Part shown: in pieces, positions 1 to 64,000 of the stretch
How positions within the stretch are numbered: position 1 is the first letter of the stretch
How the letters are laid out: each line of letters opens with the position of its first letter
IMG/VR virus record: IMGVR_UViG_3300035212_003113
Location: 307,676-371,675 of that record
Direction: 5' to 3' (one strand)
DNA: 64,000 nucleotides
The notes under the pieces: model-generated
What the model saw: the letters and a program-made list of their open reading frames with translations, nothing else
The model's database searches: none
What the model was told of the DNA's origin: nothing
Program-made: the position numbers and the translations under genes

Positions 1-1
1 G

Positions 2-403
2 CCTGCTGTTTTAGGAACCATTGCAGTAAGGCGCGCAATCTTCTCAGGTACTCCATTGGAGTCATTTGAGTACGCTGGCGTCTGGCCGGGAACTCTCAGT
101 GACCCTGCATATCCCGATACCTTTACTGGCTTCTTGTCGCCTTCCAACGCGACGCCACTGGAGTCGTTTGAGTACGCGGGCAACTGGCCTGGGACAATCT
201 CCGACCCTGCATATCCCTCAACGTTCACCGGCTTCGCCACGCCGTCAGACACGACGCCGTTAGAATCATTTGAGTATGTGGGCGGCTGGCCGGGAGCTCT
301 CAACGACCCTGCGTATCCCGATACCTTTACTGGTTTCTTGTCGCCGTCAGATGCGACACCGCTGGAGTCTTTTGAGGCCGCAGGGAGCTGGCCGGGGACC
401 TGA
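2..403 (+). CDS. 3' end of a repeat-containing protein, truncated at window start (probably virion-associated)
   Basis: Frame open from nt 2 (PAVLGTIAVRRAIFSGTPLESF...) to TGA at 403; 3.5 copies of a 34-aa repeat TPLESFEYxGxWPGxxxDPAYPxTFTGFxxPSxx. Confidence 0.7.
   Translation, partial: PAVLGTIAVRRAIFSGTPLESFEYAGVWPGTLSDPAYPDTFTGFLSPSNATPLESFEYAGNWPGTISDPAYPSTFTGFATPSDTTPLESFEYVGGWPGALNDPAYPDTFTGFLSPSDATPLESFEAAGSWPGT
50..400 (+). repeat. 102-bp coding tandem repeat, about 3.5 copies
   Basis: Units start at 50, 152, 254, 356; many differences are synonymous. Confidence 0.9.
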
Positions 404-447
404 TATCAACTGATGTACGGAATACGCAGACGTACTAGGAGGCTACG

Positions 448-1125
448 ATGTCTTTTGCAGATTGGACTTTTGTAACAAACGGGCTTGCCAGTAACGCGGA
501 GCCTTATGCTCCGAGCGGTGTGATACCTGCGCCTAGCATCGCGTCAGGTTCGTATGCCCGAATCATAAACGGAGATGGAAGCTCGTCGTCTTACGCTGGT
601 TTCGTGCCATCGAACGCATCATTTACCGGCGTTCCGGCGACGAAGGCGATTCGTATTCAAGCGTTCATCCGCTTGAACGGGAGCGTCGGGCAGTTTCTTA
701 TGGCTGCAAAATACACCCCGGCTGGTTTCAATAGTATTAGCGGCTACGCGCTAGGCACAAACAGATCATCTGCCCCTTCTTTGTTTTTTAGAACCCCTGG
801 CAGCCAGACAACATTGATAAACAGCATTTCTATCGATGTTTGGTACAGCTTCCGCATGACGGTGTATCCCATTTCTCCGACGGTAGACCGCATAATCTGC
901 GAGCAAGAGTCTTCTCCGGGGAGCGGTGTATGGTCATCAACATTCGCAGACGGCAATGGAGATATCACCATTGACCAAAGCATTACTCCTTCGCAGTACG
1001 TCGCATGGGGAGGATCGACGAACAATGGTGTATTTGGCGCAGGCGGCTACCTCGGTAGCCCCGGAAACACCATCATTGATATGATGCAAGTGTCGTTGGC
1101 AACAGTGCCTGTGCCAATTCCGTGA
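448..1125 (+). CDS. hypothetical protein, Gly/Ser/Thr-rich, beta-rich (possible virion protein)
   Basis: 225-aa ORF with AGGAGG upstream; no family recognised. Confidence 0.7.
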   Translation: MSFADWTFVTNGLASNAEPYAPSGVIPAPSIASGSYARIINGDGSSSSYAGFVPSNASFTGVPATKAIRIQAFIRLNGSVGQFLMAAKYTPAGFNSISGYALGTNRSSAPSLFFRTPGSQTTLINSISIDVWYSFRMTVYPISPTVDRIICEQESSPGSGVWSSTFADGNGDITIDQSITPSQYVAWGGSTNNGVFGAGGYLGSPGNTIIDMMQVSLATVPVPIP

Positions 1126-1484
1126 TACTCTGATGAGTATGTTGTCCGGCCCTGGCTACAGCCTGCTTGCTATCTAGCCAAGGGAGCTGTTATTGAGTAT
1201 GGGTCACTTGTTCGCCCAAAGTGCGCTTACTCTCCCAGATCGACATCGGCATATAGCTCGGTACCGAGTGCAGCTCCAAATAGTGATTTTTATTTCTAGT
1301 GGGCTGCCTACCTGAGATCTTTACCAGTTTTTGACTAAACTTTATTACTAGGCCAATGGCCTTGTAATGGCCTAATAGGCCATGCAAATGTAATAATAAA
1401 CAGACAACTCATGAGAGCATGCTGCCACTAGTCATGCAAGCAAATACTTGGTTATTACTCGAATCGGAATAACCAGAGGTAGAC

Positions 1485-3446
1485 GTGATAGGACCTAATC
1501 AATTAGCTATTCGAGCCGCGCCGCCTATTGACCTGCAGTCAATAGACTGTTATCGCGTTATTCTTGAGAAGAAAGCAGTATTCTCAGGCACTTCATTTGA
1601 TTTTGGAACAGGCTCCTTTTCAGGCTCCGGGCCAATTTTTGGAACATTCGCGGCACTGCCTCAGCCATCAAACAGCATAAATGGCAAAAAACTAGTAATT
1701 ACTCTGGATGGCACAAATCTGGGTATCGGCAGTCATACGGTTACTATAACCGGAACCTCATATAGCTCGGCAACCACAGAGACGATCACCTTTGCCTCAT
1801 CCGGTGTACAGCAGACTGTCGAATTCTGGAAAACAATTGATTCAATAGATATTTCGGTAGAAGTAGACGATCCAGTGTATCCAGCTGCCGCCATTCAGAT
1901 TGTCGAGGCAGTACCGCTCACCCAGTCTGAAAATGATGGGATTAATGCCGAAGTCTATTCCTATGATAACGGCGTCATTACGTTCCGCATTGCAGGTACA
2001 GATAACGACTTTATACTTTCCTCTGGATATTATCTTCTTGACTATCCATCGCCTATTTCTATTCAGATGGCTGACAAAGGCCGTCTTATTATAGGCGCAG
2101 ATGTCTCCGGCGTATATCGCGGTGAGGCAATTATCGAGGCACCATCTTTTTATTCTTCGACTCTAGAAGATGTGCGCATAGGCGAGAGCAGTGATATCCT
2201 TAATCAAACCCTGCTTCATAATTCTCCATTCCCTCCGGCTAAGATGCCAGAGGCGACCCTGCTCCTCGATTTTGATGAGCACGTAAAGGATATAACAGGA
2301 ATCTATCCAGCATTCCTCAGTCAATTCAAAACCGCATCCAGATCCCTGAACTCTGCCTTTGAAGATGCACTTTATGTTGATCGCAGGATCGTACTGGATA
2401 ATGCTAGAGAGCTAGTAGGTCCGCGGCGTGGTACAATAGAATTTTTTCTATCGCCGCTTTTAGATACATACTATGATGAGAACGAATACAGATTCATCAT
2501 GGATATTACGTCTCTTAAAAGCATTGATACCGTTAGCACAACCTCTAATACCATTATACTGCCATTTAAAGCCAGAAGCGTAAACCGCGTATACCTAAAA
2601 GGCGATGACACGCGAGAAAATCTTCTTGGACCGCGTAGTCTGCTTTCCGATGGACGTACCATTCGTCTGCCAAGCAGGCTGCCTGCTCAAAGAACAGCTG
2701 TTACCGTAGAATACACGCCAATAGACTTCGAGGGTGATCGCATATCGCTTTATCTCGACGGCTACAACAATGTTAATTTTGCTATAACGGCCAACAATAT
2801 TACTCGGGTGATCTCTAGAGAGATCGACTGGAAGCGAGACAGCTGGCATCGTATAATGGCCACTTGGGATGTTTCAAACATAGACAACTTCGACCAGATG
2901 CGGCTATTCCTTGATGGCACAGAAAATAACATAGTTACGTGGGGCAGTCCCGGCTTTATCTGGGGGGGCGGACATGTATGGGGAACATCTGCCACAGGTG
3001 TAACCGGCAGCCAGGCCTTAATTGACGATATAAACCTAGTTGACGAGTTCAGTGTAATAAATATTGGCTCTGATTTTTCTGGCTCGCAGCAATATTTGAT
3101 GAAAATGGATAACTTAAGATTTAGCTCTATTGCTCGCCAGCCTGTGCGCATTGGTGCGCTTGATTATGACTTAGTATGGAATGACAACCTAGGTGCAGTA
3201 TCTCCTGTTATACCCGATGCTTTTACAAAAGGTTTATTTGACTTCAATCGATCTGACTCTGAGAGCGACCGCTTGGCAAATCTTATCAGCACAGAGGGCT
3301 CGCTGTATTCAATCGGCGTAGAGATTGATGACGGATTTAACAAAATACTTTCGTCTGAGCGCAGTCGAGAGGCCCTGCTAAGCATCTATCAAAAAATAAA
3401 GCCGGCACATATGCGCCTGTTCTCAAAGTTTAAGCAAGAGATCTGA
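1485..3446 (+). CDS. putative virion structural protein with LamG/concanavalin-like segments
   Basis: 653 aa, GTG start after GAGG; WHRIMATWD...MRLFLDG...MDNLRFSSIAR resembles LamG pattern. Confidence 0.6.
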   Translation: MIGPNQLAIRAAPPIDLQSIDCYRVILEKKAVFSGTSFDFGTGSFSGSGPIFGTFAALPQPSNSINGKKLVITLDGTNLGIGSHTVTITGTSYSSATTETITFASSGVQQTVEFWKTIDSIDISVEVDDPVYPAAAIQIVEAVPLTQSENDGINAEVYSYDNGVITFRIAGTDNDFILSSGYYLLDYPSPISIQMADKGRLIIGADVSGVYRGEAIIEAPSFYSSTLEDVRIGESSDILNQTLLHNSPFPPAKMPEATLLLDFDEHVKDITGIYPAFLSQFKTASRSLNSAFEDALYVDRRIVLDNARELVGPRRGTIEFFLSPLLDTYYDENEYRFIMDITSLKSIDTVSTTSNTIILPFKARSVNRVYLKGDDTRENLLGPRSLLSDGRTIRLPSRLPAQRTAVTVEYTPIDFEGDRISLYLDGYNNVNFAITANNITRVISREIDWKRDSWHRIMATWDVSNIDNFDQMRLFLDGTENNIVTWGSPGFIWGGGHVWGTSATGVTGSQALIDDINLVDEFSVINIGSDFSGSQQYLMKMDNLRFSSIARQPVRIGALDYDLVWNDNLGAVSPVIPDAFTKGLFDFNRSDSESDRLANLISTEGSLYSIGVEIDDGFNKILSSERSREALLSIYQKIKPAHMRLFSKFKQEI

Positions 3447-3455
3447 GGAAATAAA

Positions 3456-6290
3456 ATGACTCAAAAACGCCCGCATTGGTTTGATTTTCAGAAGGTCACT
3501 ACAAATGATCTTAAGGCAGAGCAGGATGCTTGGCTTAGCGCCGTAGGCGGTGCCACTACCGGTGCATCAGGGACTGGCGTTCAGCTTGATAGTCCGCTAG
3601 AATCAGTTGTACTCGACACAGGAAGCCTAAATACTACCCAATCGGCGTGGGTAGCTACAGATTCTTTTGACGGTCGTGGCGTTCTGCTGGAAGAGTACGC
3701 CTGCAAGGATATCGTAAATGGCAATCAAATTTCGGTAACGCTTACGGACACAGCCGTTAGCGAGCGCGTTCCGCTGATACTAACTGTTATTGGAACGGAT
3801 TTTGATGATAATCCATATTACGAACATGTGCGTTGCCCGGTAAATGGACGCTATCATACGTATGGCCACTTTAAGATTGTCAAGAATATAATGTTTCAAA
3901 ACATGTTTGGCAATACCGATGCGCGGATTGACGGTCGCGGTTGCCTAGCACTTGGTGCTAATGGTGGTCGCGCAGTTGTGTCAGAGGCCAGCTCAATGCT
4001 GCCAGCTGCAGATACAATTGTTGAATCACAGTCCAAAACGCCTGACATTGTTTTTGCTGACTACAAGCTATACGATAGCGGCAAGACGCTTGATCAGGTG
4101 CTTGCTGAATCACTTGGATCAGAATACAGCGTAGATCAGCTTAACGTCAATACATCTATTTCTGAAACAAAACTTTTTAGTGCCGGCGCCTCTTCCGAGG
4201 TTACATATGGTCAGAAATTCAGGATGCGTGGTAACAATATCCAGAAGATCCAGCTGCTGCTTGCACTGGACTCTGGATCTTCTTGGTCTGGAGAGATTGC
4301 GGTAGGGCTTAAAAAGCTACTTAACCGTGAGACCTTTTCATCTGCAACGCGCTACCTGCCTGATACGCTTATTGACTTTGATCCAGAGACAGAGTTTCTC
4401 GCAGAGACGAGTCTTAGCCAGGCGGACCTAGAAGAGCAAGGAGTTGTCCTAGGACCTGATCACCAGCCAGTAGATTTTGTATTTTCTGAAACATCTATAG
4501 GCAATTCAAATCTGTCTGAGCTCGAGAATGATGCTTGGTATGTACTTGTTGTACGCCGGACCGGGTCGTCTACGACCGGAACCCTTAGTATACCAGTAGT
4601 ACCGGTATATACCGGTATAGACCCGTATACTAAGAGAGAAGATGAGGACTTTACTTCGGGGACGGGTCGTTTCACTGTATTCTCGGGCGGAATTTGGACA
4701 GACATCCAAGATCGCACTACCTGGTACAGGGTTTGCGGAGATGCATTCCGTGCTGCCTCTGGCACAATTGTCGATGACGGTGCTCGTGTAACAAGCCAGA
4801 AAACTACCGTTAATGACAAAGGCGTCAAGACTCAGCGACTAGAGCGCGGTATTGCTTTTGCCAACTCCACCGTTGATGCTGATAACTATTTTATCGCGCA
4901 GTCAGCAACACAGCTGACAGATATTATTACGCATCCTGCCACGGGTGATGATCAGGCCTCACGCGAGATAGATGTTCCAGACCTGGCCAGCCTAAGGCTG
5001 TCTGAAGTAGAAGACCTGCTTGTCACAAAGCCAAATCTCATTTGCTTGGCAGTAGGCACTGATGCAAATCCGCGTGCAAATCCGGTAATCACGGGAACTA
5101 TTTACCATCCTGGCTTATTTAGAAATAATATTCTTGACATTCCCAATCCACCGACAGATCTGATTAACAAGAATGTTGTTGGCAGTATCATAACTCCAAA
5201 TATTTTGAAGCCTTCGATCCGTTATCGCATCATTAGCCAGCAGCGCTTTGTCGATGGCTATGGTGACATGGATAGCAATGGTGAGCTAAATATATCCGAC
5301 CTGCTGCTGCTAGAGGCTTTTGACGGCTACAGCACTACGCTTGCAACTACATCAACGTACACTTCTGCACAGCAGATTGCCACTGTTGCCTCGGAAGAAA
5401 CACCAATGGTTTCTATACTCAAGGCAAATCTAGATACCGATTCCGAAGTGGGTACGGCTGATATCGCTGCTCTAAATGATTACCTGGTAAATGGCACGGG
5501 CTTCCCAAATGGCCAGGGCCAGTTCAATCGCGTGCGCCTGCATGTTGAGCCGCTCACTGACGGCTTGGACTTCCTGGACGACTTCGGCGCGTCTACGCTG
5601 GCCATTCACACGGCAGACACCAACCTCCTGTCAACTTTCTCGGCGCCTATAAACTGGTCGATTGCGCCGGTACGTGTTTGGTATGAGAGCTCAGTACAGG
5701 TAGTAGACATTAGGCGTTTTGCCATTTCTGCAAGCACGGATTTCTCGAGCGCAGATCTACGCTCTACTCCTCCATCCGGCGGGACAAATAGTCTTATTCT
5801 GCCAGGCGACCTATACCTGAGTGGCAATATTAAGACTCTAGAAGGCGACTACCATCGGCTTGATTACGAGCGCACGATTGTAGAACTAGAGCTACCTGAT
5901 GGTACTTCAGAGAAGGAGATAAATATATTTAATCTCTTTGTAAAGAACAAGATGCGCTTCAGCGATGGCGCTCTTGTGACGACTGAGGCCTTGGCATCTG
6001 GCCAGGTATTCTTCGAGGTCCAAGTCAGCTCGTTTGCAAAGAATATTGGATTTGCAGTTGATGGCTTTGTTGATTATTCCGATGTCGGAGATAGCGCCGA
6101 TGAAGCAATAGGCACGTACATCGATCAGGATACTGGTCTGATGAGAATACGCGCCTACAATATAGTCAACAACGACATACGCCCGGAAGTGCGCACACGC
6201 ATCTACGTAATTGTAAACATAAAGAAGGCTGGATGGCGTAATCCACCTCGAAAAGTAACTAGTGCGGAGCTTATTGCGCTTTGGAGTTAG
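3456..6290 (+). CDS. large putative virion structural protein with a dockerin-like double Ca-loop segment
   Basis: 944 aa; YGDMDSNGELNISDLLLL and ANLDTDSEVGTADIAALNDYL at nt 5259-5486. Confidence 0.6.
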   Translation: MTQKRPHWFDFQKVTTNDLKAEQDAWLSAVGGATTGASGTGVQLDSPLESVVLDTGSLNTTQSAWVATDSFDGRGVLLEEYACKDIVNGNQISVTLTDTAVSERVPLILTVIGTDFDDNPYYEHVRCPVNGRYHTYGHFKIVKNIMFQNMFGNTDARIDGRGCLALGANGGRAVVSEASSMLPAADTIVESQSKTPDIVFADYKLYDSGKTLDQVLAESLGSEYSVDQLNVNTSISETKLFSAGASSEVTYGQKFRMRGNNIQKIQLLLALDSGSSWSGEIAVGLKKLLNRETFSSATRYLPDTLIDFDPETEFLAETSLSQADLEEQGVVLGPDHQPVDFVFSETSIGNSNLSELENDAWYVLVVRRTGSSTTGTLSIPVVPVYTGIDPYTKREDEDFTSGTGRFTVFSGGIWTDIQDRTTWYRVCGDAFRAASGTIVDDGARVTSQKTTVNDKGVKTQRLERGIAFANSTVDADNYFIAQSATQLTDIITHPATGDDQASREIDVPDLASLRLSEVEDLLVTKPNLICLAVGTDANPRANPVITGTIYHPGLFRNNILDIPNPPTDLINKNVVGSIITPNILKPSIRYRIISQQRFVDGYGDMDSNGELNISDLLLLEAFDGYSTTLATTSTYTSAQQIATVASEETPMVSILKANLDTDSEVGTADIAALNDYLVNGTGFPNGQGQFNRVRLHVEPLTDGLDFLDDFGASTLAIHTADTNLLSTFSAPINWSIAPVRVWYESSVQVVDIRRFAISASTDFSSADLRSTPPSGGTNSLILPGDLYLSGNIKTLEGDYHRLDYERTIVELELPDGTSEKEINIFNLFVKNKMRFSDGALVTTEALASGQVFFEVQVSSFAKNIGFAVDGFVDYSDVGDSADEAIGTYIDQDTGLMRIRAYNIVNNDIRPEVRTRIYVIVNIKKAGWRNPPRKVTSAELIALWS

Positions 6291-6294
6291 CGCC

Positions 6295-6314
6295 CGGGCT
6301 CCGAAAGGAGCCCG
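6295..6314 (+). promoter_or_regulatory. 8-bp GNRA hairpin covering the Shine-Dalgarno of the glycosyltransferase
   Basis: CGGGCTCC-GAAA-GGAGCCCG directly before ATG 6315; no U-tract. Confidence 0.55.
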
Positions 6315-7478
6315 ATGTTTATTAGGAGCTTTACCTGGGGAAAAGCTGATCTGTCATGGAGCCCAGTCATGGAGCGCTTGTTGCGCGCGGCCGAAGGTCG
6401 TGGTCACAAGGTAAGTCTTTTGTCGACAAATGGCTATGATGGCATGGACTACTGGACTGCCGAGAGGTCTGCAGCTGCTGCAGCAGAAATTGATGCAGCT
6501 CGTGCCAGCGCCCCGTTCGATATAGATATTACTTATACAATTCCTTTTAACTTTCCGCAGAGGTTTTTGTCAGATAGCCGAGTGAAGATCGGTCGCTTTG
6601 ACTATGAGAGCAGCGTCCTGCCAAAGTTTTTCCGTCAGAATATAAATTTCCCTGATTACGTTGTAGGCAGCAGCAGATTTGTTGCCGATGTATTTTGTAA
6701 TGCAGGTGCCCATCCTGACAAGGTCAAGATCATACATTCTGGCGTGGATCGTTCTATCTTCAATGAAGACGTCCCGCCGCTAGATGTACAGAAACTCGGC
6801 ATAAGCGGCAAGCCCTTTGTATTCCTTGCAGTTGCTGAGCCGCATTATCGCAAGCAGCTAGATCGGCTCCTAAAGATCTATTGTGAGCGGTTTAGTGCAA
6901 GCGATGATGTAGTGCTGATTATAAAGACAAAGCTATTTGCGCCTGGTGACAAGCGCCAGGGCTTTGAGCAGGATATTCGCCCACATCTCGCCGCTCTTAA
7001 ATCAAAATATGGTGCAGCTATGCCACAGATCCGTATTCTAGGTAAGCGCTTGCCTAGTCTGGCAGCACTATACCGAGCTGCACACGCTTTCTGTTTACCA
7101 ACTGCTGGAGAGGGCTGGGGCATGCCATTCCTAGAGGCCATGAGCTGCGGTGCCCTCGTCATTGCTCCAGAATACGGAGGCCAGGTCGACTTCCTTAATC
7201 ACAATAATGCGATGTTGTGTCCTGTAAAGATACTTCCTGCTCTGCCGCAGGAGCAGTATGGTACTCACCCTGCTGCCCAACTAAACTGGAAAAATATATT
7301 AGATATGCCGAAGGGCGTAGTAGGGCGTCCGGATGAAGCTGTATTTGGAGATATGATGCGCCGGGCATATGAGAGCTATGACTCTTGCATAGATCCACTT
7401 AGGGTTAATATGCGCGCAACCGCCGACCGATTCACCTGGGACGCAGCTGCTCAACAGATGCTGGAGCTCGCCAAATGA
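6315..7478 (+). CDS. GT-B glycosyltransferase, GT4-like
   Basis: RKQLDRLLKIY and LYRAAHAFCLPTAGEGWGMPFLEAMSCGALVIAPEYGG (E-x7-E motif). Confidence 0.9.
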   Translation: MFIRSFTWGKADLSWSPVMERLLRAAEGRGHKVSLLSTNGYDGMDYWTAERSAAAAAEIDAARASAPFDIDITYTIPFNFPQRFLSDSRVKIGRFDYESSVLPKFFRQNINFPDYVVGSSRFVADVFCNAGAHPDKVKIIHSGVDRSIFNEDVPPLDVQKLGISGKPFVFLAVAEPHYRKQLDRLLKIYCERFSASDDVVLIIKTKLFAPGDKRQGFEQDIRPHLAALKSKYGAAMPQIRILGKRLPSLAALYRAAHAFCLPTAGEGWGMPFLEAMSCGALVIAPEYGGQVDFLNHNNAMLCPVKILPALPQEQYGTHPAAQLNWKNILDMPKGVVGRPDEAVFGDMMRRAYESYDSCIDPLRVNMRATADRFTWDAAAQQMLELAK

Positions 7479-7930
7479 TGCTGCTATCTGCCGATAAGGC
7501 TCCGGACATTTTAACCGCCCTCGCCAGCAGGGCGCTTGTGCTTTCGCTGCACGATGGCGGTACTCTCAGACTTGACCGCGAATCTGTACGCAGTATCACG
7601 CCTTCATCAGGCGTATTTGGATTTCAGACAGATGACGGCAGGATTATAGGGATTACTAGCTATTTGCAATCAGTGCAGCACAGCTCGGTACGCTTTTATG
7701 TGCATTTTGAAACCGATGATCGCAAAGAGATTAAAGAAGGACTGCTGTTGCTGCAAAAACTGGCATCTAGTTCTGGTACGGTGAAGATGAGTATCGTAGC
7801 CTGCCAGGACCAGGACGGCATGACTGATATTGCACGAGAGCTCGGTTTTTTCCCAGAGGTAAAACTGCGACAGCATGTTTATTCAAGAGGGCAATACCTT
7901 GCTGCAACAGAATATGGATGCATACTATGA
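7475..7930 (+). CDS. divergent GNAT (RimJ/RimL-like) protein
   Basis: C-terminal ELGFFPEVKLRQHVYSRGQYLAATEYG resembles the RimJ-type GFxxEGxLR...GxY pattern; overlaps both neighbours by 4 nt. Confidence 0.45.
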   Translation: MMLLSADKAPDILTALASRALVLSLHDGGTLRLDRESVRSITPSSGVFGFQTDDGRIIGITSYLQSVQHSSVRFYVHFETDDRKEIKEGLLLLQKLASSSGTVKMSIVACQDQDGMTDIARELGFFPEVKLRQHVYSRGQYLAATEYGCIL

Positions 7931-8445
7931 TCCCTAATAAAGAGCTAAACATAAAGCTGCGCAATTATCTCGATAGCGATGCTGCTAGCCTTATTGAGAT
8001 TCTTAATTCTGGCAAAGGACTGCTGCTTGGCGCAGCTGGAATTGCAAACTCCAGCAGCTGGGCCACCTTGCGCGGGAGTATGGTTGCCGAACAGGTAATT
8101 GTTGCAGAAAAAAATTTCAAGTCATACTTGATTGGCTATGTGGGCATCACAGCTCACTCAGTAAGTGCTCGTCGTGCAGAATTGTGCCTGTTCTGTATTG
8201 GTCCCGATACATCTAAAACTATTCCTGATCGCAAGACGCTCGACTGTGTTCTGGACTGGTGTTTCAATGTATTAGGGCTAAATAAAATAACCCTAGAAGT
8301 CATTGATGGCAATGCTATAATAGGCATACTGGAGTCTGCTGGCTTTATTTCCGAGGGGCTACGTAAAAGCCAGTATCAGATCGGCCAGAATCGCGCAGAT
8401 TCTGCCATGATGAGTCTGCTGGCCCCAGCCTGGAGGACGCAGTGA
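7927..8445 (+). CDS. GNAT N-acetyltransferase, RimJ/RimL/PseH-like
   Basis: LIGYVGI...AEL, FNVLGLNKITLEV, ESAGFISEGLRKSQ; ATG 7927 overlaps the upstream stop. Confidence 0.75.
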   Translation: MIPNKELNIKLRNYLDSDAASLIEILNSGKGLLLGAAGIANSSSWATLRGSMVAEQVIVAEKNFKSYLIGYVGITAHSVSARRAELCLFCIGPDTSKTIPDRKTLDCVLDWCFNVLGLNKITLEVIDGNAIIGILESAGFISEGLRKSQYQIGQNRADSAMMSLLAPAWRTQ

Positions 8446-8987
8446 ACGTAATTATGCTTCTAGATAATGATCCACTATGGAGGGCTGCAGTAGGAGTAAA
8501 CTCACTAGCCCAGCGCCTTATTGATGCGGCAGTAGGCTGCCGAGGAGTTCAGCGTCTTGTTGTATCTGCACTGCCATCCTGGACAGAGGATCGTCAGTAT
8601 TATAGGGTTGCGCCGTTCCAGCTGCCATCTCCCAAGATCAGGTCATGGATACGGTATTCCAGCTCAGAGCCAGAACAGCAGGTGTACGAAGCTATGCGTG
8701 AGCTCGGATGGGACACTGCATTAGTACTATCTAGTGCAACCCCATGCGTATTTTCGTTTATGCTGGATGAGATATTTTCTGGTCTACCTAATAAAGAATA
8801 TGGATTAAGAGTATTTACTTGGTCAGAGGTGGTTCGTGGAGGTTTTCTAGATACGGCTGGTACGCTTAGCGGCGCTAATCTGTCAGCAGAAGACGTTGAG
8901 TATGCTTATTCAGAAGTAATCAAGGGAGCCGCCTGGGAAGAGGTAATGGAAGAAATAAATGGCGAACAAGGATCTGTATCTATCTAA
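8442..8987 (+). CDS. truncated acylneuraminate cytidylyltransferase-like (NeuA/PseF/SpsF-like) protein
   Basis: LAQRLIDAA...RLVVS and LVLSSATPC resemble the family; N-terminal ARxGSK..KN motif absent. Confidence 0.4.
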   Translation: MNVIMLLDNDPLWRAAVGVNSLAQRLIDAAVGCRGVQRLVVSALPSWTEDRQYYRVAPFQLPSPKIRSWIRYSSSEPEQQVYEAMRELGWDTALVLSSATPCVFSFMLDEIFSGLPNKEYGLRVFTWSEVVRGGFLDTAGTLSGANLSAEDVEYAYSEVIKGAAWEEVMEEINGEQGSVSI

Positions 8988-9555
8988 TACGAGTACTAAG
9001 TTCGGGCCCGGAGAGCTTTCAGGCTTTGCTCCGGGTGGGCGTACACTTATACTCGGCAGAGGATTAGATTTAACGTCGCTCGGTGATTTGAAGAACTACT
9101 TCAGCATAATAATCGCCGAAGACCCTTCATACGCCACCGGCCTGGAGTTTCCACCAGACATCACTATTTGGCAACCAGGTAGTCCATATATCTCAGATGT
9201 TTATGCATTTCCTTATTCAAGGGAAACGCTTTTTGTTGTCAATAGGCATACTCTAAAGCGCTTGTTGTACGCTGGTGTTCTAACGGATACCTATAACCTT
9301 GCATATATTCCAGGTGGTGATATTAGCCATGTGCCAGCAGTAGTTGATTATGCGCCTATTGGATTGGATTCTCTTGCCACCGGGCAGCACCTGGCCACTA
9401 TAATGGGCGCAACCTCGTTTTATGATACAGAGGGGCGATCAGGAACAATACCGACAACGCTGCAGAGTCTCACTGAAGCTGTAAACACAAAGGATAAATA
9501 TGGCGTAAGTACATTTTATCTCGAGCGCAGATATTCTCTGATTGATCGGATCTAA
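8959..9555 (+). CDS. hypothetical protein (weak resemblance to Maf/MptE-like fold)
   Basis: 198 aa, operonic; RTLILGRGLDL loosely recalls the Maf IxxxGPSL strand. Confidence 0.3.
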   Translation: MANKDLYLSNTSTKFGPGELSGFAPGGRTLILGRGLDLTSLGDLKNYFSIIIAEDPSYATGLEFPPDITIWQPGSPYISDVYAFPYSRETLFVVNRHTLKRLLYAGVLTDTYNLAYIPGGDISHVPAVVDYAPIGLDSLATGQHLATIMGATSFYDTEGRSGTIPTTLQSLTEAVNTKDKYGVSTFYLERRYSLIDRI

Positions 9556-9563
9556 GGAACAAG

Positions 9564-10181
9564 ATGAAGATAGCTGTATGGGGCGCCGACACTTTTGTCG
9601 GCAGTAACATCTGCAACTATATGTTGCAGTATACAAAAAACGATATTTTTGGTGTGTTCGTTGGTCCTCCGCCATATAGGCATATGGAAGGACCGATGCG
9701 CAGTCGTACGAGATTTGATTGGCAGGTGACGACCGATCACCATGATGCTATAGACATGCGCCTCCAGGTCGAGTCGCCGGATCTGATTATCGTCACTACT
9801 CCTGTGCCAGATATGCTTTTCAATCGCTTTGCTACATGCTACGTAGGTCCTGATTTCGAGCAATTGGGGGCATCAAAGATCTTTCTGACGCCAGAACCAT
9901 TTGGTCCTCGTCAGCCGCGTAGCGAGGGTATTGCGAGCATCATCTACTGTGATGATCCACCGGCCGATGCCAGAAAAACAGTAATCTACATAAAGGATCT
10001 GTATGACCAGCTGATGTCTTTTATAGACTCTGGCTCCAAGAATGGCAGCGCAGTCGGCATCGAGACCACCACCAGGGAGCTCTGGAGTATTCCTCGTCTA
10101 GATAAAATTACTGGATCCTCTTTAGAGGCAGCGGTTATTCACACAATCGGGTGGTATTCCTCTAACAAGTGGTTTAAATAA
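9564..10181 (+). CDS. shortened NAD-dependent epimerase/dehydratase-like (RfbB-like) protein
   Basis: MKIAVWGADTFVGSN, PFGPRQP, IYIKD, LEAAVIHTIGWY; only 205 aa; LGASK at the YxxxK position. Confidence 0.6.
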   Translation: MKIAVWGADTFVGSNICNYMLQYTKNDIFGVFVGPPPYRHMEGPMRSRTRFDWQVTTDHHDAIDMRLQVESPDLIIVTTPVPDMLFNRFATCYVGPDFEQLGASKIFLTPEPFGPRQPRSEGIASIIYCDDPPADARKTVIYIKDLYDQLMSFIDSGSKNGSAVGIETTTRELWSIPRLDKITGSSLEAAVIHTIGWYSSNKWFK

Positions 10182-11528
10182 ATGGAGATTTCAGTAAAAA
10201 AGAACAAGATGGAGTTTACTAGGAACCCGGACTCAGACGCCGAGTTTCTTGCTGCTCTACAAGCAGATCACGCCGCTAAACGGGGTACTGCAGAAGAAAT
10301 TCCGAAGGAGAAAGCAATGAAGATTGGAACACGCCAGCACGTTAGTCTAAGGTTTGGAGTGGTCGGCAGCGGACAGGCTGGCGGACGCATGGCCGAGGTC
10401 TTTCACAAGTTTGGCTATGATGCATGTGCCATCAATACTGCGAAGCAAGATCTCGATACTCTTGCTATCCCAGAAGCTCGCCGGTTGCTACTAGATTATA
10501 CAATTAGCGGCAGTGGCAAGGATATCGAGATTGGTCAGGCAGCCATCGTAAATAATACCGAGCAAGTTTCTGAGTTTATAGGTCCGGTCCTGGAGAACTG
10601 CGATGTTGCAGTACTGACGCTATCACTAGGTGGCGGTAGCGGCAGTGGTAGCGCCGTACCAATGGTAGAACTACTCGCCGAGCTAGGCAAGCCGCTGCTT
10701 GTGCTTTGTGCGCTACCGGGCAGCTTTGATGACAGTCAGAGCAAATTCAATGCTACTGCTACACTCAGCCGTCTTGCAGAGTTCTCACAGCGTGGCATCG
10801 TAAATAGCCTTATTGTTATCGATAATGCAAAGATTGAGAACTCATTTCCTAGTCTCTCGCCATCGAAGTTCTGGGAAGTCAGTAATCGCAGCTCCATTGA
10901 ACCACTGCATCTTTTTAACACGGTCACTGCTATTCCCTCTGATCTAGAGGTCATGGATGCCATGGATCTAAGTCGCGCTCTCCTTGAGGCCGGCAGCTGC
11001 GCACTCTTTGGGAGCATGAGCATCTCAAAGGAGGAGTATGAACGCGATGACTCTGCTCTGCTCACCTCGATGATTCGCAAGCTGAGCGATGCTCTGCCGG
11101 CCGATGACTTTGACCTAAAGGAGGCGCAGGCCGTAGGTATCCTTGTAACTGCCAAGAAGGAAGTGCTTGATACGATTCCATATGCAAATATCGCGTACCT
11201 CTTTAAGTACGTCTCGGATGAGTTTGATTCATCGCGGTCATTCAAGGGTATCTATTCTGTTAGCCCAGAAGACGATTCAGACGACATCAAGGTCAGCTTT
11301 ATCTTCAGTGGCATGGGCCTTCCTACTCGCCGTATCGATGAGCTAAAGAAAGATGCTGACAAGCATCTCTCAAAGATCGAGGAGAAGCGCAAGAAGACGG
11401 CCGCCGGGATGCAAATGGGCACTGGCAAGACCTCTGTTAGCAAGGCCGATCAGATGATTGCAAAGGCCAAGCAGCAGCAGAGCGCAATTGGTAAGTTGCT
11501 TGGAAACAAGGTAGATCGCAAGCGATAG
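10182..11528 (+). CDS. tubulin/FtsZ-family GTPase (CetZ/TubZ/PhuZ-like) with a basic C-terminal tail
   Basis: GVVGSGQAGGRMA, AINTAKQDL, GSGKD, SLGGGSGSG signature, IVIDN; true start may be internal (MKIGTRQ). Confidence 0.9.
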   Translation: MEISVKKNKMEFTRNPDSDAEFLAALQADHAAKRGTAEEIPKEKAMKIGTRQHVSLRFGVVGSGQAGGRMAEVFHKFGYDACAINTAKQDLDTLAIPEARRLLLDYTISGSGKDIEIGQAAIVNNTEQVSEFIGPVLENCDVAVLTLSLGGGSGSGSAVPMVELLAELGKPLLVLCALPGSFDDSQSKFNATATLSRLAEFSQRGIVNSLIVIDNAKIENSFPSLSPSKFWEVSNRSSIEPLHLFNTVTAIPSDLEVMDAMDLSRALLEAGSCALFGSMSISKEEYERDDSALLTSMIRKLSDALPADDFDLKEAQAVGILVTAKKEVLDTIPYANIAYLFKYVSDEFDSSRSFKGIYSVSPEDDSDDIKVSFIFSGMGLPTRRIDELKKDADKHLSKIEEKRKKTAAGMQMGTGKTSVSKADQMIAKAKQQQSAIGKLLGNKVDRKR

Positions 11529-11533
11529 AGAAC

Positions 11534-11563
11534 AGGCCGGCTCCCGCCGGCCTTTCTATTTTT
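11534..11563 (+). terminator. intrinsic terminator after the tubulin gene
   Basis: AGGCCGGC-TCCC-GCCGGCCT followed by TTCTATTTTT. Confidence 0.8.
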
Positions 11564-11579
11564 ATTAGATAAGTCTTTT

Positions 11580-12038
11580 ATGAAGCTAAGCAAATGGTCG
11601 TTATATTACCAACCACTTGCATTAGATAATTTCGACAGTTTTCGCCAGGAGTTCCGTGACAGTAATCAACTGTTCTACACTCCTCAGTACGACAATGCCC
11701 TGCTCGCTATGTGGACAGCTGCTTGCGAGGCTATGGACAAAATTCAAACAGCCAATATGCAGCGCTGGCTGCCAGCAGACATATACTTCAATATGTCTGC
11801 TTTTTCATCTGTTTGGTTTTTTTCGTTGCACATTAAGCAACCGCTGCTGTCAATGCTAGATATGCGATGCATCCGCTGTTCGGTACCAACTATCCGTGGG
11901 CGAGTGCGGAATGAGCCAACGCCAATAAGCGTGGCGTTATATCTTTCTGGAGTTCAGCCGTCTGATGTTACTCTGCTGCGCCATCTACTTCCAACTGCAC
12001 AGATAGATGGCAATGAGGTTACCATTTACGTAGATTAG
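11580..12038 (+). CDS. hypothetical protein, MKL-signature N-terminus
   Basis: 152 aa, starts MKLSKWSL. Confidence 0.6.
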   Translation: MKLSKWSLYYQPLALDNFDSFRQEFRDSNQLFYTPQYDNALLAMWTAACEAMDKIQTANMQRWLPADIYFNMSAFSSVWFFSLHIKQPLLSMLDMRCIRCSVPTIRGRVRNEPTPISVALYLSGVQPSDVTLLRHLLPTAQIDGNEVTIYVD

Positions 12039-12060
12039 TAGGTCGGATGTAAAAATCCGT

Positions 12061-13533
12061 ATGCCTAATGTTGAAATAAAAGTATTTAACTGCCACGCAG
12101 AGATTGACGGCGAGCTGCAGCAGGGTGAAATCGATACGCTTGGTCGTGCTCTAAGTTACACCCAGGCAAATTCAAGATACAGCTTTGCATATAAATCTGG
12201 TCATTGGGATGGCCGAGTACGCCTCCTCAATAGACAGCTACAGTTCCCAGCTGGACTGGTGGACGAAGTAGTTAGAGTTCTGGCAGGATTTGGAATTGTA
12301 CCTCAAGTCACCGATTGTCGCAAAGGCATCTCTCACTCTCCTGTCGCGGACTGGCAAGGCCACCCGCTGCGGGACTATCAGCAAAGAGCTGTAGAGCGAG
12401 CACTTGATGTCGGCCGTGGCACAATGAAGATGGCCACTGGCGCCGGCAAGACAACCGTGATCGCCGCACTATGCGGGGCATACAACACTCAGACAGTGGT
12501 GTATGTCGTAAGCCTTGACTTGCTCACACAGGTAAAAGAAACAATCGAGACCTGTCTTGGTATTCCAGTAGGCCTTGTCGGCGGCGGCAATTGCAGTCTT
12601 GAAAAGATTACTGTATGCAGCGTGTGGAGTGCTGCAGCTGCGTATAATACAAAAGACGACGCAGACTCAGAAGAGGACGTAGCAGAGGATAAGTGGAGTC
12701 CTTCTGACGAACAAAAAAAGAATATCCGTGATATGGTCGAGGCAGCCAGACTTGTCATTCTAGACGAATCGCAATTTGCTGCAGCTGCCTCTATCCAAGC
12801 GATAATGAAAAATTCAAAATCTGCCGCTAACCGCTTTGGATTCTCTGGTACGCCATGGCGCAGTGATGGCGCAGATATCCTGCTGACTGCGGCATTTGGC
12901 GGTAACATTGTAGACATTCGTGCTTCTGATCTAATAGAGCTAGGATGGCTTGTTGAGCCACGTATAGCGTTTCGCGACATACCTGCAGACTTCAAGCTGC
13001 CCAAGAAGTGGGCAGATGTCAAAAAAGCATATATAGTTGAGAACGAAGTCAGGAATCATCTGCTTGTGCAGAATACTTGCAAGCTGCTGGATCTAGGTCG
13101 CAAGCCACTGCTGTTGTTCCGAGACATAAAGCACGGTCGCATGCTAGAAGAAATGTTGCCAGATGGTATCCGCTACGAGATGGTAACTGGAGCTCTTGCG
13201 ATGGATGAGCGCGAGCGTATCAAATCCCAGTTCAAAGCCGGCAAAATAGACTTGGTACTTGCTTCATCTGTATTTGACCAGGGCATCGACTTGCCTGCGC
13301 TTGATGCACTTGTGCTTGCTGGTGGTGGCAAGTCTACGGCAAAAGCACTGCAGCGTATTGGCCGAGTAATACGGGCTGCACCAGGCAAGACAGACGCACT
13401 TGTGCTAGAGACCTGGGATCAGTCGCATTTTGTCAAGAAGCATTCGTCTGCCAGATATGAGGCGTATCGTCTTGAGAGTAGGTTCAAGATCTCTGCTGGG
13501 CCTGAGATGCAGGCTACAATAGGAAAGAAATGA
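12061..13533 (+). CDS. superfamily 2 helicase (UvsW/XPB-like)
   Basis: LRDYQ Q-motif, ATGAGKT, DESQ, GFSGTP, GIDLP, QRIGRVIR. Confidence 0.9.
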   Translation: MPNVEIKVFNCHAEIDGELQQGEIDTLGRALSYTQANSRYSFAYKSGHWDGRVRLLNRQLQFPAGLVDEVVRVLAGFGIVPQVTDCRKGISHSPVADWQGHPLRDYQQRAVERALDVGRGTMKMATGAGKTTVIAALCGAYNTQTVVYVVSLDLLTQVKETIETCLGIPVGLVGGGNCSLEKITVCSVWSAAAAYNTKDDADSEEDVAEDKWSPSDEQKKNIRDMVEAARLVILDESQFAAAASIQAIMKNSKSAANRFGFSGTPWRSDGADILLTAAFGGNIVDIRASDLIELGWLVEPRIAFRDIPADFKLPKKWADVKKAYIVENEVRNHLLVQNTCKLLDLGRKPLLLFRDIKHGRMLEEMLPDGIRYEMVTGALAMDERERIKSQFKAGKIDLVLASSVFDQGIDLPALDALVLAGGGKSTAKALQRIGRVIRAAPGKTDALVLETWDQSHFVKKHSSARYEAYRLESRFKISAGPEMQATIGKK

Positions 13534-14240
13534 AAAAACAAGATTTTGGAATTCATGCGCCCAAGACCTGTGGTGGCGCGCTTGTTGCTGCATTTACAGA
13601 AAACAATTTGCCATACCTGGAGTGTGATCGCTGTAGTCATCGCATAGATGACTGGATTCGCTGGGCAGAAAAATACTCTGTAATGTGGCAGGACACAGAG
13701 GCTTGGAATGACTCCAAGAACCACATCTCGTGCCTGCTTGGCTATTTTTGTCACAAATACCAAGAATCATATGGCATGCCATATACCCTCAGCCTTTCTC
13801 CACAGGGCTTGTTCCGCGGCTCTGAGGCAGTCTTCTGTCGTCGGCTACTCGCTAGCTTTGCTAATTCTGTTACAGAGGCCCGCGACTATGTCGACTGGTA
13901 CTTTGTCAACAAGGTGCAGTCTCGGAAGAAGAAGGTTACAAGCATGAGCGTGCTGCTTGTGCCGAATGTTATCGGCCTATTCAAGCACCAGGCTGCCAAG
14001 AAGCAGCGCATTACGCGATCCACTCCGGTGCCGCTAAAGATGTTAGACTGGATTAAAGACAATGCCCCTACTGTTCTCTCTATGACGCAGCTCATTGACT
14101 TTGGCGATTTGCAGCAGCTACTACGTGCAGCTCCTAATCGTCGTGCAGCCAGCGAGGACCTGGATCGCTTTATCCAAGAGCTGTACAAGAAGAAGCTAAT
14201 AGACAATGACCTAAATATTCAGGGTTTGGAAGCAGAATGA
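13530..14240 (+). CDS. hypothetical protein with N-terminal Cys cluster, inside the replication module
   Basis: H-x3-TCGG...ECDRC; 4-nt overlaps with both neighbours. Confidence 0.65.
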   Translation: MKKQDFGIHAPKTCGGALVAAFTENNLPYLECDRCSHRIDDWIRWAEKYSVMWQDTEAWNDSKNHISCLLGYFCHKYQESYGMPYTLSLSPQGLFRGSEAVFCRRLLASFANSVTEARDYVDWYFVNKVQSRKKKVTSMSVLLVPNVIGLFKHQAAKKQRITRSTPVPLKMLDWIKDNAPTVLSMTQLIDFGDLQQLLRAAPNRRAASEDLDRFIQELYKKKLIDNDLNIQGLEAE

Positions 14241-14920
14241 AAAAAATAGTACTGGATACAAAACGCAATCAGGTGTTTTTTGCCGAGGAGATTCGTCAGG
14301 ATGGCGACTCTGTTGTTGCGGTATGTGGCAGCAAACTGCGCACGATTCAACTGGACAAGATCGCGTACATCGAGGACCTCGGCGATGAGCCTGTCACTAG
14401 AGAGATCGAGCCTCAAGATGAAGATACGGCGGTTACAAAATCGGCTGCTCCGCAGCCTGTTGTCGGCGCTGCACCACAACACATAAAGCTGCCGTCTTCG
14501 TTTGCACAGGCAGTAGAGAAGCGGCTGCGCGATGCCCCTCCGCCTGAACCATTTGATGATCATCCTTCAGTGGATGCCACATCACGCGTAACGGTTGAGC
14601 TAGTCGGTTCTGCATCAGGAGCATATGACGTACTCACTGATGCCGATTCTCTGGCGGCCGAGCACGTAAAGGAGCGGCTTGTCTCGGATATATTTTCAAA
14701 TGCCGTGCTAAAGGACAGTTTGCGTTCACACAATGTTGTCGGCATCACTAAGAGCGGTAATACTGTGACGTTGGATTGCAGGCAGAAGCCACCGATTCAG
14801 CCGCCAGCAGTAAGTGCGTCAGTAGCCAGTCTGGTGAATAATATCGTAGGTCTAGTTACCCCATCAGTAAAACTACCGGATCTTCCGTTACAGGTACCAA
14901 ATGAGGATAACCAAAAATAA
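14237..14920 (+). CDS. hypothetical protein with Pro-rich linkers
   Basis: 227-aa operonic ORF. Confidence 0.65.
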   Translation: MKKIVLDTKRNQVFFAEEIRQDGDSVVAVCGSKLRTIQLDKIAYIEDLGDEPVTREIEPQDEDTAVTKSAAPQPVVGAAPQHIKLPSSFAQAVEKRLRDAPPPEPFDDHPSVDATSRVTVELVGSASGAYDVLTDADSLAAEHVKERLVSDIFSNAVLKDSLRSHNVVGITKSGNTVTLDCRQKPPIQPPAVSASVASLVNNIVGLVTPSVKLPDLPLQVPNEDNQK

Positions 14921-15548
14921 AGCACGGGCATTCATGGATCAGCACCGGCTCACGATGCAGCAGCACCAGTTCGTCGATGCTATGGCAGACTCCAATATTC
15001 CAGTGGCGTACTGGCTGCTCCCGATGAGCAGCTTTGTTGGTTCAGAGGATATAAAGCGCACAGTCTTGCAGTATGTGCAAGAACTAAAGGGCAACTACAA
15101 TGATGGTCGCGGTTTTATCTTTGCCGGTCCGTATGGCGTAGGAAAGACTTATGGCATGTGCAGCGTCCTGAAGACTGCTCTACGTGCCGGTTACTCGACG
15201 TACTATACATCTATGACTGATATGTCGTTGTATGTCGGCTCACGAGCAACCCGCGACGAATACCTTAAGCTGTGCACCAAGTCAGATTTTCTTGCATTTG
15301 ACGAGCTTGATAGCCGGCACATCCCTACCTCTGATGAGGCCCGGGCATTCTTCGGGTCTGCGGTAGAGAAGATTATTCGTGAGCGTGTACAGAACAAACT
15401 ACCTACTCTGTTTGCAACAAATCACGAGTCACTTAAGCCGGTATTTGATGGCCAGTATGGTCGCGCTATTTTGAGCCTACTTGCTCCTGTGAGCGAGACG
15501 ATTACCGCACTCGGGCTAGACTTTAGGCAGGGACGAGGACGTCAGTGA
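14901..15548 (+). CDS. DnaC/IstB-like AAA+ ATPase (helicase loader candidate)
   Basis: Walker A GPYGVGKT, Walker B LAFDELD, RERVQNKLPTLFATN. Confidence 0.85.
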   Translation: MRITKNKARAFMDQHRLTMQQHQFVDAMADSNIPVAYWLLPMSSFVGSEDIKRTVLQYVQELKGNYNDGRGFIFAGPYGVGKTYGMCSVLKTALRAGYSTYYTSMTDMSLYVGSRATRDEYLKLCTKSDFLAFDELDSRHIPTSDEARAFFGSAVEKIIRERVQNKLPTLFATNHESLKPVFDGQYGRAILSLLAPVSETITALGLDFRQGRGRQ

Positions 15549-15961
15549 AGAGCGGTAGAGATATGCTACGCCGGCTACGGCATCGCGCCCTGGCCAGGGG
15601 GATCGGTTTTTCACTTTCTAGACCTGTGCTCAAAAAGATGCTTAAATGTGTTAACTGCCCGATATGCGGAGTAGCTTTCGTAAACGAGCAGAACCACGAG
15701 TACGAGATATCTATAGATCGCATTGTCCCTGCTCTTGGATATACAGATGCCAACACTGCTGCGATATGCAGAACGTGCAATGGCCTAAAGGCAGACCTTG
15801 ATCCAGAGCGTCTGGATGCAAAAGGCCACGGATACATTGCTACATGGGTGCGGGACACAGCTGCTGCGCGCGGCTTGCCACTGCGACTGACTCTAGCTGT
15901 TCGTACCCGCCGGGCACTTGCTCATTTTTTAAGACAGTTTGCTTCAAAGATAGAGGGCTAA
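15545..15961 (+). CDS. HNH-like Zn-binding endonuclease
   Basis: CPICG...SIDRIVPALGYTDAN...CRTCNGLK. Confidence 0.7.
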   Translation: MKSGRDMLRRLRHRALARGIGFSLSRPVLKKMLKCVNCPICGVAFVNEQNHEYEISIDRIVPALGYTDANTAAICRTCNGLKADLDPERLDAKGHGYIATWVRDTAAARGLPLRLTLAVRTRRALAHFLRQFASKIEG

Positions 15962-15962
15962 G

Positions 15963-17513
15963 ATGAAAGTAGAAAAGATTGATGGCATCATGCTAAAGTA
16001 TGCCTTTAGCGGACGCCGGTACATGCTTGATATGATCAATCGTGGTATTCGCAGCGAGTACTTTGCTCCAGGTGCTGATGCAGTATTCCGCATTCTTTTT
16101 GAGATCTTCACTGATCCCACTGTCAACTCAGTCATCTCACAGGAAGCTTTCACTGAGCACTGCAACCGCCTGAGGCTGACAGAGACTGCGGCGTTCGCTG
16201 AGTCGATGTTCAAGAAGATGACCTCTCTCAATACAAGTGACACAGACTTCCCATTCTATATGAAGGAGTTCCGTGATCGCCATAACCTGGTTGTTGCGCG
16301 CAAGTATATAGATTCTATCTCTGAGGCATTGGGCTCTGGTGCAAAGGCAGATGATCTAAATGAGATGTATCACAAGGCTTGGAATGAGATCGCTGCACTT
16401 AACCGTGTAGAGGTCTTTGACGAAGGTAGCCTTGGTAATGATATGACTAATATGCGGGCGGAGTACGAGGCTGTGAGAAAGGATCCTCATGGCTACCGCG
16501 GCGTCACGGTAGGACTACCTAGCCTTGACAATCTTACCAACGGCTTTCAGCCATCAGAGCTCATTATTGTGGCAGGTATGGAGGGCACCGGCAAGAGCCT
16601 TGTCATGATGAACATGGGCATTAATGCCTGGCTTGGCACAAATCGGATTGGTCGCGAGATCCTGCCGACTGGCAAGAATGTCCTGTACTTTACCCTGGAA
16701 ATGCCGCGCAGCAATCGTGGAAAGTTCGGTACTGCTGGTTATTTGAATCGCCGCATCCTGAGTTCTGTTGCTGAGGTGCCCTTTAGTAGTTTACGCAAGT
16801 CGCAGTTGAATCCAACAGAAGAGAAAAAACTGATGGACGCAATCGACTTTATTGCGGAATACGATAAGCATAATAAGTTCTATGTAGTCGACATCCCGCG
16901 TGGCGCTACTGTAGAGGATATCGAGATTAAATTCCAGGAGCTGCGTGAGAAGTTCCCGGTGCACCTAGTCATCATAGATTACATGGGTATTATGGCCGGC
17001 TCCACTACTGGTAAAGGCGATGATGCAGACTGGCAGGCACAGGGACAAATTGCCTCGGGTCTCCATGAGTTCGCCCGGTCGTTTTCTGTTCCGGTAATTA
17101 CTGGCGTCCAGGTAAACCGTCCACAGGGCAAGAATAACTCCCTAAAGGACCAGAATTACAATACTACTCGTATTGCCCGTTCTGCCCAGATCAGCCAGAA
17201 TGCTAACATCGTAATGCAGATCGGTTGTCGCGACCAGGAAGAAAATTACATGGATATGCCCATGTACCTGACCAAGATGCGCGATGGCAACAAAGGGCTG
17301 CTAACTTTTACAAAGGGCTTTGACAAGATGCGCATATATGACGGGGCGCCCTCTACCCCCGCCGAGCTGGATCGCTTTGAGGATGCGCTACCTGCCCCAT
17401 CACCCATTTCGGCCACGCCGCAGGACCTGGGCGAGTATGAGATTAGTAGTTCGCCGAAGTTGGATTTTGGCGATGGTGATGGAGAGTTTAATTACTCTGA
17501 AGCAGATTTTTGA
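15963..17513 (+). CDS. dnaB: DnaB-like replicative helicase
   Basis: AGMEGTGKS, FTLEM, IIDYMG, QVNR, KMRDG motifs; 516 aa. Confidence 0.9.
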   Translation: MKVEKIDGIMLKYAFSGRRYMLDMINRGIRSEYFAPGADAVFRILFEIFTDPTVNSVISQEAFTEHCNRLRLTETAAFAESMFKKMTSLNTSDTDFPFYMKEFRDRHNLVVARKYIDSISEALGSGAKADDLNEMYHKAWNEIAALNRVEVFDEGSLGNDMTNMRAEYEAVRKDPHGYRGVTVGLPSLDNLTNGFQPSELIIVAGMEGTGKSLVMMNMGINAWLGTNRIGREILPTGKNVLYFTLEMPRSNRGKFGTAGYLNRRILSSVAEVPFSSLRKSQLNPTEEKKLMDAIDFIAEYDKHNKFYVVDIPRGATVEDIEIKFQELREKFPVHLVIIDYMGIMAGSTTGKGDDADWQAQGQIASGLHEFARSFSVPVITGVQVNRPQGKNNSLKDQNYNTTRIARSAQISQNANIVMQIGCRDQEENYMDMPMYLTKMRDGNKGLLTFTKGFDKMRIYDGAPSTPAELDRFEDALPAPSPISATPQDLGEYEISSSPKLDFGDGDGEFNYSEADF

Positions 17514-17559
17514 CTCTAATAATTGTAATGCAAGTGATGTGGGAGTTATCCCGCCATAA

Positions 17560-17913
17560 ATGACAAAAGAATTTAACGAAATACTCGTTGTCGACCGAAA
17601 TGACCTGGCTCAAGTAGTCAGTGATCATCGTCGCCGGTGGGTTTTTCGCATTTTGGGGCGCAGCGGCGTAGATATAGCGGCTGCCAAGTCATTGTACCCA
17701 GAAACCGAGGAGATAGTATTAAGAGCTTGGTCGGATTTCCTAATAAGGTACGACTTAGAGCTCTTTTACTACATAAAGGAGCAGGAGCTGCGGCTTTGGA
17801 ATGCGGCATCCAGCAGAGTTCTAGGCTTTTGGCGCGAGCCAAAGCCTGTGAGGAGTAAGGCTCATAGACCTGATCAGAGTGTAGTTTTGTTTACGTATTC
17901 TGAGCCAGTTTAG
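17560..17913 (+). CDS. hypothetical protein
   Basis: 117-aa ORF, GGGAG upstream. Confidence 0.55.
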   Translation: MTKEFNEILVVDRNDLAQVVSDHRRRWVFRILGRSGVDIAAAKSLYPETEEIVLRAWSDFLIRYDLELFYYIKEQELRLWNAASSRVLGFWREPKPVRSKAHRPDQSVVLFTYSEPV

Positions 17914-17925
17914 CCGGAGAATAAT

Positions 17926-19173
17926 TTGAAATACTTGGTTGATACTAACATCTTGCTGTCTTATCCTGAATTCGTTACGCAGCCATCCATTGAGGTAATT
18001 CTAACCTATAGCGTTATTTGCGAGCTAGATAAGAAAAAGTATGAGCCGGGTACTATTGGCCTTGCTAGCAGGCAGGTCAGCAAGTGGCTGGACCGCGCCA
18101 GGACCGAGGGCGACCTTGCTGCTGGAGTAGATACAGAGTACGGCAACAAAGCTTATGTCATAATGGATCAGGAGCTCGGCCTGCCAACTGACGATGCTCT
18201 GGTGGCTATCGGAAGCCAGCTGTGCGAGGCTGGTGCCGACTTTGTGCTGCTTAGCAATGATATAAATGTACGCATCAAGGCAGCTCTGTCGGGGGTAAAG
18301 ACGGCAGGCTGGGGTTCTGGTCTGGCCTCCAAGGTAGAGTATCAGGCGATCCGCGAGATCATGGTTTCGGATGACATAATTAATCTTTTTTATGCGAATG
18401 GTCGTCTGGACCCACTAGAGGGATGGGATATAGTAAAAAATAGCTATGTCATGTTGCGCTCAGAGATCCGCACGACTACCACTGCTATTGGCTTTTTCAA
18501 CGGCCAGGACATGCAGGTAATTACCGGCAAGAATGGCATGTTTGGGATCAAGCACAAGAACGTAGATCAGATGTGCGCTATCGACGCGCTGGGCCGCGAG
18601 AACGTCCCGCTGGTTACGCTTGTGGGTAAAGCAGGCAGCGGCAAGACGCTGCTTGCCATAGCTGCAGCTCTTGATGCAATGCTTGAAAAGCGCAGCGTAG
18701 AGAAGATCATGCTTGTTCGTCCACCTATTCCCATGGGCAAAGATATCGGCTACTTGCCGGGTTCCGAGGCCGAAAAAATGGCAGCCTGGGCTGGTCCACT
18801 TTACGACAACCTTGACGTCATGATGAAGGGCAAGGGCAAGAATCTCGAGATGTATATCGAGAGTGGCGCTATCGAAGTGGTTCCGCCAACCTTCATGCGC
18901 GGTCGTTCTCTTAACAAGACTTTCGTCATTCTTGATGAAGGCCAATCTCTAACCCGTCACGAGATGAAGACGATTGCAACCCGCATTGGCGAGGGCTCTA
19001 GGCTTGTTGTAACAGGAGACCTTGAGCAGATCGACAATCCGCGCGTAAGCGCAACAGACAACGGTCTTGCGGTATTGGTCGAAACCTTCAGAGGTACGCA
19101 GTGGGGCATCTGCCTCAACCTAGTCAAGGGCGAGCGCAGCGACTTCGCAGCTGCAGCAGCAGAATTGATGTGA
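17926..19173 (+). CDS. phoH: PIN-domain PhoH-family protein
   Basis: PIN start YLVDTNILL...DD...ND; GKAGSGKT, GYLPG, RGRS, DEGQ, GDLEQID; TTG start after GGAG. Confidence 0.9.
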   Translation: MKYLVDTNILLSYPEFVTQPSIEVILTYSVICELDKKKYEPGTIGLASRQVSKWLDRARTEGDLAAGVDTEYGNKAYVIMDQELGLPTDDALVAIGSQLCEAGADFVLLSNDINVRIKAALSGVKTAGWGSGLASKVEYQAIREIMVSDDIINLFYANGRLDPLEGWDIVKNSYVMLRSEIRTTTTAIGFFNGQDMQVITGKNGMFGIKHKNVDQMCAIDALGRENVPLVTLVGKAGSGKTLLAIAAALDAMLEKRSVEKIMLVRPPIPMGKDIGYLPGSEAEKMAAWAGPLYDNLDVMMKGKGKNLEMYIESGAIEVVPPTFMRGRSLNKTFVILDEGQSLTRHEMKTIATRIGEGSRLVVTGDLEQIDNPRVSATDNGLAVLVETFRGTQWGICLNLVKGERSDFAAAAAELM

Positions 19174-19189
19174 AAGATTGAGCCTTTAA

Positions 19190-19621
19190 ATGAAGCTAGA
19201 TAGTTATGGGATATACTTCCTAGGCCAAGCAGCAATGCGAAGGATGCCCGTCTCTCATCTAATAGATTCATTTAAAGGCTCATCTTTGGGCTGGGATCGC
19301 GAGCAAGCTATTCGCCTTGAATGGCTAAAAAAGCAATATCCCGAGTACCACAAACTGGTGACGACAGGAGACATAGATGGTTCTATGTTATTCCTGTCTT
19401 CTTCCAATATAGAAGACAGTAGCATAAAAGAAGGTCAGCGCTGCGCTGTATGGGTAAATGGTCACAGAGCTGGCACTGCTGAATATCAGCAAGGACGGGA
19501 ATACAGCAAGATCATAGTGTCCTTGTTTGTCGATATGCGATGGGCAGAGGGAATTCTGGTTTCAGAATATCCGCAGTTTAAATCTAATCTTGGTAAGCTG
19601 ACCTGGGTCAGGCGGCACTGA
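19190..19621 (+). CDS. hypothetical protein, MKL-signature N-terminus
   Basis: 143 aa, starts MKLDSYGI. Confidence 0.6.
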   Translation: MKLDSYGIYFLGQAAMRRMPVSHLIDSFKGSSLGWDREQAIRLEWLKKQYPEYHKLVTTGDIDGSMLFLSSSNIEDSSIKEGQRCAVWVNGHRAGTAEYQQGREYSKIIVSLFVDMRWAEGILVSEYPQFKSNLGKLTWVRRH

Positions 19622-19630
19622 AGGGCAAAA

Positions 19631-19987
19631 ATGAATATAGGGAATCTCTCAATCTCGCCCACCGGTCATGTGTTTTATGGCATAGAGCTAATTGGCACAG
19701 TGGTGCACTTTGACTTTCGTTGTGCTGGTCCAGTTCGCTCCGGTAATTTGTCAATTCGTCCGTGTGAGTGCAATCTGGAGCACTTGGCCCTGGCTACGCA
19801 TCTTGCGCACAATGGCATATCTCTATCGGTTGACATTTTCGCCGAGTTCTGGCCTAACTCATATGTTCGAGATGGTTACTGGTATTTCGAGGCATCGCCT
19901 GGCGACAGCATCCCGCTGAACATAGCTAGTCAGAAACCCCAGGAAGAGGAAGATGATTTTGACATCTGCTTAACAGGCGTTTACTGA
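19631..19987 (+). CDS. hypothetical protein
   Basis: 118-aa ORF with acidic C-terminus. Confidence 0.55.
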   Translation: MNIGNLSISPTGHVFYGIELIGTVVHFDFRCAGPVRSGNLSIRPCECNLEHLALATHLAHNGISLSVDIFAEFWPNSYVRDGYWYFEASPGDSIPLNIASQKPQEEEDDFDICLTGVY

Positions 19988-20685
19988 AGCCGGCTCCAAT
20001 CGAAGTTCGGGGCTAGATCCAGTTTCTCGCGTCGAAAGTTCACATGAGACACGACGCCCGCTGCGCCAGCGAGCACCTTTCCCGGCACGGTCTCGAAGCG
20101 CACGCTTTCTGGCAACAGTGTATTGGGTATAGAATACTTGCCACTCAGATCAGCAACGAGGCGCTTCAGGGTGCTGTACTGCTCTGTAGTATAGCTGGCA
20201 AAGTACTCATATCCACGATAGGAGACTGCAGCATATGCCTCTGTTGTGCTAGTACTGCAATAATCTTTCCCGTATATGTCGACCAAGCGGTCGCCGTTCT
20301 TTTTAAGAGGCCCAATGTTACTTATCTCTATGCCAATGCTGGAGAAGGACGCCTCACTATTGCGGTAGCCTTCGCCAATTCCCAGGTGATAAGCCGAGTA
20401 ATCAGGATGGAAAAGCTGATATGCAGTGCCATCGCGTGCAAGCACAAATGCAGTGCTAACCGTATTTTCAGTTAAGGTTGCAATGTCTCCGGTCAGTACG
20501 CCGCATGTGTTGTGACAAACAATAAACTTTTTCTTCAGCTTTTTATCCAGGTAGTGAGTGGTTTTTGGAGCCTGTAGCCCGATCACATATGGAAATACTC
20601 CTTCCACCTGTTTAAACTTTTTGCCGCCAGCAATAAGAGTTTGCTTGAAACCACTTTCTATTCCTGGAATTTTGCCGTATCTCAT
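19981..20685 (-). CDS. N-acetylmuramoyl-L-alanine amidase (Amidase_2-like), endolysin candidate
   Basis: IVCHNT, STAFVLARDGTAYQL, AYHLG, SIGIEISN, SHVNF...D. Confidence 0.85.
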   Translation of the reverse strand: MRYGKIPGIESGFKQTLIAGGKKFKQVEGVFPYVIGLQAPKTTHYLDKKLKKKFIVCHNTCGVLTGDIATLTENTVSTAFVLARDGTAYQLFHPDYSAYHLGIGEGYRNSEASFSSIGIEISNIGPLKKNGDRLVDIYGKDYCSTSTTEAYAAVSYRGYEYFASYTTEQYSTLKRLVADLSGKYSIPNTLLPESVRFETVPGKVLAGAAGVVSHVNFRREKLDLAPNFDWSRLQ

Positions 20686-20822
20686 GTTTATGGGCTATCA
20701 AATTAGTACACTTAATGTATGTTGCATCAAGATGTCGCAGTCCACGGATTACTTGACGTCTTCGCAAAATTCCGTTGTACATCGCTGCTAGTGAGCCGCA
20801 ATGCGCGGCCAGAAGTAACGGA

Positions 20823-21323
20823 ATGCAAATGATCGAGAGAGTATTACTCCTTACGCAGTCTTACCAGCCGATCTCGGCAGTATCCTGGCGCAAGTGCGCA
20901 GACCTTGTTATCTTCAGGGAAAAAGCCGAGGTAGTTGCGTATTATGCTGATGGCAAGCCTGCAGCAATCCGTCTACTGGTGCGAACGCCAGATCCACATC
21001 GCTGGTTACGTAAGGCCGAGAACACCCGATATGTAAAGAGCAATGTATTTATGCGCGATGATTTCACATGCGTGTATTGCGGCTACCGCTCTGCTACTGG
21101 AAAAAATCTAACGATTGACCATGTGATTCCACGAAGTCGCGGTGGTGGGTCTACCTATAAGAACTGCGTCACTGCCTGCAAGACCTGTAACAACTTCAAG
21201 GATTGCTATACTCCGGAAGAAGCCGGCATGAAAATGCTGTACCAAACAAGGTGCCATAACGTGGAGTCGCTGTACTTCATAAGAGAAGTTCCTGAAGAGT
21301 GGAAGGTGTTTCTAGGCATATAG
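20823..21323 (+). CDS. HNH endonuclease
   Basis: RDDFTCVYCG, LTIDHVIPRSRGG, NCVTACKTCNNFK. Confidence 0.9.
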   Translation: MQMIERVLLLTQSYQPISAVSWRKCADLVIFREKAEVVAYYADGKPAAIRLLVRTPDPHRWLRKAENTRYVKSNVFMRDDFTCVYCGYRSATGKNLTIDHVIPRSRGGGSTYKNCVTACKTCNNFKDCYTPEEAGMKMLYQTRCHNVESLYFIREVPEEWKVFLGI

Positions 21324-21356
21324 TGCTTTGCTTGTAAGAGTACATCGGAGGTTCCG

Positions 21357-21581
21357 ATGTTTGACAAGAGCATTCAGACCGGTGATGGCGGGCTGCTAAA
21401 GATTAGTACAAGACTGGTTGGAGCAGAGGAGCGTGTATTGCTAACTCTTTCCGGCAAGTCAGGTGTATACGTTGTTGACGCAAATACGCTCTTAACAGAA
21501 GGCGCAGTTCGCGAGATAGTTGATGCTTTAAATGATGCCCTATTGTCACGCCGGCTCTCGCCCCCAGCGGAGAAAAAGTAA
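21357..21581 (+). CDS. hypothetical protein
   Basis: 74 aa, GGAGG upstream. Confidence 0.55.
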   Translation: MFDKSIQTGDGGLLKISTRLVGAEERVLLTLSGKSGVYVVDANTLLTEGAVREIVDALNDALLSRRLSPPAEKK

Positions 21582-22882
21582 TGGATATAGTTTACGATGT
21601 GATAATCATTGGCGGCGGTGCCGCAGGTGTGCTTGCAGCAGTGGAGCTAGCAAGCTCTACGAATCTAACAGTTGCTCTGCTGGAAAAAGCACGACGCCTG
21701 AATGATGCTCGAAATATCGGCTATTGCTGGCTTGGTGCGTCGGCACGCAGCAGTGCTCGTTTATTCAAGGATCCAGCAGTTGGCGGCTCAGGCTTTTCGT
21801 CAGAGGAGTGGACTCAGTTCGCCGAGCACATGCGCCACTATTATGGCTCGCCCCTTAAATTCAAGAAGCCAAAGCTTGGCAAGCGTACTCAAAAAGAAAT
21901 AGAGGACAATGGCTTTGCTGTTGCCGGCCATGAGATGTGCACTCTATCAGAGGAGCAGTTCATCCGCTGTGCGGATCGCATGCACATGGTTCTCAAGAGG
22001 AATATAAACATAATTCACAAGTGCGACATTGCATCAATTACAAAGGTGCCAGCGGGTCAAGACCTCCCCGAGCATTTCCTTATAGAGACGGATGATTTCC
22101 CATACCGCGCCAAGCAGGTACTGCTATCGACCGGTCGCTCGTCGCAGCAGTGGTGGGAGGACCTCCCTAAGAACTTCTCTGTTCCATTCTCGGCTGACTC
22201 ATTCAACATCGGCTTGCGCGTCGAGATCCCAACGCATCACATCGATTCGGCACTGACAAAAGACTTTGAGCACAAGCTATACTGGGATAAGTGGCGTACA
22301 TCAATGCCGATTCGTCGCATGAATGTAGAGACCGAAGAGGTCGGGCAGCTCAAGATATCCAATTCACGGCAGTGTCACAACGGCAAGAAGACGTACAGCA
22401 GCCTTTCGATCTCATGTGATCATGCCTCAGGTTCTGCGGCTCAGTCACAGCAGCGTCTAGTGGCGCTTAGCAACGTACTAAGCGACTTCCAGTTGAGCAG
22501 AGAGCCTGCCTCAAAACTGGTTTCTGGCGACTCTGTACTAAGTCCTATTCCAGAATATTCTGCATTTGCTCTTGCCCTAAAAGATCTTGCGCGTATTATA
22601 CCCAATATAATAGAGCGTGGCATGATATTCAGCCCTGAGGCAAATCTAAATGTTCGGAAGTACGCTCTATCCCCCGATGGTCATAGTCCGACGTCTGGGT
22701 TTTATATGATGGGAGATATAACAGGTCATCAAACTAGTTTTGTTCAGGCGGCAATAAGCGGACTTCGCACAGCGAATGGAATTATTGCACAGACGTCGAA
22801 GAACAAACTCAAGAAGAAAGAGGAGTTAGATTATGCAACTATCGAATCAGCCAGCAGAAAAAAAGCTAAGAAAGAAGATTAA
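21581..22882 (+). CDS. FAD-dependent oxidoreductase-like protein (COG2509-like, divergent)
   Basis: YDVIIIGGGAAG, LLSTGR, GLRVEI, MGDITG...QAAISG. Confidence 0.75.
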   Translation: MDIVYDVIIIGGGAAGVLAAVELASSTNLTVALLEKARRLNDARNIGYCWLGASARSSARLFKDPAVGGSGFSSEEWTQFAEHMRHYYGSPLKFKKPKLGKRTQKEIEDNGFAVAGHEMCTLSEEQFIRCADRMHMVLKRNINIIHKCDIASITKVPAGQDLPEHFLIETDDFPYRAKQVLLSTGRSSQQWWEDLPKNFSVPFSADSFNIGLRVEIPTHHIDSALTKDFEHKLYWDKWRTSMPIRRMNVETEEVGQLKISNSRQCHNGKKTYSSLSISCDHASGSAAQSQQRLVALSNVLSDFQLSREPASKLVSGDSVLSPIPEYSAFALALKDLARIIPNIIERGMIFSPEANLNVRKYALSPDGHSPTSGFYMMGDITGHQTSFVQAAISGLRTANGIIAQTSKNKLKKKEELDYATIESASRKKAKKED

Positions 22883-23222
22883 GCCATTGTTTGATCGCGT
22901 ACTGCTGGAGCCACTGCTGCAGAAGCAGGCCGGCAAGATTCTTGTTCATGATGACCTAGCTAAGCAGTCCCTGTCGCTTGCGCGTGTAGTTGCGTGCGGG
23001 CCAGGCAAGCTGCGTGCTGATACCAATGACTATCTCGTATGCCAACTGCAGCCAGGTGATCTTGTCTATATCAACCCAATGCTCGGTAACCGCGTTCGTT
23101 GTCCGTCGGATATGGAGTTCGTGGTAGAGGGAGCAGCAGAGAACGGTGGCGACCTCCTCCTTGAGGGTGGCAAGGACTATCATCTCCAGACTGAAGATTC
23201 CATCTATATGCGAATCGTTTGA
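22833..23222 (+). CDS. groES: GroES/Cpn10-like co-chaperonin
   Basis: IKPLFDRVLL...ARVVACGPGK...LQPGDLV. Confidence 0.8.
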   Translation: MQLSNQPAEKKLRKKIKPLFDRVLLEPLLQKQAGKILVHDDLAKQSLSLARVVACGPGKLRADTNDYLVCQLQPGDLVYINPMLGNRVRCPSDMEFVVEGAAENGGDLLLEGGKDYHLQTEDSIYMRIV

Positions 23223-23237
23223 AGGGCGGTTACTAGA

Positions 23238-23528
23238 GTGAACGACAACGATAATGTTTTTGAAGAGTCAGAGTTTGTAAAGGTAGTCCCAACTGATGAG
23301 GACTTTGATTCCGGCCTAGAGGGGCGCAATGGGCCAATGTACCATGTGCGCTTTTGTAAGACGGATGTCAAGGTGCTAATTGACACAAAGATTGTCGCGG
23401 AAGTCGATTACGGCGACCTGCTCCCTGGCTTTGATCGTTCAGACTACAAAGTAGTGATGACAATGGTCAAGGATATTAAGGAGATGTCGCTTGATGCCTG
23501 GCTGAAGAAGTACAAAACTGTAAAGTGA
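23238..23528 (+). CDS. hypothetical protein
   Basis: 96-aa ORF, GTG start. Confidence 0.5.
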   Translation: MNDNDNVFEESEFVKVVPTDEDFDSGLEGRNGPMYHVRFCKTDVKVLIDTKIVAEVDYGDLLPGFDRSDYKVVMTMVKDIKEMSLDAWLKKYKTVK

Positions 23529-23531
23529 AGA

Positions 23532-23753
23532 ATGACAAGAAAAGAGAAGAAAGACTATCGCAGCCAACCTCCAACGCAGCTATATATAGTATGGGTTGAT
23601 GGCAAGTGGCGCTTCTATAAAAACTCTGCACAGGCATCGCGGCGCTTTATCGAGGCCGCAGATGCAGACAGTAGAGCGCAGCTGATCCGATACGAAGCAG
23701 TAGAAATTGTTGGCGAAGCCAATATTGATAGACAAATAAAAGCATCGCAGTAG
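23532..23753 (+). CDS. hypothetical protein
   Basis: 73-aa ORF. Confidence 0.5.
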   Translation: MTRKEKKDYRSQPPTQLYIVWVDGKWRFYKNSAQASRRFIEAADADSRAQLIRYEAVEIVGEANIDRQIKASQ

Positions 23754-23936
23754 AATTTCGTTATATAGTGTTATAGAGAATGGGCCGCACCAGCTGCCCA
23801 TTTTCGCTTTCTATAGCGGTTTTTTTACCGATCAATAAGCATAGCGAACTTTACCCTTTCTTCGGTGACGACGTCGGCAGACGTAGTCTGGTAGATAAGC
23901 CCAGCGCCATATAGGTTGATGATTAGTGAGGATTAT

Positions 23937-24917
23937 ATGACAGACTCGCCTCGTTTAATGACAAAAACAGAGAGCTTTGTGGTGGAGTATCCACAGGCCG
24001 TAGACTTTGCAAACAAGCAACTTAAGATATTTTGGCTGCCGGATGAGATCAAGGTAGAGAAGGATGTGCAGGATATCCTGGTTAATATGACGCCTGCAGA
24101 AAAGCATGGCGTAATTACGACCTTACGCCTGTTTACGCTTTATGAGCTAAAGGCCGGAGCAGAGTACTGGGGCGGTCGTTTTATGCGTCTGTTTCCTCGA
24201 CCTGAACTAATGCGCATGGCAAGCGCATTCAGTATGTTTGAGCTGGCAGTGCACAAGCCATTCTATAACAAGATCAATGAGCTACTGCATCTAAATACAG
24301 ATGAGTTTTATCTGTCTTACGCAGCAGACCCTGTGCTCGCAGAGCGCATGGCGTTCATCGATCAGATTGTCAGTGGAGATGATCCGCTGCTATCGCTGGC
24401 CGGCTTTTCAATGGTAGAAGGAGCTGTGCTTTATAGCTCTTTTGCGTTCCTAAAGCATTTCCAGTCAAAGGGCAAGAACAAGCTCAACAACGTAGTACGC
24501 GGCATTAACTTTAGTGTTCGCGATGAGAACCTGCATAGCATGGGCGGCGCCTGGGCATTTAAGCAGCTGCTGGAGGAGATGGCTCCTGATCAGGGCGCAC
24601 TCAAGGAGCTCGAGAGCAAGATATTTGCTATCGCTAATACCCTGTGTGAGCACGAGCATCGCATCGTAGAGATGATTTTTGAAAAAGGCGACATAGAGGG
24701 CATTTCAAAAGAACAGATGCAGATCTTTGTCAAGAGCCGTGTAAACGTGTGCCTGTCGCAACTGGGCTTTGCACCGCTCTTCAAGGTAGATCCAGAAGAA
24801 GATCGTGTGTCTGCTTGGTTCTACCGCGGTATAAATAACTACGGCTACAATGATTTTTTTGCCGGGGCGGGTAAAGAGTATAACCGCAACTGGGATGAGT
24901 TCGGATTTACTTGGTGA
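23937..24917 (+). CDS. nrdB: class I ribonucleotide reductase beta subunit
   Basis: FWLPDEI, ELAVHKPFY, VEGAVLYSSF, RDENLH; ATG 23937 after GAGG. Confidence 0.92.
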   Translation: MTDSPRLMTKTESFVVEYPQAVDFANKQLKIFWLPDEIKVEKDVQDILVNMTPAEKHGVITTLRLFTLYELKAGAEYWGGRFMRLFPRPELMRMASAFSMFELAVHKPFYNKINELLHLNTDEFYLSYAADPVLAERMAFIDQIVSGDDPLLSLAGFSMVEGAVLYSSFAFLKHFQSKGKNKLNNVVRGINFSVRDENLHSMGGAWAFKQLLEEMAPDQGALKELESKIFAIANTLCEHEHRIVEMIFEKGDIEGISKEQMQIFVKSRVNVCLSQLGFAPLFKVDPEEDRVSAWFYRGINNYGYNDFFAGAGKEYNRNWDEFGFTW

Positions 24918-24925
24918 GGCATATT

Positions 24926-26620
24926 ATGGATCTTTATGAAAAACTATCTACTGAGCGCAAAGAGCTACAGGCCCAGGGCCTGATACCTGAATGGTACAGC
25001 ACTGCCGGATGGCAGATGTTCAAGGAGCGCTATCTTAGTGGCACAGATCGCGCAGTACGCGGTCAGTTCGAGCGCATTGCGGCAACGGCCGCTCGTCATT
25101 TGCGCAGCATTGGCAAAGAGGAAGAGGCTCGGGAGAAGTTCTTCCAGATGCTTTGGGACGGATGGCTAAGCCCTAGCACTCCAGTCCTGTCTAACATGGG
25201 CACAAACAAGGGCATGCCCATCAGCTGCAGTGGCACATACGTAGGCGACGAGATCGACCAATTTTATGGAGTACGGCACGAGACTGCCATGCTTACCAAG
25301 AATGGCTTCGGTACTGCAGCCTATCTCGGCGACATTCGTCCTCGCGGTAGCAAGATTAGCCGGGGCGGCAAGGCGTCCGGAGTTCTGCCTGTTTTCAAGG
25401 GCTTTGTACAGGATTCGCGAGACGTAAGCCAGGGCACCCGTCGTGGCGCATGGGCAGGGTACCTGCCAATTGATCATGGCGACTTTGACGAGCTTGCTGA
25501 CTATGTAATGGCAGAAGTCGATGACTGCAACGTTGGCTGGAATGTTAGCGATGCCTTTATCGCAAAGCTCGATGCTGGCGACCCAGAGGCTGTGCGACGC
25601 TACCAGAAAGCCATGAAGATGAAGATGGTAACCGGTCGCGGATACTTCTTCTTTCCAGACAAGGCAAATAAAAAGCGTCCCAAGATGTATGTCGAGCGCG
25701 GTCTTGATGTCAAGGCACCGCAGCTGTGCAACGAGATCATGCTTCATTCGAGCAAGGAATTCACGTATACCTGTGTACTGTCAAATATGAACCTCGCTCA
25801 CTATGATGCGTGGAAAGACACAGATGCAGTATTCTGGGCTACAGTATTCTTGGACTGCGTTATTTCCGAGTTCCTCGAGAAAGCAGAGAGCGAGCCAATG
25901 CTTGGCAAGGCTGTTCGTTTTACGAAGGCCGGTCGTGCTCTTGGCCTGGGCGTTTGCGGCTTCCATTCATATCTTCAGGAAAAGCGCTTGGCGTACGAGA
26001 GTCTTGATGCACACTTCAAGAACATGGAAATCTTTAAGCATCTGCATGATGAGTCCAAGCGCGCTTCGGCGTGGCTGGCGCAGCAGCTCGGCGAGCCTGA
26101 GTGGTGTGTAGGACATGGTGTGAGAAATACCCACAATATCGCACTTCCTCCCACCAAGTCAACGGCGCTACTTATGGGCGGCGTTTCAGAGGGAATCTCT
26201 CCTGATCCTGCCATGACATATACCCAGACTTCTGCTGCAGGCGAAGTGGACCGAATCGTAGTTCCTCTACTGAAGCTCATGAAGGAGCGCGGAGTGTATA
26301 CGGATGCTGTGATCAATGACCTTGTTGATCATCAAGGTTCCGTTCAGCATGTAGCTTGGCTAACTGATGACGAGAAGGCCGTCTTTAAGACTGCGTTTGA
26401 AATCAATCAAAAGACTGTGCTGCGCATGGCTGCTGCCCGTGCTAAGCATATCGACCAATGGCAAAGTCTTAATCTTTTCTTTGCTGCAGACGAGGATCCT
26501 GCGTGGATTTCGGAATGCCACAAGGTAGCTTTCCATGACCCCGACATCCTTGGGCTGTACTATATCTATACCCAGGCTGGAGTTCAGGCCAGCAAGGGCG
26601 AGTGCGAGGCCTGCCAGTAA
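24926..26620 (+). CDS. nrdA: class I ribonucleotide reductase alpha subunit (short, no ATP cone)
   Basis: SPSTPVLSN, ISC, QLCNEI, TCVLS, PPTKS, YYIY, C-terminal CEAC. Confidence 0.93.
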   Translation: MDLYEKLSTERKELQAQGLIPEWYSTAGWQMFKERYLSGTDRAVRGQFERIAATAARHLRSIGKEEEAREKFFQMLWDGWLSPSTPVLSNMGTNKGMPISCSGTYVGDEIDQFYGVRHETAMLTKNGFGTAAYLGDIRPRGSKISRGGKASGVLPVFKGFVQDSRDVSQGTRRGAWAGYLPIDHGDFDELADYVMAEVDDCNVGWNVSDAFIAKLDAGDPEAVRRYQKAMKMKMVTGRGYFFFPDKANKKRPKMYVERGLDVKAPQLCNEIMLHSSKEFTYTCVLSNMNLAHYDAWKDTDAVFWATVFLDCVISEFLEKAESEPMLGKAVRFTKAGRALGLGVCGFHSYLQEKRLAYESLDAHFKNMEIFKHLHDESKRASAWLAQQLGEPEWCVGHGVRNTHNIALPPTKSTALLMGGVSEGISPDPAMTYTQTSAAGEVDRIVVPLLKLMKERGVYTDAVINDLVDHQGSVQHVAWLTDDEKAVFKTAFEINQKTVLRMAAARAKHIDQWQSLNLFFAADEDPAWISECHKVAFHDPDILGLYYIYTQAGVQASKGECEACQ

Positions 26621-26665
26621 TTAAAATGTATAATGGTAGGCCACTGCCCGCGGCTGTGGTCGGAG

Positions 26666-26701
26666 CAAGCCGGGACTTGGTTCTCGGCTTGTTTCTTTTT
26701 T
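26666..26701 (+). terminator. intrinsic terminator downstream of nrdA
   Basis: CAAGCCGGGA...TCTCGGCTTG stem followed by TTTCTTTTTT. Confidence 0.7.
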
Positions 26702-26734
26702 ATATTACTTAGCCCTCAGTTCTATGAGGTGTCT

Positions 26735-27187
26735 ATGGGACGCGTAATTGCTGGCGTGTTGGCATTGTTCTTGAGTTCATGCATTGGACATGTGGAACCT
26801 GCTGTGCAGCCGACTGCGGTGGCGCCGGTAGCGTCTGCCGCAGCAGATGAAAAGACTGCTTTTTGCAGCATGGCACAGCAGCAGATGGCCCACAATGAAA
26901 CGGTCTCTAGAGCCAAAGCCGCTGAGGGCGGACTCGACCTAAAAATAAAGATTACGGAGTGCGACCTGGTAGGTAATTCTGCAGGTCGCATTTATTATAC
27001 CCTGAACACGACCATGGGCGAGCAGCCTGTTCTCACGGTTGACTCTGTTGCAATAATTATGCGTATCGATGGCACATGGACGATAGTGAAAGATTCGCCG
27101 ATCTATGTAATAAATCATGTACTAGGGGAGTTCTCTTGGTTCGTTAATGAACCGCTCACTGATGACGACCGAGGGCAGGATATATAG
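26735..27187 (+). CDS. putative lipoprotein
   Basis: MGRVIAGVLALFLSSC signal/lipobox-like N-terminus; GAGG upstream. Confidence 0.6.
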   Translation: MGRVIAGVLALFLSSCIGHVEPAVQPTAVAPVASAAADEKTAFCSMAQQQMAHNETVSRAKAAEGGLDLKIKITECDLVGNSAGRIYYTLNTTMGEQPVLTVDSVAIIMRIDGTWTIVKDSPIYVINHVLGEFSWFVNEPLTDDDRGQDI

Positions 27188-27196
27188 GAGAGTGAA

Positions 27197-27466
27197 ATGG
27201 CCATTACACCAGATATTGCACTTGAGCTAACAGATGATCAGCTGATCACAATAGCAGATGTTCAAGCTGAAGTGGATCTGTACCTGGCCAATGAATACTC
27301 CGATGGCCGCAGCGTAGAGGTGCGTCACGCGCTTCTTGCGCCGCTATTTGCGTACGAAGAAAAAGTACTTGATGCGTTTGTGTTGATGTATCAGGCCGCC
27401 GGCTGGACGGTGGTCCGCTACCCTGACAAGCGTCAGGGCGATTGGCTCTCTTTTTCTAGAACCTGA
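27197..27466 (+). CDS. hypothetical protein
   Basis: 89 aa, AGGAG upstream. Confidence 0.65.
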   Translation: MAITPDIALELTDDQLITIADVQAEVDLYLANEYSDGRSVEVRHALLAPLFAYEEKVLDAFVLMYQAAGWTVVRYPDKRQGDWLSFSRT

Positions 27467-27819
27467 TCCACCCACCAGTTTATTGCCCCGGCTATAAAAG
27501 CTGATTGCTCTGCAGATATCCGCGCAACCAGTGCATCTCTGATCGCAAGCAGTTTTTTGGTAGCTGGTAGTCTCGAGAAACCCGGGCAATCTACGATCAC
27601 TGGCAACAGGTCCCTGCGTTTAAAAGGCGCCGGGCTGCCGGTCACCAATAGATGCGACAGCATATCGTCTTCTGGCTCAAGTACAAAACCCCATGCCGAT
27701 GAAGACAACACATAGCTGGGTCGACCACTGAAGTGCAGCTTAGTGGGGCGATTGGGAGAGGGCGCCTCTGCAGGTTCGTCATCGACCGTAAAGCGCACGC
27801 CGAGGTTTGCCAGCTTCAA
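27433..27819 (-). CDS. MKL-signature hypothetical protein
   Basis: TTG start, MKLANLGV; 4-nt overlap with the upstream stop. Confidence 0.6.
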   Translation of the reverse strand: MKLANLGVRFTVDDEPAEAPSPNRPTKLHFSGRPSYVLSSSAWGFVLEPEDDMLSHLLVTGSPAPFKRRDLLPVIVDCPGFSRLPATKKLLAIRDALVARISAEQSAFIAGAINWWVDQVLEKESQSP

Positions 27820-28061
27820 TAGAGCTCCAGGTATATCGCGACAATTTCTACGCCAAAGAGTCGCGACATTCGTTCTGCACTAAGTGGTGGGATCTGTTCC
27901 CGTCCTATCTCCCGGAAATCACCCAGCATGGTCATGTGCATTATGTCTGACGGAATGCTGTACTCCGCCATGACCTTTACATCACCGCTGGTGACGTCCT
28001 CTACACCAAGCAGGGAGTCGGAGATTATTACGTATTGAAACCGAATATCATCTAGTTTCAT
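27816..28061 (-). CDS. MKL-signature hypothetical protein
   Basis: MKLDDIRF; ATGA overlap with the upstream stop. Confidence 0.6.
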   Translation of the reverse strand: MKLDDIRFQYVIISDSLLGVEDVTSGDVKVMAEYSIPSDIMHMTMLGDFREIGREQIPPLSAERMSRLFGVEIVAIYLELY

Positions 28062-28390
28062 AGTCCGCCTGAGTATGATCGGAACCAGCGAATACGTTCA
28101 AGAGAATCTGCGTCAAACAGATCTGCGTTGCTATCTAGATGGTTCGCAAGAGGAGCTCTGCAGTCTCCAGAACGGATGATGTCCGGCTTATACTCACTCC
28201 TATAGGTAGTGCGCTCGTAGTCATTCAAAGTAATCTTTTCTTCCCAGACGGAAATCAGCCCAATTCTGCGCCTTAGCCAGATCTCTATTATGTCATAGGA
28301 CGAGCCGATTACTAGTAGTGATACTGGCTGCAGGGCTCCTATTTCACGCCCACCGGTTTTAAAGTATGGGAAGAACCTGGATAATTTCAA
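28058..28390 (-). CDS. MKL-signature hypothetical protein (re-called start)
   Basis: TTG 28390 overlaps the stop of 28387..28974 and gives MKLSRFFP...; C-terminal LANHLDSNADLFDADSLE. Confidence 0.55.
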   Translation of the reverse strand: MKLSRFFPYFKTGGREIGALQPVSLLVIGSSYDIIEIWLRRRIGLISVWEEKITLNDYERTTYRSEYKPDIIRSGDCRAPLANHLDSNADLFDADSLERIRWFRSYSGGL

Positions 28391-28974
28391 GGGGTTGCTA
28401 TACTGGCTGCCCGTCGCGCGAGCTCGGCATCGAGAGCATCTGCCTCTGCAAAAAGACCTTCTGCATCTAGTCGCTCGGCAAGTGCTGCCAACTCTGTAGA
28501 CCGCAGCTCGCTGAGCGTCTCTGTATCGGCGCCTGCCAGGCGGACTATGCCTTCGAAAAGGGGCAGTAGAGTGGCGCGTGCTTTTTTCTTTTTCTTGGCC
28601 TTGGCATCTGCAGCATCCATCTGGCGCACGATTTTGCGAGCCCAAGCATAGCCGGGCTGGCCGCCCCAAATAGCGCCCGCAATATAGCCGCGATCAGTTT
28701 GAGGAGTTTTACCGGGATCGACCTTGATATTTTTCTCATGCCGCATGAAAAAACGCAACATGCGACGTACGGTTGATGGATTAAGAGTGTTGCGGTTCTT
28801 AAGGTTTACTGCGCGCTGAACACCAGATCCAACGCCTTCTTTCTTGGCCTGACTGGTAGTAAGTCCACCCTTGTGGCTTTTCTTGGCTTTTTGGCGCAGC
28901 TCAAGGCCGCGAGCCGCCGCATCGGCAACGCTCTTCGGCGGTTTAAAGTCTATGTGATCGTATTTGCCGGCCAT
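28387..28974 (-). CDS. conserved phage protein (FKPP...RMLRFFxRH...WGG type domain, often head-associated)
   Basis: FKPPKSVADAAARGLELR, TVRRMLRFFMRHE, IWGGQPGYAWARKIV. Confidence 0.7.
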   Translation of the reverse strand: MAGKYDHIDFKPPKSVADAAARGLELRQKAKKSHKGGLTTSQAKKEGVGSGVQRAVNLKNRNTLNPSTVRRMLRFFMRHEKNIKVDPGKTPQTDRGYIAGAIWGGQPGYAWARKIVRQMDAADAKAKKKKKARATLLPLFEGIVRLAGADTETLSELRSTELAALAERLDAEGLFAEADALDAELARRAASIATP

Positions 28975-29086
28975 TGTTCACCTCTTTTTTACTAGCGGAA
29001 ATATCCTATGAATAGATATATTTTCCGCACTGTTATTTGGCGCAGCAAGCGCGCTGATTCGCATCTCCTGTAAGAATATTTGCAAA

Positions 29087-29437
29087 ATGAAGCTGGCTAA
29101 TTTCTTTTACCTTCTTAGCGATGAACAAGTCTTCACCATATTCCGAGCCGTGTATCGTCCATCGGTGTCCGATGCCGCAATTACAGAGCTTGTTCAGCTA
29201 TGTCTGAGTTCAATACCCGACGACATCATAATCTCCGAGTGGTTTCTTTTTGAAGAGCTGCGACTAACAAGACGAAACAATAGACAATTGCCTGCGAAAA
29301 CATTTTACCTTATGTCATCAGATGATAAAAAACAGTACTTCATCCGTCATAGCGGCAATCGTCGCCGCCCTCTTTCGCATATCGGCTTTGCCGCTATTGC
29401 ATACCCGCTCAACATGCGGCTACTGGTAAAGCTATGA
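29087..29437 (+). CDS. MKL-signature hypothetical protein
   Basis: MKLANFFY. Confidence 0.6.
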   Translation: MKLANFFYLLSDEQVFTIFRAVYRPSVSDAAITELVQLCLSSIPDDIIISEWFLFEELRLTRRNNRQLPAKTFYLMSSDDKKQYFIRHSGNRRRPLSHIGFAAIAYPLNMRLLVKL

Positions 29438-29796
29438 AGCTGGATTCACTCTCGCTTGCTTTTGGTGGGCCAGCGGCAATATCGGCATTTATAGCGAAAT
29501 GCATGTTCCCATATAGGCTGCATTCAGAGGACATGTCTGCTGTCGTCTCAAAGGTACTGGATGAGCAAGGCTACATTCTGTATTCCCCGCGCTACTCTGT
29601 CTCTATATGGGATACTGCTTGGCCGCACCGGGTATGGATGTTTAGCAAAGATTATCAGGCATTTAATCGAGCAGAGGATGAGCCTACGTGCGGGCATTAT
29701 GTGCAGCCGATACTGCAGATATCTGCTCAGCGCAGCAGGGGAGAGTTACAGGCATCTGTAATAAAGCATGTGCTGAAGAGGCCGGTAGAAAAATGA
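29434..29796 (+). CDS. MKL-signature hypothetical protein
   Basis: MKLDSLSL; ATGA overlap. Confidence 0.6.
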   Translation: MKLDSLSLAFGGPAAISAFIAKCMFPYRLHSEDMSAVVSKVLDEQGYILYSPRYSVSIWDTAWPHRVWMFSKDYQAFNRAEDEPTCGHYVQPILQISAQRSRGELQASVIKHVLKRPVEK

Positions 29797-30032
29797 AAAC
29801 AGAGTCGTACATACTTCGATTCGGCGACGCGGCACAAATACGGGAACTTGCACGCGATACCCTTGATAACGCCGGAATAGTATGTGATGCAGAGGCAGAT
29901 GCTTTTGTAATTAAAGCCGGCTATGCTCAGCAAATGGCGGCTTCCGCAGGGTCTGCTTGTATGTCTGTGAAGATCATAAATAAAAAGTTGTACATCAGTG
30001 GCGAAGCTAACGGCCTAATGTTCACCATATGA
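29793..30032 (+). CDS. MK(T)-variant hypothetical protein
   Basis: MKTESYIL; ATGA overlap; start re-called from the ORF track. Confidence 0.55.
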   Translation: MKTESYILRFGDAAQIRELARDTLDNAGIVCDAEADAFVIKAGYAQQMAASAGSACMSVKIINKKLYISGEANGLMFTI

Positions 30033-30463
30033 AACTAGATACCTGGGCTTTTAATAATCTGAGTAGCCACGAGCTGCTACAATATCTATTTATCACAGGA
30101 TGTCCACCGCTAGATAAGAACGGTGTTGATGCCATCATATCACTACTAGACTCATTCTGTAGGCGGCGCTCTACAGCAGGAAAGCACCACAAGCTCCTTT
30201 GGGCAACTGTATCTCAAACAGGCGGTCGATATCTGCATTACTATTCATCAAGGATCTTCTCCAGGTATCCACGGTATACCGTCAAGTACCATGTATTATC
30301 CTCTCCTCCTCCGGCACCAGACTGGGTCCTGCTGCAATGGATTGATGGCAGCGGGTTCTCCCGTGAAGCGATGCGCAGGCTGAACATCTGCATCCGCCCG
30401 TCTGCGCTTAACGCCTCTGGGCATCCGATACCACGAAGGAGCAGCAAATATGAAGATGCATAA
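30029..30463 (+). CDS. MKL-signature hypothetical protein
   Basis: MKLDTWAF; ATGA overlap. Confidence 0.6.
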   Translation: MKLDTWAFNNLSSHELLQYLFITGCPPLDKNGVDAIISLLDSFCRRRSTAGKHHKLLWATVSQTGGRYLHYYSSRIFSRYPRYTVKYHVLSSPPPAPDWVLLQWIDGSGFSREAMRRLNICIRPSALNASGHPIPRRSSKYEDA

Positions 30464-30719
30464 TTGGATTTTTAAGAATGGTTCGGCCCTGGAGATCGCT
30501 CAAGAGTTGTCTCGCCTTACCCGTTACTCCCCTGAGCGCCTGGCCGAGGCCGCTGCATTTATCGCCTCCTTTCGCCCAAGCGACATTCGCTTTGCCCTTG
30601 GTTCAGCCGTATGGGCAGATGGAACCTTTACAGAAGTAGACTGTGAAGAGCCAGCGGCTCGCCTAGAGGTATGGATGTCTACAGAGTTTGGCGACCACAT
30701 GATTACAGTCGACATCTGA
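30450..30719 (+). CDS. MK(M)-variant hypothetical protein
   Basis: MKMHNWIF; AGGAG upstream. Confidence 0.6.
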   Translation: MKMHNWIFKNGSALEIAQELSRLTRYSPERLAEAAAFIASFRPSDIRFALGSAVWADGTFTEVDCEEPAARLEVWMSTEFGDHMITVDI

Positions 30720-30746
30720 TTATGGATAATGCAGCAATAGTTCGGG

Positions 30747-31037
30747 ATGAAACTGCTGCCATTTTCATACAAATTACATCCCGGACCAGAAACGCAAATA
30801 GGCTATTGCGGATACATGATGTTTATCCGCGCAACATCCACACTAGGAAAGCCTGTTGCATTTGCAGTTTATTATGACAACAATCTGTACGTCTGGCATG
30901 TTTCTCCACTCGCATATGGAGAGCTAGAGCTTCCGGACGCGTCGGATCTATGTGATGCGATCTACGCTGCCAGGAAAACAGAGATAGTTCTGCTGCTCGC
31001 AGAAGCAAGGTGCAAGAATGAAGCTAAGAACACTTGA
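30747..31037 (+). CDS. MKL-signature paralogue family member
   Basis: MKLLPFSY. Confidence 0.6.
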   Translation: MKLLPFSYKLHPGPETQIGYCGYMMFIRATSTLGKPVAFAVYYDNNLYVWHVSPLAYGELELPDASDLCDAIYAARKTEIVLLLAEARCKNEAKNT

Positions 31038-31296
31038 ATATCGGATCGAGTCACAGAAGGCTGGCGAGGTTGGCCTAACAGTAACAGCTTCTCATCCGGA
31101 TGGTGAGGTCCACCAGTTTCATGTATGCCCGGTCGGCAGCGGCCAGATTGGCTTTATTTCACGTGACATTATAACGCGGATGCGCGCCGGTGACTCTGCC
31201 GGGGCCAGGAGTCTATCAGATCTTTATCGCGCTATCTTTGCGGTTCATGCCTCTGGTATTGAAGCCGAGCCTAGTTATCGCTTTTCAGGTTTGTGA
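31018..31296 (+). CDS. MKL-signature paralogue family member
   Basis: MKLRTLEY...HPDGEVHQF. Confidence 0.65.
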   Translation: MKLRTLEYRIESQKAGEVGLTVTASHPDGEVHQFHVCPVGSGQIGFISRDIITRMRAGDSAGARSLSDLYRAIFAVHASGIEAEPSYRFSGL

Positions 31297-31297
31297 A

Positions 31298-31564
31298 GTG
31301 AAGCTGCGGGATTTTGAATATGAGATTGTGCTATCGCGTATTTACTCATGGTCATCTTATTCTACAACGGTGCACGCGGTACTGGTCCATCCTGACGGCG
31401 AAGAGCATCACATTTATTTCTATGAGCATGAGCCACCAGGCCCAGGTAAAGCCTTTTGGTCCGTAGGCGGCACGAATAATACTAATTATGCTGAGCTGCA
31501 GGAGATGCAGCGTTTTTATCATCGCATCTATGCTACCAGGCTTGCCGACATGTTGAAGAAATGA
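31298..31564 (+). CDS. MKL-signature paralogue family member
   Basis: GTG start, MKLRDFEY...HPDGEEHHIYF. Confidence 0.65.
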   Translation: MKLRDFEYEIVLSRIYSWSSYSTTVHAVLVHPDGEEHHIYFYEHEPPGPGKAFWSVGGTNNTNYAELQEMQRFYHRIYATRLADMLKK

Positions 31565-31851
31565 AGTTACAATACTTTGAATACGAGGTTCATGTTGTTG
31601 ATGACGCTGCAGCGCCGCCAGATCTCGCTTCGCGTTCTGCAATGACACTGCGAATAACACACCCGTCTGGAGAGAATCATATATTTTATATATATCCTAC
31701 GGGGTTAGGCTGGAATGACCCTGCAGTTTGGTCTCCGGATATCGTGCGACTATTACAGGAGTCGCGTACAGTAGAGGCAAGTTCGCTATATCATCTGCTC
31801 AAGACACTGGTCCGCTTGAACGCTAGAAAGATCCTAGGTGATCGCCAATGA
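31561..31851 (+). CDS. MKL-signature paralogue family member
   Basis: MKLQYFEY...HPSGENHIFY. Confidence 0.65.
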   Translation: MKLQYFEYEVHVVDDAAAPPDLASRSAMTLRITHPSGENHIFYIYPTGLGWNDPAVWSPDIVRLLQESRTVEASSLYHLLKTLVRLNARKILGDRQ

Positions 31852-32135
31852 AGCTAGAGGCACTTGAATACCGAATAACTGCAATAGAGTCGGTCGTTGC
31901 CGGAGTCGCAGAGATAACCGCACAACACTCCGAGCGGGAGCTGCAGTTTCAAATAATAACATATACTGAAAAGCCAATGGCTCTGTCGCATCACATACTC
32001 AGTGCCATTGAGGCAAATAACATGGCTCAGGTCCATGCCTTTTCCTCACTATTCCTTTCGATCTATTCTCTCAATAAAGAGCAGATCGATGGCTTCTTGC
32101 GGGAGAAATATGAAGCTAGAAAACTTCCAGTATAA
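31848..32135 (+). CDS. MKL-signature paralogue family member
   Basis: MKLEALEY. Confidence 0.65.
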   Translation: MKLEALEYRITAIESVVAGVAEITAQHSERELQFQIITYTEKPMALSHHILSAIEANNMAQVHAFSSLFLSIYSLNKEQIDGFLREKYEARKLPV

Positions 32136-32400
32136 GATTTATGCTGCCAGAGAAAACAACTACTACCGGATAAGAGCGATCTCCCCGAGCGCCTGCCACG
32201 ATTTTAATGTGCACCACTCGCTGACCCTTAAGTATACCGTAGTGGTTTCAGATGAGATATCTGCTCTGCTAGAAGATCGCTTTGCAGATGAGGCGATTGC
32301 CTTGCGTGCCAGACTCACTTCGCTTTTTATGACGCACCAGGCTGCAATAGATGCCGCTACGGAGCGCTGCGCTGAATTTGTAGAGGTGTATTGCCCATGA
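32110..32400 (+). CDS. MKL-signature paralogue family member
   Basis: MKLENFQY; ATG 32110 after GGGAG. Confidence 0.65.
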   Translation: MKLENFQYKIYAARENNYYRIRAISPSACHDFNVHHSLTLKYTVVVSDEISALLEDRFADEAIALRARLTSLFMTHQAAIDAATERCAEFVEVYCP

Positions 32401-32651
32401 AGCTAGCAGATATACCAAGAAAATATCCGGAGATATTTGTAGAGCTGCCGTTGCTGCAACAGGCTGCCGCCCTGGAGGAGTCTGGCTATATTGTAAAGCT
32501 GGATACCAGACTGACTGAATTCTCTATAAGTGAGTCGCAGCAGTATGAAGATATATATAGTTTTTCTGGATTTGCTGCTAGAGAGCTGCGGGCCGTGTCC
32601 CGCACAATTACCTATCGCGGCGGCGGGGTCACGCTGATAATCGACTGCTAG
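32397..32651 (+). CDS. MKL-signature hypothetical protein
   Basis: MKLADIPR; ATGA overlap. Confidence 0.55.
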   Translation: MKLADIPRKYPEIFVELPLLQQAAALEESGYIVKLDTRLTEFSISESQQYEDIYSFSGFAARELRAVSRTITYRGGGVTLIIDC

Positions 32652-33811
32652 CCGGTTCTTATGCCATCCAGCCAGTATTCTGTACTGCCATCGCTCCATA
32701 TGATAGCCGGTCCGCCTTCTCTATGAAGCACGCCGTGGCGGTGCCAGAACCGTGATCCGTCTTCCTGCATATAGGAGGGCGTATCGTTCCAGCTATGCAG
32801 TAGACCACGGTTATACCAGCATTTTGCACCACGGGCAGTTACTACTGCTGGGACAATTAACCCTCCTAGATCGCTATGCAGCAGCCCGCGCTCATCGAGC
32901 ACAATGCGCTTCGCACTGCTCCATGTCCATTCCCCAACACTGCGTATTCTTTTTGCCGCATAGCGCTCATGACGTAAGTGCTTGCGTAGCATGCTATGCA
33001 GCCCTTGTACGAGCACCGGATCTATACAAGTGTTATTTGTATAATCTTTAAACTGGCGCGAGCCGTATTCAAACTGATAGATGCCCCCAGTTCGACGGTT
33101 CATGAATACAAATAGCACAAAGCCGGCATCTGGATTATGGTACTTCTCGAAATAATTCTTCTCCATGCCACTGAGGGATGTGCACCAGAATGTGCCATTA
33201 CCCCAATACTTTGCCGCCTCGCTACTTAGAGGGACTACGATGTCCCATTCGGCCTCGTCTATCCATTCGCCGGTACGGTCTTCTCCACCAATCCACCCTG
33301 GCGGTCCTGCCGGGCCGCCTTTCACGTATTCGGTTTCCCGGCGCGCAGCTGCCTGCAGTGCTACCCAGCGTCCTTTTGCTCGCGCCTTTGCCTCAGCAGC
33401 ACCGGCTCGCCGCCATCCGCGGCTAATTGCTCCACGCAAACCGTTATAATCTAGCAGATGAATATTCCTGTCACCCGTGTCTAGCCAACGGTGTATTCTG
33501 TGATAAAGCTCGAGCAGGCGGGGCGCTTCTCTCATTCCACTGTACACTAGTTTTCCTGTCCATGACATGGTCGTTACAAGGCGCTTGCGTAGCCATATTA
33601 TGACTTCACCCATGAACTCGTCTGCAACGTCTGTGGGAAGCAGGCGGCATAGCATTGTAGCAAATTCTTCTCGCAGGTCTATATCACCTGGATCAGCGCC
33701 TATTAGCGCCCATACCTGCCCTCGCAGCCGCCGCCGCCAGCGCTCATCAAACAGATAGCGCAGCTCTTCGCCAGTGCGACTGTTCTCGGAAATACGGGTA
33801 CGCCAGTCCAT
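32648..33811 (-). CDS. hypothetical protein with a GTxWC domain and C-terminal LH(R/S)..GPA repeats
   Basis: VPLSSEAAKYWGNGTFWCTS; GLLHSD, GLLHSW, GVLHREGGPAIIWSDGSTEYWLDG. Confidence 0.65.
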   Translation of the reverse strand: MDWRTRISENSRTGEELRYLFDERWRRRLRGQVWALIGADPGDIDLREEFATMLCRLLPTDVADEFMGEVIIWLRKRLVTTMSWTGKLVYSGMREAPRLLELYHRIHRWLDTGDRNIHLLDYNGLRGAISRGWRRAGAAEAKARAKGRWVALQAAARRETEYVKGGPAGPPGWIGGEDRTGEWIDEAEWDIVVPLSSEAAKYWGNGTFWCTSLSGMEKNYFEKYHNPDAGFVLFVFMNRRTGGIYQFEYGSRQFKDYTNNTCIDPVLVQGLHSMLRKHLRHERYAAKRIRSVGEWTWSSAKRIVLDERGLLHSDLGGLIVPAVVTARGAKCWYNRGLLHSWNDTPSYMQEDGSRFWHRHGVLHREGGPAIIWSDGSTEYWLDGIRTG

Positions 33812-33900
33812 GCACTACACCTGTTTAATTAGATTGCACTGCATTGACTCTATTTTTAATATTACTGAGTGATGGAAACCCTGCTCAACAAGAGGAAAAG

Positions 33901-36900
33901 ATGCCAAAGAAGCCTTTTACACTGCCATTTATAACGCTTAGAGGAAAGTATTCTGACATGTCGCCTGTTGACAGTCAGCCAGGTCAATTTATACTGTACT
34001 TTAACAAAGAGGATGGCAAAATCCTTTTCAGCTCTGATGGAAATCCATATGAGCCACTGGACCAGAGCATTCGTGATGACATAGTAATTGATGCGGATGG
34101 CGTCCTTCTGGGGATTGGTACGCCTGGCGTAAAAGTTGATAACTCTAACATCACCATTGATCTAGGTGGCAGGATCCAGGGAATCGGAACACCGGGTATA
34201 AAAGTCAATAACGAAAAGGTATTCGAAGACCCCAGGTTCGTAGTTATAGAGCAGAAGGTTCTTGATCTTGAGCCCGCTGCAGATAATACAATAGAGCTAA
34301 AGGCTAGCAAGATATTTTTTAAGTACGACGGCGACAATCGCCCTGTTCCTGGGCAGCAGATCGAGATAGAATTCATTAAGGGTGCTGCGCTATCCGGAAC
34401 TCCGATTATCGAGATACTACCTAGCGATAAGGGCATTGATCTGCTCGAGGCTGAGCCCGGCAAGTATACTCTTTATGTATCAGAATTCAACAAGGCTCAG
34501 GCAGATAGCATCGACGTAAAGGCAACCTTTGCTAGCTCCTCAGGTGTTCTTACCGACTCGGTTACCATATACAAGGCCCGAGATGGCATGAATTCCCTTG
34601 TAGGCGGCTTAACAAATCCATTTGTTGCAGTACAGGTAAATGGCAGCGGCGTAGTAGATGGCAGCCTTCAAAGCATACTTAATTCTGCCGGAGGTGTATT
34701 TACCGTACTGAAAGGAACGGAAAATCTTACTGGCGACAGCAGTCGCATATCTTACTCAATAGAAAGCACTCCCGAGGCCTTTTTGGGCAGTGATGGCGAA
34801 CCAACCGTTGCCATCAGCAACAGTGGCGCTTACTCATTTACTGACTTTGATATCAATGAGCTCATAGGAGAACTAACCTTTGTTGCCACGGATCTGTTAA
34901 CAGGCCAGGAGCTGCGCTCAAAGTTTACAATGGTAGTGGTTCGGCAGGGCGAAGATGGCTTGCCAGGCGCTACTGGCGTTAGCTCAAGAACAGTAAAGCT
35001 TACTGCAGATGACTCCCAGATAGCTTATCGATCCGATGATCAGCTGCTTGATCCGGCTACAATTACTGTTCAGGCTGCGCAGCAGAATCATGATGGAACC
35101 GTATTTTATGAATTCATTGTTTCAGAAGGACTAAGTGGCACAGAAATAATTCTTTGTAATTCAACATCAGAGACAATCATCCTCACGGATGATTTAAAGA
35201 ATTATGGCTCGGGGCTTTCGTACACATTTATAGAAGCCAGTAAGACTGCATTTGGCAAGAGCAAGACGCTCAAGGTGCGCACACGAGAAGGCAGCGCTAC
35301 CGCTGCCGTTAAGGCCGAGGACGCTATAACGATAATCGCCACCAAGGATGGCAGCGACGCGCTTGAGGTTGTTTTTGAAAATAGCAATCATTCATTCGTA
35401 GCCAATGCCGCAGGTCTGGTGTCGGATTACGCCGGCGGCGGATCGATTGTAGAGGCATATATAGGCAATGAGCAGCTAAATGCCAAAGCCTCTGGTATCC
35501 CTGGAAACGGAGAATTCGTTGTCAGCATAAATACCCAGGTCGATATTACAAGTGGTCCACCGGCAGTGGACAGCGAGAATGCCAAGCGGATTATAATTGG
35601 CGACCCAACCGGCATGCCCAATGGCAAGGATACTGCAAGCGTCACTTATACTATAACCGGCAAAAGTTCTGCCGGGGTACAGAAGACGCAGAGCATAAAG
35701 GCCAGCTTTAGCAAGTCAAAGCAGGGCGTGACCGGTAGCAATGGCGTTGGAGCCAGGAGCGTAGAGCTGGTATCTAGCGCCTATCAGTTCAACTATGACA
35801 ATCTGAACCAGGTTTCTCCGGCTAGCTTTACACTAACCGCTACTGCTCGAGGAACTACCAGTACAAACATAAAGTACAAGTTTTACAAGGATGGCGTCGT
35901 ACTAGACAGCCCGTCACAGCCGCAGACATCAAATACACTTGGACCGATAAGCAGTGTGCCCAGTGCCAACTCTCTTGCTGGATACTCAGTAGAGCTTATT
36001 GAGGATGACGTAGTAAAGGCCACGGACTCCCTGTCTATTTATGGCACAAAAGACGGCAGTGACGGCATAACGCTAATTGTTCCAAATGATAACCACACGG
36101 TCACTACTGATGGCAATGGATCGCCTGCTACCCTCGCGGGCTCTGGCACAAAGATAAATCTTCTCATTGGAAGTCAACCGTTAACTGCAACGGCAAGCGC
36201 CACCTTGTTGCCCGGGAGATTCCGTGCATCACTGGCTGCGACCGGCATCGAGTTCCCAGATCCAGAAATAACTGTATTTGACACAAATACCTTGATACTT
36301 GGTGAAGCGACTGCTTTTGCTGCTGACGCCGGTATTGGCACCTTGACGGTCGAATTCATGCGGCCGAATGCTTCTGTATCCGAGACGATAACGCGCAACC
36401 TGTCGTACTCCAAGAGCAAGCAGGGCGCGCAAGGCCTGGCAGGCAGCAATGGCGTCGGCGCGCGCTCCGTAGAACTAGTGTCTAACTACTACCAGTTCAA
36501 CTACAATAGTAGCGACGAAGTATTCCCTGCAGAGTTTTTGCTTACTGCGACCCCGCGAGGGACAAGCAGCAGCGACATAAAATACAAATTTTACAAAGAC
36601 GGCGCTCTCATAACAAGCCCTACGCAGCCGCAAACATCGAACACACTAGGCCCAATTACCGAAGTGCCCGCATCTGACTCTGGTACCGGGTATTCGGTAG
36701 AGATGCTCGAAGACGGAGTAGTAAAGGCTACCGACTCTATATCGATATATGGTACCAAGGACGGCAGCGATGGAGTTACCCTTGTTGTTCCAAATGACAA
36801 CCATACGGTGACCACTGATAGCGATGGCGTTCCGAGTACGCTTGCATCTTCTGGAAGCATAATTCGTCTTTTGGTCGGGAGCTTGGCTTTAACAGCAACA

Positions 36901-39900
36901 ACTGCTTTAGAGTCACAGGCTGGTGAGTTCAGAGCATCTATAGTGCCCACTGGTATATCTTTCCCAGGCACAGCCATAACTCTTTCAAATTCAACAACAC
37001 TGCAGCTAGCAGATGCAACTGCATTCGGTTCAGATTCTGCATCAGCTGTTCTGACTGTAGAGTTTGTGCGCCCTGGCAATACAGTAAAAGAAACAATTAC
37101 AAGAAGCCTGTCCTATTCCAAGAGCAAGCGCGGCATCCAGGGCCTTACCGGAAGCACCGGCGTAGGTGCTCGCTCAGTAGAGCTGGTATCTAATTCTTAT
37201 CAGTTTAACTACAATGCTGCTAACCAGGCAAGTCCGTCCAACTTTAGCCTTTCTGCTACCGCACGAGGCACGACAAGTTCAAACGTAAAGTATAAGTTTT
37301 ACAAAGATGGGGTTGCCGTAACAAGTCCGCCTCAGCCCCAGATATCTGACACTCTGGGTCCGATCTCCGCGCTTCCTACAGTGAATGCAACGGTCGGATA
37401 CTCCGTAGAGCTGCTGGAAGATGATGTGGTAAAGGCTACGGATTCTATATCCGTCTATGGGACAAAAGACGGCAGTGATGCCATAACCCTTGTTGTTCCT
37501 AACGATAGCCATACTGTGACCACTGATAGCGCTGGCGCGCCACTGACGCTTGTTGGTTCGGGCTCTGCAATAAAGTTGCTGATTGGCAGCCAAGCCCTTG
37601 ATGCAGTTGTCGGCTCAAGCATTGCTGCCGGACAATTCAGGGTCTCTGGACTTACTCCTACCGGAATCACGTTTCATTCGACCGGGTCTCCGCCTATTTT
37701 CACAACGCTACTAGACTCAACCACCCTAAAGCTAAATGATGCTTCTGTCTTTGCCGCAGACTCTGCCACAGCAGTACTGGAGGTTTCTTTTATACGACCC
37801 GGCGGATCGGAGACCGAAACAATAATACGAAATCTATCATACTCCAAGAGCAAGCAGGGTGCAGATGGCGAGGATGCTGTCACGATAGAGATTCCCAATA
37901 CTAATCACACGTTCCCGGCGGACTCTGGCGGTGTGATATCGACCTCTGCTCCGGACAATTATCTTGATTCTGGAACAACCATACAGGCGCTAGTCGGCGG
38001 AACTCCTCTGGCATATGTTAGCAGTATTACTGCCGCAGGACAATTTACAGTGACCTCGTCAGTAAGCCCGGTTGGCGGCATAACTGTTCCAGCTCCAACT
38101 GGAACAGGCACACCGACCGCGACAATAGGAGCGCTTTCCGCTTTCTCCAGCTCTGTGGATGTGGCCACGGTAACGTACACGATAACACTGCGGCGCCAGG
38201 GCTCCTCTGTAGATGAAACATTTACAAGAGTAGGGACCTATACCAAGGCCAAGGGCGGTAGCAATGGCGTTGGGGCTCGCTCAATAGAGCTGGTATCCAA
38301 TGCTTACCAGTTTAACTATAACAGCAGCAATCAGTCTTCTCCGGCAAACTTTACTCTGACGGCAACGGCCAGAGGAACCACTGATGCAGTAGTAAAGTAC
38401 AAATTCTACAAGAATGGAGTGGTACTCACAAGCCCCGTACAGCCTCAGGATTCCGGTACACTGGGTCCGCTTACTGACTTGCCAGCAGCAAATGCACTAG
38501 TTGGTTATTCCGTTGAGCTCCTTGAGGGCGCCACGAGCGGAAGTCTTGCAGTCAAGGCAACCGACTCTGTATCGATATATGGCACAAGGGACGGCAGCGA
38601 TGGCGTAACACTGATTGTTCCTAATGATAATCACACCGTTACCACTGACAGCAATGGCGCACCAATAGCTCTCACTGGATCAGGCTCCGCTATACAGCTC
38701 ATAGTCGGAAGCCAGGGCTTGCTTGCTACGACCGGTACGCTGTCAGCGGGCAGGTTCAAGGCTTCTATTTCTGGCGCAACCGGGATTACATTCGCAGCAT
38801 CTCCGATGAGTGTTTCGGGTGCAGATGCTACTGGAAAAACGCTGCTGCTTGCGGATGCCACTGCTTTCTCGGGCGACTCTGGCACGGCCACGCTTACTGT
38901 CGAGTTTATCAGATCAGGAGGCTCAGCCACTGAATCCGTTGTTCGTACGCTGTCATACTCAAAGAGCCGGCAGGGCGCTACAGGTGCTACAGGTGCTGCC
39001 GGCGCTACAGGCGCAACAGGCGCTACAGGTGCTGTCGGCGCAACAGGCGCCACCGGTGCGCAAGGCATACAGGGGCCTGATGGGCCCGAGGGTGGAAATC
39101 CCGAAGACATCGGCTTCTTCTCCTCGATATACATAAAAGACGGAGTCAAATACCCATGGGGTTGGGGCAGAACCAGTAGTATTAGCTCTACCGTGCAAAC
39201 CGTGCTGAATAGCGGCACCAGCGCACCTATCGAAGAGGCGCTGGTGTATGACCCAGACCTAGTGAGCTCTGTACAGGGCAGTACGCTTTCAACAAAAGGC
39301 GGATATGTCTTCCTGCCGCAAAACGGCCTATCGGTCAGCACAAGCGCATTTTGCTATAGCAGACCAATACCAATAGATACCGATTACAGATCCAAGTTAA
39401 GATTTCAACTGGCCAGGGAATCCGCAACAGGCTATGGCACAGTAACTATCGGTGCTTTCTTTCTTGGCTCAAATTTACAAAAACTTGTGGCTAGCGATGG
39501 CAACACCCTGCATGTCCGAGCAGTCTATGCAAATGATCAATCGCTAATAACAACGAGCCTGCGAACAGTTACATTCAACTTTTCTCCAAGTGCCACGGCT
39601 GCCGTGAGTTACTCGCCTGCCGGGCAAGGAACCAAGTCTGACAATCTGACGCCCATCAACGGTGCTCTCTATAGCGACATAAGCAACATATCTGTTCCAA
39701 CAGATGCCAGATATGCCGTGCCATTTATACACATAGCGGGCGCAACGAACAGCAGACTGACCGTGGCCACTGCCAGGTGGTGGGCCTTTAATCCAGCTCA
39801 AGTGGTGAACGGCGAATCAATAGTTATTTCTACCTCGGATTACTCAGATATCTTCGCCCGCCCCGAAAGACTTTTCGTAATTGGAAGTACGGCGGTAGCG

Positions 39901-41037
39901 GGCTCTGTTGGCGTAGAGACTGGGTCCGGCGTAGCCCTATATGCCGGCCCATCTTTTGCAGGCAGAGAGTTTGAGGTAACCGGCCTCGGCATGATAACTG
40001 GCAGAGCTATAACACTGAGCGGGACAAATACTTCGAGTTTCGCCGGAGCCGTGAACATTACCGGGAATACAACGATTGCTGGCACGCTAGATGTTAATTC
40101 TACATCCACCTCCTCGATAAAAAAACTGCAGGTCGGCGATCCTGGAGATATCACAAATCAACTACAGGTATACGGTTCTGCCACATTTAATCGCGGAGTG
40201 GATATACTAACTATCGGGCCCAGATTAAACACTGTGCCGCTGCAAGTAGCCGGCGCGGGCACATTTTCCACCGCCGATGGCGATATAATCATTAAGCAGC
40301 CAGCACTAAACAATCAAGCAACAGATGCCTCAGGAAATGCAAATACAAACGCCGGAATTGTGCTGGAACCAGCCGGCAGCACAAATCGCTGGCGTATGTT
40401 CGTAAATGATGGAAACTCATTTGTTTGGTCTTACGATGGCGGACAAAAAGCGTATCTTAATGAAGCGGTCGCAACCGGCACAAATCAAATAAATTTCACC
40501 GGACAACACCGATCTCGTCAGGCTGACCCAGCTACAGACTTCTCGGATAAAACCGGGCTAATCGTCGTCTCTGTCGGAGAGTACCTGTCGACCGACGGGA
40601 ATAGTATAACCATTAACGAGTCCCTACCCAAGGTGGCTCTAAGCTCAACAAGAAACCAAAAAGCCGTGTTTGGCGTGGTCTCTGACCGGGAAGATACAAA
40701 CTCTACAGTCAGAGAATATACATTTGGGCACTTTGTCAGTGTACACGAAAAAGCACCGGACGACACTCGCCTAGTCATCAACTCCCTAGGCGAAGGCGCC
40801 ATCTGGGTAACCAACGTAAACGGCAACCTGCAAAACGGCGACTATATAACAACCTGCGAAATTCCCGGATATGGTATGCGCCAGGACGATGACCTGCTGC
40901 ATAACTATACCGTAGCGAAAATTACCTGCGATTGCGATTTCGACCTAAACAGTCCGATTTATATCTGCGAGGAATTTACCTTTAATGGGCAGACGTACCG
41001 CAGGGCGTTTGTAGGCTGTACGTACCACTGCGGATAG
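33901..41037 (+). CDS. large modular tail fibre / receptor-binding protein
   Basis: ATG 33901 after GAGG; repeated ~236-aa two-part modules, collagen-like G-X-Y run at 38974-39099, C-terminal NFTGQHR...GEGAIWV...GDYITT...AK domain of intramolecular-chaperone type. Confidence 0.8.
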   Translation: MPKKPFTLPFITLRGKYSDMSPVDSQPGQFILYFNKEDGKILFSSDGNPYEPLDQSIRDDIVIDADGVLLGIGTPGVKVDNSNITIDLGGRIQGIGTPGIKVNNEKVFEDPRFVVIEQKVLDLEPAADNTIELKASKIFFKYDGDNRPVPGQQIEIEFIKGAALSGTPIIEILPSDKGIDLLEAEPGKYTLYVSEFNKAQADSIDVKATFASSSGVLTDSVTIYKARDGMNSLVGGLTNPFVAVQVNGSGVVDGSLQSILNSAGGVFTVLKGTENLTGDSSRISYSIESTPEAFLGSDGEPTVAISNSGAYSFTDFDINELIGELTFVATDLLTGQELRSKFTMVVVRQGEDGLPGATGVSSRTVKLTADDSQIAYRSDDQLLDPATITVQAAQQNHDGTVFYEFIVSEGLSGTEIILCNSTSETIILTDDLKNYGSGLSYTFIEASKTAFGKSKTLKVRTREGSATAAVKAEDAITIIATKDGSDALEVVFENSNHSFVANAAGLVSDYAGGGSIVEAYIGNEQLNAKASGIPGNGEFVVSINTQVDITSGPPAVDSENAKRIIIGDPTGMPNGKDTASVTYTITGKSSAGVQKTQSIKASFSKSKQGVTGSNGVGARSVELVSSAYQFNYDNLNQVSPASFTLTATARGTTSTNIKYKFYKDGVVLDSPSQPQTSNTLGPISSVPSANSLAGYSVELIEDDVVKATDSLSIYGTKDGSDGITLIVPNDNHTVTTDGNGSPATLAGSGTKINLLIGSQPLTATASATLLPGRFRASLAATGIEFPDPEITVFDTNTLILGEATAFAADAGIGTLTVEFMRPNASVSETITRNLSYSKSKQGAQGLAGSNGVGARSVELVSNYYQFNYNSSDEVFPAEFLLTATPRGTSSSDIKYKFYKDGALITSPTQPQTSNTLGPITEVPASDSGTGYSVEMLEDGVVKATDSISIYGTKDGSDGVTLVVPNDNHTVTTDSDGVPSTLASSGSIIRLLVGSLALTATTALESQAGEFRASIVPTGISFPGTAITLSNSTTLQLADATAFGSDSASAVLTVEFVRPGNTVKETITRSLSYSKSKRGIQGLTGSTGVGARSVELVSNSYQFNYNAANQASPSNFSLSATARGTTSSNVKYKFYKDGVAVTSPPQPQISDTLGPISALPTVNATVGYSVELLEDDVVKATDSISVYGTKDGSDAITLVVPNDSHTVTTDSAGAPLTLVGSGSAIKLLIGSQALDAVVGSSIAAGQFRVSGLTPTGITFHSTGSPPIFTTLLDSTTLKLNDASVFAADSATAVLEVSFIRPGGSETETIIRNLSYSKSKQGADGEDAVTIEIPNTNHTFPADSGGVISTSAPDNYLDSGTTIQALVGGTPLAYVSSITAAGQFTVTSSVSPVGGITVPAPTGTGTPTATIGALSAFSSSVDVATVTYTITLRRQGSSVDETFTRVGTYTKAKGGSNGVGARSIELVSNAYQFNYNSSNQSSPANFTLTATARGTTDAVVKYKFYKNGVVLTSPVQPQDSGTLGPLTDLPAANALVGYSVELLEGATSGSLAVKATDSVSIYGTRDGSDGVTLIVPNDNHTVTTDSNGAPIALTGSGSAIQLIVGSQGLLATTGTLSAGRFKASISGATGITFAASPMSVSGADATGKTLLLADATAFSGDSGTATLTVEFIRSGGSATESVVRTLSYSKSRQGATGATGAAGATGATGATGAVGATGATGAQGIQGPDGPEGGNPEDIGFFSSIYIKDGVKYPWGWGRTSSISSTVQTVLNSGTSAPIEEALVYDPDLVSSVQGSTLSTKGGYVFLPQNGLSVSTSAFCYSRPIPIDTDYRSKLRFQLARESATGYGTVTIGAFFLGSNLQKLVASDGNTLHVRAVYANDQSLITTSLRTVTFNFSPSATAAVSYSPAGQGTKSDNLTPINGALYSDISNISVPTDARYAVPFIHIAGATNSRLTVATARWWAFNPAQVVNGESIVISTSDYSDIFARPERLFVIGSTAVAGSVGVETGSGVALYAGPSFAGREFEVTGLGMITGRAITLSGTNTSSFAGAVNITGNTTIAGTLDVNSTSTSSIKKLQVGDPGDITNQLQVYGSATFNRGVDILTIGPRLNTVPLQVAGAGTFSTADGDIIIKQPALNNQATDASGNANTNAGIVLEPAGSTNRWRMFVNDGNSFVWSYDGGQKAYLNEAVATGTNQINFTGQHRSRQADPATDFSDKTGLIVVSVGEYLSTDGNSITINESLPKVALSSTRNQKAVFGVVSDREDTNSTVREYTFGHFVSVHEKAPDDTRLVINSLGEGAIWVTNVNGNLQNGDYITTCEIPGYGMRQDDDLLHNYTVAKITCDCDFDLNSPIYICEEFTFNGQTYRRAFVGCTYHCG

Positions 41038-41056
41038 TTCACGAACAAGCAAGAAT

Positions 41057-41090
41057 AAAAAAACCGGATGCGCAACATCCGGTTTTTCTT
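41057..41090. terminator. bidirectional intrinsic terminator between convergent genes
   Basis: AAAAAAACCGGATG-CGCAA-CATCCGGTTTTTCTT. Confidence 0.9.
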
Positions 41091-42125
41091 TCACTCGTCT
41101 TCATTCATAAATCGGTATAGGCCATAGTCAATCAGTACCCACTCGCCAGTCCCGGGCCGTTCCATGATATTATCTTCATGAATATCGCCGCTCAACACCC
41201 CGCCCTCTCGCATCCAGTCCAGGGTCTCACGCAGCGACCGACGGTCACTGTCCGAATCCAGCGCCTCCGTACTCCGGCTCAGAGTCTCGTACGGCCCTAC
41301 CACATCATCCCCTGCCCGCCCAGGGTGGAACTTTGGCAGCCAGCCTGCTCGCACTATCGCAAAAACGAGCTCTGGGTATTTGCCCTCTAGCAAACGAGCT
41401 GCAACTCGTGCCCGGCCACTCAGTGCAGACCGTACCCGCCCGCCCAGCAGAGATGCAATGTCGCCAACACTCGCCCGCCCGCCACGGCCAAATTCCCCGC
41501 CCAGCGAAACCAGGACGCCAGTAATCGCCCTCTCTAGATCAGTACGAAAAGAATTTAAACCGCCCCTATCACCGCCGAAGACAGCCGCAGCCGCCCTGCC
41601 GTTACGCCCAAACCACTCCGCAAACGCTCCTGCCACTAACCCCGCGTCCAGCAGCTTCTCCCCGCTGCTCCCGCCCACAAGAACCGCATGCTGCACGTCC
41701 GCTATGCCGCTCACGTCCGCGTCCAGCCGGAAGCGCAAGCCTTTCACCCCCGACTCCACGTCAGCGCTCCAATCTGTACCTACTAAGTCCCGCGCGATCC
41801 CACGATCCAAAGGACGTAGAATTTCCATAACATAATAACAGAAAGCCCCGCCGCAGCCTACTCGATACACCACCGGCACATGACGCTTTATAGCACCCGG
41901 AGCACCGGCACGCATCGTCCGTAGTCGATCAAGCACAGCATACTCGGCAGAACCACTCTCCCGCCCCTCGATCTTGATCGCCACCGGTCGACCTTCCGCC
42001 ACACCAAAGTAAACCCGGCCATATGCGCCCTCACCAGCAGGCACATCGCCGGTTACCCCGTACTCGCCCAGTAGCGCACGCAGCTCTTCGTCCTCATCCC
42101 CGGCCATCCGAAATAAAGCAAACAT
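41091..42125 (-). CDS. protein kinase-like (Ser/Thr kinase fold) protein
   Basis: Start re-called at MFALFRMAG; GEGAYGRVY, VAIK, YVMEIL, GDIHEDNIM, LIDYG. Confidence 0.8.
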   Translation of the reverse strand: MFALFRMAGDEDEELRALLGEYGVTGDVPAGEGAYGRVYFGVAEGRPVAIKIEGRESGSAEYAVLDRLRTMRAGAPGAIKRHVPVVYRVGCGGAFCYYVMEILRPLDRGIARDLVGTDWSADVESGVKGLRFRLDADVSGIADVQHAVLVGGSSGEKLLDAGLVAGAFAEWFGRNGRAAAAVFGGDRGGLNSFRTDLERAITGVLVSLGGEFGRGGRASVGDIASLLGGRVRSALSGRARVAARLLEGKYPELVFAIVRAGWLPKFHPGRAGDDVVGPYETLSRSTEALDSDSDRRSLRETLDWMREGGVLSGDIHEDNIMERPGTGEWVLIDYGLYRFMNEDE

Positions 42126-42665
42126 AAATCCTCCAAGTCTCCAGCAAAGCCTCCTATAAAAATAGACCGACAGGAATAAAACGCAACTCCCGCCCACAAA
42201 AGGCCCCCTCCTCACCCGGGCCCCCTCCCATTTATCCACAGTTTTCTTTGACCACTCTACTAAACCACGAATCCTACTTTTCACTACACCACACCACCAA
42301 CCACAATCACCGCCCCAGTAAACTACCGCAAAGCCGCATCCCACCGCCAAAAAACCGCCTGCCGCAACGCACCGCGTTACCAACAGAAACCCCCTAAAAT
42401 AACCCCCACCGCATCCGGAAGCCGCCCCCGCCCAGTACCAACAAAAACAACCCGCAACCGGATCCACCCGCCCGCTATAATAAAAGCATCAAGGTTCTAA
42501 TCCGCCCCCGCCCTATAAGAAAAACACAAGGAATACACCCACGCTTCTGCACTCAAAGCGCCCCCGCTATATAGAGAAAACACTAGAGAATATACCAGAA
42601 GGAGTCCGTGGCACACAAGGAGGCGTCCCCTCAATAGATAACCTATCGATAATCGGTAGATGTCT

Positions 42666-42951
42666 GCACGTAGTACAGCCCCTGTCCCGTAGAAAATACC
42701 AAAAGATATACCCGGGAGATGCCGGGAGATGCTTGGAGAATACCGGGAGGTACTTGCGCGTAGAGCAGGCCTTGCCCAGTAGAAAATACCAGAAGATATA
42801 CCCGGCATTTGCCGGGAGAATACCGGGAGGTGCTTGCACGTAGTGCAGGCCTTGTCCAGTAGAAAATACCAGAAGATATACCCGGTAGATACCTGGAGAA
42901 TACCGGGAGATATCTGGAGATATCTGGAGATATCTGCACGTAGTGCAGGCC
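42666..42951 (+). repeat. non-coding tandem repeat: ~50-bp core plus 10-bp fillers
   Basis: GCACGTAGTGCAGGCCTTGTCCAGTAGAAAATACCAGAAGATATACCCGG-like cores at 42666, 42756, 42836, partial 42936; fillers GGAGAATACC/GGAGATATCT. Confidence 0.9.
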
Positions 42952-43201
42952 CCCTGAAATTTGCAAATTTTCCTAGCGTGCAATCCGCGTGCCACGCTAC
43001 CCCTCCGCCCCTATAACCCGCCAACCCCCGCCCAGGGGTTGCTTTCCTGTAAACGGCCAGGCAGCCGCCCGTAATAAAAGCGGCACAAATCTTGCCTATT
43101 ACTTTCCATTCCTTTCGGTCCTAAAGACATTCTTTCCTGATCCTGACGCGTGAGACAGGGACCCGTCCGTCAACCCCTTCCCCCTGTCTGTGAGGTAAGT
43201 C

Positions 43202-43612
43202 ATGACCACCACCATCACAGCCCGCGCCGCCTACGTTGCTACCGTAACCAAGACCGCGCTGGCGCTGGCCATCATGGCTCAAGAAGAATATCGCAAGGCG
43301 GTAGTGGAGGCGTTTGCCGCCTATGACGGCGGGCGCCCCGGCGCGGCGGCCGTCGCCGCCTTGCGGCGCGTGGCAGTCCGGCCCGCCACCGCCATTGAAA
43401 GCCGCCGCCCGGCGACGGAGACCGCCGCCCTTCTCGTGAACGCCTATGACGGCGGATACGACGCGGCGGAACGAGCCGCACGCCGTTGGGACATTGACGC
43501 CGTCGAGGGCGTCCCCTTCGCCGACCGGGTTGATGCCCGCCCATGGTTCCTTAATGTCATGCCTGATGGGACTGAGATGTGGCAGACGATTCCCGATGAC
43601 GTCGAGTTCTGA
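43202..43612 (+). CDS. cassette gene, Ala-rich hypothetical protein
   Basis: Preceded by element, leader L1 and GAGG; followed by hairpin and T-tract. Confidence 0.7.
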   Translation: MTTTITARAAYVATVTKTALALAIMAQEEYRKAVVEAFAAYDGGRPGAAAVAALRRVAVRPATAIESRRPATETAALLVNAYDGGYDAAERAARRWDIDAVEGVPFADRVDARPWFLNVMPDGTEMWQTIPDDVEF

Positions 43613-43771
43613 TGGCCGGGGCCGACCCTGCCCTGTCTGCCCCGGCTAGCCCGGGGCTTTTCTTTCACCGGGTTTCGAGCCGGGCCGGTCCTAAAAACAT
43701 TATCTTTTGATCCTGACGCGTGAGACAGGGATCAGTCCATCAACCCCTTCCCCCTGTCTGTGAGGTAAGTC

Positions 43772-44005
43772 ATGACCACCGCCGCCGTCACCACCGCCGC
43801 CCTCGCCGTCAACGCCCTCGCCGCCGCCCTCGATGCCGTCCGCGCCGCTCACGCCGCGTCACCGTCCTGCCCGGCGGCGGCCGCCGCGTTGGCGGTTACG
43901 GAGGCCGCGCTGGAACTCGCAAACCAAGGGCTCGACTCCGCCATCGGGGCGGATTCCATCGACTGGCGCCCGGGGCTTTGCGAGAGTCTCGTCGCCGGGG
44001 AATGA
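43772..44005 (+). CDS. cassette gene, Ala-rich hypothetical protein
   Basis: Preceded by element, leader L1 and GAGG. Confidence 0.7.
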   Translation: MTTAAVTTAALAVNALAAALDAVRAAHAASPSCPAAAAALAVTEAALELANQGLDSAIGADSIDWRPGLCESLVAGE

Positions 44006-44032
44006 CCCCGGCCTTCCCTCTCACCCTTCCGA

Positions 44033-44063
44033 CCCCGGCCACGCGCCGGGGTTTTTTTATTTT
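44033..44063 (+). terminator. intrinsic terminator, representative of cassette terminators
   Basis: CCCCGGC-CACGC-GCCGGGG plus T-tract; similar CCCCGGC..GCCGGGG+T hairpins near 44711, 45112, 48650, 49200. Confidence 0.8.
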
Positions 44064-44261
44064 CTGTCCGCCGTCGTCGCACGCCTATGTCACGGTCAAG
44101 GTCTAGGGCGGGGCGTCCCCGGCGCCAGCCCCGGCACGGGCCGGGGCTTTTCTTTTGCCCGGTCTCGAACCAGGCGAAATCCTAAAGACATTATCTTTTG
44201 ATCCTGTATGTCGAGACAGGGATCAGTCCATCAACCCCTTCCCCCTGTCTGTGAGGCCGTC

Positions 44262-44696
44262 ATGACCGCTTTCAATGACACGTTCCCCATCGTCGGCATG
44301 ACTGCCAAGTCCGTTGGACTCTGTAAGGACAAAGACGGCGGGGACGCCGTCCGATTCACGTTCGCGGACGGCAGCGAGTGGTTGATGCACCACTCGCGCA
44401 GCTGCTGCGAGTATGTTGGCCTCACGCAGGTCGACGGCGACCTGTGCGACCTTGTTAACTCCCCGCTCGTCATGGCGGAGTGCGCGGGCGAGATTGTCGA
44501 CGACATCGACGAGGACGGCCACTCGCTCGGAACAAGCGGTTGGACGTTCTACCGCTTCGCCACGGGGAAGGGCTACGTCACCCTGCGCTGGCAAGGCAAT
44601 AGCAACGGGTATTATTCAGTCGAGGTCTCTTTCTATCAGACGAAAGAGTCCGCGTCGATATCGTTCTATGATAACGACGACGACGACAACTACTAA
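44262..44696 (+). CDS. conserved phage hypothetical protein (CCE...WTFY...SNGYYS family)
   Basis: HHSRSCCEYV..VDGDLCDL, WTFYRFATGKGYVTLRWQGNSNGYYS; start re-called after GAGG. Confidence 0.75.
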   Translation: MTAFNDTFPIVGMTAKSVGLCKDKDGGDAVRFTFADGSEWLMHHSRSCCEYVGLTQVDGDLCDLVNSPLVMAECAGEIVDDIDEDGHSLGTSGWTFYRFATGKGYVTLRWQGNSNGYYSVEVSFYQTKESASISFYDNDDDDNY

Positions 44697-44828
44697 CCCG
44701 TAGTGAATCGCCCCGGCCCTGCCGGGGCTTTCGCTTTTCCGGGTTTCTTTCCCGGCCCCGGCCGGTCCTAAAGACATTATCTTTTGATCCTGATGCGCGG
44801 GACAATCCAGTCCCGTTTGGAGGCCGCC

Positions 44829-45089
44829 GTGACCATCCGCCGCACTGCTACCATCGTTGATGCCACCGCCGTCCGCACGGCGGTCATCGCCGCCCGTCTG
44901 CGGGCCGCCTACAGCGAGGCCGGTGACGCTGAGGCGGCCCGCATTCATCGGGGGCAGCTCGACGACGGTACGGTGGTGGTGGGGGTGCTTGACGCCCCTC
45001 CGCCCCCGCCGACGGAAGCGGAGTTGGTAGCGGAGCGCATCCGGGCGATGCGCGCCCGTATGGGTGGCGCGGCCCGCCCGCTCCGGTGA
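44829..45089 (+). CDS. cassette gene, hypothetical protein
   Basis: GTG start after GGAGG downstream of element 44764. Confidence 0.65.
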   Translation: MTIRRTATIVDATAVRTAVIAARLRAAYSEAGDAEAARIHRGQLDDGTVVVGVLDAPPPPPTEAELVAERIRAMRARMGGAARPLR

Positions 45090-45241
45090 ACCCGGCCCGC
45101 CGCTTCTCTCGCCCCGGCCCTGCCGGGGTTTTCTTTTGCCCGGTCTCGAGCCTGGCCCGTCCTAAAAACATTTCTTTTTGATCTTGTATGTCGAGACAGG
45201 GTCCAGTCCGTCAACCCCTTCCCCCTGTCTGTGAGGCAACC

Positions 45242-45604
45242 ATGAAGACCACCCGCGCCACCACCGCCGCCGTCAACGCCGCCATCGGGCGCGCCCACGC
45301 CCTCCTCTCCTTCGCCGCGCAAGCGGCTGAAGACGCCGACCTCGCCGCCACCACCGCCGCCGCCTACGGTGACGGCGGCGAAGCAGCCGCCTACGGAGCC
45401 GCCGCCGCCGCATGGGCGGCCAGCGGCGACGCCGCCGCCCGAAAGGGGGCAATCCTCGCCCCCCTCGTCGAGGGGGGGCGCATCACCCCCGCCCGCGCGG
45501 AGGAGGTGGTCAACGACCCCGCTTACTATCCCCTGGGGGACGAGGTCCTCCAAGACGAAGACGGAGTTTCCTACTCCGTCTGGGGGCACCCGGTTTACTG
45601 GTGA
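45242..45604 (+). CDS. cassette gene, Ala-rich hypothetical protein
   Basis: MKTTRATT after leader L1 and GAGG. Confidence 0.7.
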   Translation: MKTTRATTAAVNAAIGRAHALLSFAAQAAEDADLAATTAAAYGDGGEAAAYGAAAAAWAASGDAAARKGAILAPLVEGGRITPARAEEVVNDPAYYPLGDEVLQDEDGVSYSVWGHPVYW

Positions 45605-45742
45605 CCCCCGCCCCCCCGACCCCGCCCTAACCCGGCGGGGTTTCCGCTTTTCCGCTTTTCTTTCCCGGCCCCGGCCGGTCCTAAAAACATTTCTTTTTGA
45701 TCCTGTTAGATGTCAGAACAACCCGCAACACCCGGAGGCAGT

Positions 45743-45952
45743 ATGTCTAGCTATGACTGCATGTTTGAGCGCCTGAGCGCGGCTTCGGCCGCCGACAAGG
45801 CCGAGACCCCCACCGCCACCACTCCCGAGTGGCGCCTGCGGCCCACCCCGGGCCGGGACATCTGCTACTACTGCGGGACCGACAATGGCCCGCTTAGCGG
45901 GGAGTGCAGCTCCCGGCAAGGGCACGATTGCTATCACTGCGGCGGGAACTAA
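45743..45952 (+). CDS. cassette gene, small Zn-finger-like protein
   Basis: CYYCG...CSS...CYHCGG; GGAGG upstream. Confidence 0.65.
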   Translation: MSSYDCMFERLSAASAADKAETPTATTPEWRLRPTPGRDICYYCGTDNGPLSGECSSRQGHDCYHCGGN

Positions 45953-46092
45953 CTCCCGCCCATCGCCCCGCCCCGCCAGCAAGGCGGGGCCTTGCCGTTT
46001 TCTGCGTTTCTTTCCCGGCCCCGGCCGGTCCTAAAGACATTCTCTCTTGATCCTGTTAGGCGTCAGAACAACCCGCAACACCCGAGGCTCGC

Positions 46093-46425
46093 ATGGCGTT
46101 TGTGAACTTGACCCCCCACACCATCACCGTCGTCGACCAAGCGGGCGCGCCCGCGCTCGTCCTGCCCGCCGACGGGACCGTCGCCCGCGTGGCGACAAAG
46201 ACGGCCGTGGCCGCCGTCGTCGACGGCGTGGAGATTTTCGAAACCTCTTTCGGGGAGGTCGTCGGCCTCCCCGCGCCGGCCCCCGGCGTGACGTGGGTTG
46301 TCTCCGGCCTCGTCGCCGGACACCCGGCGGTGCGGGGCCGTACCGACGTCCTTTCCCCCGGGGCGCTTGTGCGCGGCCCCGATGGTCAGCCGGTTGGCTG
46401 CCGGGGCTTGAGCCGTCCCGCGTGA
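46093..46425 (+). CDS. conserved viral hypothetical protein (NLTPH family)
   Basis: NLTPHTIT...ARV...GLPAP...VVSGLVA...RTDVLSPG..VR..DG...GCRGL. Confidence 0.75.
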   Translation: MAFVNLTPHTITVVDQAGAPALVLPADGTVARVATKTAVAAVVDGVEIFETSFGEVVGLPAPAPGVTWVVSGLVAGHPAVRGRTDVLSPGALVRGPDGQPVGCRGLSRPA

Positions 46426-46539
46426 GCGGCTCCCCGGTCAATCGACCGGGCTGCCCGGCTCGTCACCCGTCCTAAAAACATTATCTTTTGATCCTGTTAG
46501 ACAGAAGCCGGAACGAAACAAACCGGCACGGAGGATACG

Positions 46540-47007
46540 ATGAAGACCCTGACGATTATGCGTGGCGTCCCCGGTAGCGGCAAGAGCACCCTTGCCAAGG
46601 TGCTCGCCAACGTCCCGGGCGTCGAGACGGCTCCCGTGTTTTCCACAGATGATTTTTTCATGGTCGATGGCGAGTACCGCTTCGACGGGTCGAAGCTCGG
46701 GGCCCACCACGCGGCCAACCTCCGCCGCACGGCGGAGGCGATGGAAGCCGGTGTTACCCACGTCATCGTGGACAACACTATGACTCAAGGATGGGAGGCG
46801 CGGGAATATGTCCGCGCCGCGACCTTCCACGGATACAGGGTGCAGTTCGTCGAGCCGCGCACGCCGTGGGGGCGGGACGCGGCGGAGTGCGCCGCCCGTA
46901 ACTCTCACGGGGTTCCCCTCGCCGCAATCGAGGGGATGCTGGCCCGGTGGGAGCCGGACCTCACCCCGGAAGCGTGCTTGAACGCCCGCGCCCCGTGGGA
47001 GGGGTGA
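46540..47007 (+). CDS. P-loop kinase, AAA_33/N4BP2-like
   Basis: MRGVPGSGKST, FSTDDFF, VIVDNT, HGVP...IEGML. Confidence 0.85.
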   Translation: MKTLTIMRGVPGSGKSTLAKVLANVPGVETAPVFSTDDFFMVDGEYRFDGSKLGAHHAANLRRTAEAMEAGVTHVIVDNTMTQGWEAREYVRAATFHGYRVQFVEPRTPWGRDAAECAARNSHGVPLAAIEGMLARWEPDLTPEACLNARAPWEG

Positions 47008-47110
47008 GAGATGCCCGGCGCCGGCCGGGCTCTTTCCCCGGCCGGTCCTAAAAACAGAAAGTTTTGATCCTGATAGGCAGAGCGGCAAACAACACGCCGC
47101 AGGAGGCAAC

Positions 47111-47425
47111 ATGCGTACCGAAACGACCCTCTCTGTTCGCATTGGAATCGTAAATGCCATGGCCCGCCGGGCCGGGGACGCGGGCCTGGCTGCCCGTGCA
47201 GATCAGGTCACGGATCTCGCCTTTGCCTTGCTCGCCATCGGCGGCGACGCCGGGCCGGTGGTGGAGGCACTGGCCAACCTCGCCGGAGAGTTGGAAACGG
47301 CGATGGTACGCCGTGGCTTCAACCGCCGCGAGATTCCGGCGGTTATCCGCCGGGACTGCGAAGCTGCCGGGCTGCCGGTGGCCGATGCCACGGTCACGGT
47401 CCGCAAGCCGGGGGTGGGGCTGTGA
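47111..47425 (+). CDS. cassette gene, hypothetical protein
   Basis: AGGAGG upstream; follows element 47044. Confidence 0.7.
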   Translation: MRTETTLSVRIGIVNAMARRAGDAGLAARADQVTDLAFALLAIGGDAGPVVEALANLAGELETAMVRRGFNRREIPAVIRRDCEAAGLPVADATVTVRKPGVGL

Positions 47426-47568
47426 AGCCGTGGAACATCCCTGACGACGAAACCGATAACCGCCCCGCCCGCATGGGCCGGGGCCGCCCGGCGGGTGAGT
47501 CGCCCCGCCCGACAAAGGGTCGTCCCCGCTCGTGGGATGCCCGCCGAAGGGAAAAGCGCCGCGACTAG
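47422..47568 (+). CDS. small Arg/Pro-rich peptide
   Basis: GTG overlapping the upstream stop; MKPWNIPDDETDN...WDARRREKRRD. Confidence 0.45.
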   Translation: MKPWNIPDDETDNRPARMGRGRPAGESPRPTKGRPRSWDARRREKRRD

Positions 47569-47650
47569 CGGACCGGGGGAGCAATCCCCCGCCCGCCTTC
47601 CGCCGGTCCTAAAAACATTCTTTTTTGATCTTGATAGGCAAGAGGTGAGT

Positions 47651-47749
47651 ATGACCCGCCGCGATGCTGCCGATGCGTTTTTCTTCCTTGCCGGTATGTT
47701 TGTTCTCGTGTTCGTCTATCCCGTCTTGTTCTACGGGATGGCGGGTTAG
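47651..47749 (+). CDS. 32-aa membrane peptide
   Basis: GAGGTG SD; MTRRDAADAFFFLAGMFVLVFVYPVLFYGMAG; has its own element (47605). Confidence 0.6.
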   Translation: MTRRDAADAFFFLAGMFVLVFVYPVLFYGMAG

Positions 47750-47825
47750 TCTCCGGGGCCGGTGCCCCCTTTCTCGCCGGTCCTAAAAACATTCTTTCCT
47801 GATCCTGTTAGTCACGGAGGCAGCG

Positions 47826-48038
47826 ATGAAAGACAAGGCTGGCAAGATGACGGTGACCTTTCCCGACGGCAGCAAGCTGACGGCCATGGCTCCGATGGGG
47901 CTCCCCGGTACGCTGGCCACGGTCGGATGGGAGGCCCACCGCGCCCGGGCGGCGATAGCCGAGATGGACATGACAAGTATTCAAAGGCTCCTGCGCCACT
48001 CCGATGCGCTGCGGGCGCTCCGGCAAGCGGGCTACTGA
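47826..48038 (+). CDS. cassette gene, hypothetical protein
   Basis: GGAGG SD after element 47779. Confidence 0.7.
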   Translation: MKDKAGKMTVTFPDGSKLTAMAPMGLPGTLATVGWEAHRARAAIAEMDMTSIQRLLRHSDALRALRQAGY

Positions 48039-48126
48039 TAAGGAATCGGGCCGGGGCTTGTCCCCGGTGCCGAGCCGGACCGGTCCTAAAAACATTCTTT
48101 TCTGATCCTAATAGGCGGAGGTCAGC

Positions 48127-48291
48127 ATGGCTCAATCGGTTCGGATTCGCATCGCTGGAAACTTCGGGCACGCGCTTTGCCTGTGCCCGGGGTGTTGTCC
48201 CCGTGGCGGCGGGGGCAAGGCGGCCGTCAAGCGCAAGACGGCGCGGGCCGTCCGGCGTTCCGAGCGCCGGGAGATCGAGACGGAGGATTAG
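48127..48291 (+). CDS. 54-aa Cys/basic peptide, missed by the ORF track
   Basis: GGAGG at 48117; MAQSVRIRIAGNFGHALCLCPGCCPRGGGGKAAVKRKTARAVRRSERREIETED. Confidence 0.65.
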   Translation: MAQSVRIRIAGNFGHALCLCPGCCPRGGGGKAAVKRKTARAVRRSERREIETED

Positions 48292-48370
48292 CCGTCCCGG
48301 CCCGGGGAGTCGCATCCCCGGTCCCGAACCTGCCCGGTCCTAAAAACATTATCTTTTGATCTTGATAAGC

Positions 48371-48628
48371 ATGAACAACAACGACAGCCTCACTGCCCGA
48401 TCCAACATCGTCGCGCTCCGGCGCGCCGACCGCGATGCGGCTGCCGCGCGCCGCGCGGGCTACGGAACTGACCGCGCCGCTTGGTGCGGCGTCGATGCCG
48501 GCCTTGCCAAGCTCATGACGGAGGCGGGCCTTTTCGCCCGCCTGCCCGCTGAGGCCCGCGAGCAGTGGGACGCCGGTTGTCTTTCCGCGTCGGAAGCTTT
48601 CGCTATCATCGGCGACGAACTATTTTAG
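48371..48628 (+). CDS. cassette gene, probably leaderless
   Basis: ATG falls exactly on the inferred +1 of element 48336; no SD. Confidence 0.65.
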   Translation: MNNNDSLTARSNIVALRRADRDAAAARRAGYGTDRAAWCGVDAGLAKLMTEAGLFARLPAEAREQWDAGCLSASEAFAIIGDELF

Positions 48629-48772
48629 TTCGCCGCCCACCCTTCCACCGCCCCGGCCCCGCCGGGGCTTTTCTTTTGCCAGGTCTCGAACCTGGCAGCG
48701 GTCCTAAAAACAGATATTTCTGATCCTGTTAGACATCGGAACGGCGGCACGGGCCGCACAACGGAGGATAGC

Positions 48773-49183
48773 ATGGCTTCGCAAAAGCGCTCTCTCGCCC
48801 TTGACATTCGTCTCGCTGGCATCGATTTCCCGTCGGACGTGGGCCGGGCGTTGGAGTTCTACGTTAACGGCAAGCTCCTGTTTCGTGGGGACCGTGCGGG
48901 ATTCGAGCGGCTCTGGGCCGCTCTCCCAAATATCCATGCCGCTTTCGGCGGGATGGAGTCTGAAGGCGTGCGCCCCTTCCGCACGGGGACCGTGCGCTTT
49001 CAGCCGGGCCGCAACCCGCAAGTCGGATACGTCTACACGTTGGAGGACGTGGCCGCCTGCATGCTGTTCCGTCATGAAGTCGAGGAAGCTCTTGACGGGC
49101 GCGGGGCGTTCCTGCCGGACGACGTGCTCGAAGATACTCACTCCTGCGCAGGGTGGGGATGTGTTTGTCACAGTGAGAGCTAG
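48773..49183 (+). CDS. cassette gene, hypothetical protein
   Basis: GGAGG SD after element 48700. Confidence 0.7.
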   Translation: MASQKRSLALDIRLAGIDFPSDVGRALEFYVNGKLLFRGDRAGFERLWAALPNIHAAFGGMESEGVRPFRTGTVRFQPGRNPQVGYVYTLEDVAACMLFRHEVEEALDGRGAFLPDDVLEDTHSCAGWGCVCHSES

Positions 49184-49339
49184 CCTCACAGCGGGCCTCG
49201 CCCGGCCCCGGCCTAATCAGCCGGGGTTTTTTTGTCTTTTTTTGCGGGCGTCATCGGTCCTAAAAACATAACTTTTTGATCCTGATAGGTGTCCAGCGGT
49301 TCCCGGCGCTCCTGCCGGCCCGCCCTGCCCGAGGTTAGC

Positions 49340-49648
49340 ATGACCAACGTCATCGGCATTATTCTCTCTACCGACTACGGCACCCTCGAAATCGAGGGGG
49401 TGGAGGCCGGCGCTCTTGCCCGCCTGCGCCGTGACCCGGTACTGGTCGCGGCCGTGGAGGCGGCCGACGACGACGCCTTTGCGGCTCGTCTCATCGACCT
49501 CCACCCGGAAGTGGCGGACTATGAGGTCCCGTCAACCGACTTCCTGCGGGTGACGCGCCTGCCCGCCGGCACCCGGTACGGGATTGTCATGGGCGACGGG
49601 GATACCGAAGCGCTCGTCTCGGAGCTTGACCTTACCGAGACGGCATGA
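49340..49648 (+). CDS. cassette gene, hypothetical protein
   Basis: GAGGT SD; MTNVIGIIL. Confidence 0.65.
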   Translation: MTNVIGIILSTDYGTLEIEGVEAGALARLRRDPVLVAAVEAADDDAFAARLIDLHPEVADYEVPSTDFLRVTRLPAGTRYGIVMGDGDTEALVSELDLTETA

Positions 49649-49743
49649 CCGTCCGGGCGGGGGCCGGGTTCACCCGGCTCCGCCCCTCTCCTCCCCGGTC
49701 CTAAAAACAGATTCTTTTGATCCTGTTAGACATGGAGGCCACG

Positions 49744-50010
49744 ATGAAGCTGACAAAGAAGGAAGCTCGCAACGTTCGCGTTCTCGCCGCGCAGCACGAC
49801 GGGTTGGACGTGCTCGCCAGTGCGGCGGGCATCGCCCGGGGCGACCGCTCGGTCGCTTACCCGGTGGAGAACCGGGGCCGGGTGGGTTGGTTCAAGCAGG
49901 TGTGCCACCTCGCCGGCCGCGAGACGGGTCGCAACCACTGGGTTGCGGCGGTGGTCCGCGCCAACCGTCCCGCTAACGCGGTGGCGATTCTCCGGGCGCT
50001 CGAAGACTAG
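49744..50010 (+). CDS. cassette gene, hypothetical protein
   Basis: GGAGG SD; an in-frame ATG at 49732 also sits on the inferred +1. Confidence 0.7.
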   Translation: MKLTKKEARNVRVLAAQHDGLDVLASAAGIARGDRSVAYPVENRGRVGWFKQVCHLAGRETGRNHWVAAVVRANRPANAVAILRALED

Positions 50011-50192
50011 CGGGTGACGGGCCGGGGCGCGTAGCCCCGGACCCGAGCCTACCGGTCCTAAAAACAGATTCTTTTGATCCTGTTAGACAGAACGGCGGCG
50101 ACGAAACGATACGATGCGCCGCACATAACGGGTTAAACGTAGCGCCGGTGGTCGGCGGTACGCTAGGCCCTAGAAACAAAAGGGAAAGCACA

Positions 50193-50705
50193 ATGTCGCT
50201 CATCAAGTTTGGTTCCAACACCGGCAACTCTGGCAACACCCTTGCTCTCCCCGCTCCCCGTGTGACGGCGCCCGCCCCTATGGCGCCGATGCCTCTCCCG
50301 GCGCCGGTCGCTGCGACGAGCACGAGCCCGGACATTGCGGCTCTTATGGCGAGGCTTGCGGCGGCCGAGGCGGGGCTCGCTACAGAGAAGGCCCGGGCCG
50401 ATGCGGCCGAGGCTGCCCGTGCGGCGAGTGGCGGTAGCCGTGGATACAGCATGAAGGCGTCGGAGAAGGGCGCTATCTCGATCTACGGCGTCTCTACCAA
50501 GTTCCCGGTGACGCTCTACGCTCCCCACCTCGTGGGAATCATCCGTGATCTGGTTATGACCGGCAAGGCGTCGGCGTTCCTCCGGGAGAATGCGGCGAAG
50601 CTTTCGGTCAAGGTCGACGGCACGGGCCAGGCGGGCACGGGTGCTTCGGAATCGGCAGTGCGCAGCCTTGCCGATGAGCTTGATCGGGTCACCCGCAAGG
50701 CGTGA
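50193..50705 (+). CDS. MSLIK paralogue 1 (coiled coil + SEKGAISIYG..FPVTLY domain)
   Basis: Near-colinear similarity to 53453..53896 and 54869..55297. Confidence 0.8.
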   Translation: MSLIKFGSNTGNSGNTLALPAPRVTAPAPMAPMPLPAPVAATSTSPDIAALMARLAAAEAGLATEKARADAAEAARAASGGSRGYSMKASEKGAISIYGVSTKFPVTLYAPHLVGIIRDLVMTGKASAFLRENAAKLSVKVDGTGQAGTGASESAVRSLADELDRVTRKA

Positions 50706-50826
50706 ACGGTAGGAAGGGGGCCGGGTTCGCCCGGCCCTTTCCTTCCCCGCCGGTCCTAAAAACAGATTCTTTTGATCCTGTTAGACAAGCGGCGACGACG
50801 AAACAAACGCCGCGAATGGAGACGCG

Positions 50827-51219
50827 ATGCGCAAGCAGTCTGCTCGTTCCCTCACCCTTGCTCTTTCCCGTGCCGCTGCTGACGTGCTTGTCGGCAAGCT
50901 GTCAAGCCTTAACTATGGGAATACCACCACGCCGGGGCCGCGTCAAACGGCCATCCTCGCAGATATTGCCCGCCGCAAGGCAACCCGGCGCGGGCGTCGG
51001 GCTGCTACTGCCGCTGAGATTGCGGAAACGCAAGGCATCCCGGTCTCCAACGTGGAGCGGGCGCTGTCCTGTCTCCGGTGCCGTGGCCTTGTCGACCGCC
51101 GGGGCACCCGGTTCGGCCTTACCATCCGGGGGACGGAAGCTGCCGCCCTGTTCTCCGGGGTGCAGGTGCCCGACGGCATCGGGCTGGTCCTGACTGGTCA
51201 TGCTATCCGCAAGGTGTGA
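50827..51219 (+). CDS. winged helix-turn-helix protein
   Basis: RQTAILADI...TAAEIAETQGIPVSNVERALSCLRCRGLV...LTIRG. Confidence 0.75.
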   Translation: MRKQSARSLTLALSRAAADVLVGKLSSLNYGNTTTPGPRQTAILADIARRKATRRGRRAATAAEIAETQGIPVSNVERALSCLRCRGLVDRRGTRFGLTIRGTEAAALFSGVQVPDGIGLVLTGHAIRKV

Positions 51220-51320
51220 CCGTCCGGGGCGGGTCGGGGGAGAAATCCCCCGGCCTTTCCTTCCGGCCCCGGTCCTAAAGACATACTTACCTGATCCTGA
51301 TAAGCACAACGGAGGCCGGT

Positions 51321-51515
51321 ATGAAAAGCAAGTTTTCTTGCCCTACTTGTAAGCAACGCCCTGCGTGTGACTGTGCACCCCCGGACTATGCCCGGATGCG
51401 CCGGGAAAGCGAGCATGCACCGTCGACTGCCGTCTATGTTGCCGCCCTGCAACGTGCATGGGAGCACCGTGCGATGATGCTCGAAGCGGACGAGACCCGC
51501 GACCACCGCGATTAG
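51321..51515 (+). CDS. small Cys-rich protein
   Basis: CPTC...CDC; GGAGG SD. Confidence 0.65.
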   Translation: MKSKFSCPTCKQRPACDCAPPDYARMRRESEHAPSTAVYVAALQRAWEHRAMMLEADETRDHRD

Positions 51516-51533
51516 CGGGTAGGAGGACTGCGC

Positions 51534-51716
51534 ATGAAAGAGCTTTTCTTTTGCATTGATCAGGAACACGTTGATGCCGGGGAGTTCCTGCCCGGCGAGA
51601 TCGGGCACTGGGCAGTGCGCGGACTCCCCGGCGGGGTGCTCGTATTCAACAACCGCTATCTAGCCGAACTGGTGTGGGCGGGTATCGCACCTCACCACGG
51701 CTACGCTCACAACTAG
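51534..51716 (+). CDS. hypothetical protein
   Basis: AGGAGG SD. Confidence 0.65.
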   Translation: MKELFFCIDQEHVDAGEFLPGEIGHWAVRGLPGGVLVFNNRYLAELVWAGIAPHHGYAHN

Positions 51717-51795
51717 GGGATCGGGGCGGACACCTGCCCCTTTCCTTCCCGGTCCTAAAAGCATACCGGGCCGATCTTGATAGCCGGGAGGCACG

Positions 51796-51987
51796 ATGGA
51801 ACGGCTCCGACAAACGCTCCGGGCGTTGTTCGCCCCGCCGCATTATCCGCCCGGCTATGCGCCGGTGTCCGGTCATGCGGTGCATTCATACGAGAAAAAC
51901 TATTTTCTGGCGGACACGCGCCGCCGTGCGAGGGTAGCCTATGAAGCCGCGAAACGCAATCTTGTTGCAGATGATCCTAACCCGTAA
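51796..51987 (+). CDS. cassette gene, hypothetical protein
   Basis: GGAGG SD after element 51751. Confidence 0.65.
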   Translation: MERLRQTLRALFAPPHYPPGYAPVSGHAVHSYEKNYFLADTRRRARVAYEAAKRNLVADDPNP

Positions 51988-52178
51988 AGGCGGGGTCATG
52001 CGCGACCGCAAGGCGGAATCGAAACGCCGGGCGTGCCGGGGGCGAGTCCGCCGGGACCGCGACGACGAGTGACCGGCTGGGGCGCCAGCCCCACCTGGCT
52101 CGCGACCGGTCCTAAAAACATACTCCTCTGATCCTGTATAGCAGAAGCCGGAACGAAACCAACTAGCAGGAGGCAGCT

Positions 52179-52472
52179 ATGTCCAAGGTTCACTTCAACA
52201 CCGGTCGTCTTTATGGTCCCCATGGTCAACGCATCGTGGCTATGCAGTGCCCTTCCGGCGAAGTTGTGTTCGTTGACCGGGACCGGGGCATCCTAGGTGC
52301 CTTGACTGAAAAGTCGGGGGAGATGGGCGCCAACACCGGAGGCGTCAAGGTGTTCCCGCCGTTGACGGCGGCGCAGGTACAGGCGGAAGTCAGTCGCCGC
52401 TATGTCGGCAGCTACGCTTATCAAAGCAGCTCACTGGCCTACCAGTTTGAGGCGCAGCTTCTCGCGGACTGA
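52179..52472 (+). CDS. cassette gene, hypothetical protein
   Basis: AGGAGG SD after element 52108. Confidence 0.7.
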   Translation: MSKVHFNTGRLYGPHGQRIVAMQCPSGEVVFVDRDRGILGALTEKSGEMGANTGGVKVFPPLTAAQVQAEVSRRYVGSYAYQSSSLAYQFEAQLLAD

Positions 52473-52556
52473 GGTCCGGCCCCGCACGCGCGGGGTTCTT
52501 TGCTGAGCCGGTCCTAAAAACAGATTCTTTTGATCTTGTTAGACACGGAGGCGACG

Positions 52557-52850
52557 ATGCGCAGCAGCGAGCAGGTTTTCGTGGCAGTCGTTTCAACCTC
52601 CCGCCACTTTGGCGGGCATGAGGAAGGCGGCTGGTGGTTCGACTGGTCGAATGTAGAAAAGGCGTGGTCTTTTGACAACCCGCGCCGGGCGCGCCGGTTT
52701 GCCCGGCGGCTGGAACGCGAGGAAGCGCATTACGCGCCGCGTCATGACCGCTTCTCGGTTCTCGGCGGGACCGATGTAGAAGTCCGCCGCACGCGGGACC
52801 CGGAAGCACTCGCCGAATGGCAGAGCCGGCAGCGCCCGCGATACGAGTGA
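52557..52850 (+). CDS. cassette gene, hypothetical protein (GGxEEGGWW motif)
   Basis: GGAGG SD; FGGHEEGGWWFD. Confidence 0.7.
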   Translation: MRSSEQVFVAVVSTSRHFGGHEEGGWWFDWSNVEKAWSFDNPRRARRFARRLEREEAHYAPRHDRFSVLGGTDVEVRRTRDPEALAEWQSRQRPRYE

Positions 52851-52945
52851 GCGGACAACGGACCGGGGCCTAGCTCCGGTCCCGAGTCCGGCCGGTCCTA
52901 AAAACATAAACTTTTGATCCTGATAGGTGCCACAACGGAGGCTGC

Positions 52946-53146
52946 ATGCAGGTGACGGAGATTGCGATTGACGGCAACGGCAACGCGACGGTGAACGCCC
53001 GCGAGGGCGGGATGGAAGCGGCGCTCGCCCGCGCCCCGTGGGCGCTGCGGGGATGGGCGGCGGAACGCTGCAATCTGGAAATGACGGGGCGGGAGTACCT
53101 GACCCGCCGCGCCGAGATGCTGCGGGCGCTGGCGGACGTCCGCTAG
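52946..53146 (+). CDS. cassette gene, hypothetical protein
   Basis: GGAGG SD after element 52894. Confidence 0.7.
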   Translation: MQVTEIAIDGNGNATVNAREGGMEAALARAPWALRGWAAERCNLEMTGREYLTRRAEMLRALADVR

Positions 53147-53452
53147 GGGACGGGGTGCCGGGGGGGCACCTGACTCCGGACCGGGCCTAAAAACATACTC
53201 CTCTGATCTTGTCCCGCATACGTGGGAGGTGTGCCATGCGGGGCTAAAAGATTGCAAAACTTATCTGCAAGGGCCAACGGCGAGTCCGGGGGCGGGCGTC
53301 CTATTGTCCGAAAAGCGCGGTCGCCACCGGTCCTAAAAACAGCTTCCCCTGATCTTGTAGGGTGTCCCGGCGACGACGCCGCGACGCAGCGCCGATGACG
53401 CAGCGCCCGATGGTCGGGGGTTGCGGATAGGCTAGAACGCAGGATACAAGCC

Positions 53453-53896
53453 ATGTCGCTTATCAAGCTCCCCGCCCCTGTCGCCGCCACCGTTGCCACG
53501 CCCGTCACGGCGCCGTCTCTGTCTCCTGACATTGCCGCGCTCATGGCCCGCCTCGCAGCGGCGGAAGCTGCGGTCGCGACGGAAAAGGCCCGCGCCGACG
53601 CCGCTGAAAAGGTCAAGGCGGAGTCGCGGGGTTATTCTGCGAAGGCATCGGAAAAGGGCGCGGTTTCCATCTACGGGGTTAGCGCCCGCTTCCCTGTCAC
53701 GCTGTATGCCCCGCACTTTGTCGGGGTGTGCCTTGACCTTATCATGACGGATAAGGGGGTCAACTTCCTGCGTGAAAACGCGGATAAGTTGTCTGTCAAG
53801 GTGGACGGCACCGGGCAGGCCGGGACGGAGGCGAGCCGGGCGGAAGTGCTGCGCCTCGCAGACCGGCTGGCCGGTGCGGTTGCCCGCCTGAAGTGA
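53453..53896 (+). CDS. MSLIK paralogue 2
   Basis: SPDIAALMARL...KASEKGAVSIYGVSARFPVTLYAPH. Confidence 0.8.
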   Translation: MSLIKLPAPVAATVATPVTAPSLSPDIAALMARLAAAEAAVATEKARADAAEKVKAESRGYSAKASEKGAVSIYGVSARFPVTLYAPHFVGVCLDLIMTDKGVNFLRENADKLSVKVDGTGQAGTEASRAEVLRLADRLAGAVARLK

Positions 53897-54868
53897 GGCG
53901 GGCCGGGGGTGGGCGGGGCGACCCGCCTGCCCCTTTTCCGGCGACCGGCGCCCGGCCGGACCCGCCGGGTTCGCCACCGGCCCTAAAAACATACTCGCCT
54001 GATCCTGTAGGACGTACTCTGGTGACAAACCGGGGCGGGCGAACTATTCCTTTTTTTATTGCCCGGCGCGGGGCAGTCCGGTCGTCGGTCCTAAAAACAT
54101 ACGCCGACGATCCTGACAGACGGGTCAACGGGACAACCGGGGGCGGGATAGGTGCGTCGATTGCAAGAAAAAACCGGGGAACAATAACAGGATCGGGAAA
54201 GCCCGTTTTTAGGACCGGGATTGCCTGCAAAGTTTATGCCCCTTTTTATTGTGCCGGTCCTAAAAACAGCTTCTCCCGATCCTGTTACGCGTCAACGCTA
54301 TAGTCGGGGGCGGGGAGAGGTGTATCCGGTGGATTAGTTATGTGGACAAAAGATCCGTTTTGTTTTTGCGTTTTATGATAGCTGACAGGGGCCGGCGGTC
54401 CTAAAGACGGAGTCCGCCGATCCTGTAACCTGCGTCAACGGGACAACCGGGGACGGGTGCGGTGTGCCTAGTGGCTTTGTAATGCTGATGCAATGTTTGC
54501 AGGATCTTTTCTATCTGTTATTAGGATTGCGGCTTCAGTCCTAAAGACGGTGTTGTGTGATCCTGTTGTGCTTTTACTGATTCTGGCTTTCCCTAACGGT
54601 AGAGAGCTGGGAGATAACTTTATAATCTTTAGCAGGCCGCCCGGGCTTGCTGGATAGCTATTGTCTCGCGCGCGTTGATAGGGATGCTTGGTAGGTTGCT
54701 AGATAGTACCTGCTAGAAAGCAGTTTTTCTTGACAGGGGGCGGCGGTCCTAAAGTCGGGGTCCGCCGATCCTGTAGAGCAGAACGGCGGCCCACTACATA
54801 GCCGCAAAGGTGAAGCGTTATACCCGGTGGTCGGGTATCTCGTGGAGCCTAAATACAGGGAGAGCATC

Positions 54869-55297
54869 ATGTCGCTCATCAAGGTCGGAACCCCCGTCGC
54901 CAACAACACCGTCACCTCTGTCAGCCCGGATGTGGCAGCTCTCATGGAGCGTCTCAAGGCTGCCGAGGCTGCGCTGGCAGCAGAGAAGGCCCGTGCCGAT
55001 GCTGCTACCAAGACTAAGGGCGAGGCGCGTGGTTACACCGCCAAGGCCAGCGAGAAGGGTGCTATCAGCATCTACGGTGTGTCCGCTCGCTTTCCTGTCA
55101 CGGTCTACGCTCCCCACTTTGTGGGGATTGCGCTGGACCTCATCATGACCGACAAGGGAGTGGCGTTTCTCCGGGAGAACGCTGATAAGCTCTCTGTCAA
55201 GGTGGATGGTACCGGGACCGCTGGTACCGAGGCTAGCCGTGCCGAGGTTCTCCGGCTGGCTGACCGTCTCGCTGAAGCTGTCGCCAAGCTGAAGTGA
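54869..55297 (+). CDS. MSLIK paralogue 3
   Basis: SPDVAALMERL...KASEKGAISIYGVSARFPVTVYAPH; start re-called. Confidence 0.8.
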   Translation: MSLIKVGTPVANNTVTSVSPDVAALMERLKAAEAALAAEKARADAATKTKGEARGYTAKASEKGAISIYGVSARFPVTVYAPHFVGIALDLIMTDKGVAFLRENADKLSVKVDGTGTAGTEASRAEVLRLADRLAEAVAKLK

Positions 55298-55658
55298 GGC
55301 AGGCAGGTGGGGGCCGGGATAACCCGGCTCCCTTTCCTGTTAGAATGACAGCTTACCCCTACACAGGTGGCAATAATGCTGCGCTTTTTGGAACTTCCTC
55401 CTAGCCGTCCTGACGTCGAGCCTACGTGGACGGAGTGTATTGCGATGGCCTTTCAATGTGCCCGCTTTGCGCCGCTCGAAGCGGACAGGGCACGGGCCAT
55501 GCATGCTGCCTGTAGCTGGTTAGAAAAAGGCTTGTTTTGGCTTGATTGAAGCCACTACCGGGGAGGGGCGACTCTCCCCGGTACCTACAACCTGCAACAC
55601 ACCTGCCAACGGGACAACCGGGGGCGGGCGATCTATTCGCGCGCGCGTTGTGTGCTCC

Positions 55659-56025
55659 GGTCCTAAAAACAGCGATTTCTGATCCTGATACAGTTGCCCC
55701 TCTGTCAGGCAGAGGATTGCAGCGTTCCGGTCCTAAAGACGGGTGTTGCTGATCCTGTAGGGGTTTGCCGATTGCCTGCAATCCTCTGCCCTTGCTCCGT
55801 CCTAAAGACGGGGATCTGTGATCCTGTATCGGTTTGACCTGTGTGTGTCTATATACTTGTTTCTATGTGAAACGCGCCGGTCCTAAAAACAGATTCTTTT
55901 GATCCTGTCGCCCTTTGTCTTTTTGTCAACTTCACGCGGTCCTAAAAACATACTCGCCTGATCCTGTTAGCATTTTCTTTTTTCTAGACTCGCTCCAGTC
56001 CTAAAGACGGTGTGCCCTGATCCTG
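55659..56025 (+). repeat. ORF-free cluster of six 29-bp elements with 30-52-bp gaps
   Basis: Starts 55659, 55729, 55798, 55879, 55938, 55997; gaps 41, 40, 52, 30, 30. Confidence 0.9.
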
Positions 56026-56281
56026 TCCCGGTTGCCCCGCTGTTTGCTTCTTCTCTCTTTTTCTTGTGCCTAGAGCGGCTGGCCTATTGCCGGCAGACAA
56101 CCGCTTTGCAGCGTTTACCCGTCTGAAGAATAATGGGCAAAAGATACCAAGGGAACCGCCACCACCCACCGGGAGCTAAAACCTCTCTTGATGCCGGTAT
56201 TACAGCTGTACTAAGTATTAGACAGCTGCTAGTTGACCCGCGCCGGCTCTAAAGCCGGGTATGCCGCTGTATGGAGTTGTC

Positions 56282-56776
56282 ATGAAACTTGACAAAGTCG
56301 CGCTGTCTTATGCAAGATCCAGCGAAGAAGCTATATCTATACTAACAGAGAGCAGACCAGAGTTTGTCCCGCTGCTGCATCCTGATGATTTGCGTAAGAT
56401 AACAAAATATATTGTTGCCTGCAATAACCATAATCATAAAGTCTTCAAGGTTACTATACCCCTGTTTGCTTGGTACGAGCATAGGATATGGCCAGATCCT
56501 TCTGCCTTTCCTAGCAGCACAGGAATCATTTACTCTATCATGGTGTGGGTAAAGTCTCCAAAAAGAGTTCTGAAAAAGAACTTCACTCTTTTGTATCCAT
56601 TTGATCTGGGTTCTAATGCCGCATTAGACAGGGAAAGCATAAAGGAAATAATCCGATTGAAGGTAGAGAAAATAGAGAGTATGAAGGTTAGCTATAAGGC
56701 TGCCGCTGATAAGCTAAAGAATATGGCAATCGTGACAATCGGGGCCGGGCCTAAAGTCGGGTCCGGCCGATCCTGA
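56282..56776 (+). CDS. MKL-signature protein inside the cassette array
   Basis: MKLDKVAL after GGAG; stop codon lies at the right end of element 56747. Confidence 0.65.
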   Translation: MKLDKVALSYARSSEEAISILTESRPEFVPLLHPDDLRKITKYIVACNNHNHKVFKVTIPLFAWYEHRIWPDPSAFPSSTGIIYSIMVWVKSPKRVLKKNFTLLYPFDLGSNAALDRESIKEIIRLKVEKIESMKVSYKAAADKLKNMAIVTIGAGPKVGSGRS

Positions 56777-56891
56777 GGGACGACCGACGAACCGCCGCAG
56801 CATACAGGATGCGGTGGATCTAACAGTAGCGCCGGTCCTAAAGCCGGTGTCCCCCGATCCTGTAGGACGAACCGCAAACCCCGGAGACGCC

Positions 56892-57200
56892 ATGACCCTG
56901 CCTATTGTTGGTGAGAAGCCCGCTCATACCGGCAGCCTGTCGGAGATTCGTACTTGGATGCGTGCTCCTAGCACCCGTGATGCCTGGATGGCACAGAATG
57001 TACTGCTGGGTGGTGCGTTCGCTACCTACATGGCAGACCAAGAGCCTGACGATGTTCGCCGAGTTTTTTGCATTGAGCCTGTCTGTCAGTTGAAGGAGGA
57101 TGCGGGCATCCGTGGTCGTGGTATCCACCTGTTTGCTCTGAAGGACTTTGAAGACGCGCTGTGGACTGGGTTTGCCGCTACCATCAACCGCCGTCGCTGA
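56892..57200 (+). CDS. cassette gene, hypothetical protein
   Basis: GGAG SD after element 56834. Confidence 0.65.
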   Translation: MTLPIVGEKPAHTGSLSEIRTWMRAPSTRDAWMAQNVLLGGAFATYMADQEPDDVRRVFCIEPVCQLKEDAGIRGRGIHLFALKDFEDALWTGFAATINRRR

Positions 57201-57219
57201 AGCCCTGACAGGAGACAAC

Positions 57220-57714
57220 ATGCATAAGTCTTTTTCGGAAATGCTTGGCGCTAACTTCAAGCCGGCTGACTTTGCTCCCGGTCGCTATGACATGATGGTA
57301 GACTATTTCTCTTGGACCCTGCATGTTGCCAATGCTATTTCTGAGGCCGTTGCTAATCATGTTCGGGAAAGCCGCCCGGATGCCATGCCGGACCTGAATG
57401 ACCCGGCTGTTATTGTTCGCACTCTGTATAGCTTTTTCAATGGGCGTATTACTGAGAATGACGGGCTAGAGCTTGTCCTGATTCCCGAAGGTCAGCCGTC
57501 TGATCACTGGGATATTATTCCCGGCAAAAAGTATAGCGTCAACTACGCTTACTTGCACAATGCCTGCGCTATTATGCTCGGTGTTCCTACCTATGTCAAG
57601 CAGGATGATGCTGGTCTTATTCGCAACTTTTGGTTTGTCGAGGAATACTTTTTCCGTGATGCCGAAGGCCTTGAGCGTTGGCTAAAGATCCGGGCTGCCC
57701 GCCGGGCTGCCTGA
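57220..57714 (+). CDS. hypothetical protein
   Basis: AGGAG SD; stop overlaps the left end of element 57713. Confidence 0.65.
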   Translation: MHKSFSEMLGANFKPADFAPGRYDMMVDYFSWTLHVANAISEAVANHVRESRPDAMPDLNDPAVIVRTLYSFFNGRITENDGLELVLIPEGQPSDHWDIIPGKKYSVNYAYLHNACAIMLGVPTYVKQDDAGLIRNFWFVEEYFFRDAEGLERWLKIRAARRAA

Positions 57715-57764
57715 TCCTAAAGACGGTTTATCCCGATCCTGTAACCTGTAACCCCGGAGATCCT

Positions 57765-58226
57765 GTGCCTAACTGGTGTGGTAACATTGTCGAGATTTCT
57801 TCCAACAGCACCGCTGACATGGATGGGGTCATGGCCCTACTCTGCAATACCGACGAGCCATTCGCTGCTATCTTTCCCCGTCCGCCTGACGAGGATTGGT
57901 ATGATTGGAATACTACCAACTGGGGCACCAAGTGGGATGCCACCGGCTTCTCTATTAGCCGGGATTCTGATGATCACATTACTCTGACCTTTGACACAGC
58001 TTGGGCTCCGTCACTTGGCGTCACCGGCCGGCTGGCAGATCGCTTTCCCAGCCTGGAGATCCGCCATCTCTATGAGGAGCCTGGTATGTGTTTCAATGGC
58101 TGTGCTACTTTTGCCAAAGGACGCATGACTGGCGATGAATGCCGGGACATGACTGATAATGATCTGGAGATAAACGAGGACGGGGAAGAAAATCCCGACT
58201 TTGTTTACCTGTCTGATCGCTTCTAG
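57765..58226 (+). CDS. YubB/Api92 (DUF1281-like) family protein
   Basis: MPNWC..N, WYDWNTTNWGTKWDA, FDTAWAP, LYEEPG. Confidence 0.8.
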   Translation: MPNWCGNIVEISSNSTADMDGVMALLCNTDEPFAAIFPRPPDEDWYDWNTTNWGTKWDATGFSISRDSDDHITLTFDTAWAPSLGVTGRLADRFPSLEIRHLYEEPGMCFNGCATFAKGRMTGDECRDMTDNDLEINEDGEENPDFVYLSDRF

Positions 58227-58571
58227 GAATGACATGAGCAAGCCTATTGTTCATGCCGGACGAGCATTGGCACTTAGTCCGGCACAGGCAGATGCCGCCA
58301 TTAGTGGATAGCTAAAGGTGGCACTTGCCTACCGGCAAGGTCGTAAGCGCCGCATTCGTAAAGGACTATTGCGGGTTTATGGTTGCCCTTGCTGTGGTAT
58401 ATTTGCAGATGTCATCGGCGTCAACACGCAGCGCCGCTATGTCAACTTCACAAATCTTTTCTCCCTCTTTCGTGATCGACTGATACCAGCCCATGACTGA
58501 GGGGGCCGGGCCTAAAGCCGGTGCCGCCCGATCCTGTAGGTCGACCGCCACACCCCAACAACGGAGTCAGT

Positions 58572-59177
58572 ATGACCGAGCGTATCCCGCAGATTGGTGA
58601 GACTATCCGCAATCGTACCGGTGGCAATCTGAGCGCCAGCTTTGCTGCCATGCAGAATCTGCGTGCTGTCATCGAGGAGATTACTGAGGCTGCCCGTGTG
58701 CAGGCTATCCTCCAACAGCACCTGGATGGCAAGGTGTCGGCTCTGGCCGTCCGCTATGATGACATTGTTGAATGTCCAGAAATCCTGAACTTTGTTACGC
58801 CGATTAGCCGCGAGCCGGACTTTGACGGCAAGTTTATCCTCTGGGAAGGCTACGCCCGTGATGCCGGCAATCCTATGAGTGGTATGCGTGGTGACCGTGG
58901 CCAGCTCCACCGGGTTATCCAGCACGCCAACGGCCACCGTGTTTTCTGCAAGTACAACAGCGTGTTGCAGAGCTGGAATACTTGCGAGGCCCGTGACCCT
59001 GAAACTGGCAATAAGATTCCCAATCGTTTTCCCAAGGCTGTGTTCCGCCGCCGCAAGAGCGATGACTGGGCGGACGTTGGCGCTGACACGGTTAGCCGGA
59101 CTGTTATGAGCCCCAAGGGTGATACCACTACCCGTGTCTTTGACGCCAACTGGAAGCCACGTTCGGTTCGTCGCTGA
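58572..59177 (+). CDS. cassette gene, hypothetical protein
   Basis: GGAG SD after element 58508. Confidence 0.7.
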   Translation: MTERIPQIGETIRNRTGGNLSASFAAMQNLRAVIEEITEAARVQAILQQHLDGKVSALAVRYDDIVECPEILNFVTPISREPDFDGKFILWEGYARDAGNPMSGMRGDRGQLHRVIQHANGHRVFCKYNSVLQSWNTCEARDPETGNKIPNRFPKAVFRRRKSDDWADVGADTVSRTVMSPKGDTTTRVFDANWKPRSVRR

Positions 59178-59257
59178 CAAGTAATCGGTTGCTGCCGACG
59201 GACAGCAAGTGGTTTGCACGTTCCGCAAAAAAACGTGCGCTTTTTACCGGGAGAGCT

Positions 59258-59422
59258 ATGAGCGAATACAACGATTACCCTTATTGTGGAACCTGCTTGC
59301 GCTATCTGCACGAGCCTCCCGAGTATTCCTTTTGTCTGGCACTATTCAAGATGTCGGTTTGCCGGGAGTGTGGCAAGCAGCAGGTGCCGGAAGATAGGCA
59401 GTCTCATAAGGATAATCCATGA
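59258..59422 (+). CDS. small Zn-finger-like protein
   Basis: CGTC...CRECG. Confidence 0.55.
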   Translation: MSEYNDYPYCGTCLRYLHEPPEYSFCLALFKMSVCRECGKQQVPEDRQSHKDNP

Positions 59423-59634
59423 CCGCTGCTGATGACCGTCTGACAAGCATTGTCGAGGAGCGGGATGCTGCCCATTTCGAGGCGAAACTTCTGCGCGAAG
59501 ATAATGAACGCCTGCGAACGGCACTAAAGCGGTTGATGGATGCTGCCCCTTTAGAGGACAACGGCAGCACACAACTTGTCGACGCTTTTATTCACGCCCT
59601 AAATACTCTTGACCGAACCAGAGATGAGCCATGA
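59419..59634 (+). CDS. small coiled-coil protein
   Basis: EERDAA...DNERLR; ATGA overlaps. Confidence 0.6.
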   Translation: MTAADDRLTSIVEERDAAHFEAKLLREDNERLRTALKRLMDAAPLEDNGSTQLVDAFIHALNTLDRTRDEP

Positions 59635-60011
59635 AGATTGATGATTTCCTAGAGGCCGACGAGAATGGCTGGCACATTGACTGGTACACGCTGCACGCCA
59701 ATGAAGCGGATGTTATCTACGCAAAGGAAGAACACGGGAAAGATATTCAGGCTGGAGATGTGCTATGGCGCTTGCCTAAAGCGATTGGTCCTATTGACAT
59801 TGACTACAATGGCTGGACCGGCTATTATCTCAAGTGCAGGGAGAGTGATGCCCTACTCGCTGCTGCCGCTCCCGATCTGCTAGCCGCCTGTGAACTACTG
59901 CTAAAGGCACAAAGCTGTGCAGACGCAGGCGAGGGAGATGGCTTTGGGTATTATGTCGATGCTGTTCAAGCAGCAGGCATCGCTATTGCCAAAGCAAAGG
60001 GCAAGTCATAA
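59631..60011 (+). CDS. hypothetical protein with AAAPDLL motif
   Basis: LLAAAAPDLLAACE...AIAKAKG. Confidence 0.65.
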   Translation: MKIDDFLEADENGWHIDWYTLHANEADVIYAKEEHGKDIQAGDVLWRLPKAIGPIDIDYNGWTGYYLKCRESDALLAAAAPDLLAACELLLKAQSCADAGEGDGFGYYVDAVQAAGIAIAKAKGKS

Positions 60012-60035
60012 TGATCCGAGCGAAAGAAGAAAATC

Positions 60036-60392
60036 ATGAATGATTTACTCGACGAGATCAAAGAAAAGTGGAACATACCATACACGCTGCCTATGTCTGT
60101 TCCATGGGGAAAAGACGACGTTGTATGGCTGGTGCAAGAGATCGAACGCCTGCGCGCCGAGAGCGAACGTCTTCTGAGAGAACGGGCCACGGCGTGGTTT
60201 GAGCGCGACGAAGCCCGCTATGGGCTGTTGGAAATGCACCGTGAGCGCAACGAAGCACGAGATGATAACGAGCGCTTGCGTGAAGTGATTCAATCCCTAG
60301 TAGAACAAAAAAAGATTGTCAATATCCGTGAGGCCGATGGCACATACATTGACGTGACAGCTTGGTGCAAGGCTGCTCTTGAACAGGAGTGA
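60036..60392 (+). CDS. coiled-coil (Ead/Ea22-like) hypothetical protein
   Basis: DVVWLVQEIERLRAE, ERDEAR/ERNEAR heptads. Confidence 0.6.
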   Translation: MNDLLDEIKEKWNIPYTLPMSVPWGKDDVVWLVQEIERLRAESERLLRERATAWFERDEARYGLLEMHRERNEARDDNERLREVIQSLVEQKKIVNIREADGTYIDVTAWCKAALEQE

Positions 60393-60478
60393 CAGCCCGC
60401 CCCGGTCCTAAAGCCGGGGACCGCCGATCCTGAGCGGCGAGCCACCGACAGCCGGTGAGTTTTTTGTCCGGGAGACAC

Positions 60479-60685
60479 ATGATCTTTGACAGACTCGATG
60501 AGTACGAAGGCGGTGGTGGTTTCGACGGAACCTACTGCCCGGAATACTACAATCGAAAGCCAACGCGAGAGCCTGGCTACAGCGTACAAGTATTCGACCG
60601 ATACGCCGACGAAGATGCAGTCCTCCAAAAAAATAAATCAAAACCATCGCCATTGGCAATGCTGTGGCTCAAGGAGCAACCATGA
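60479..60685 (+). CDS. cassette gene, hypothetical protein
   Basis: GGGAG SD after element 60404. Confidence 0.55.
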   Translation: MIFDRLDEYEGGGGFDGTYCPEYYNRKPTREPGYSVQVFDRYADEDAVLQKNKSKPSPLAMLWLKEQP

Positions 60686-61251
60686 GCAAACCACTGACCG
60701 ACAACGCTATCCGCCTACCCGCCGACCTCGCTGGCGCTCTTGCACTCATCGAAAGCCTCACCGTCCAGCGTGACGCAGCGGAGGCGTTGGCGAAGGAGCG
60801 GACGATTGAGCGCGACAACTACGGACAGGAACTCGACAAGTCGACTGGCATGGTCGAGATGCTCGTCGACGACGCCGAAGCAGCCCGCATGTTGTGGCGC
60901 TCGTCAGAGAAGGCGTGCGCGCACATGGATACCCAGCGTGCCATCGCCCGCGCCGAGCGTGACGACGCCGAGCAGATGGTGGCGCAGTTGCGGGAGACGT
61001 TGACGACTGGTCGAGACATCGTCATCGAAACCAGCCGCCAACACACTCAGTGGGTCGAGGGTGCCTACGATATCCTTGAATCCTCCGCCCCCATCGCCGG
61101 TCGGTGGTGTCTGGCGAGCGAACATGCCGCTGCTATCGCACGTCTTGAGTTCTTGGAACGCAAGGTCAGACGGGCGGAGGAGGTCATGGACGTGATCCGG
61201 TCTAGTTTACCCCTGCTGGTGCAGCACTATGAAGAAGAGGTGAAGTCATGA
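60682..61251 (+). CDS. coiled-coil hypothetical protein
   Basis: AGGAG SD; QRDAAE/ERDNY/ERDDAE repeats. Confidence 0.65.
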   Translation: MSKPLTDNAIRLPADLAGALALIESLTVQRDAAEALAKERTIERDNYGQELDKSTGMVEMLVDDAEAARMLWRSSEKACAHMDTQRAIARAERDDAEQMVAQLRETLTTGRDIVIETSRQHTQWVEGAYDILESSAPIAGRWCLASEHAAAIARLEFLERKVRRAEEVMDVIRSSLPLLVQHYEEEVKS

Positions 61252-61460
61252 GCCCGCTTGTTGCCGCTGTTGTCTCGCTGGCGCTGCCGGTCATTGCTGC
61301 CGACGCCTTACTTGCTGTACTGTGCTTCGCCCTTGGGGGTGAGGCCAAGCGGTGGGCGGTTATCTGGTGGGCGCGGTTATTTTACCCCGCGATTACTTGT
61401 GCATTCGCCCTCGTGTCCCTTGGTATTTACCATATGCTGGTGCAAGGGGTGAAACCATGA
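61248..61460 (+). CDS. small membrane protein
   Basis: Two hydrophobic segments; GAGGTG SD. Confidence 0.6.
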   Translation: MSPLVAAVVSLALPVIAADALLAVLCFALGGEAKRWAVIWWARLFYPAITCAFALVSLGIYHMLVQGVKP

Positions 61461-61533
61461 TGACGAATCACACACCGGGACCGAAGGGGTGCATCATGAA
61501 TCTGCCTGACCCCGGCGACGACAAGGAGACGGC

Positions 61534-61845
61534 ATGACCACAAAATACACACCCGGACCGTGGGACTGGCGAGACACATCCGATTTGCGTCAGGCGAAAT
61601 CAACGAGGACCGACGGGAGGTACGGCGAATCTGTGCTCTGTGCGTCCTATGATTATGATCGTGGACCGTACCTGGATACGACGGATGCCAACCGAGCCCT
61701 GATCGGTGCAGCGCCTGACCTGCTGGCGGCGCTGGTTCATCTGGAGCGTATGGTATCTAAAATGCGCCAAACATTAGACGACGACGACCCGGCGCTAGAG
61801 TCAGCCCGCGCCGCCATCGCAAAGGCGACGAAGGAGCAGTCATGA
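61534..61845 (+). CDS. TPGPW...ANxxLIxAAPDLL family hypothetical protein
   Basis: YTPGPWDW; ANRALIGAAPDLL. Confidence 0.7.
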   Translation: MTTKYTPGPWDWRDTSDLRQAKSTRTDGRYGESVLCASYDYDRGPYLDTTDANRALIGAAPDLLAALVHLERMVSKMRQTLDDDDPALESARAAIAKATKEQS

Positions 61846-61899
61846 ACACCAACAGCGCGACCTCGCGCCTCTACGGGCTGGACGGGTACCGGAGAAACC

Positions 61900-62178
61900 A
61901 TGACAATGAAACGTGACCGGGCGGCAGCCGCTGCCTTTTTCCACGACCAGCCCGAGTGGGATCTCACCATTGCCCACTGGATTGAGACGGGCGAAAAACG
62001 CTACGGCGCGGGCACCGTGCGCTCCAACGTGCTGGCGCTGGCAGAAGCCTTCGCGGCTCACTCCGTCCCCGTCGACAACTCCAGCAGCAGCCATGCGACT
62101 CACAAGCGCGAGCGCGAGGAGTTGAAAGCGTCGACCGACAAGATTTTTGCTGATTTAGACAAGGTGGTGAAACCATGA
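61900..62178 (+). CDS. hypothetical protein
   Basis: GGAG SD. Confidence 0.55.
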   Translation: MTMKRDRAAAAAFFHDQPEWDLTIAHWIETGEKRYGAGTVRSNVLALAEAFAAHSVPVDNSSSSHATHKREREELKASTDKIFADLDKVVKP

Positions 62179-62369
62179 GTAAAGACGAAGCACTTGTTCT
62201 GATGACTATTCGCTGTTTGGAGGCCGAAGCACGCCTACAACAGGCCGTGCCGCTTGACGCCGTTCAACGGCTCCGAGAGGAAGTATTGTCACGGGCACCC
62301 GAGAGCCTGCGGGGTGGTTATGACCGGTTCTTTGCAGAGGTAGTAGGCAAGCCCTGTAGGCCGTTGTGA
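62175..62369 (+). CDS. hypothetical protein
   Basis: ATGA overlap. Confidence 0.55.
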   Translation: MSKDEALVLMTIRCLEAEARLQQAVPLDAVQRLREEVLSRAPESLRGGYDRFFAEVVGKPCRPL

Positions 62370-62506
62370 CGGCAGCACTCAGCTGCGTATTGTGCGGACG
62401 CCCCGGCCCTAAAGACGGAGTCCCCCGATCTTGAAGGCCGAAGCGCCCCGCCTAAATGGCAAACTGTTCCTGCCTGCCTCTACAGAGTTCTAAAAGGATA
62501 AAAGCC

Positions 62507-62899
62507 ATGAAGATTCTAAATCGTGAAAACTTCCTGCGCTGTCCTGCTGGCACGGTATTCTTTGACTATAAGCCGCAAGTCTTTGGAGGTCTTTCTATCA
62601 AGACATGCGAGCCAAAGCCACTCAATAGGAATAACGGATATCCGGACGATTTCTTCCGCATTGATATTGACACGGTGCTCAATGTAGGGGAACCCGGTCG
62701 TGGTGAGTCATGCAGCGATACCTATGAAGCTATTTCTCTCCTGGAACGCGCGGAGGCTGGCGAGCAGGTAGACCTGCATTTTGATGCCGATGGACGCGAC
62801 GGCATCTTTGACGAGGATGCCCGCTTTGCCGTTCTCGATCCCGAGGATGTGCAACGCTTGATTGCTGTACTCAGTAATGCGCCCAAGGAAATGCCTTGA
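62507..62899 (+). CDS. cassette gene, hypothetical protein
   Basis: MKILNRENFLRCPAGTVF; AAGGA SD after element 62405. Confidence 0.65.
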   Translation: MKILNRENFLRCPAGTVFFDYKPQVFGGLSIKTCEPKPLNRNNGYPDDFFRIDIDTVLNVGEPGRGESCSDTYEAISLLERAEAGEQVDLHFDADGRDGIFDEDARFAVLDPEDVQRLIAVLSNAPKEMP

Positions 62900-62960
62900 T
62901 CCGTACAACGGCTGACATTATCTAGAGAGGCAACTTTCTCTAAGAATTTTGGAGCAAAGC

Positions 62961-63335
62961 ATGAGCAAGCACACACCTGGACCATGGGCTGCCGGCCGAG
63001 CTGATATGCAGACCATTGTAGAAGGTTATCCCTGCAAATGGATCTATGGTCCAGACGATTCTTATTTGGCCTTGGCAAGCGGCCGTGCATCCGATAACTG
63101 GGATGAAGTTATGGCCAATGCCCGGCTAATCGCAGCCGCTCCAGCACTACTTGCATTTGCCGAGCGCGTACTAGCCCGCTGGCATTCCCATGACGGCCAG
63201 CTAGATCGCATTGATGATGCGCTCGCTGCGCTTGCAGCAGCTACCGGCAAAGAATCAGAAGATATTCTCCGTCAATCAGAAAGTGCTGTACGGCAAATGC
63301 TGAAGGAACTGTATGGAGAAGATACAGAGGAATAA
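62961..63335 (+). CDS. TPGPW...ANARLIAAAP family hypothetical protein
   Basis: HTPGPW; ANARLIAAAPALL. Confidence 0.7.
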   Translation: MSKHTPGPWAAGRADMQTIVEGYPCKWIYGPDDSYLALASGRASDNWDEVMANARLIAAAPALLAFAERVLARWHSHDGQLDRIDDALAALAAATGKESEDILRQSESAVRQMLKELYGEDTEE

Positions 63336-63427
63336 GACTTCCTGACAGTCCCCGCCGGCCCTAAAGCCGGCGTCCCCCGATCCTGAAGGCCGAACCCCGC
63401 CGCAAACCTTCTAACGCTGGAGATAAA

Positions 63428-63748
63428 ATGGGCACCCGTTTTGTACCGATGGCTGATGTAAAGTCCGCTTCTCTCGCTGCCGGCTCCCATTGGTTTGAGC
63501 CAGATTCTATGCGATTCTTCCGCACCCGCTTGCCCCTGCTTGGTAAGATGGATGACGGCGGCAGAGTATGGTTCGTCAGCTCTGAGGCACCCCGCAGCGG
63601 AAACCGCAAGTATTCTGTTCGGGTATTTATTCCACAGACCGGCTCTGTACAAACTCACGGAACTTTTCACTCGTACGCTTCCTCTCGTGCTGCACAGCGG
63701 GCTGTCGATACTGCGATTGCAGCTGGTATTGGTCCGCAGTCAGCATAG
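63428..63748 (+). CDS. conserved phage hypothetical protein (HWF...MRFF family)
   Basis: HWFEPDSMRFFRTRL...FVSSE...YSVR; GGAG SD after element 63357. Confidence 0.7.
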   Translation: MGTRFVPMADVKSASLAAGSHWFEPDSMRFFRTRLPLLGKMDDGGRVWFVSSEAPRSGNRKYSVRVFIPQTGSVQTHGTFHSYASSRAAQRAVDTAIAAGIGPQSA

Positions 63749-63902
63749 CAGAAAGGGCCGCCCTAAAGCCGGTGTCCCCTGATCTTGTAGGTGGAGCCTG
63801 CTGACTGCATCAGTCCCGTCAAAAGAATTTATTATTTCTTACCAGGACAATCATCCACAGTGACGTTGTGTCCCATTAGACTGCCTTTGCACGGAGGACA
63901 AA

Positions 63903-64000
63903 ATGAAACTAGACGTCTGGTCTCTCCTCGATGCTGGTGGCGTCTTTCAATACGGAAGGTACGAGATCAGGAACAGTAATGGCTTGCTTCACCGGGATGA
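63903..64000 (+). CDS. 5' end of an MKL-signature protein with an LHR motif, truncated by window end
   Basis: GGAGG SD; MKLDVWSLL...NGLLHRD. Confidence 0.6.
   Translation, partial: MKLDVWSLLDAGGVFQYGRYEIRNSNGLLHRD

What the first reader, a model, noticed from the sequence alone, without database searches (positions are those of the whole stretch)
55659..56025. CRISPR-like-looking mini-array of six elements with a 15-bp inverted repeat enclosing the second copy
Seen: six elements with gaps of 41, 40, 52, 30 and 30 nt, alternating between AT-spacer and GC-spacer types. GGCAGAGGATTGCAG (55708-55722) and its exact reverse complement CTGCAATCCTCTGCC (55776-55790) bracket the copy at 55729, so a stem could place that element in a loop. 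The later gaps are very T-rich. Inference: a structured non-coding platform (ssDNA/RNA hairpin) or a variant library of the element.
Basis: partly seen in the sequence, partly recalled or inferred. Interest (0 to 1): 0.6.

Follow-up and report, generated by a model that had tools for sequence, protein, structure and literature searches.

The report
Stack of six phage promoter copies
The six repeats are not a CRISPR-like array: they are six gene-less copies of the promoter-like signal that precedes about 55 early genes of an uncultivated 372-kb jumbo phage, and related phages keep the same stack, so it is a functional control region whose exact job is unknown.

Summary
There are six 28-nt elements at 55660-56025, and an exact 15-nt inverted repeat brackets copy 2.

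The elements are not private to this locus. The same bipartite motif (5' box GKCCTAAAR, 9-10 variable bases, 3' box YGATCYTG) occurs 67 times on the + strand of the 371,675-bp phage genome. All copies lie in the pre-replicative gene block. They sit after terminators or stop codons, and 11-115 nt before a ribosome site and start codon. I read the motif as the phage's early-class promoter.

The six copies have no ORF. They lie in a 984-nt spacer between a duplicated small gene and the long early gene block. Related metagenomic phages keep an ORF-less stack of 3-7 copies at the same place. Both boxes are invariant there, while spacers and gaps diverge. This argues for selection rather than decay.

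The inverted repeat is kept in the closest relative with four compensatory pair changes. It is absent from two other relatives.

Best reading: a tandem promoter battery in a regulatory hub, with a lineage-restricted hairpin. CRISPR, ToxI-like and spacer-acquisition readings are rejected. No RNA data could be obtained, so the function is inferred.

The parts
55309..55382 (+). Two terminator-like hairpins with T tails (55309-55332 and 55367-55382) that end transcription of the upstream gene 54869-55297
   Evidence: Terminator scan. The first hairpin is conserved in relatives L024 and L029.
55607..55650 (+). Conserved element just before the array: a G-rich 22-mer (55607-55628) followed by a CG-alternating run
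   Evidence: Exact or near-exact copies at 54126, 54436 and 55607. It is aligned in six units. It is nearly invariant in L024 and L029 at the same place.
55660..55687 (+). Copy 1 of the 28-nt promoter-like motif (AT-spacer type)
   Evidence: 0 mismatches. Orthologous copies at L024:1713 and L029:1916.
55708..55722 (+). Left arm of the 15-nt inverted repeat
   Evidence: I2. Pairing and covariation with L029.
55730..55757 (+). Copy 2 (GC/hairpin type), enclosed by the inverted repeat
   Evidence: (local hairpin -12.5 kcal/mol).
55776..55790 (+). Right arm of the inverted repeat
55799..55826 (+). Copy 3 (GC/hairpin type)
   Evidence: -10.5 kcal/mol. Orthologue at L024:1828.
55880..55907 (+). Copy 4 (AT-spacer type). 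Its 28 nt are identical to the gene promoters at 49698, 50055 and 50753.
   Evidence: Orthologue at L024:1912.
55908..55937 (+). T-rich gap after copy 4, lying 11-30 nt upstream of copy 5
   Evidence: Sequence. In array units of four phages the T fraction peaks 11-20 nt upstream of the motif.
55939..55966 (+). Copy 5 (mixed spacer). It has no counterpart in L024.
55967..55996 (+). T-rich gap after copy 5, upstream of copy 6
55998..56025 (+). Copy 6 (GC type)
   Evidence: Orthologues at L024:2001 and L029:2264.
56149..56210 (+). Conserved sequence island (56149-56174) and a 10-bp palindrome (56201-56210) between the array and the next gene. These are probably protein-binding sites.
   Evidence: Nearly invariant in four phages, with no covarying RNA pairs.
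56246..56273 (+). Degenerate seventh copy. The 5' box is kept with one change and the 3' box is lost. It marks the left edge of the inserted gene 56282-56776.
   Evidence: D6. Orthologous to the full copy at L024:2304. The matching full copy in the window sits at 56748.

Best explanation
The six elements are six complete, co-oriented copies of the phage's own early-class promoter. They are stacked without genes in a 984-nt regulatory spacer. That spacer separates about 25 single-gene promoter-gene-terminator cassettes from the long block of pre-replicative genes.

Shown: the motif is the most over-represented sequence in the genome. It is strand- and region-specific. It sits between a terminator or stop codon and a ribosome site. 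Its two boxes stay invariant across related phages while everything around them changes.

Inferred: each copy recruits RNA polymerase, meaning host core enzyme with a sigma factor or activator that I could not identify. The phage encodes one sigma-like protein and two sigma-region-4 proteins. Each copy fires rightwards. No canonical terminator lies between the stack and the next genes, so the copies would add up to a multi-start, high-flux entry into the downstream genes.

The T-rich gaps sit where an upstream A/T-rich promoter element of the next copy would lie. Read-through RNA from copy 1 can fold the 15-bp stem with copy 2 in its loop. That hairpin is a lineage-restricted add-on (processing, stability or attenuation), not the core of the device.
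For: Genome-wide motif: 67 copies on the + strand and 2 on the - strand, all within genome 350.8 kb -> end -> 123 kb, although + strand genes fill the rest of the genome too. It is the top k-mer family in the genome.

Context: 10 of the class A copies follow terminator-like hairpins. 53 of 67 copies have an RBS and start codon 11-115 nt downstream. The orphans are the six array copies plus three nearby copies.

Gene content of the motif-bearing block is T4-early-like: rIIA, topoisomerase II, RNA ligase.

Orthologous promoters in relative G001 (77% nt identity) keep both boxes, while spacers change and the hairpin is kept by compensatory changes.

Array conservation: ORF-less stacks at the same syntenic place in L029 (6 copies), L024 (6), L033 (7), L032/L035 (4) and L026 (3). 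Window versus L024 is 63% identical overall, and window versus L029 is 69.6%. By my reading of the aligned copy sequences, the boxes are identical in every aligned copy.

Array units share an extra GTTT box about 5 nt after the motif.

There is no terminator-like site between 55400 and 56282. A T tract lies 11-20 nt upstream of array units.
Against: Promoter activity, start sites and the polymerase form are therefore all inferred.

The motif does not fit the sigma-70 consensus, and no sigma-70-like promoter enrichment exists anywhere in the genome.

In L024 the downstream gene has two promoters of its own, so the stack is not obviously needed to express it.

A spacing of 52-81 bp is shorter than a bacterial open-complex footprint (about 75 bp, from established knowledge). 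Neighbouring copies would compete rather than add.

The conserved GTTT box and the orphan status could instead mean a function in which productive transcription is not the point.
Confidence: 0.55

Rival explanations
1. Sink or short-RNA factory. The stacked copies bind polymerase, sigma or an activator without making useful mRNA. They would titrate the transcription machinery, or release short U-rich RNAs, to time or buffer early expression.
For: The copies are orphans with perfect boxes. They carry an array-specific GTTT tract at about the expected start, followed by T runs. Such tracts in initially transcribed regions are known to favour non-productive or reiterative transcription (established knowledge of pyrBI-type promoters; a lead, not a test). 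The spacing is too tight for simultaneous open complexes. The downstream gene in L024 has its own promoters.
Against: There are no hairpin terminators inside the stack, so released short RNAs are not predicted by canonical rules. Array RNA shows no excess complementarity to early mRNA leaders: z from -1.9 to +1.9. There is no expression data.
Confidence: 0.18
2. The motif is primarily the binding site of a phage DNA-binding regulator (operator or stoperator-like), or of a segregation or condensation protein. The stack would then be a high-avidity cluster of such sites.
For: The motif is bipartite, with box centres about 20 bp apart (two helical turns). The copies are orientation-consistent and intergenic. 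The clusters are always next to a conserved, duplicated small gene of unknown fold. The phage encodes HTH/sigma-r4 proteins.
Against: In the cassettes a terminator lies 20-30 nt upstream, and nothing else conserved is available to act as a promoter. The motif must therefore at least overlap the promoter. No partner protein is identified.
Confidence: 0.12
3. Transcription-activated or iteron-type replication origin: repeated promoter copies plus T-rich unwinding tracts in a large non-coding region.
For: The region is a large conserved non-coding stretch with direct repeats, an inverted repeat and pyrimidine/T-rich tracts. The trough of cumulative GC skew is at genome 354-360 kb, 3-9 kb upstream of the stack. 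T7 and T4 origins pair promoters with unwinding elements (established knowledge).
Against: The skew trough is broad and is confounded by strand bias of genes and the GC-rich cassettes. The RNA made would be U-rich, which disfavours stable R-loops. The 'iterons' are the same as 60 gene promoters. No initiator is identified.
Confidence: 0.08
4. Non-functional debris of cassette shuffling: promoters left behind when the genes between them were deleted.
For: Promoter-mediated gene gain and loss does occur here. Gene 56282-56776 is absent from L024, L033, L032 and L035, and is flanked by a half copy and a full copy of the motif. Copy number and order differ among relatives.
Against: Both boxes are invariant in all orthologous orphan copies against 63-70% background identity. 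All six copies are perfect. The stack persists at the same place in at least five diverged phages. Recombination between direct repeats leaves one copy, not a stack.
Confidence: 0.05
5. CRISPR-like mini-array, or a ToxI-like antitoxin RNA repeat array.
For: Unit sizes resemble repeat plus spacer (28 + 30-52 nt). A gene of 164 aa follows the array.
Against: The middle 9 nt of the 'repeat' vary. The same element precedes about 55 genes. There are no spacer matches. There is no Cas1. The downstream protein has no Pfam or PHROG family and is missing in relatives that keep the array.
Confidence: 0.01

Closest known systems
PeSL elements (promoter-early stem-loop cassettes) of T4-type phages (PMC2839356, PMC4122927)
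   Same: A conserved composite of stem-loop/terminator, promoter, Shine-Dalgarno sequence and start codon is repeated before many small orphan genes in a plastic early region. It is associated with gene gain and loss between close relatives. Here gene 56282-56776 is inserted between a half copy and a full copy of the motif.
   Different: PeSL promoters are sigma-70-like (TTGACA-N17-TATAAT variants). This motif is not. PeSLs flank genes, and a conserved gene-less stack of 6-7 copies is not described in the passages I read. In class B copies the stem-loop overlaps the 5' box rather than preceding the promoter.
Tandem early promoters A1, A2, A3 at the left end of phage T7 (own knowledge)
   Same: Several strong co-oriented promoters are stacked ahead of the first early genes, followed in T7 by an RNase III hairpin. 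T7 uses them for high-flux early transcription and transcription-driven genome entry.
   Different: The T7 promoters are sigma-70 promoters spaced about 100-125 bp apart, and there are three of them at a genome end. Here there are six, spaced 59-81 bp apart, inside the early region, with an unknown polymerase form.
Sigma-28 (FliA/SigD) promoters, TAAA-N15-GCCGATAA (own knowledge)
   Same: The 5' box contains TAAAG and the class B 3' box contains CCGAT, the core letters of the two sigma-28 elements. Region 2 of the phage's 262-aa sigma-like protein weakly resembles the FliA/WhiG family (E 0.0016).
   Different: The spacer is 5 bp shorter (TAAA-N10-sCCGATCC), which standard sigma-28 geometry would not accept. 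The resemblance is recalled, not tested.
CRISPR arrays and phage mini-arrays
   Same: Regularly spaced units of about 28 nt with gaps of 30-52 nt.
   Different: The repeats are not identical through their length. There are no cas genes, no protospacer matches, and the element is dispersed singly before genes.
Promoter-plus-unwinding-element origins (T7 primary origin, T4 oriF/oriG) and iteron origins (own knowledge)
   Same: Tandem promoters or direct repeats next to A/T-rich tracts in a non-coding region.
   Different: There is no evidence of initiation here. The repeats are identical to the ordinary gene promoters.

Membership tests
CRISPR array | Direct repeats conserved along their whole length | tested here: not met
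   Only 19 of 28 positions are conserved. The central 9 nt range from AT-rich to GC-rich. TRF finds no array.
CRISPR array | Spacers derived from foreign DNA; cas genes or a leader nearby | tested here: not met
   No match in phages at E<=1, and only a 23-nt chance match (E 0.4) in plasmids. No Cas1 in the genome.
PeSL-type regulatory cassette | Stem-loop/terminator immediately upstream of a conserved early promoter, then SD and start codon, repeated in a plastic region | tested here: met
   Met for the class A cassettes at 43.1-53.3 kb. The six stacked copies themselves lack the stem-loop (except copy 2's bracket) and lack the SD and start codon.
PeSL-type regulatory cassette | Promoter of sigma-70 type | tested here: not met
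   No TTGACA/TATAAT-like pair in the motif. Sigma-70-like sites are at chance level genome-wide: 35 on + and 28 on -.
PeSL-type regulatory cassette | Associated with gene insertion or deletion between close relatives | tested here: met
   Gene 56282-56776 is present in the window and L029. It is absent in L024, L033, L032 and L035, and is flanked by motif copies.
Bacterial/phage promoter (general) | Transcription starts a fixed short distance downstream | not testable with these tools
There are no RNA reads.
Bacterial/phage promoter (general) | Intergenic, co-oriented with the downstream gene, conserved in orthologous positions | tested here: met
Sigma-28-type promoter | TAAA and GCCGATAA separated by 15 nt | tested here: not met
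   The boxes resemble it, but the spacing is 10 nt (counted on the sequences).
Intrinsic terminator (for the inverted repeat) | GC-rich stem, short loop, U tract directly after | tested here: not met
   The loop is 53 nt and the tail holds 3 T in 8. It is not reported by the terminator scan.
Structured RNA/DNA hairpin under selection (for the inverted repeat) | Pairing kept by compensatory changes in relatives | tested here: met
   Window unit 2 versus L029 unit 2: 4 double changes keep pairs, 1 pair is broken and 10 are unchanged. But only two lineages carry it, it is absent in L024 and L033, and templated quasi-palindrome correction could mimic selection.
Type III toxin-antitoxin (ToxI-like repeats) | Tandem near-identical RNA repeats followed by a ToxN/AbiQ-family gene | tested here: not met
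   The units are under 70% alike. The downstream protein has no family hit. The array persists without that gene.
Invertible promoter (inverton) | Promoter between inverted repeats, both orientations found, recombinase nearby | tested here: inconclusive
   A promoter copy does lie between inverted repeats. But the 53-nt segment is very short, only one orientation is seen in the window and in the L029-L031 assemblies, and no reads were available.

The most novel reading that the evidence does not exclude
The stack is a dedicated, conserved non-coding device of a family of uncultivated jumbo phages. It would be built from promoter modules that are selected for binding or initiating without expressing a gene. 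Possible roles are an RNA-polymerase/sigma loading or trapping platform, or a promoter-derived origin. One module would be gated by a covarying long-range stem. The underlying promoter would belong to a new class: sigma-28-like boxes at a 5-bp shorter spacing, with the 5' box presented in a hairpin loop in one subclass, read by a phage-encoded sigma.
Probability: 0.2. Interest if true: 0.72.

Novelty: new variant of a known kind. Interest (0 to 1): 0.5.

Why it matters
Transcription programmes of uncultivated jumbo phages are almost unknown. This locus gives three things. First, a clean and highly conserved promoter-like motif that partitions a 372-kb genome into a pre-replicative regulon. Second, direct evidence that this motif mediates gene-cassette turnover, as PeSLs do in T4-type phages. 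Third, a conserved gene-less stack of the motif whose boxes are under purifying selection. If the stack proves to be a polymerase-loading, trapping or origin device, it would be a new regulatory architecture. The compact 28-nt promoter with graded variants would also be useful for phage engineering. If it is simply a strong compound promoter, the finding is ordinary but still annotates about 70 regulatory sites.

Tried and rejected
1. CRISPR or spacer acquisition. blastn of the 4-kb region and of the array alone found nothing meaningful in phages or plasmids. No Cas1.

2. Known RNA families and tRNAs: none.

3. Exact-pattern scans. The class A pattern found nothing else in IMG/VR. The corrected scan found two IMG/VR fragments.

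4. Protein-seeded locus searches with three neighbouring genes found no relatives in IMG/VR. The word-index protein search then found 84 homologues of the duplicated small gene, which gave the informative contigs.

6. Polymerase identity. No T7-like RNAP, Rpb2-like, MotA or AsiA hits. Only weak sigma-like proteins.

7. Antisense idea. The array RNA (GGTTTG box) would pair with the CGAACC box of early leaders, but duplex energies are no better than shuffles.

8. A conserved ncRNA after the array: no covarying pairs.

9. Function of the duplicated neighbour gene. No Pfam, PHROG or PDB sequence hit. The AF2 model has pLDDT 70.7 and no fold match. The Atlas search of the 164-aa gene was blank.

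10. Origin by GC skew: a broad trough 3-9 kb away, not decisive.

11. MAFFT plus RNAalifold on the three bracketed units mis-aligned the arms. I replaced it with an anchored pair count.

Full report
Setting. The window is the last 64 kb of a single-contig IMG/VR virus record of 371,675 bp. The record has a 127-bp end overlap and is rated complete. It is a jumbo phage with T4-like replication and early genes: a UvsW-like helicase, DnaB, ribonucleotide reductase, rIIA, topoisomerase II and RNA ligase. It also has a TubZ/PhuZ-like tubulin. Nearly all genes are on the + strand. No close relative is in the phage collection.

The observation. The six elements, their gaps (41, 40, 52, 30, 30 nt) and the exact 15-nt inverted repeat around copy 2 are all as described. 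Each element is a 28-nt bipartite unit: a 5' box GTCCTAAAR-AC, nine variable bases, and a 3' box TGATCCTG. All six match the 19 fixed positions perfectly. The pattern has 47 matches in the window against 0.02 expected. The types do not strictly alternate. TRF does not see a tandem repeat, because the units are alike only in the boxes.

What the element is. It is not local. The genome holds 67 copies on the + strand and 2 on the - strand. All lie in one arc, from genome 350.8 kb through the record's end to 123 kb. It is the most over-represented word family in the genome. The motif comes in three forms.

- Class A has an AT-rich spacer. It lies in window 43.1-53.3 kb, a 65% GC stretch made of about 25 units. 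Each unit is a terminator hairpin with T run, then the motif, a short leader, GGAG and a small gene.
- Class B has a GC-rich spacer and a CCGATCCTG 3' box. It lies in tight intergenic gaps of the next ~130 kb, usually 12-15 nt after the upstream stop codon and 20-45 nt before the next ribosome site. In class B the 5' box sits in the loop of a GC hairpin whose stem sequence differs from copy to copy (mean -15.3 kcal/mol against -2.6 for class A).
- Hybrids fold more weakly. These include array copies 2, 3 and 6.

Overall, 53 of 67 copies are followed by a ribosome site and start codon within 11-115 nt. In the cassettes nothing else conserved lies between terminator and gene, so the motif must contain the promoter. 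Sigma-70-consensus sites are at chance level throughout the genome. I found no T7-like or multisubunit polymerase, and no MotA or AsiA. The phage does encode a 262-aa sigma-like protein and two sigma-region-4 proteins. From memory, the boxes resemble the sigma-28 elements (TAAAG ... CCGAT) but with a spacer 5 bp shorter. This is a lead, not a test. Which polymerase form reads the motif is unknown.

Relatives. A corrected pattern scan found two IMG/VR fragments. One is identical to this genome. The other is 77% identical, and there three orthologous class B promoters keep both boxes while spacers change and the hairpin is kept by compensatory changes.

The gene just upstream of the array (54869-55297) has a paralogue at 53453-53896 with 79% identity. 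It also has 84 metagenomic homologues. Contigs carrying them show the same layout: cassettes, paralogue 1, a promoter-dense spacer with one inverted copy, paralogue 2, a second spacer, then the early gene block.

The second spacer holds a gene-less stack of the motif in every close relative:

- L029: six copies, spacing 62-77 nt
- L024: six copies
- L033: seven copies, spacing 52-58 nt
- L032 and L035: four copies, degenerate
- L026: three copies, loosely spaced

The more distant L027 and L028 have no stack.

The window's spacer is 63% identical to L024 and 69.6% to L029. The copies align one to one, and by my reading of the aligned copy sequences the CCTAAA and GATCCTG letters are identical in every aligned pair. 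Copies have been gained and lost: window copy 5 is missing in L024, and L024 has an extra copy. Stack units also share a GTTT box about 5 nt after the motif that gene promoters lack. They have a T-rich tract 11-20 nt upstream. No RBS-led ORF, even a short one, is present in the stacks of the window, L029 or L024. So the stack is maintained by selection on the boxes. It is not debris.

The inverted repeat. As RNA the 111-nt segment folds at -45.9 kcal/mol (z -3.7). As DNA it folds at -21 kcal/mol (z -3.8). The repeat is absent from L024 and L033. In L029, the closest relative, the positionally orthologous unit 2 is bracketed by a 19-nt repeat. When both are anchored on the shared AGAGG/CCTCT core, this repeat differs from the window's by four compensatory double changes and one broken pair. 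L029 unit 5 carries the window-type repeat as a 12-bp stem. The stem is therefore real and maintained in this lineage. The cause could be selection for pairing, or templated correction of a quasi-palindrome. It has a 53-nt loop and no U tract, so it is not a canonical terminator. It is not required for the stack.

How it most likely works. The boxes recruit polymerase at each of the six copies, which fire rightwards. No terminator-like site lies between 55400 and the next gene at 56282. The simplest model is therefore a compound, multi-start promoter that feeds the early gene block. The T-rich gaps would serve as upstream elements of the next copy. The stack sits in a regulatory hub that also holds a conserved G-rich element before it (55607-55650) and a conserved island plus palindrome after it (56149-56210). 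I give this 0.55.

The main rivals are these:

- A polymerase/sigma sink or short-RNA source. Arguments for it are the orphan status, the GTTT box and the tight spacing.
- A cluster of regulator-binding sites.
- A promoter-type origin. The GC-skew trough is 3-9 kb away, but it is not decisive.

CRISPR-like, ToxI-like and antisense-to-leader readings were tested and rejected. No RNA data could be obtained.

Comparison with known systems. The cassette region behaves like the PeSL promoter/stem-loop cassettes of T4-type phages (PMC4122927). This includes promoter-flanked gene turnover: gene 56282-56776 is present only in the window and L029, and it sits between a half copy (56246) and a full copy (56748) of the motif. 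It differs from PeSL in two ways: the promoter is not of sigma-70 type, and there is a conserved gene-less stack. The stack also recalls the T7 A1-A3 tandem early promoters. I file the finding as a new variant of a known kind.

Limits. Searches used a wrong spacer length, which wasted the only metagenome pattern scan. Promoter activity, start sites, timing and the reading polymerase are all inferred from sequence context and conservation.

Noticed in passing
window 43118-53360: About 25 single-gene units (terminator, motif, leader, GGAG, small ORF) in a 63-66% GC stretch, against about 49% for the rest of the genome. Most products are orphans. One is an AAA_33/zeta-toxin-like kinase (46540-47007) and one matches phrog_2650 (44262-44696).
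   Followed up: partly
window 43152, 43722, 44213, 45193: Four cassettes share a 44-nt leader that forms a hairpin just before the ribosome site.
   Followed up: no
window 53897-54868: A first promoter-dense spacer with eight motif copies, two of them on the minus strand (54188-54215 and 54500-54527). Five copies are followed by a G-rich 22-mer that looks like a mutated class B leader. The layout, including one inverted copy, is conserved in L024 and L026.
   Followed up: partly
window 53453-53896 and 54869-55297: Tandem paralogues (79% aa identity) of a small conserved protein with 84 metagenomic homologues. It has no family or fold match (AF2 pLDDT 70.7). Each paralogue is followed by a promoter-dense spacer.
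   Followed up: yes
window 56246-56776: Gene 56282-56776 (164 aa, lower GC) is present only in the window and L029. It lies between a half copy and a full copy of the motif, which looks like a promoter-mediated cassette insertion.
   Followed up: yes
window 55345-55540: A stretch of about 200 nt between the terminator and the pre-array element has no counterpart in L024 or L029. It carries several hairpins.
   Followed up: no
window 42908-42937: Three tandem 10-nt repeats (GGAGATATCT) lie in the divergent region just before the first motif copy at 43118. This is where the motif-bearing arc begins.
   Followed up: no
window 53250-55783: GATTGC occurs 7 times against 1.4 expected, partly as palindromes (for example 55770-55783). 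It also abuts the ends of the two inverted motif copies.
   Followed up: partly
window 10182-11528 and 33844-41037: A tubulin/TubZ-like gene whose best phage match is Bacillus phage G at 25% identity, and a 2397-aa protein with collagen-like tail-fibre segments.
   Followed up: no
G000 116-11400 (outside the window): Many 69-nt coding repeats at the start of the record. From the sequence pattern they look like MORN-type protein repeats, but no family search was run on them.
   Followed up: no
L033:4465-5245, L027:12191-12727: The early block downstream of the stack in relatives carries anti-defence-type genes: Tad3, a P22 Y8K6-like gene, and ArdA.
   Followed up: no
L032:5030-5067, L035:4987-5030, L024:2248-2270: Repeats and palindromes of a GGTATAT-type word lie just upstream of the first gene promoter after the stack. 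They look like operators.
   Followed up: no
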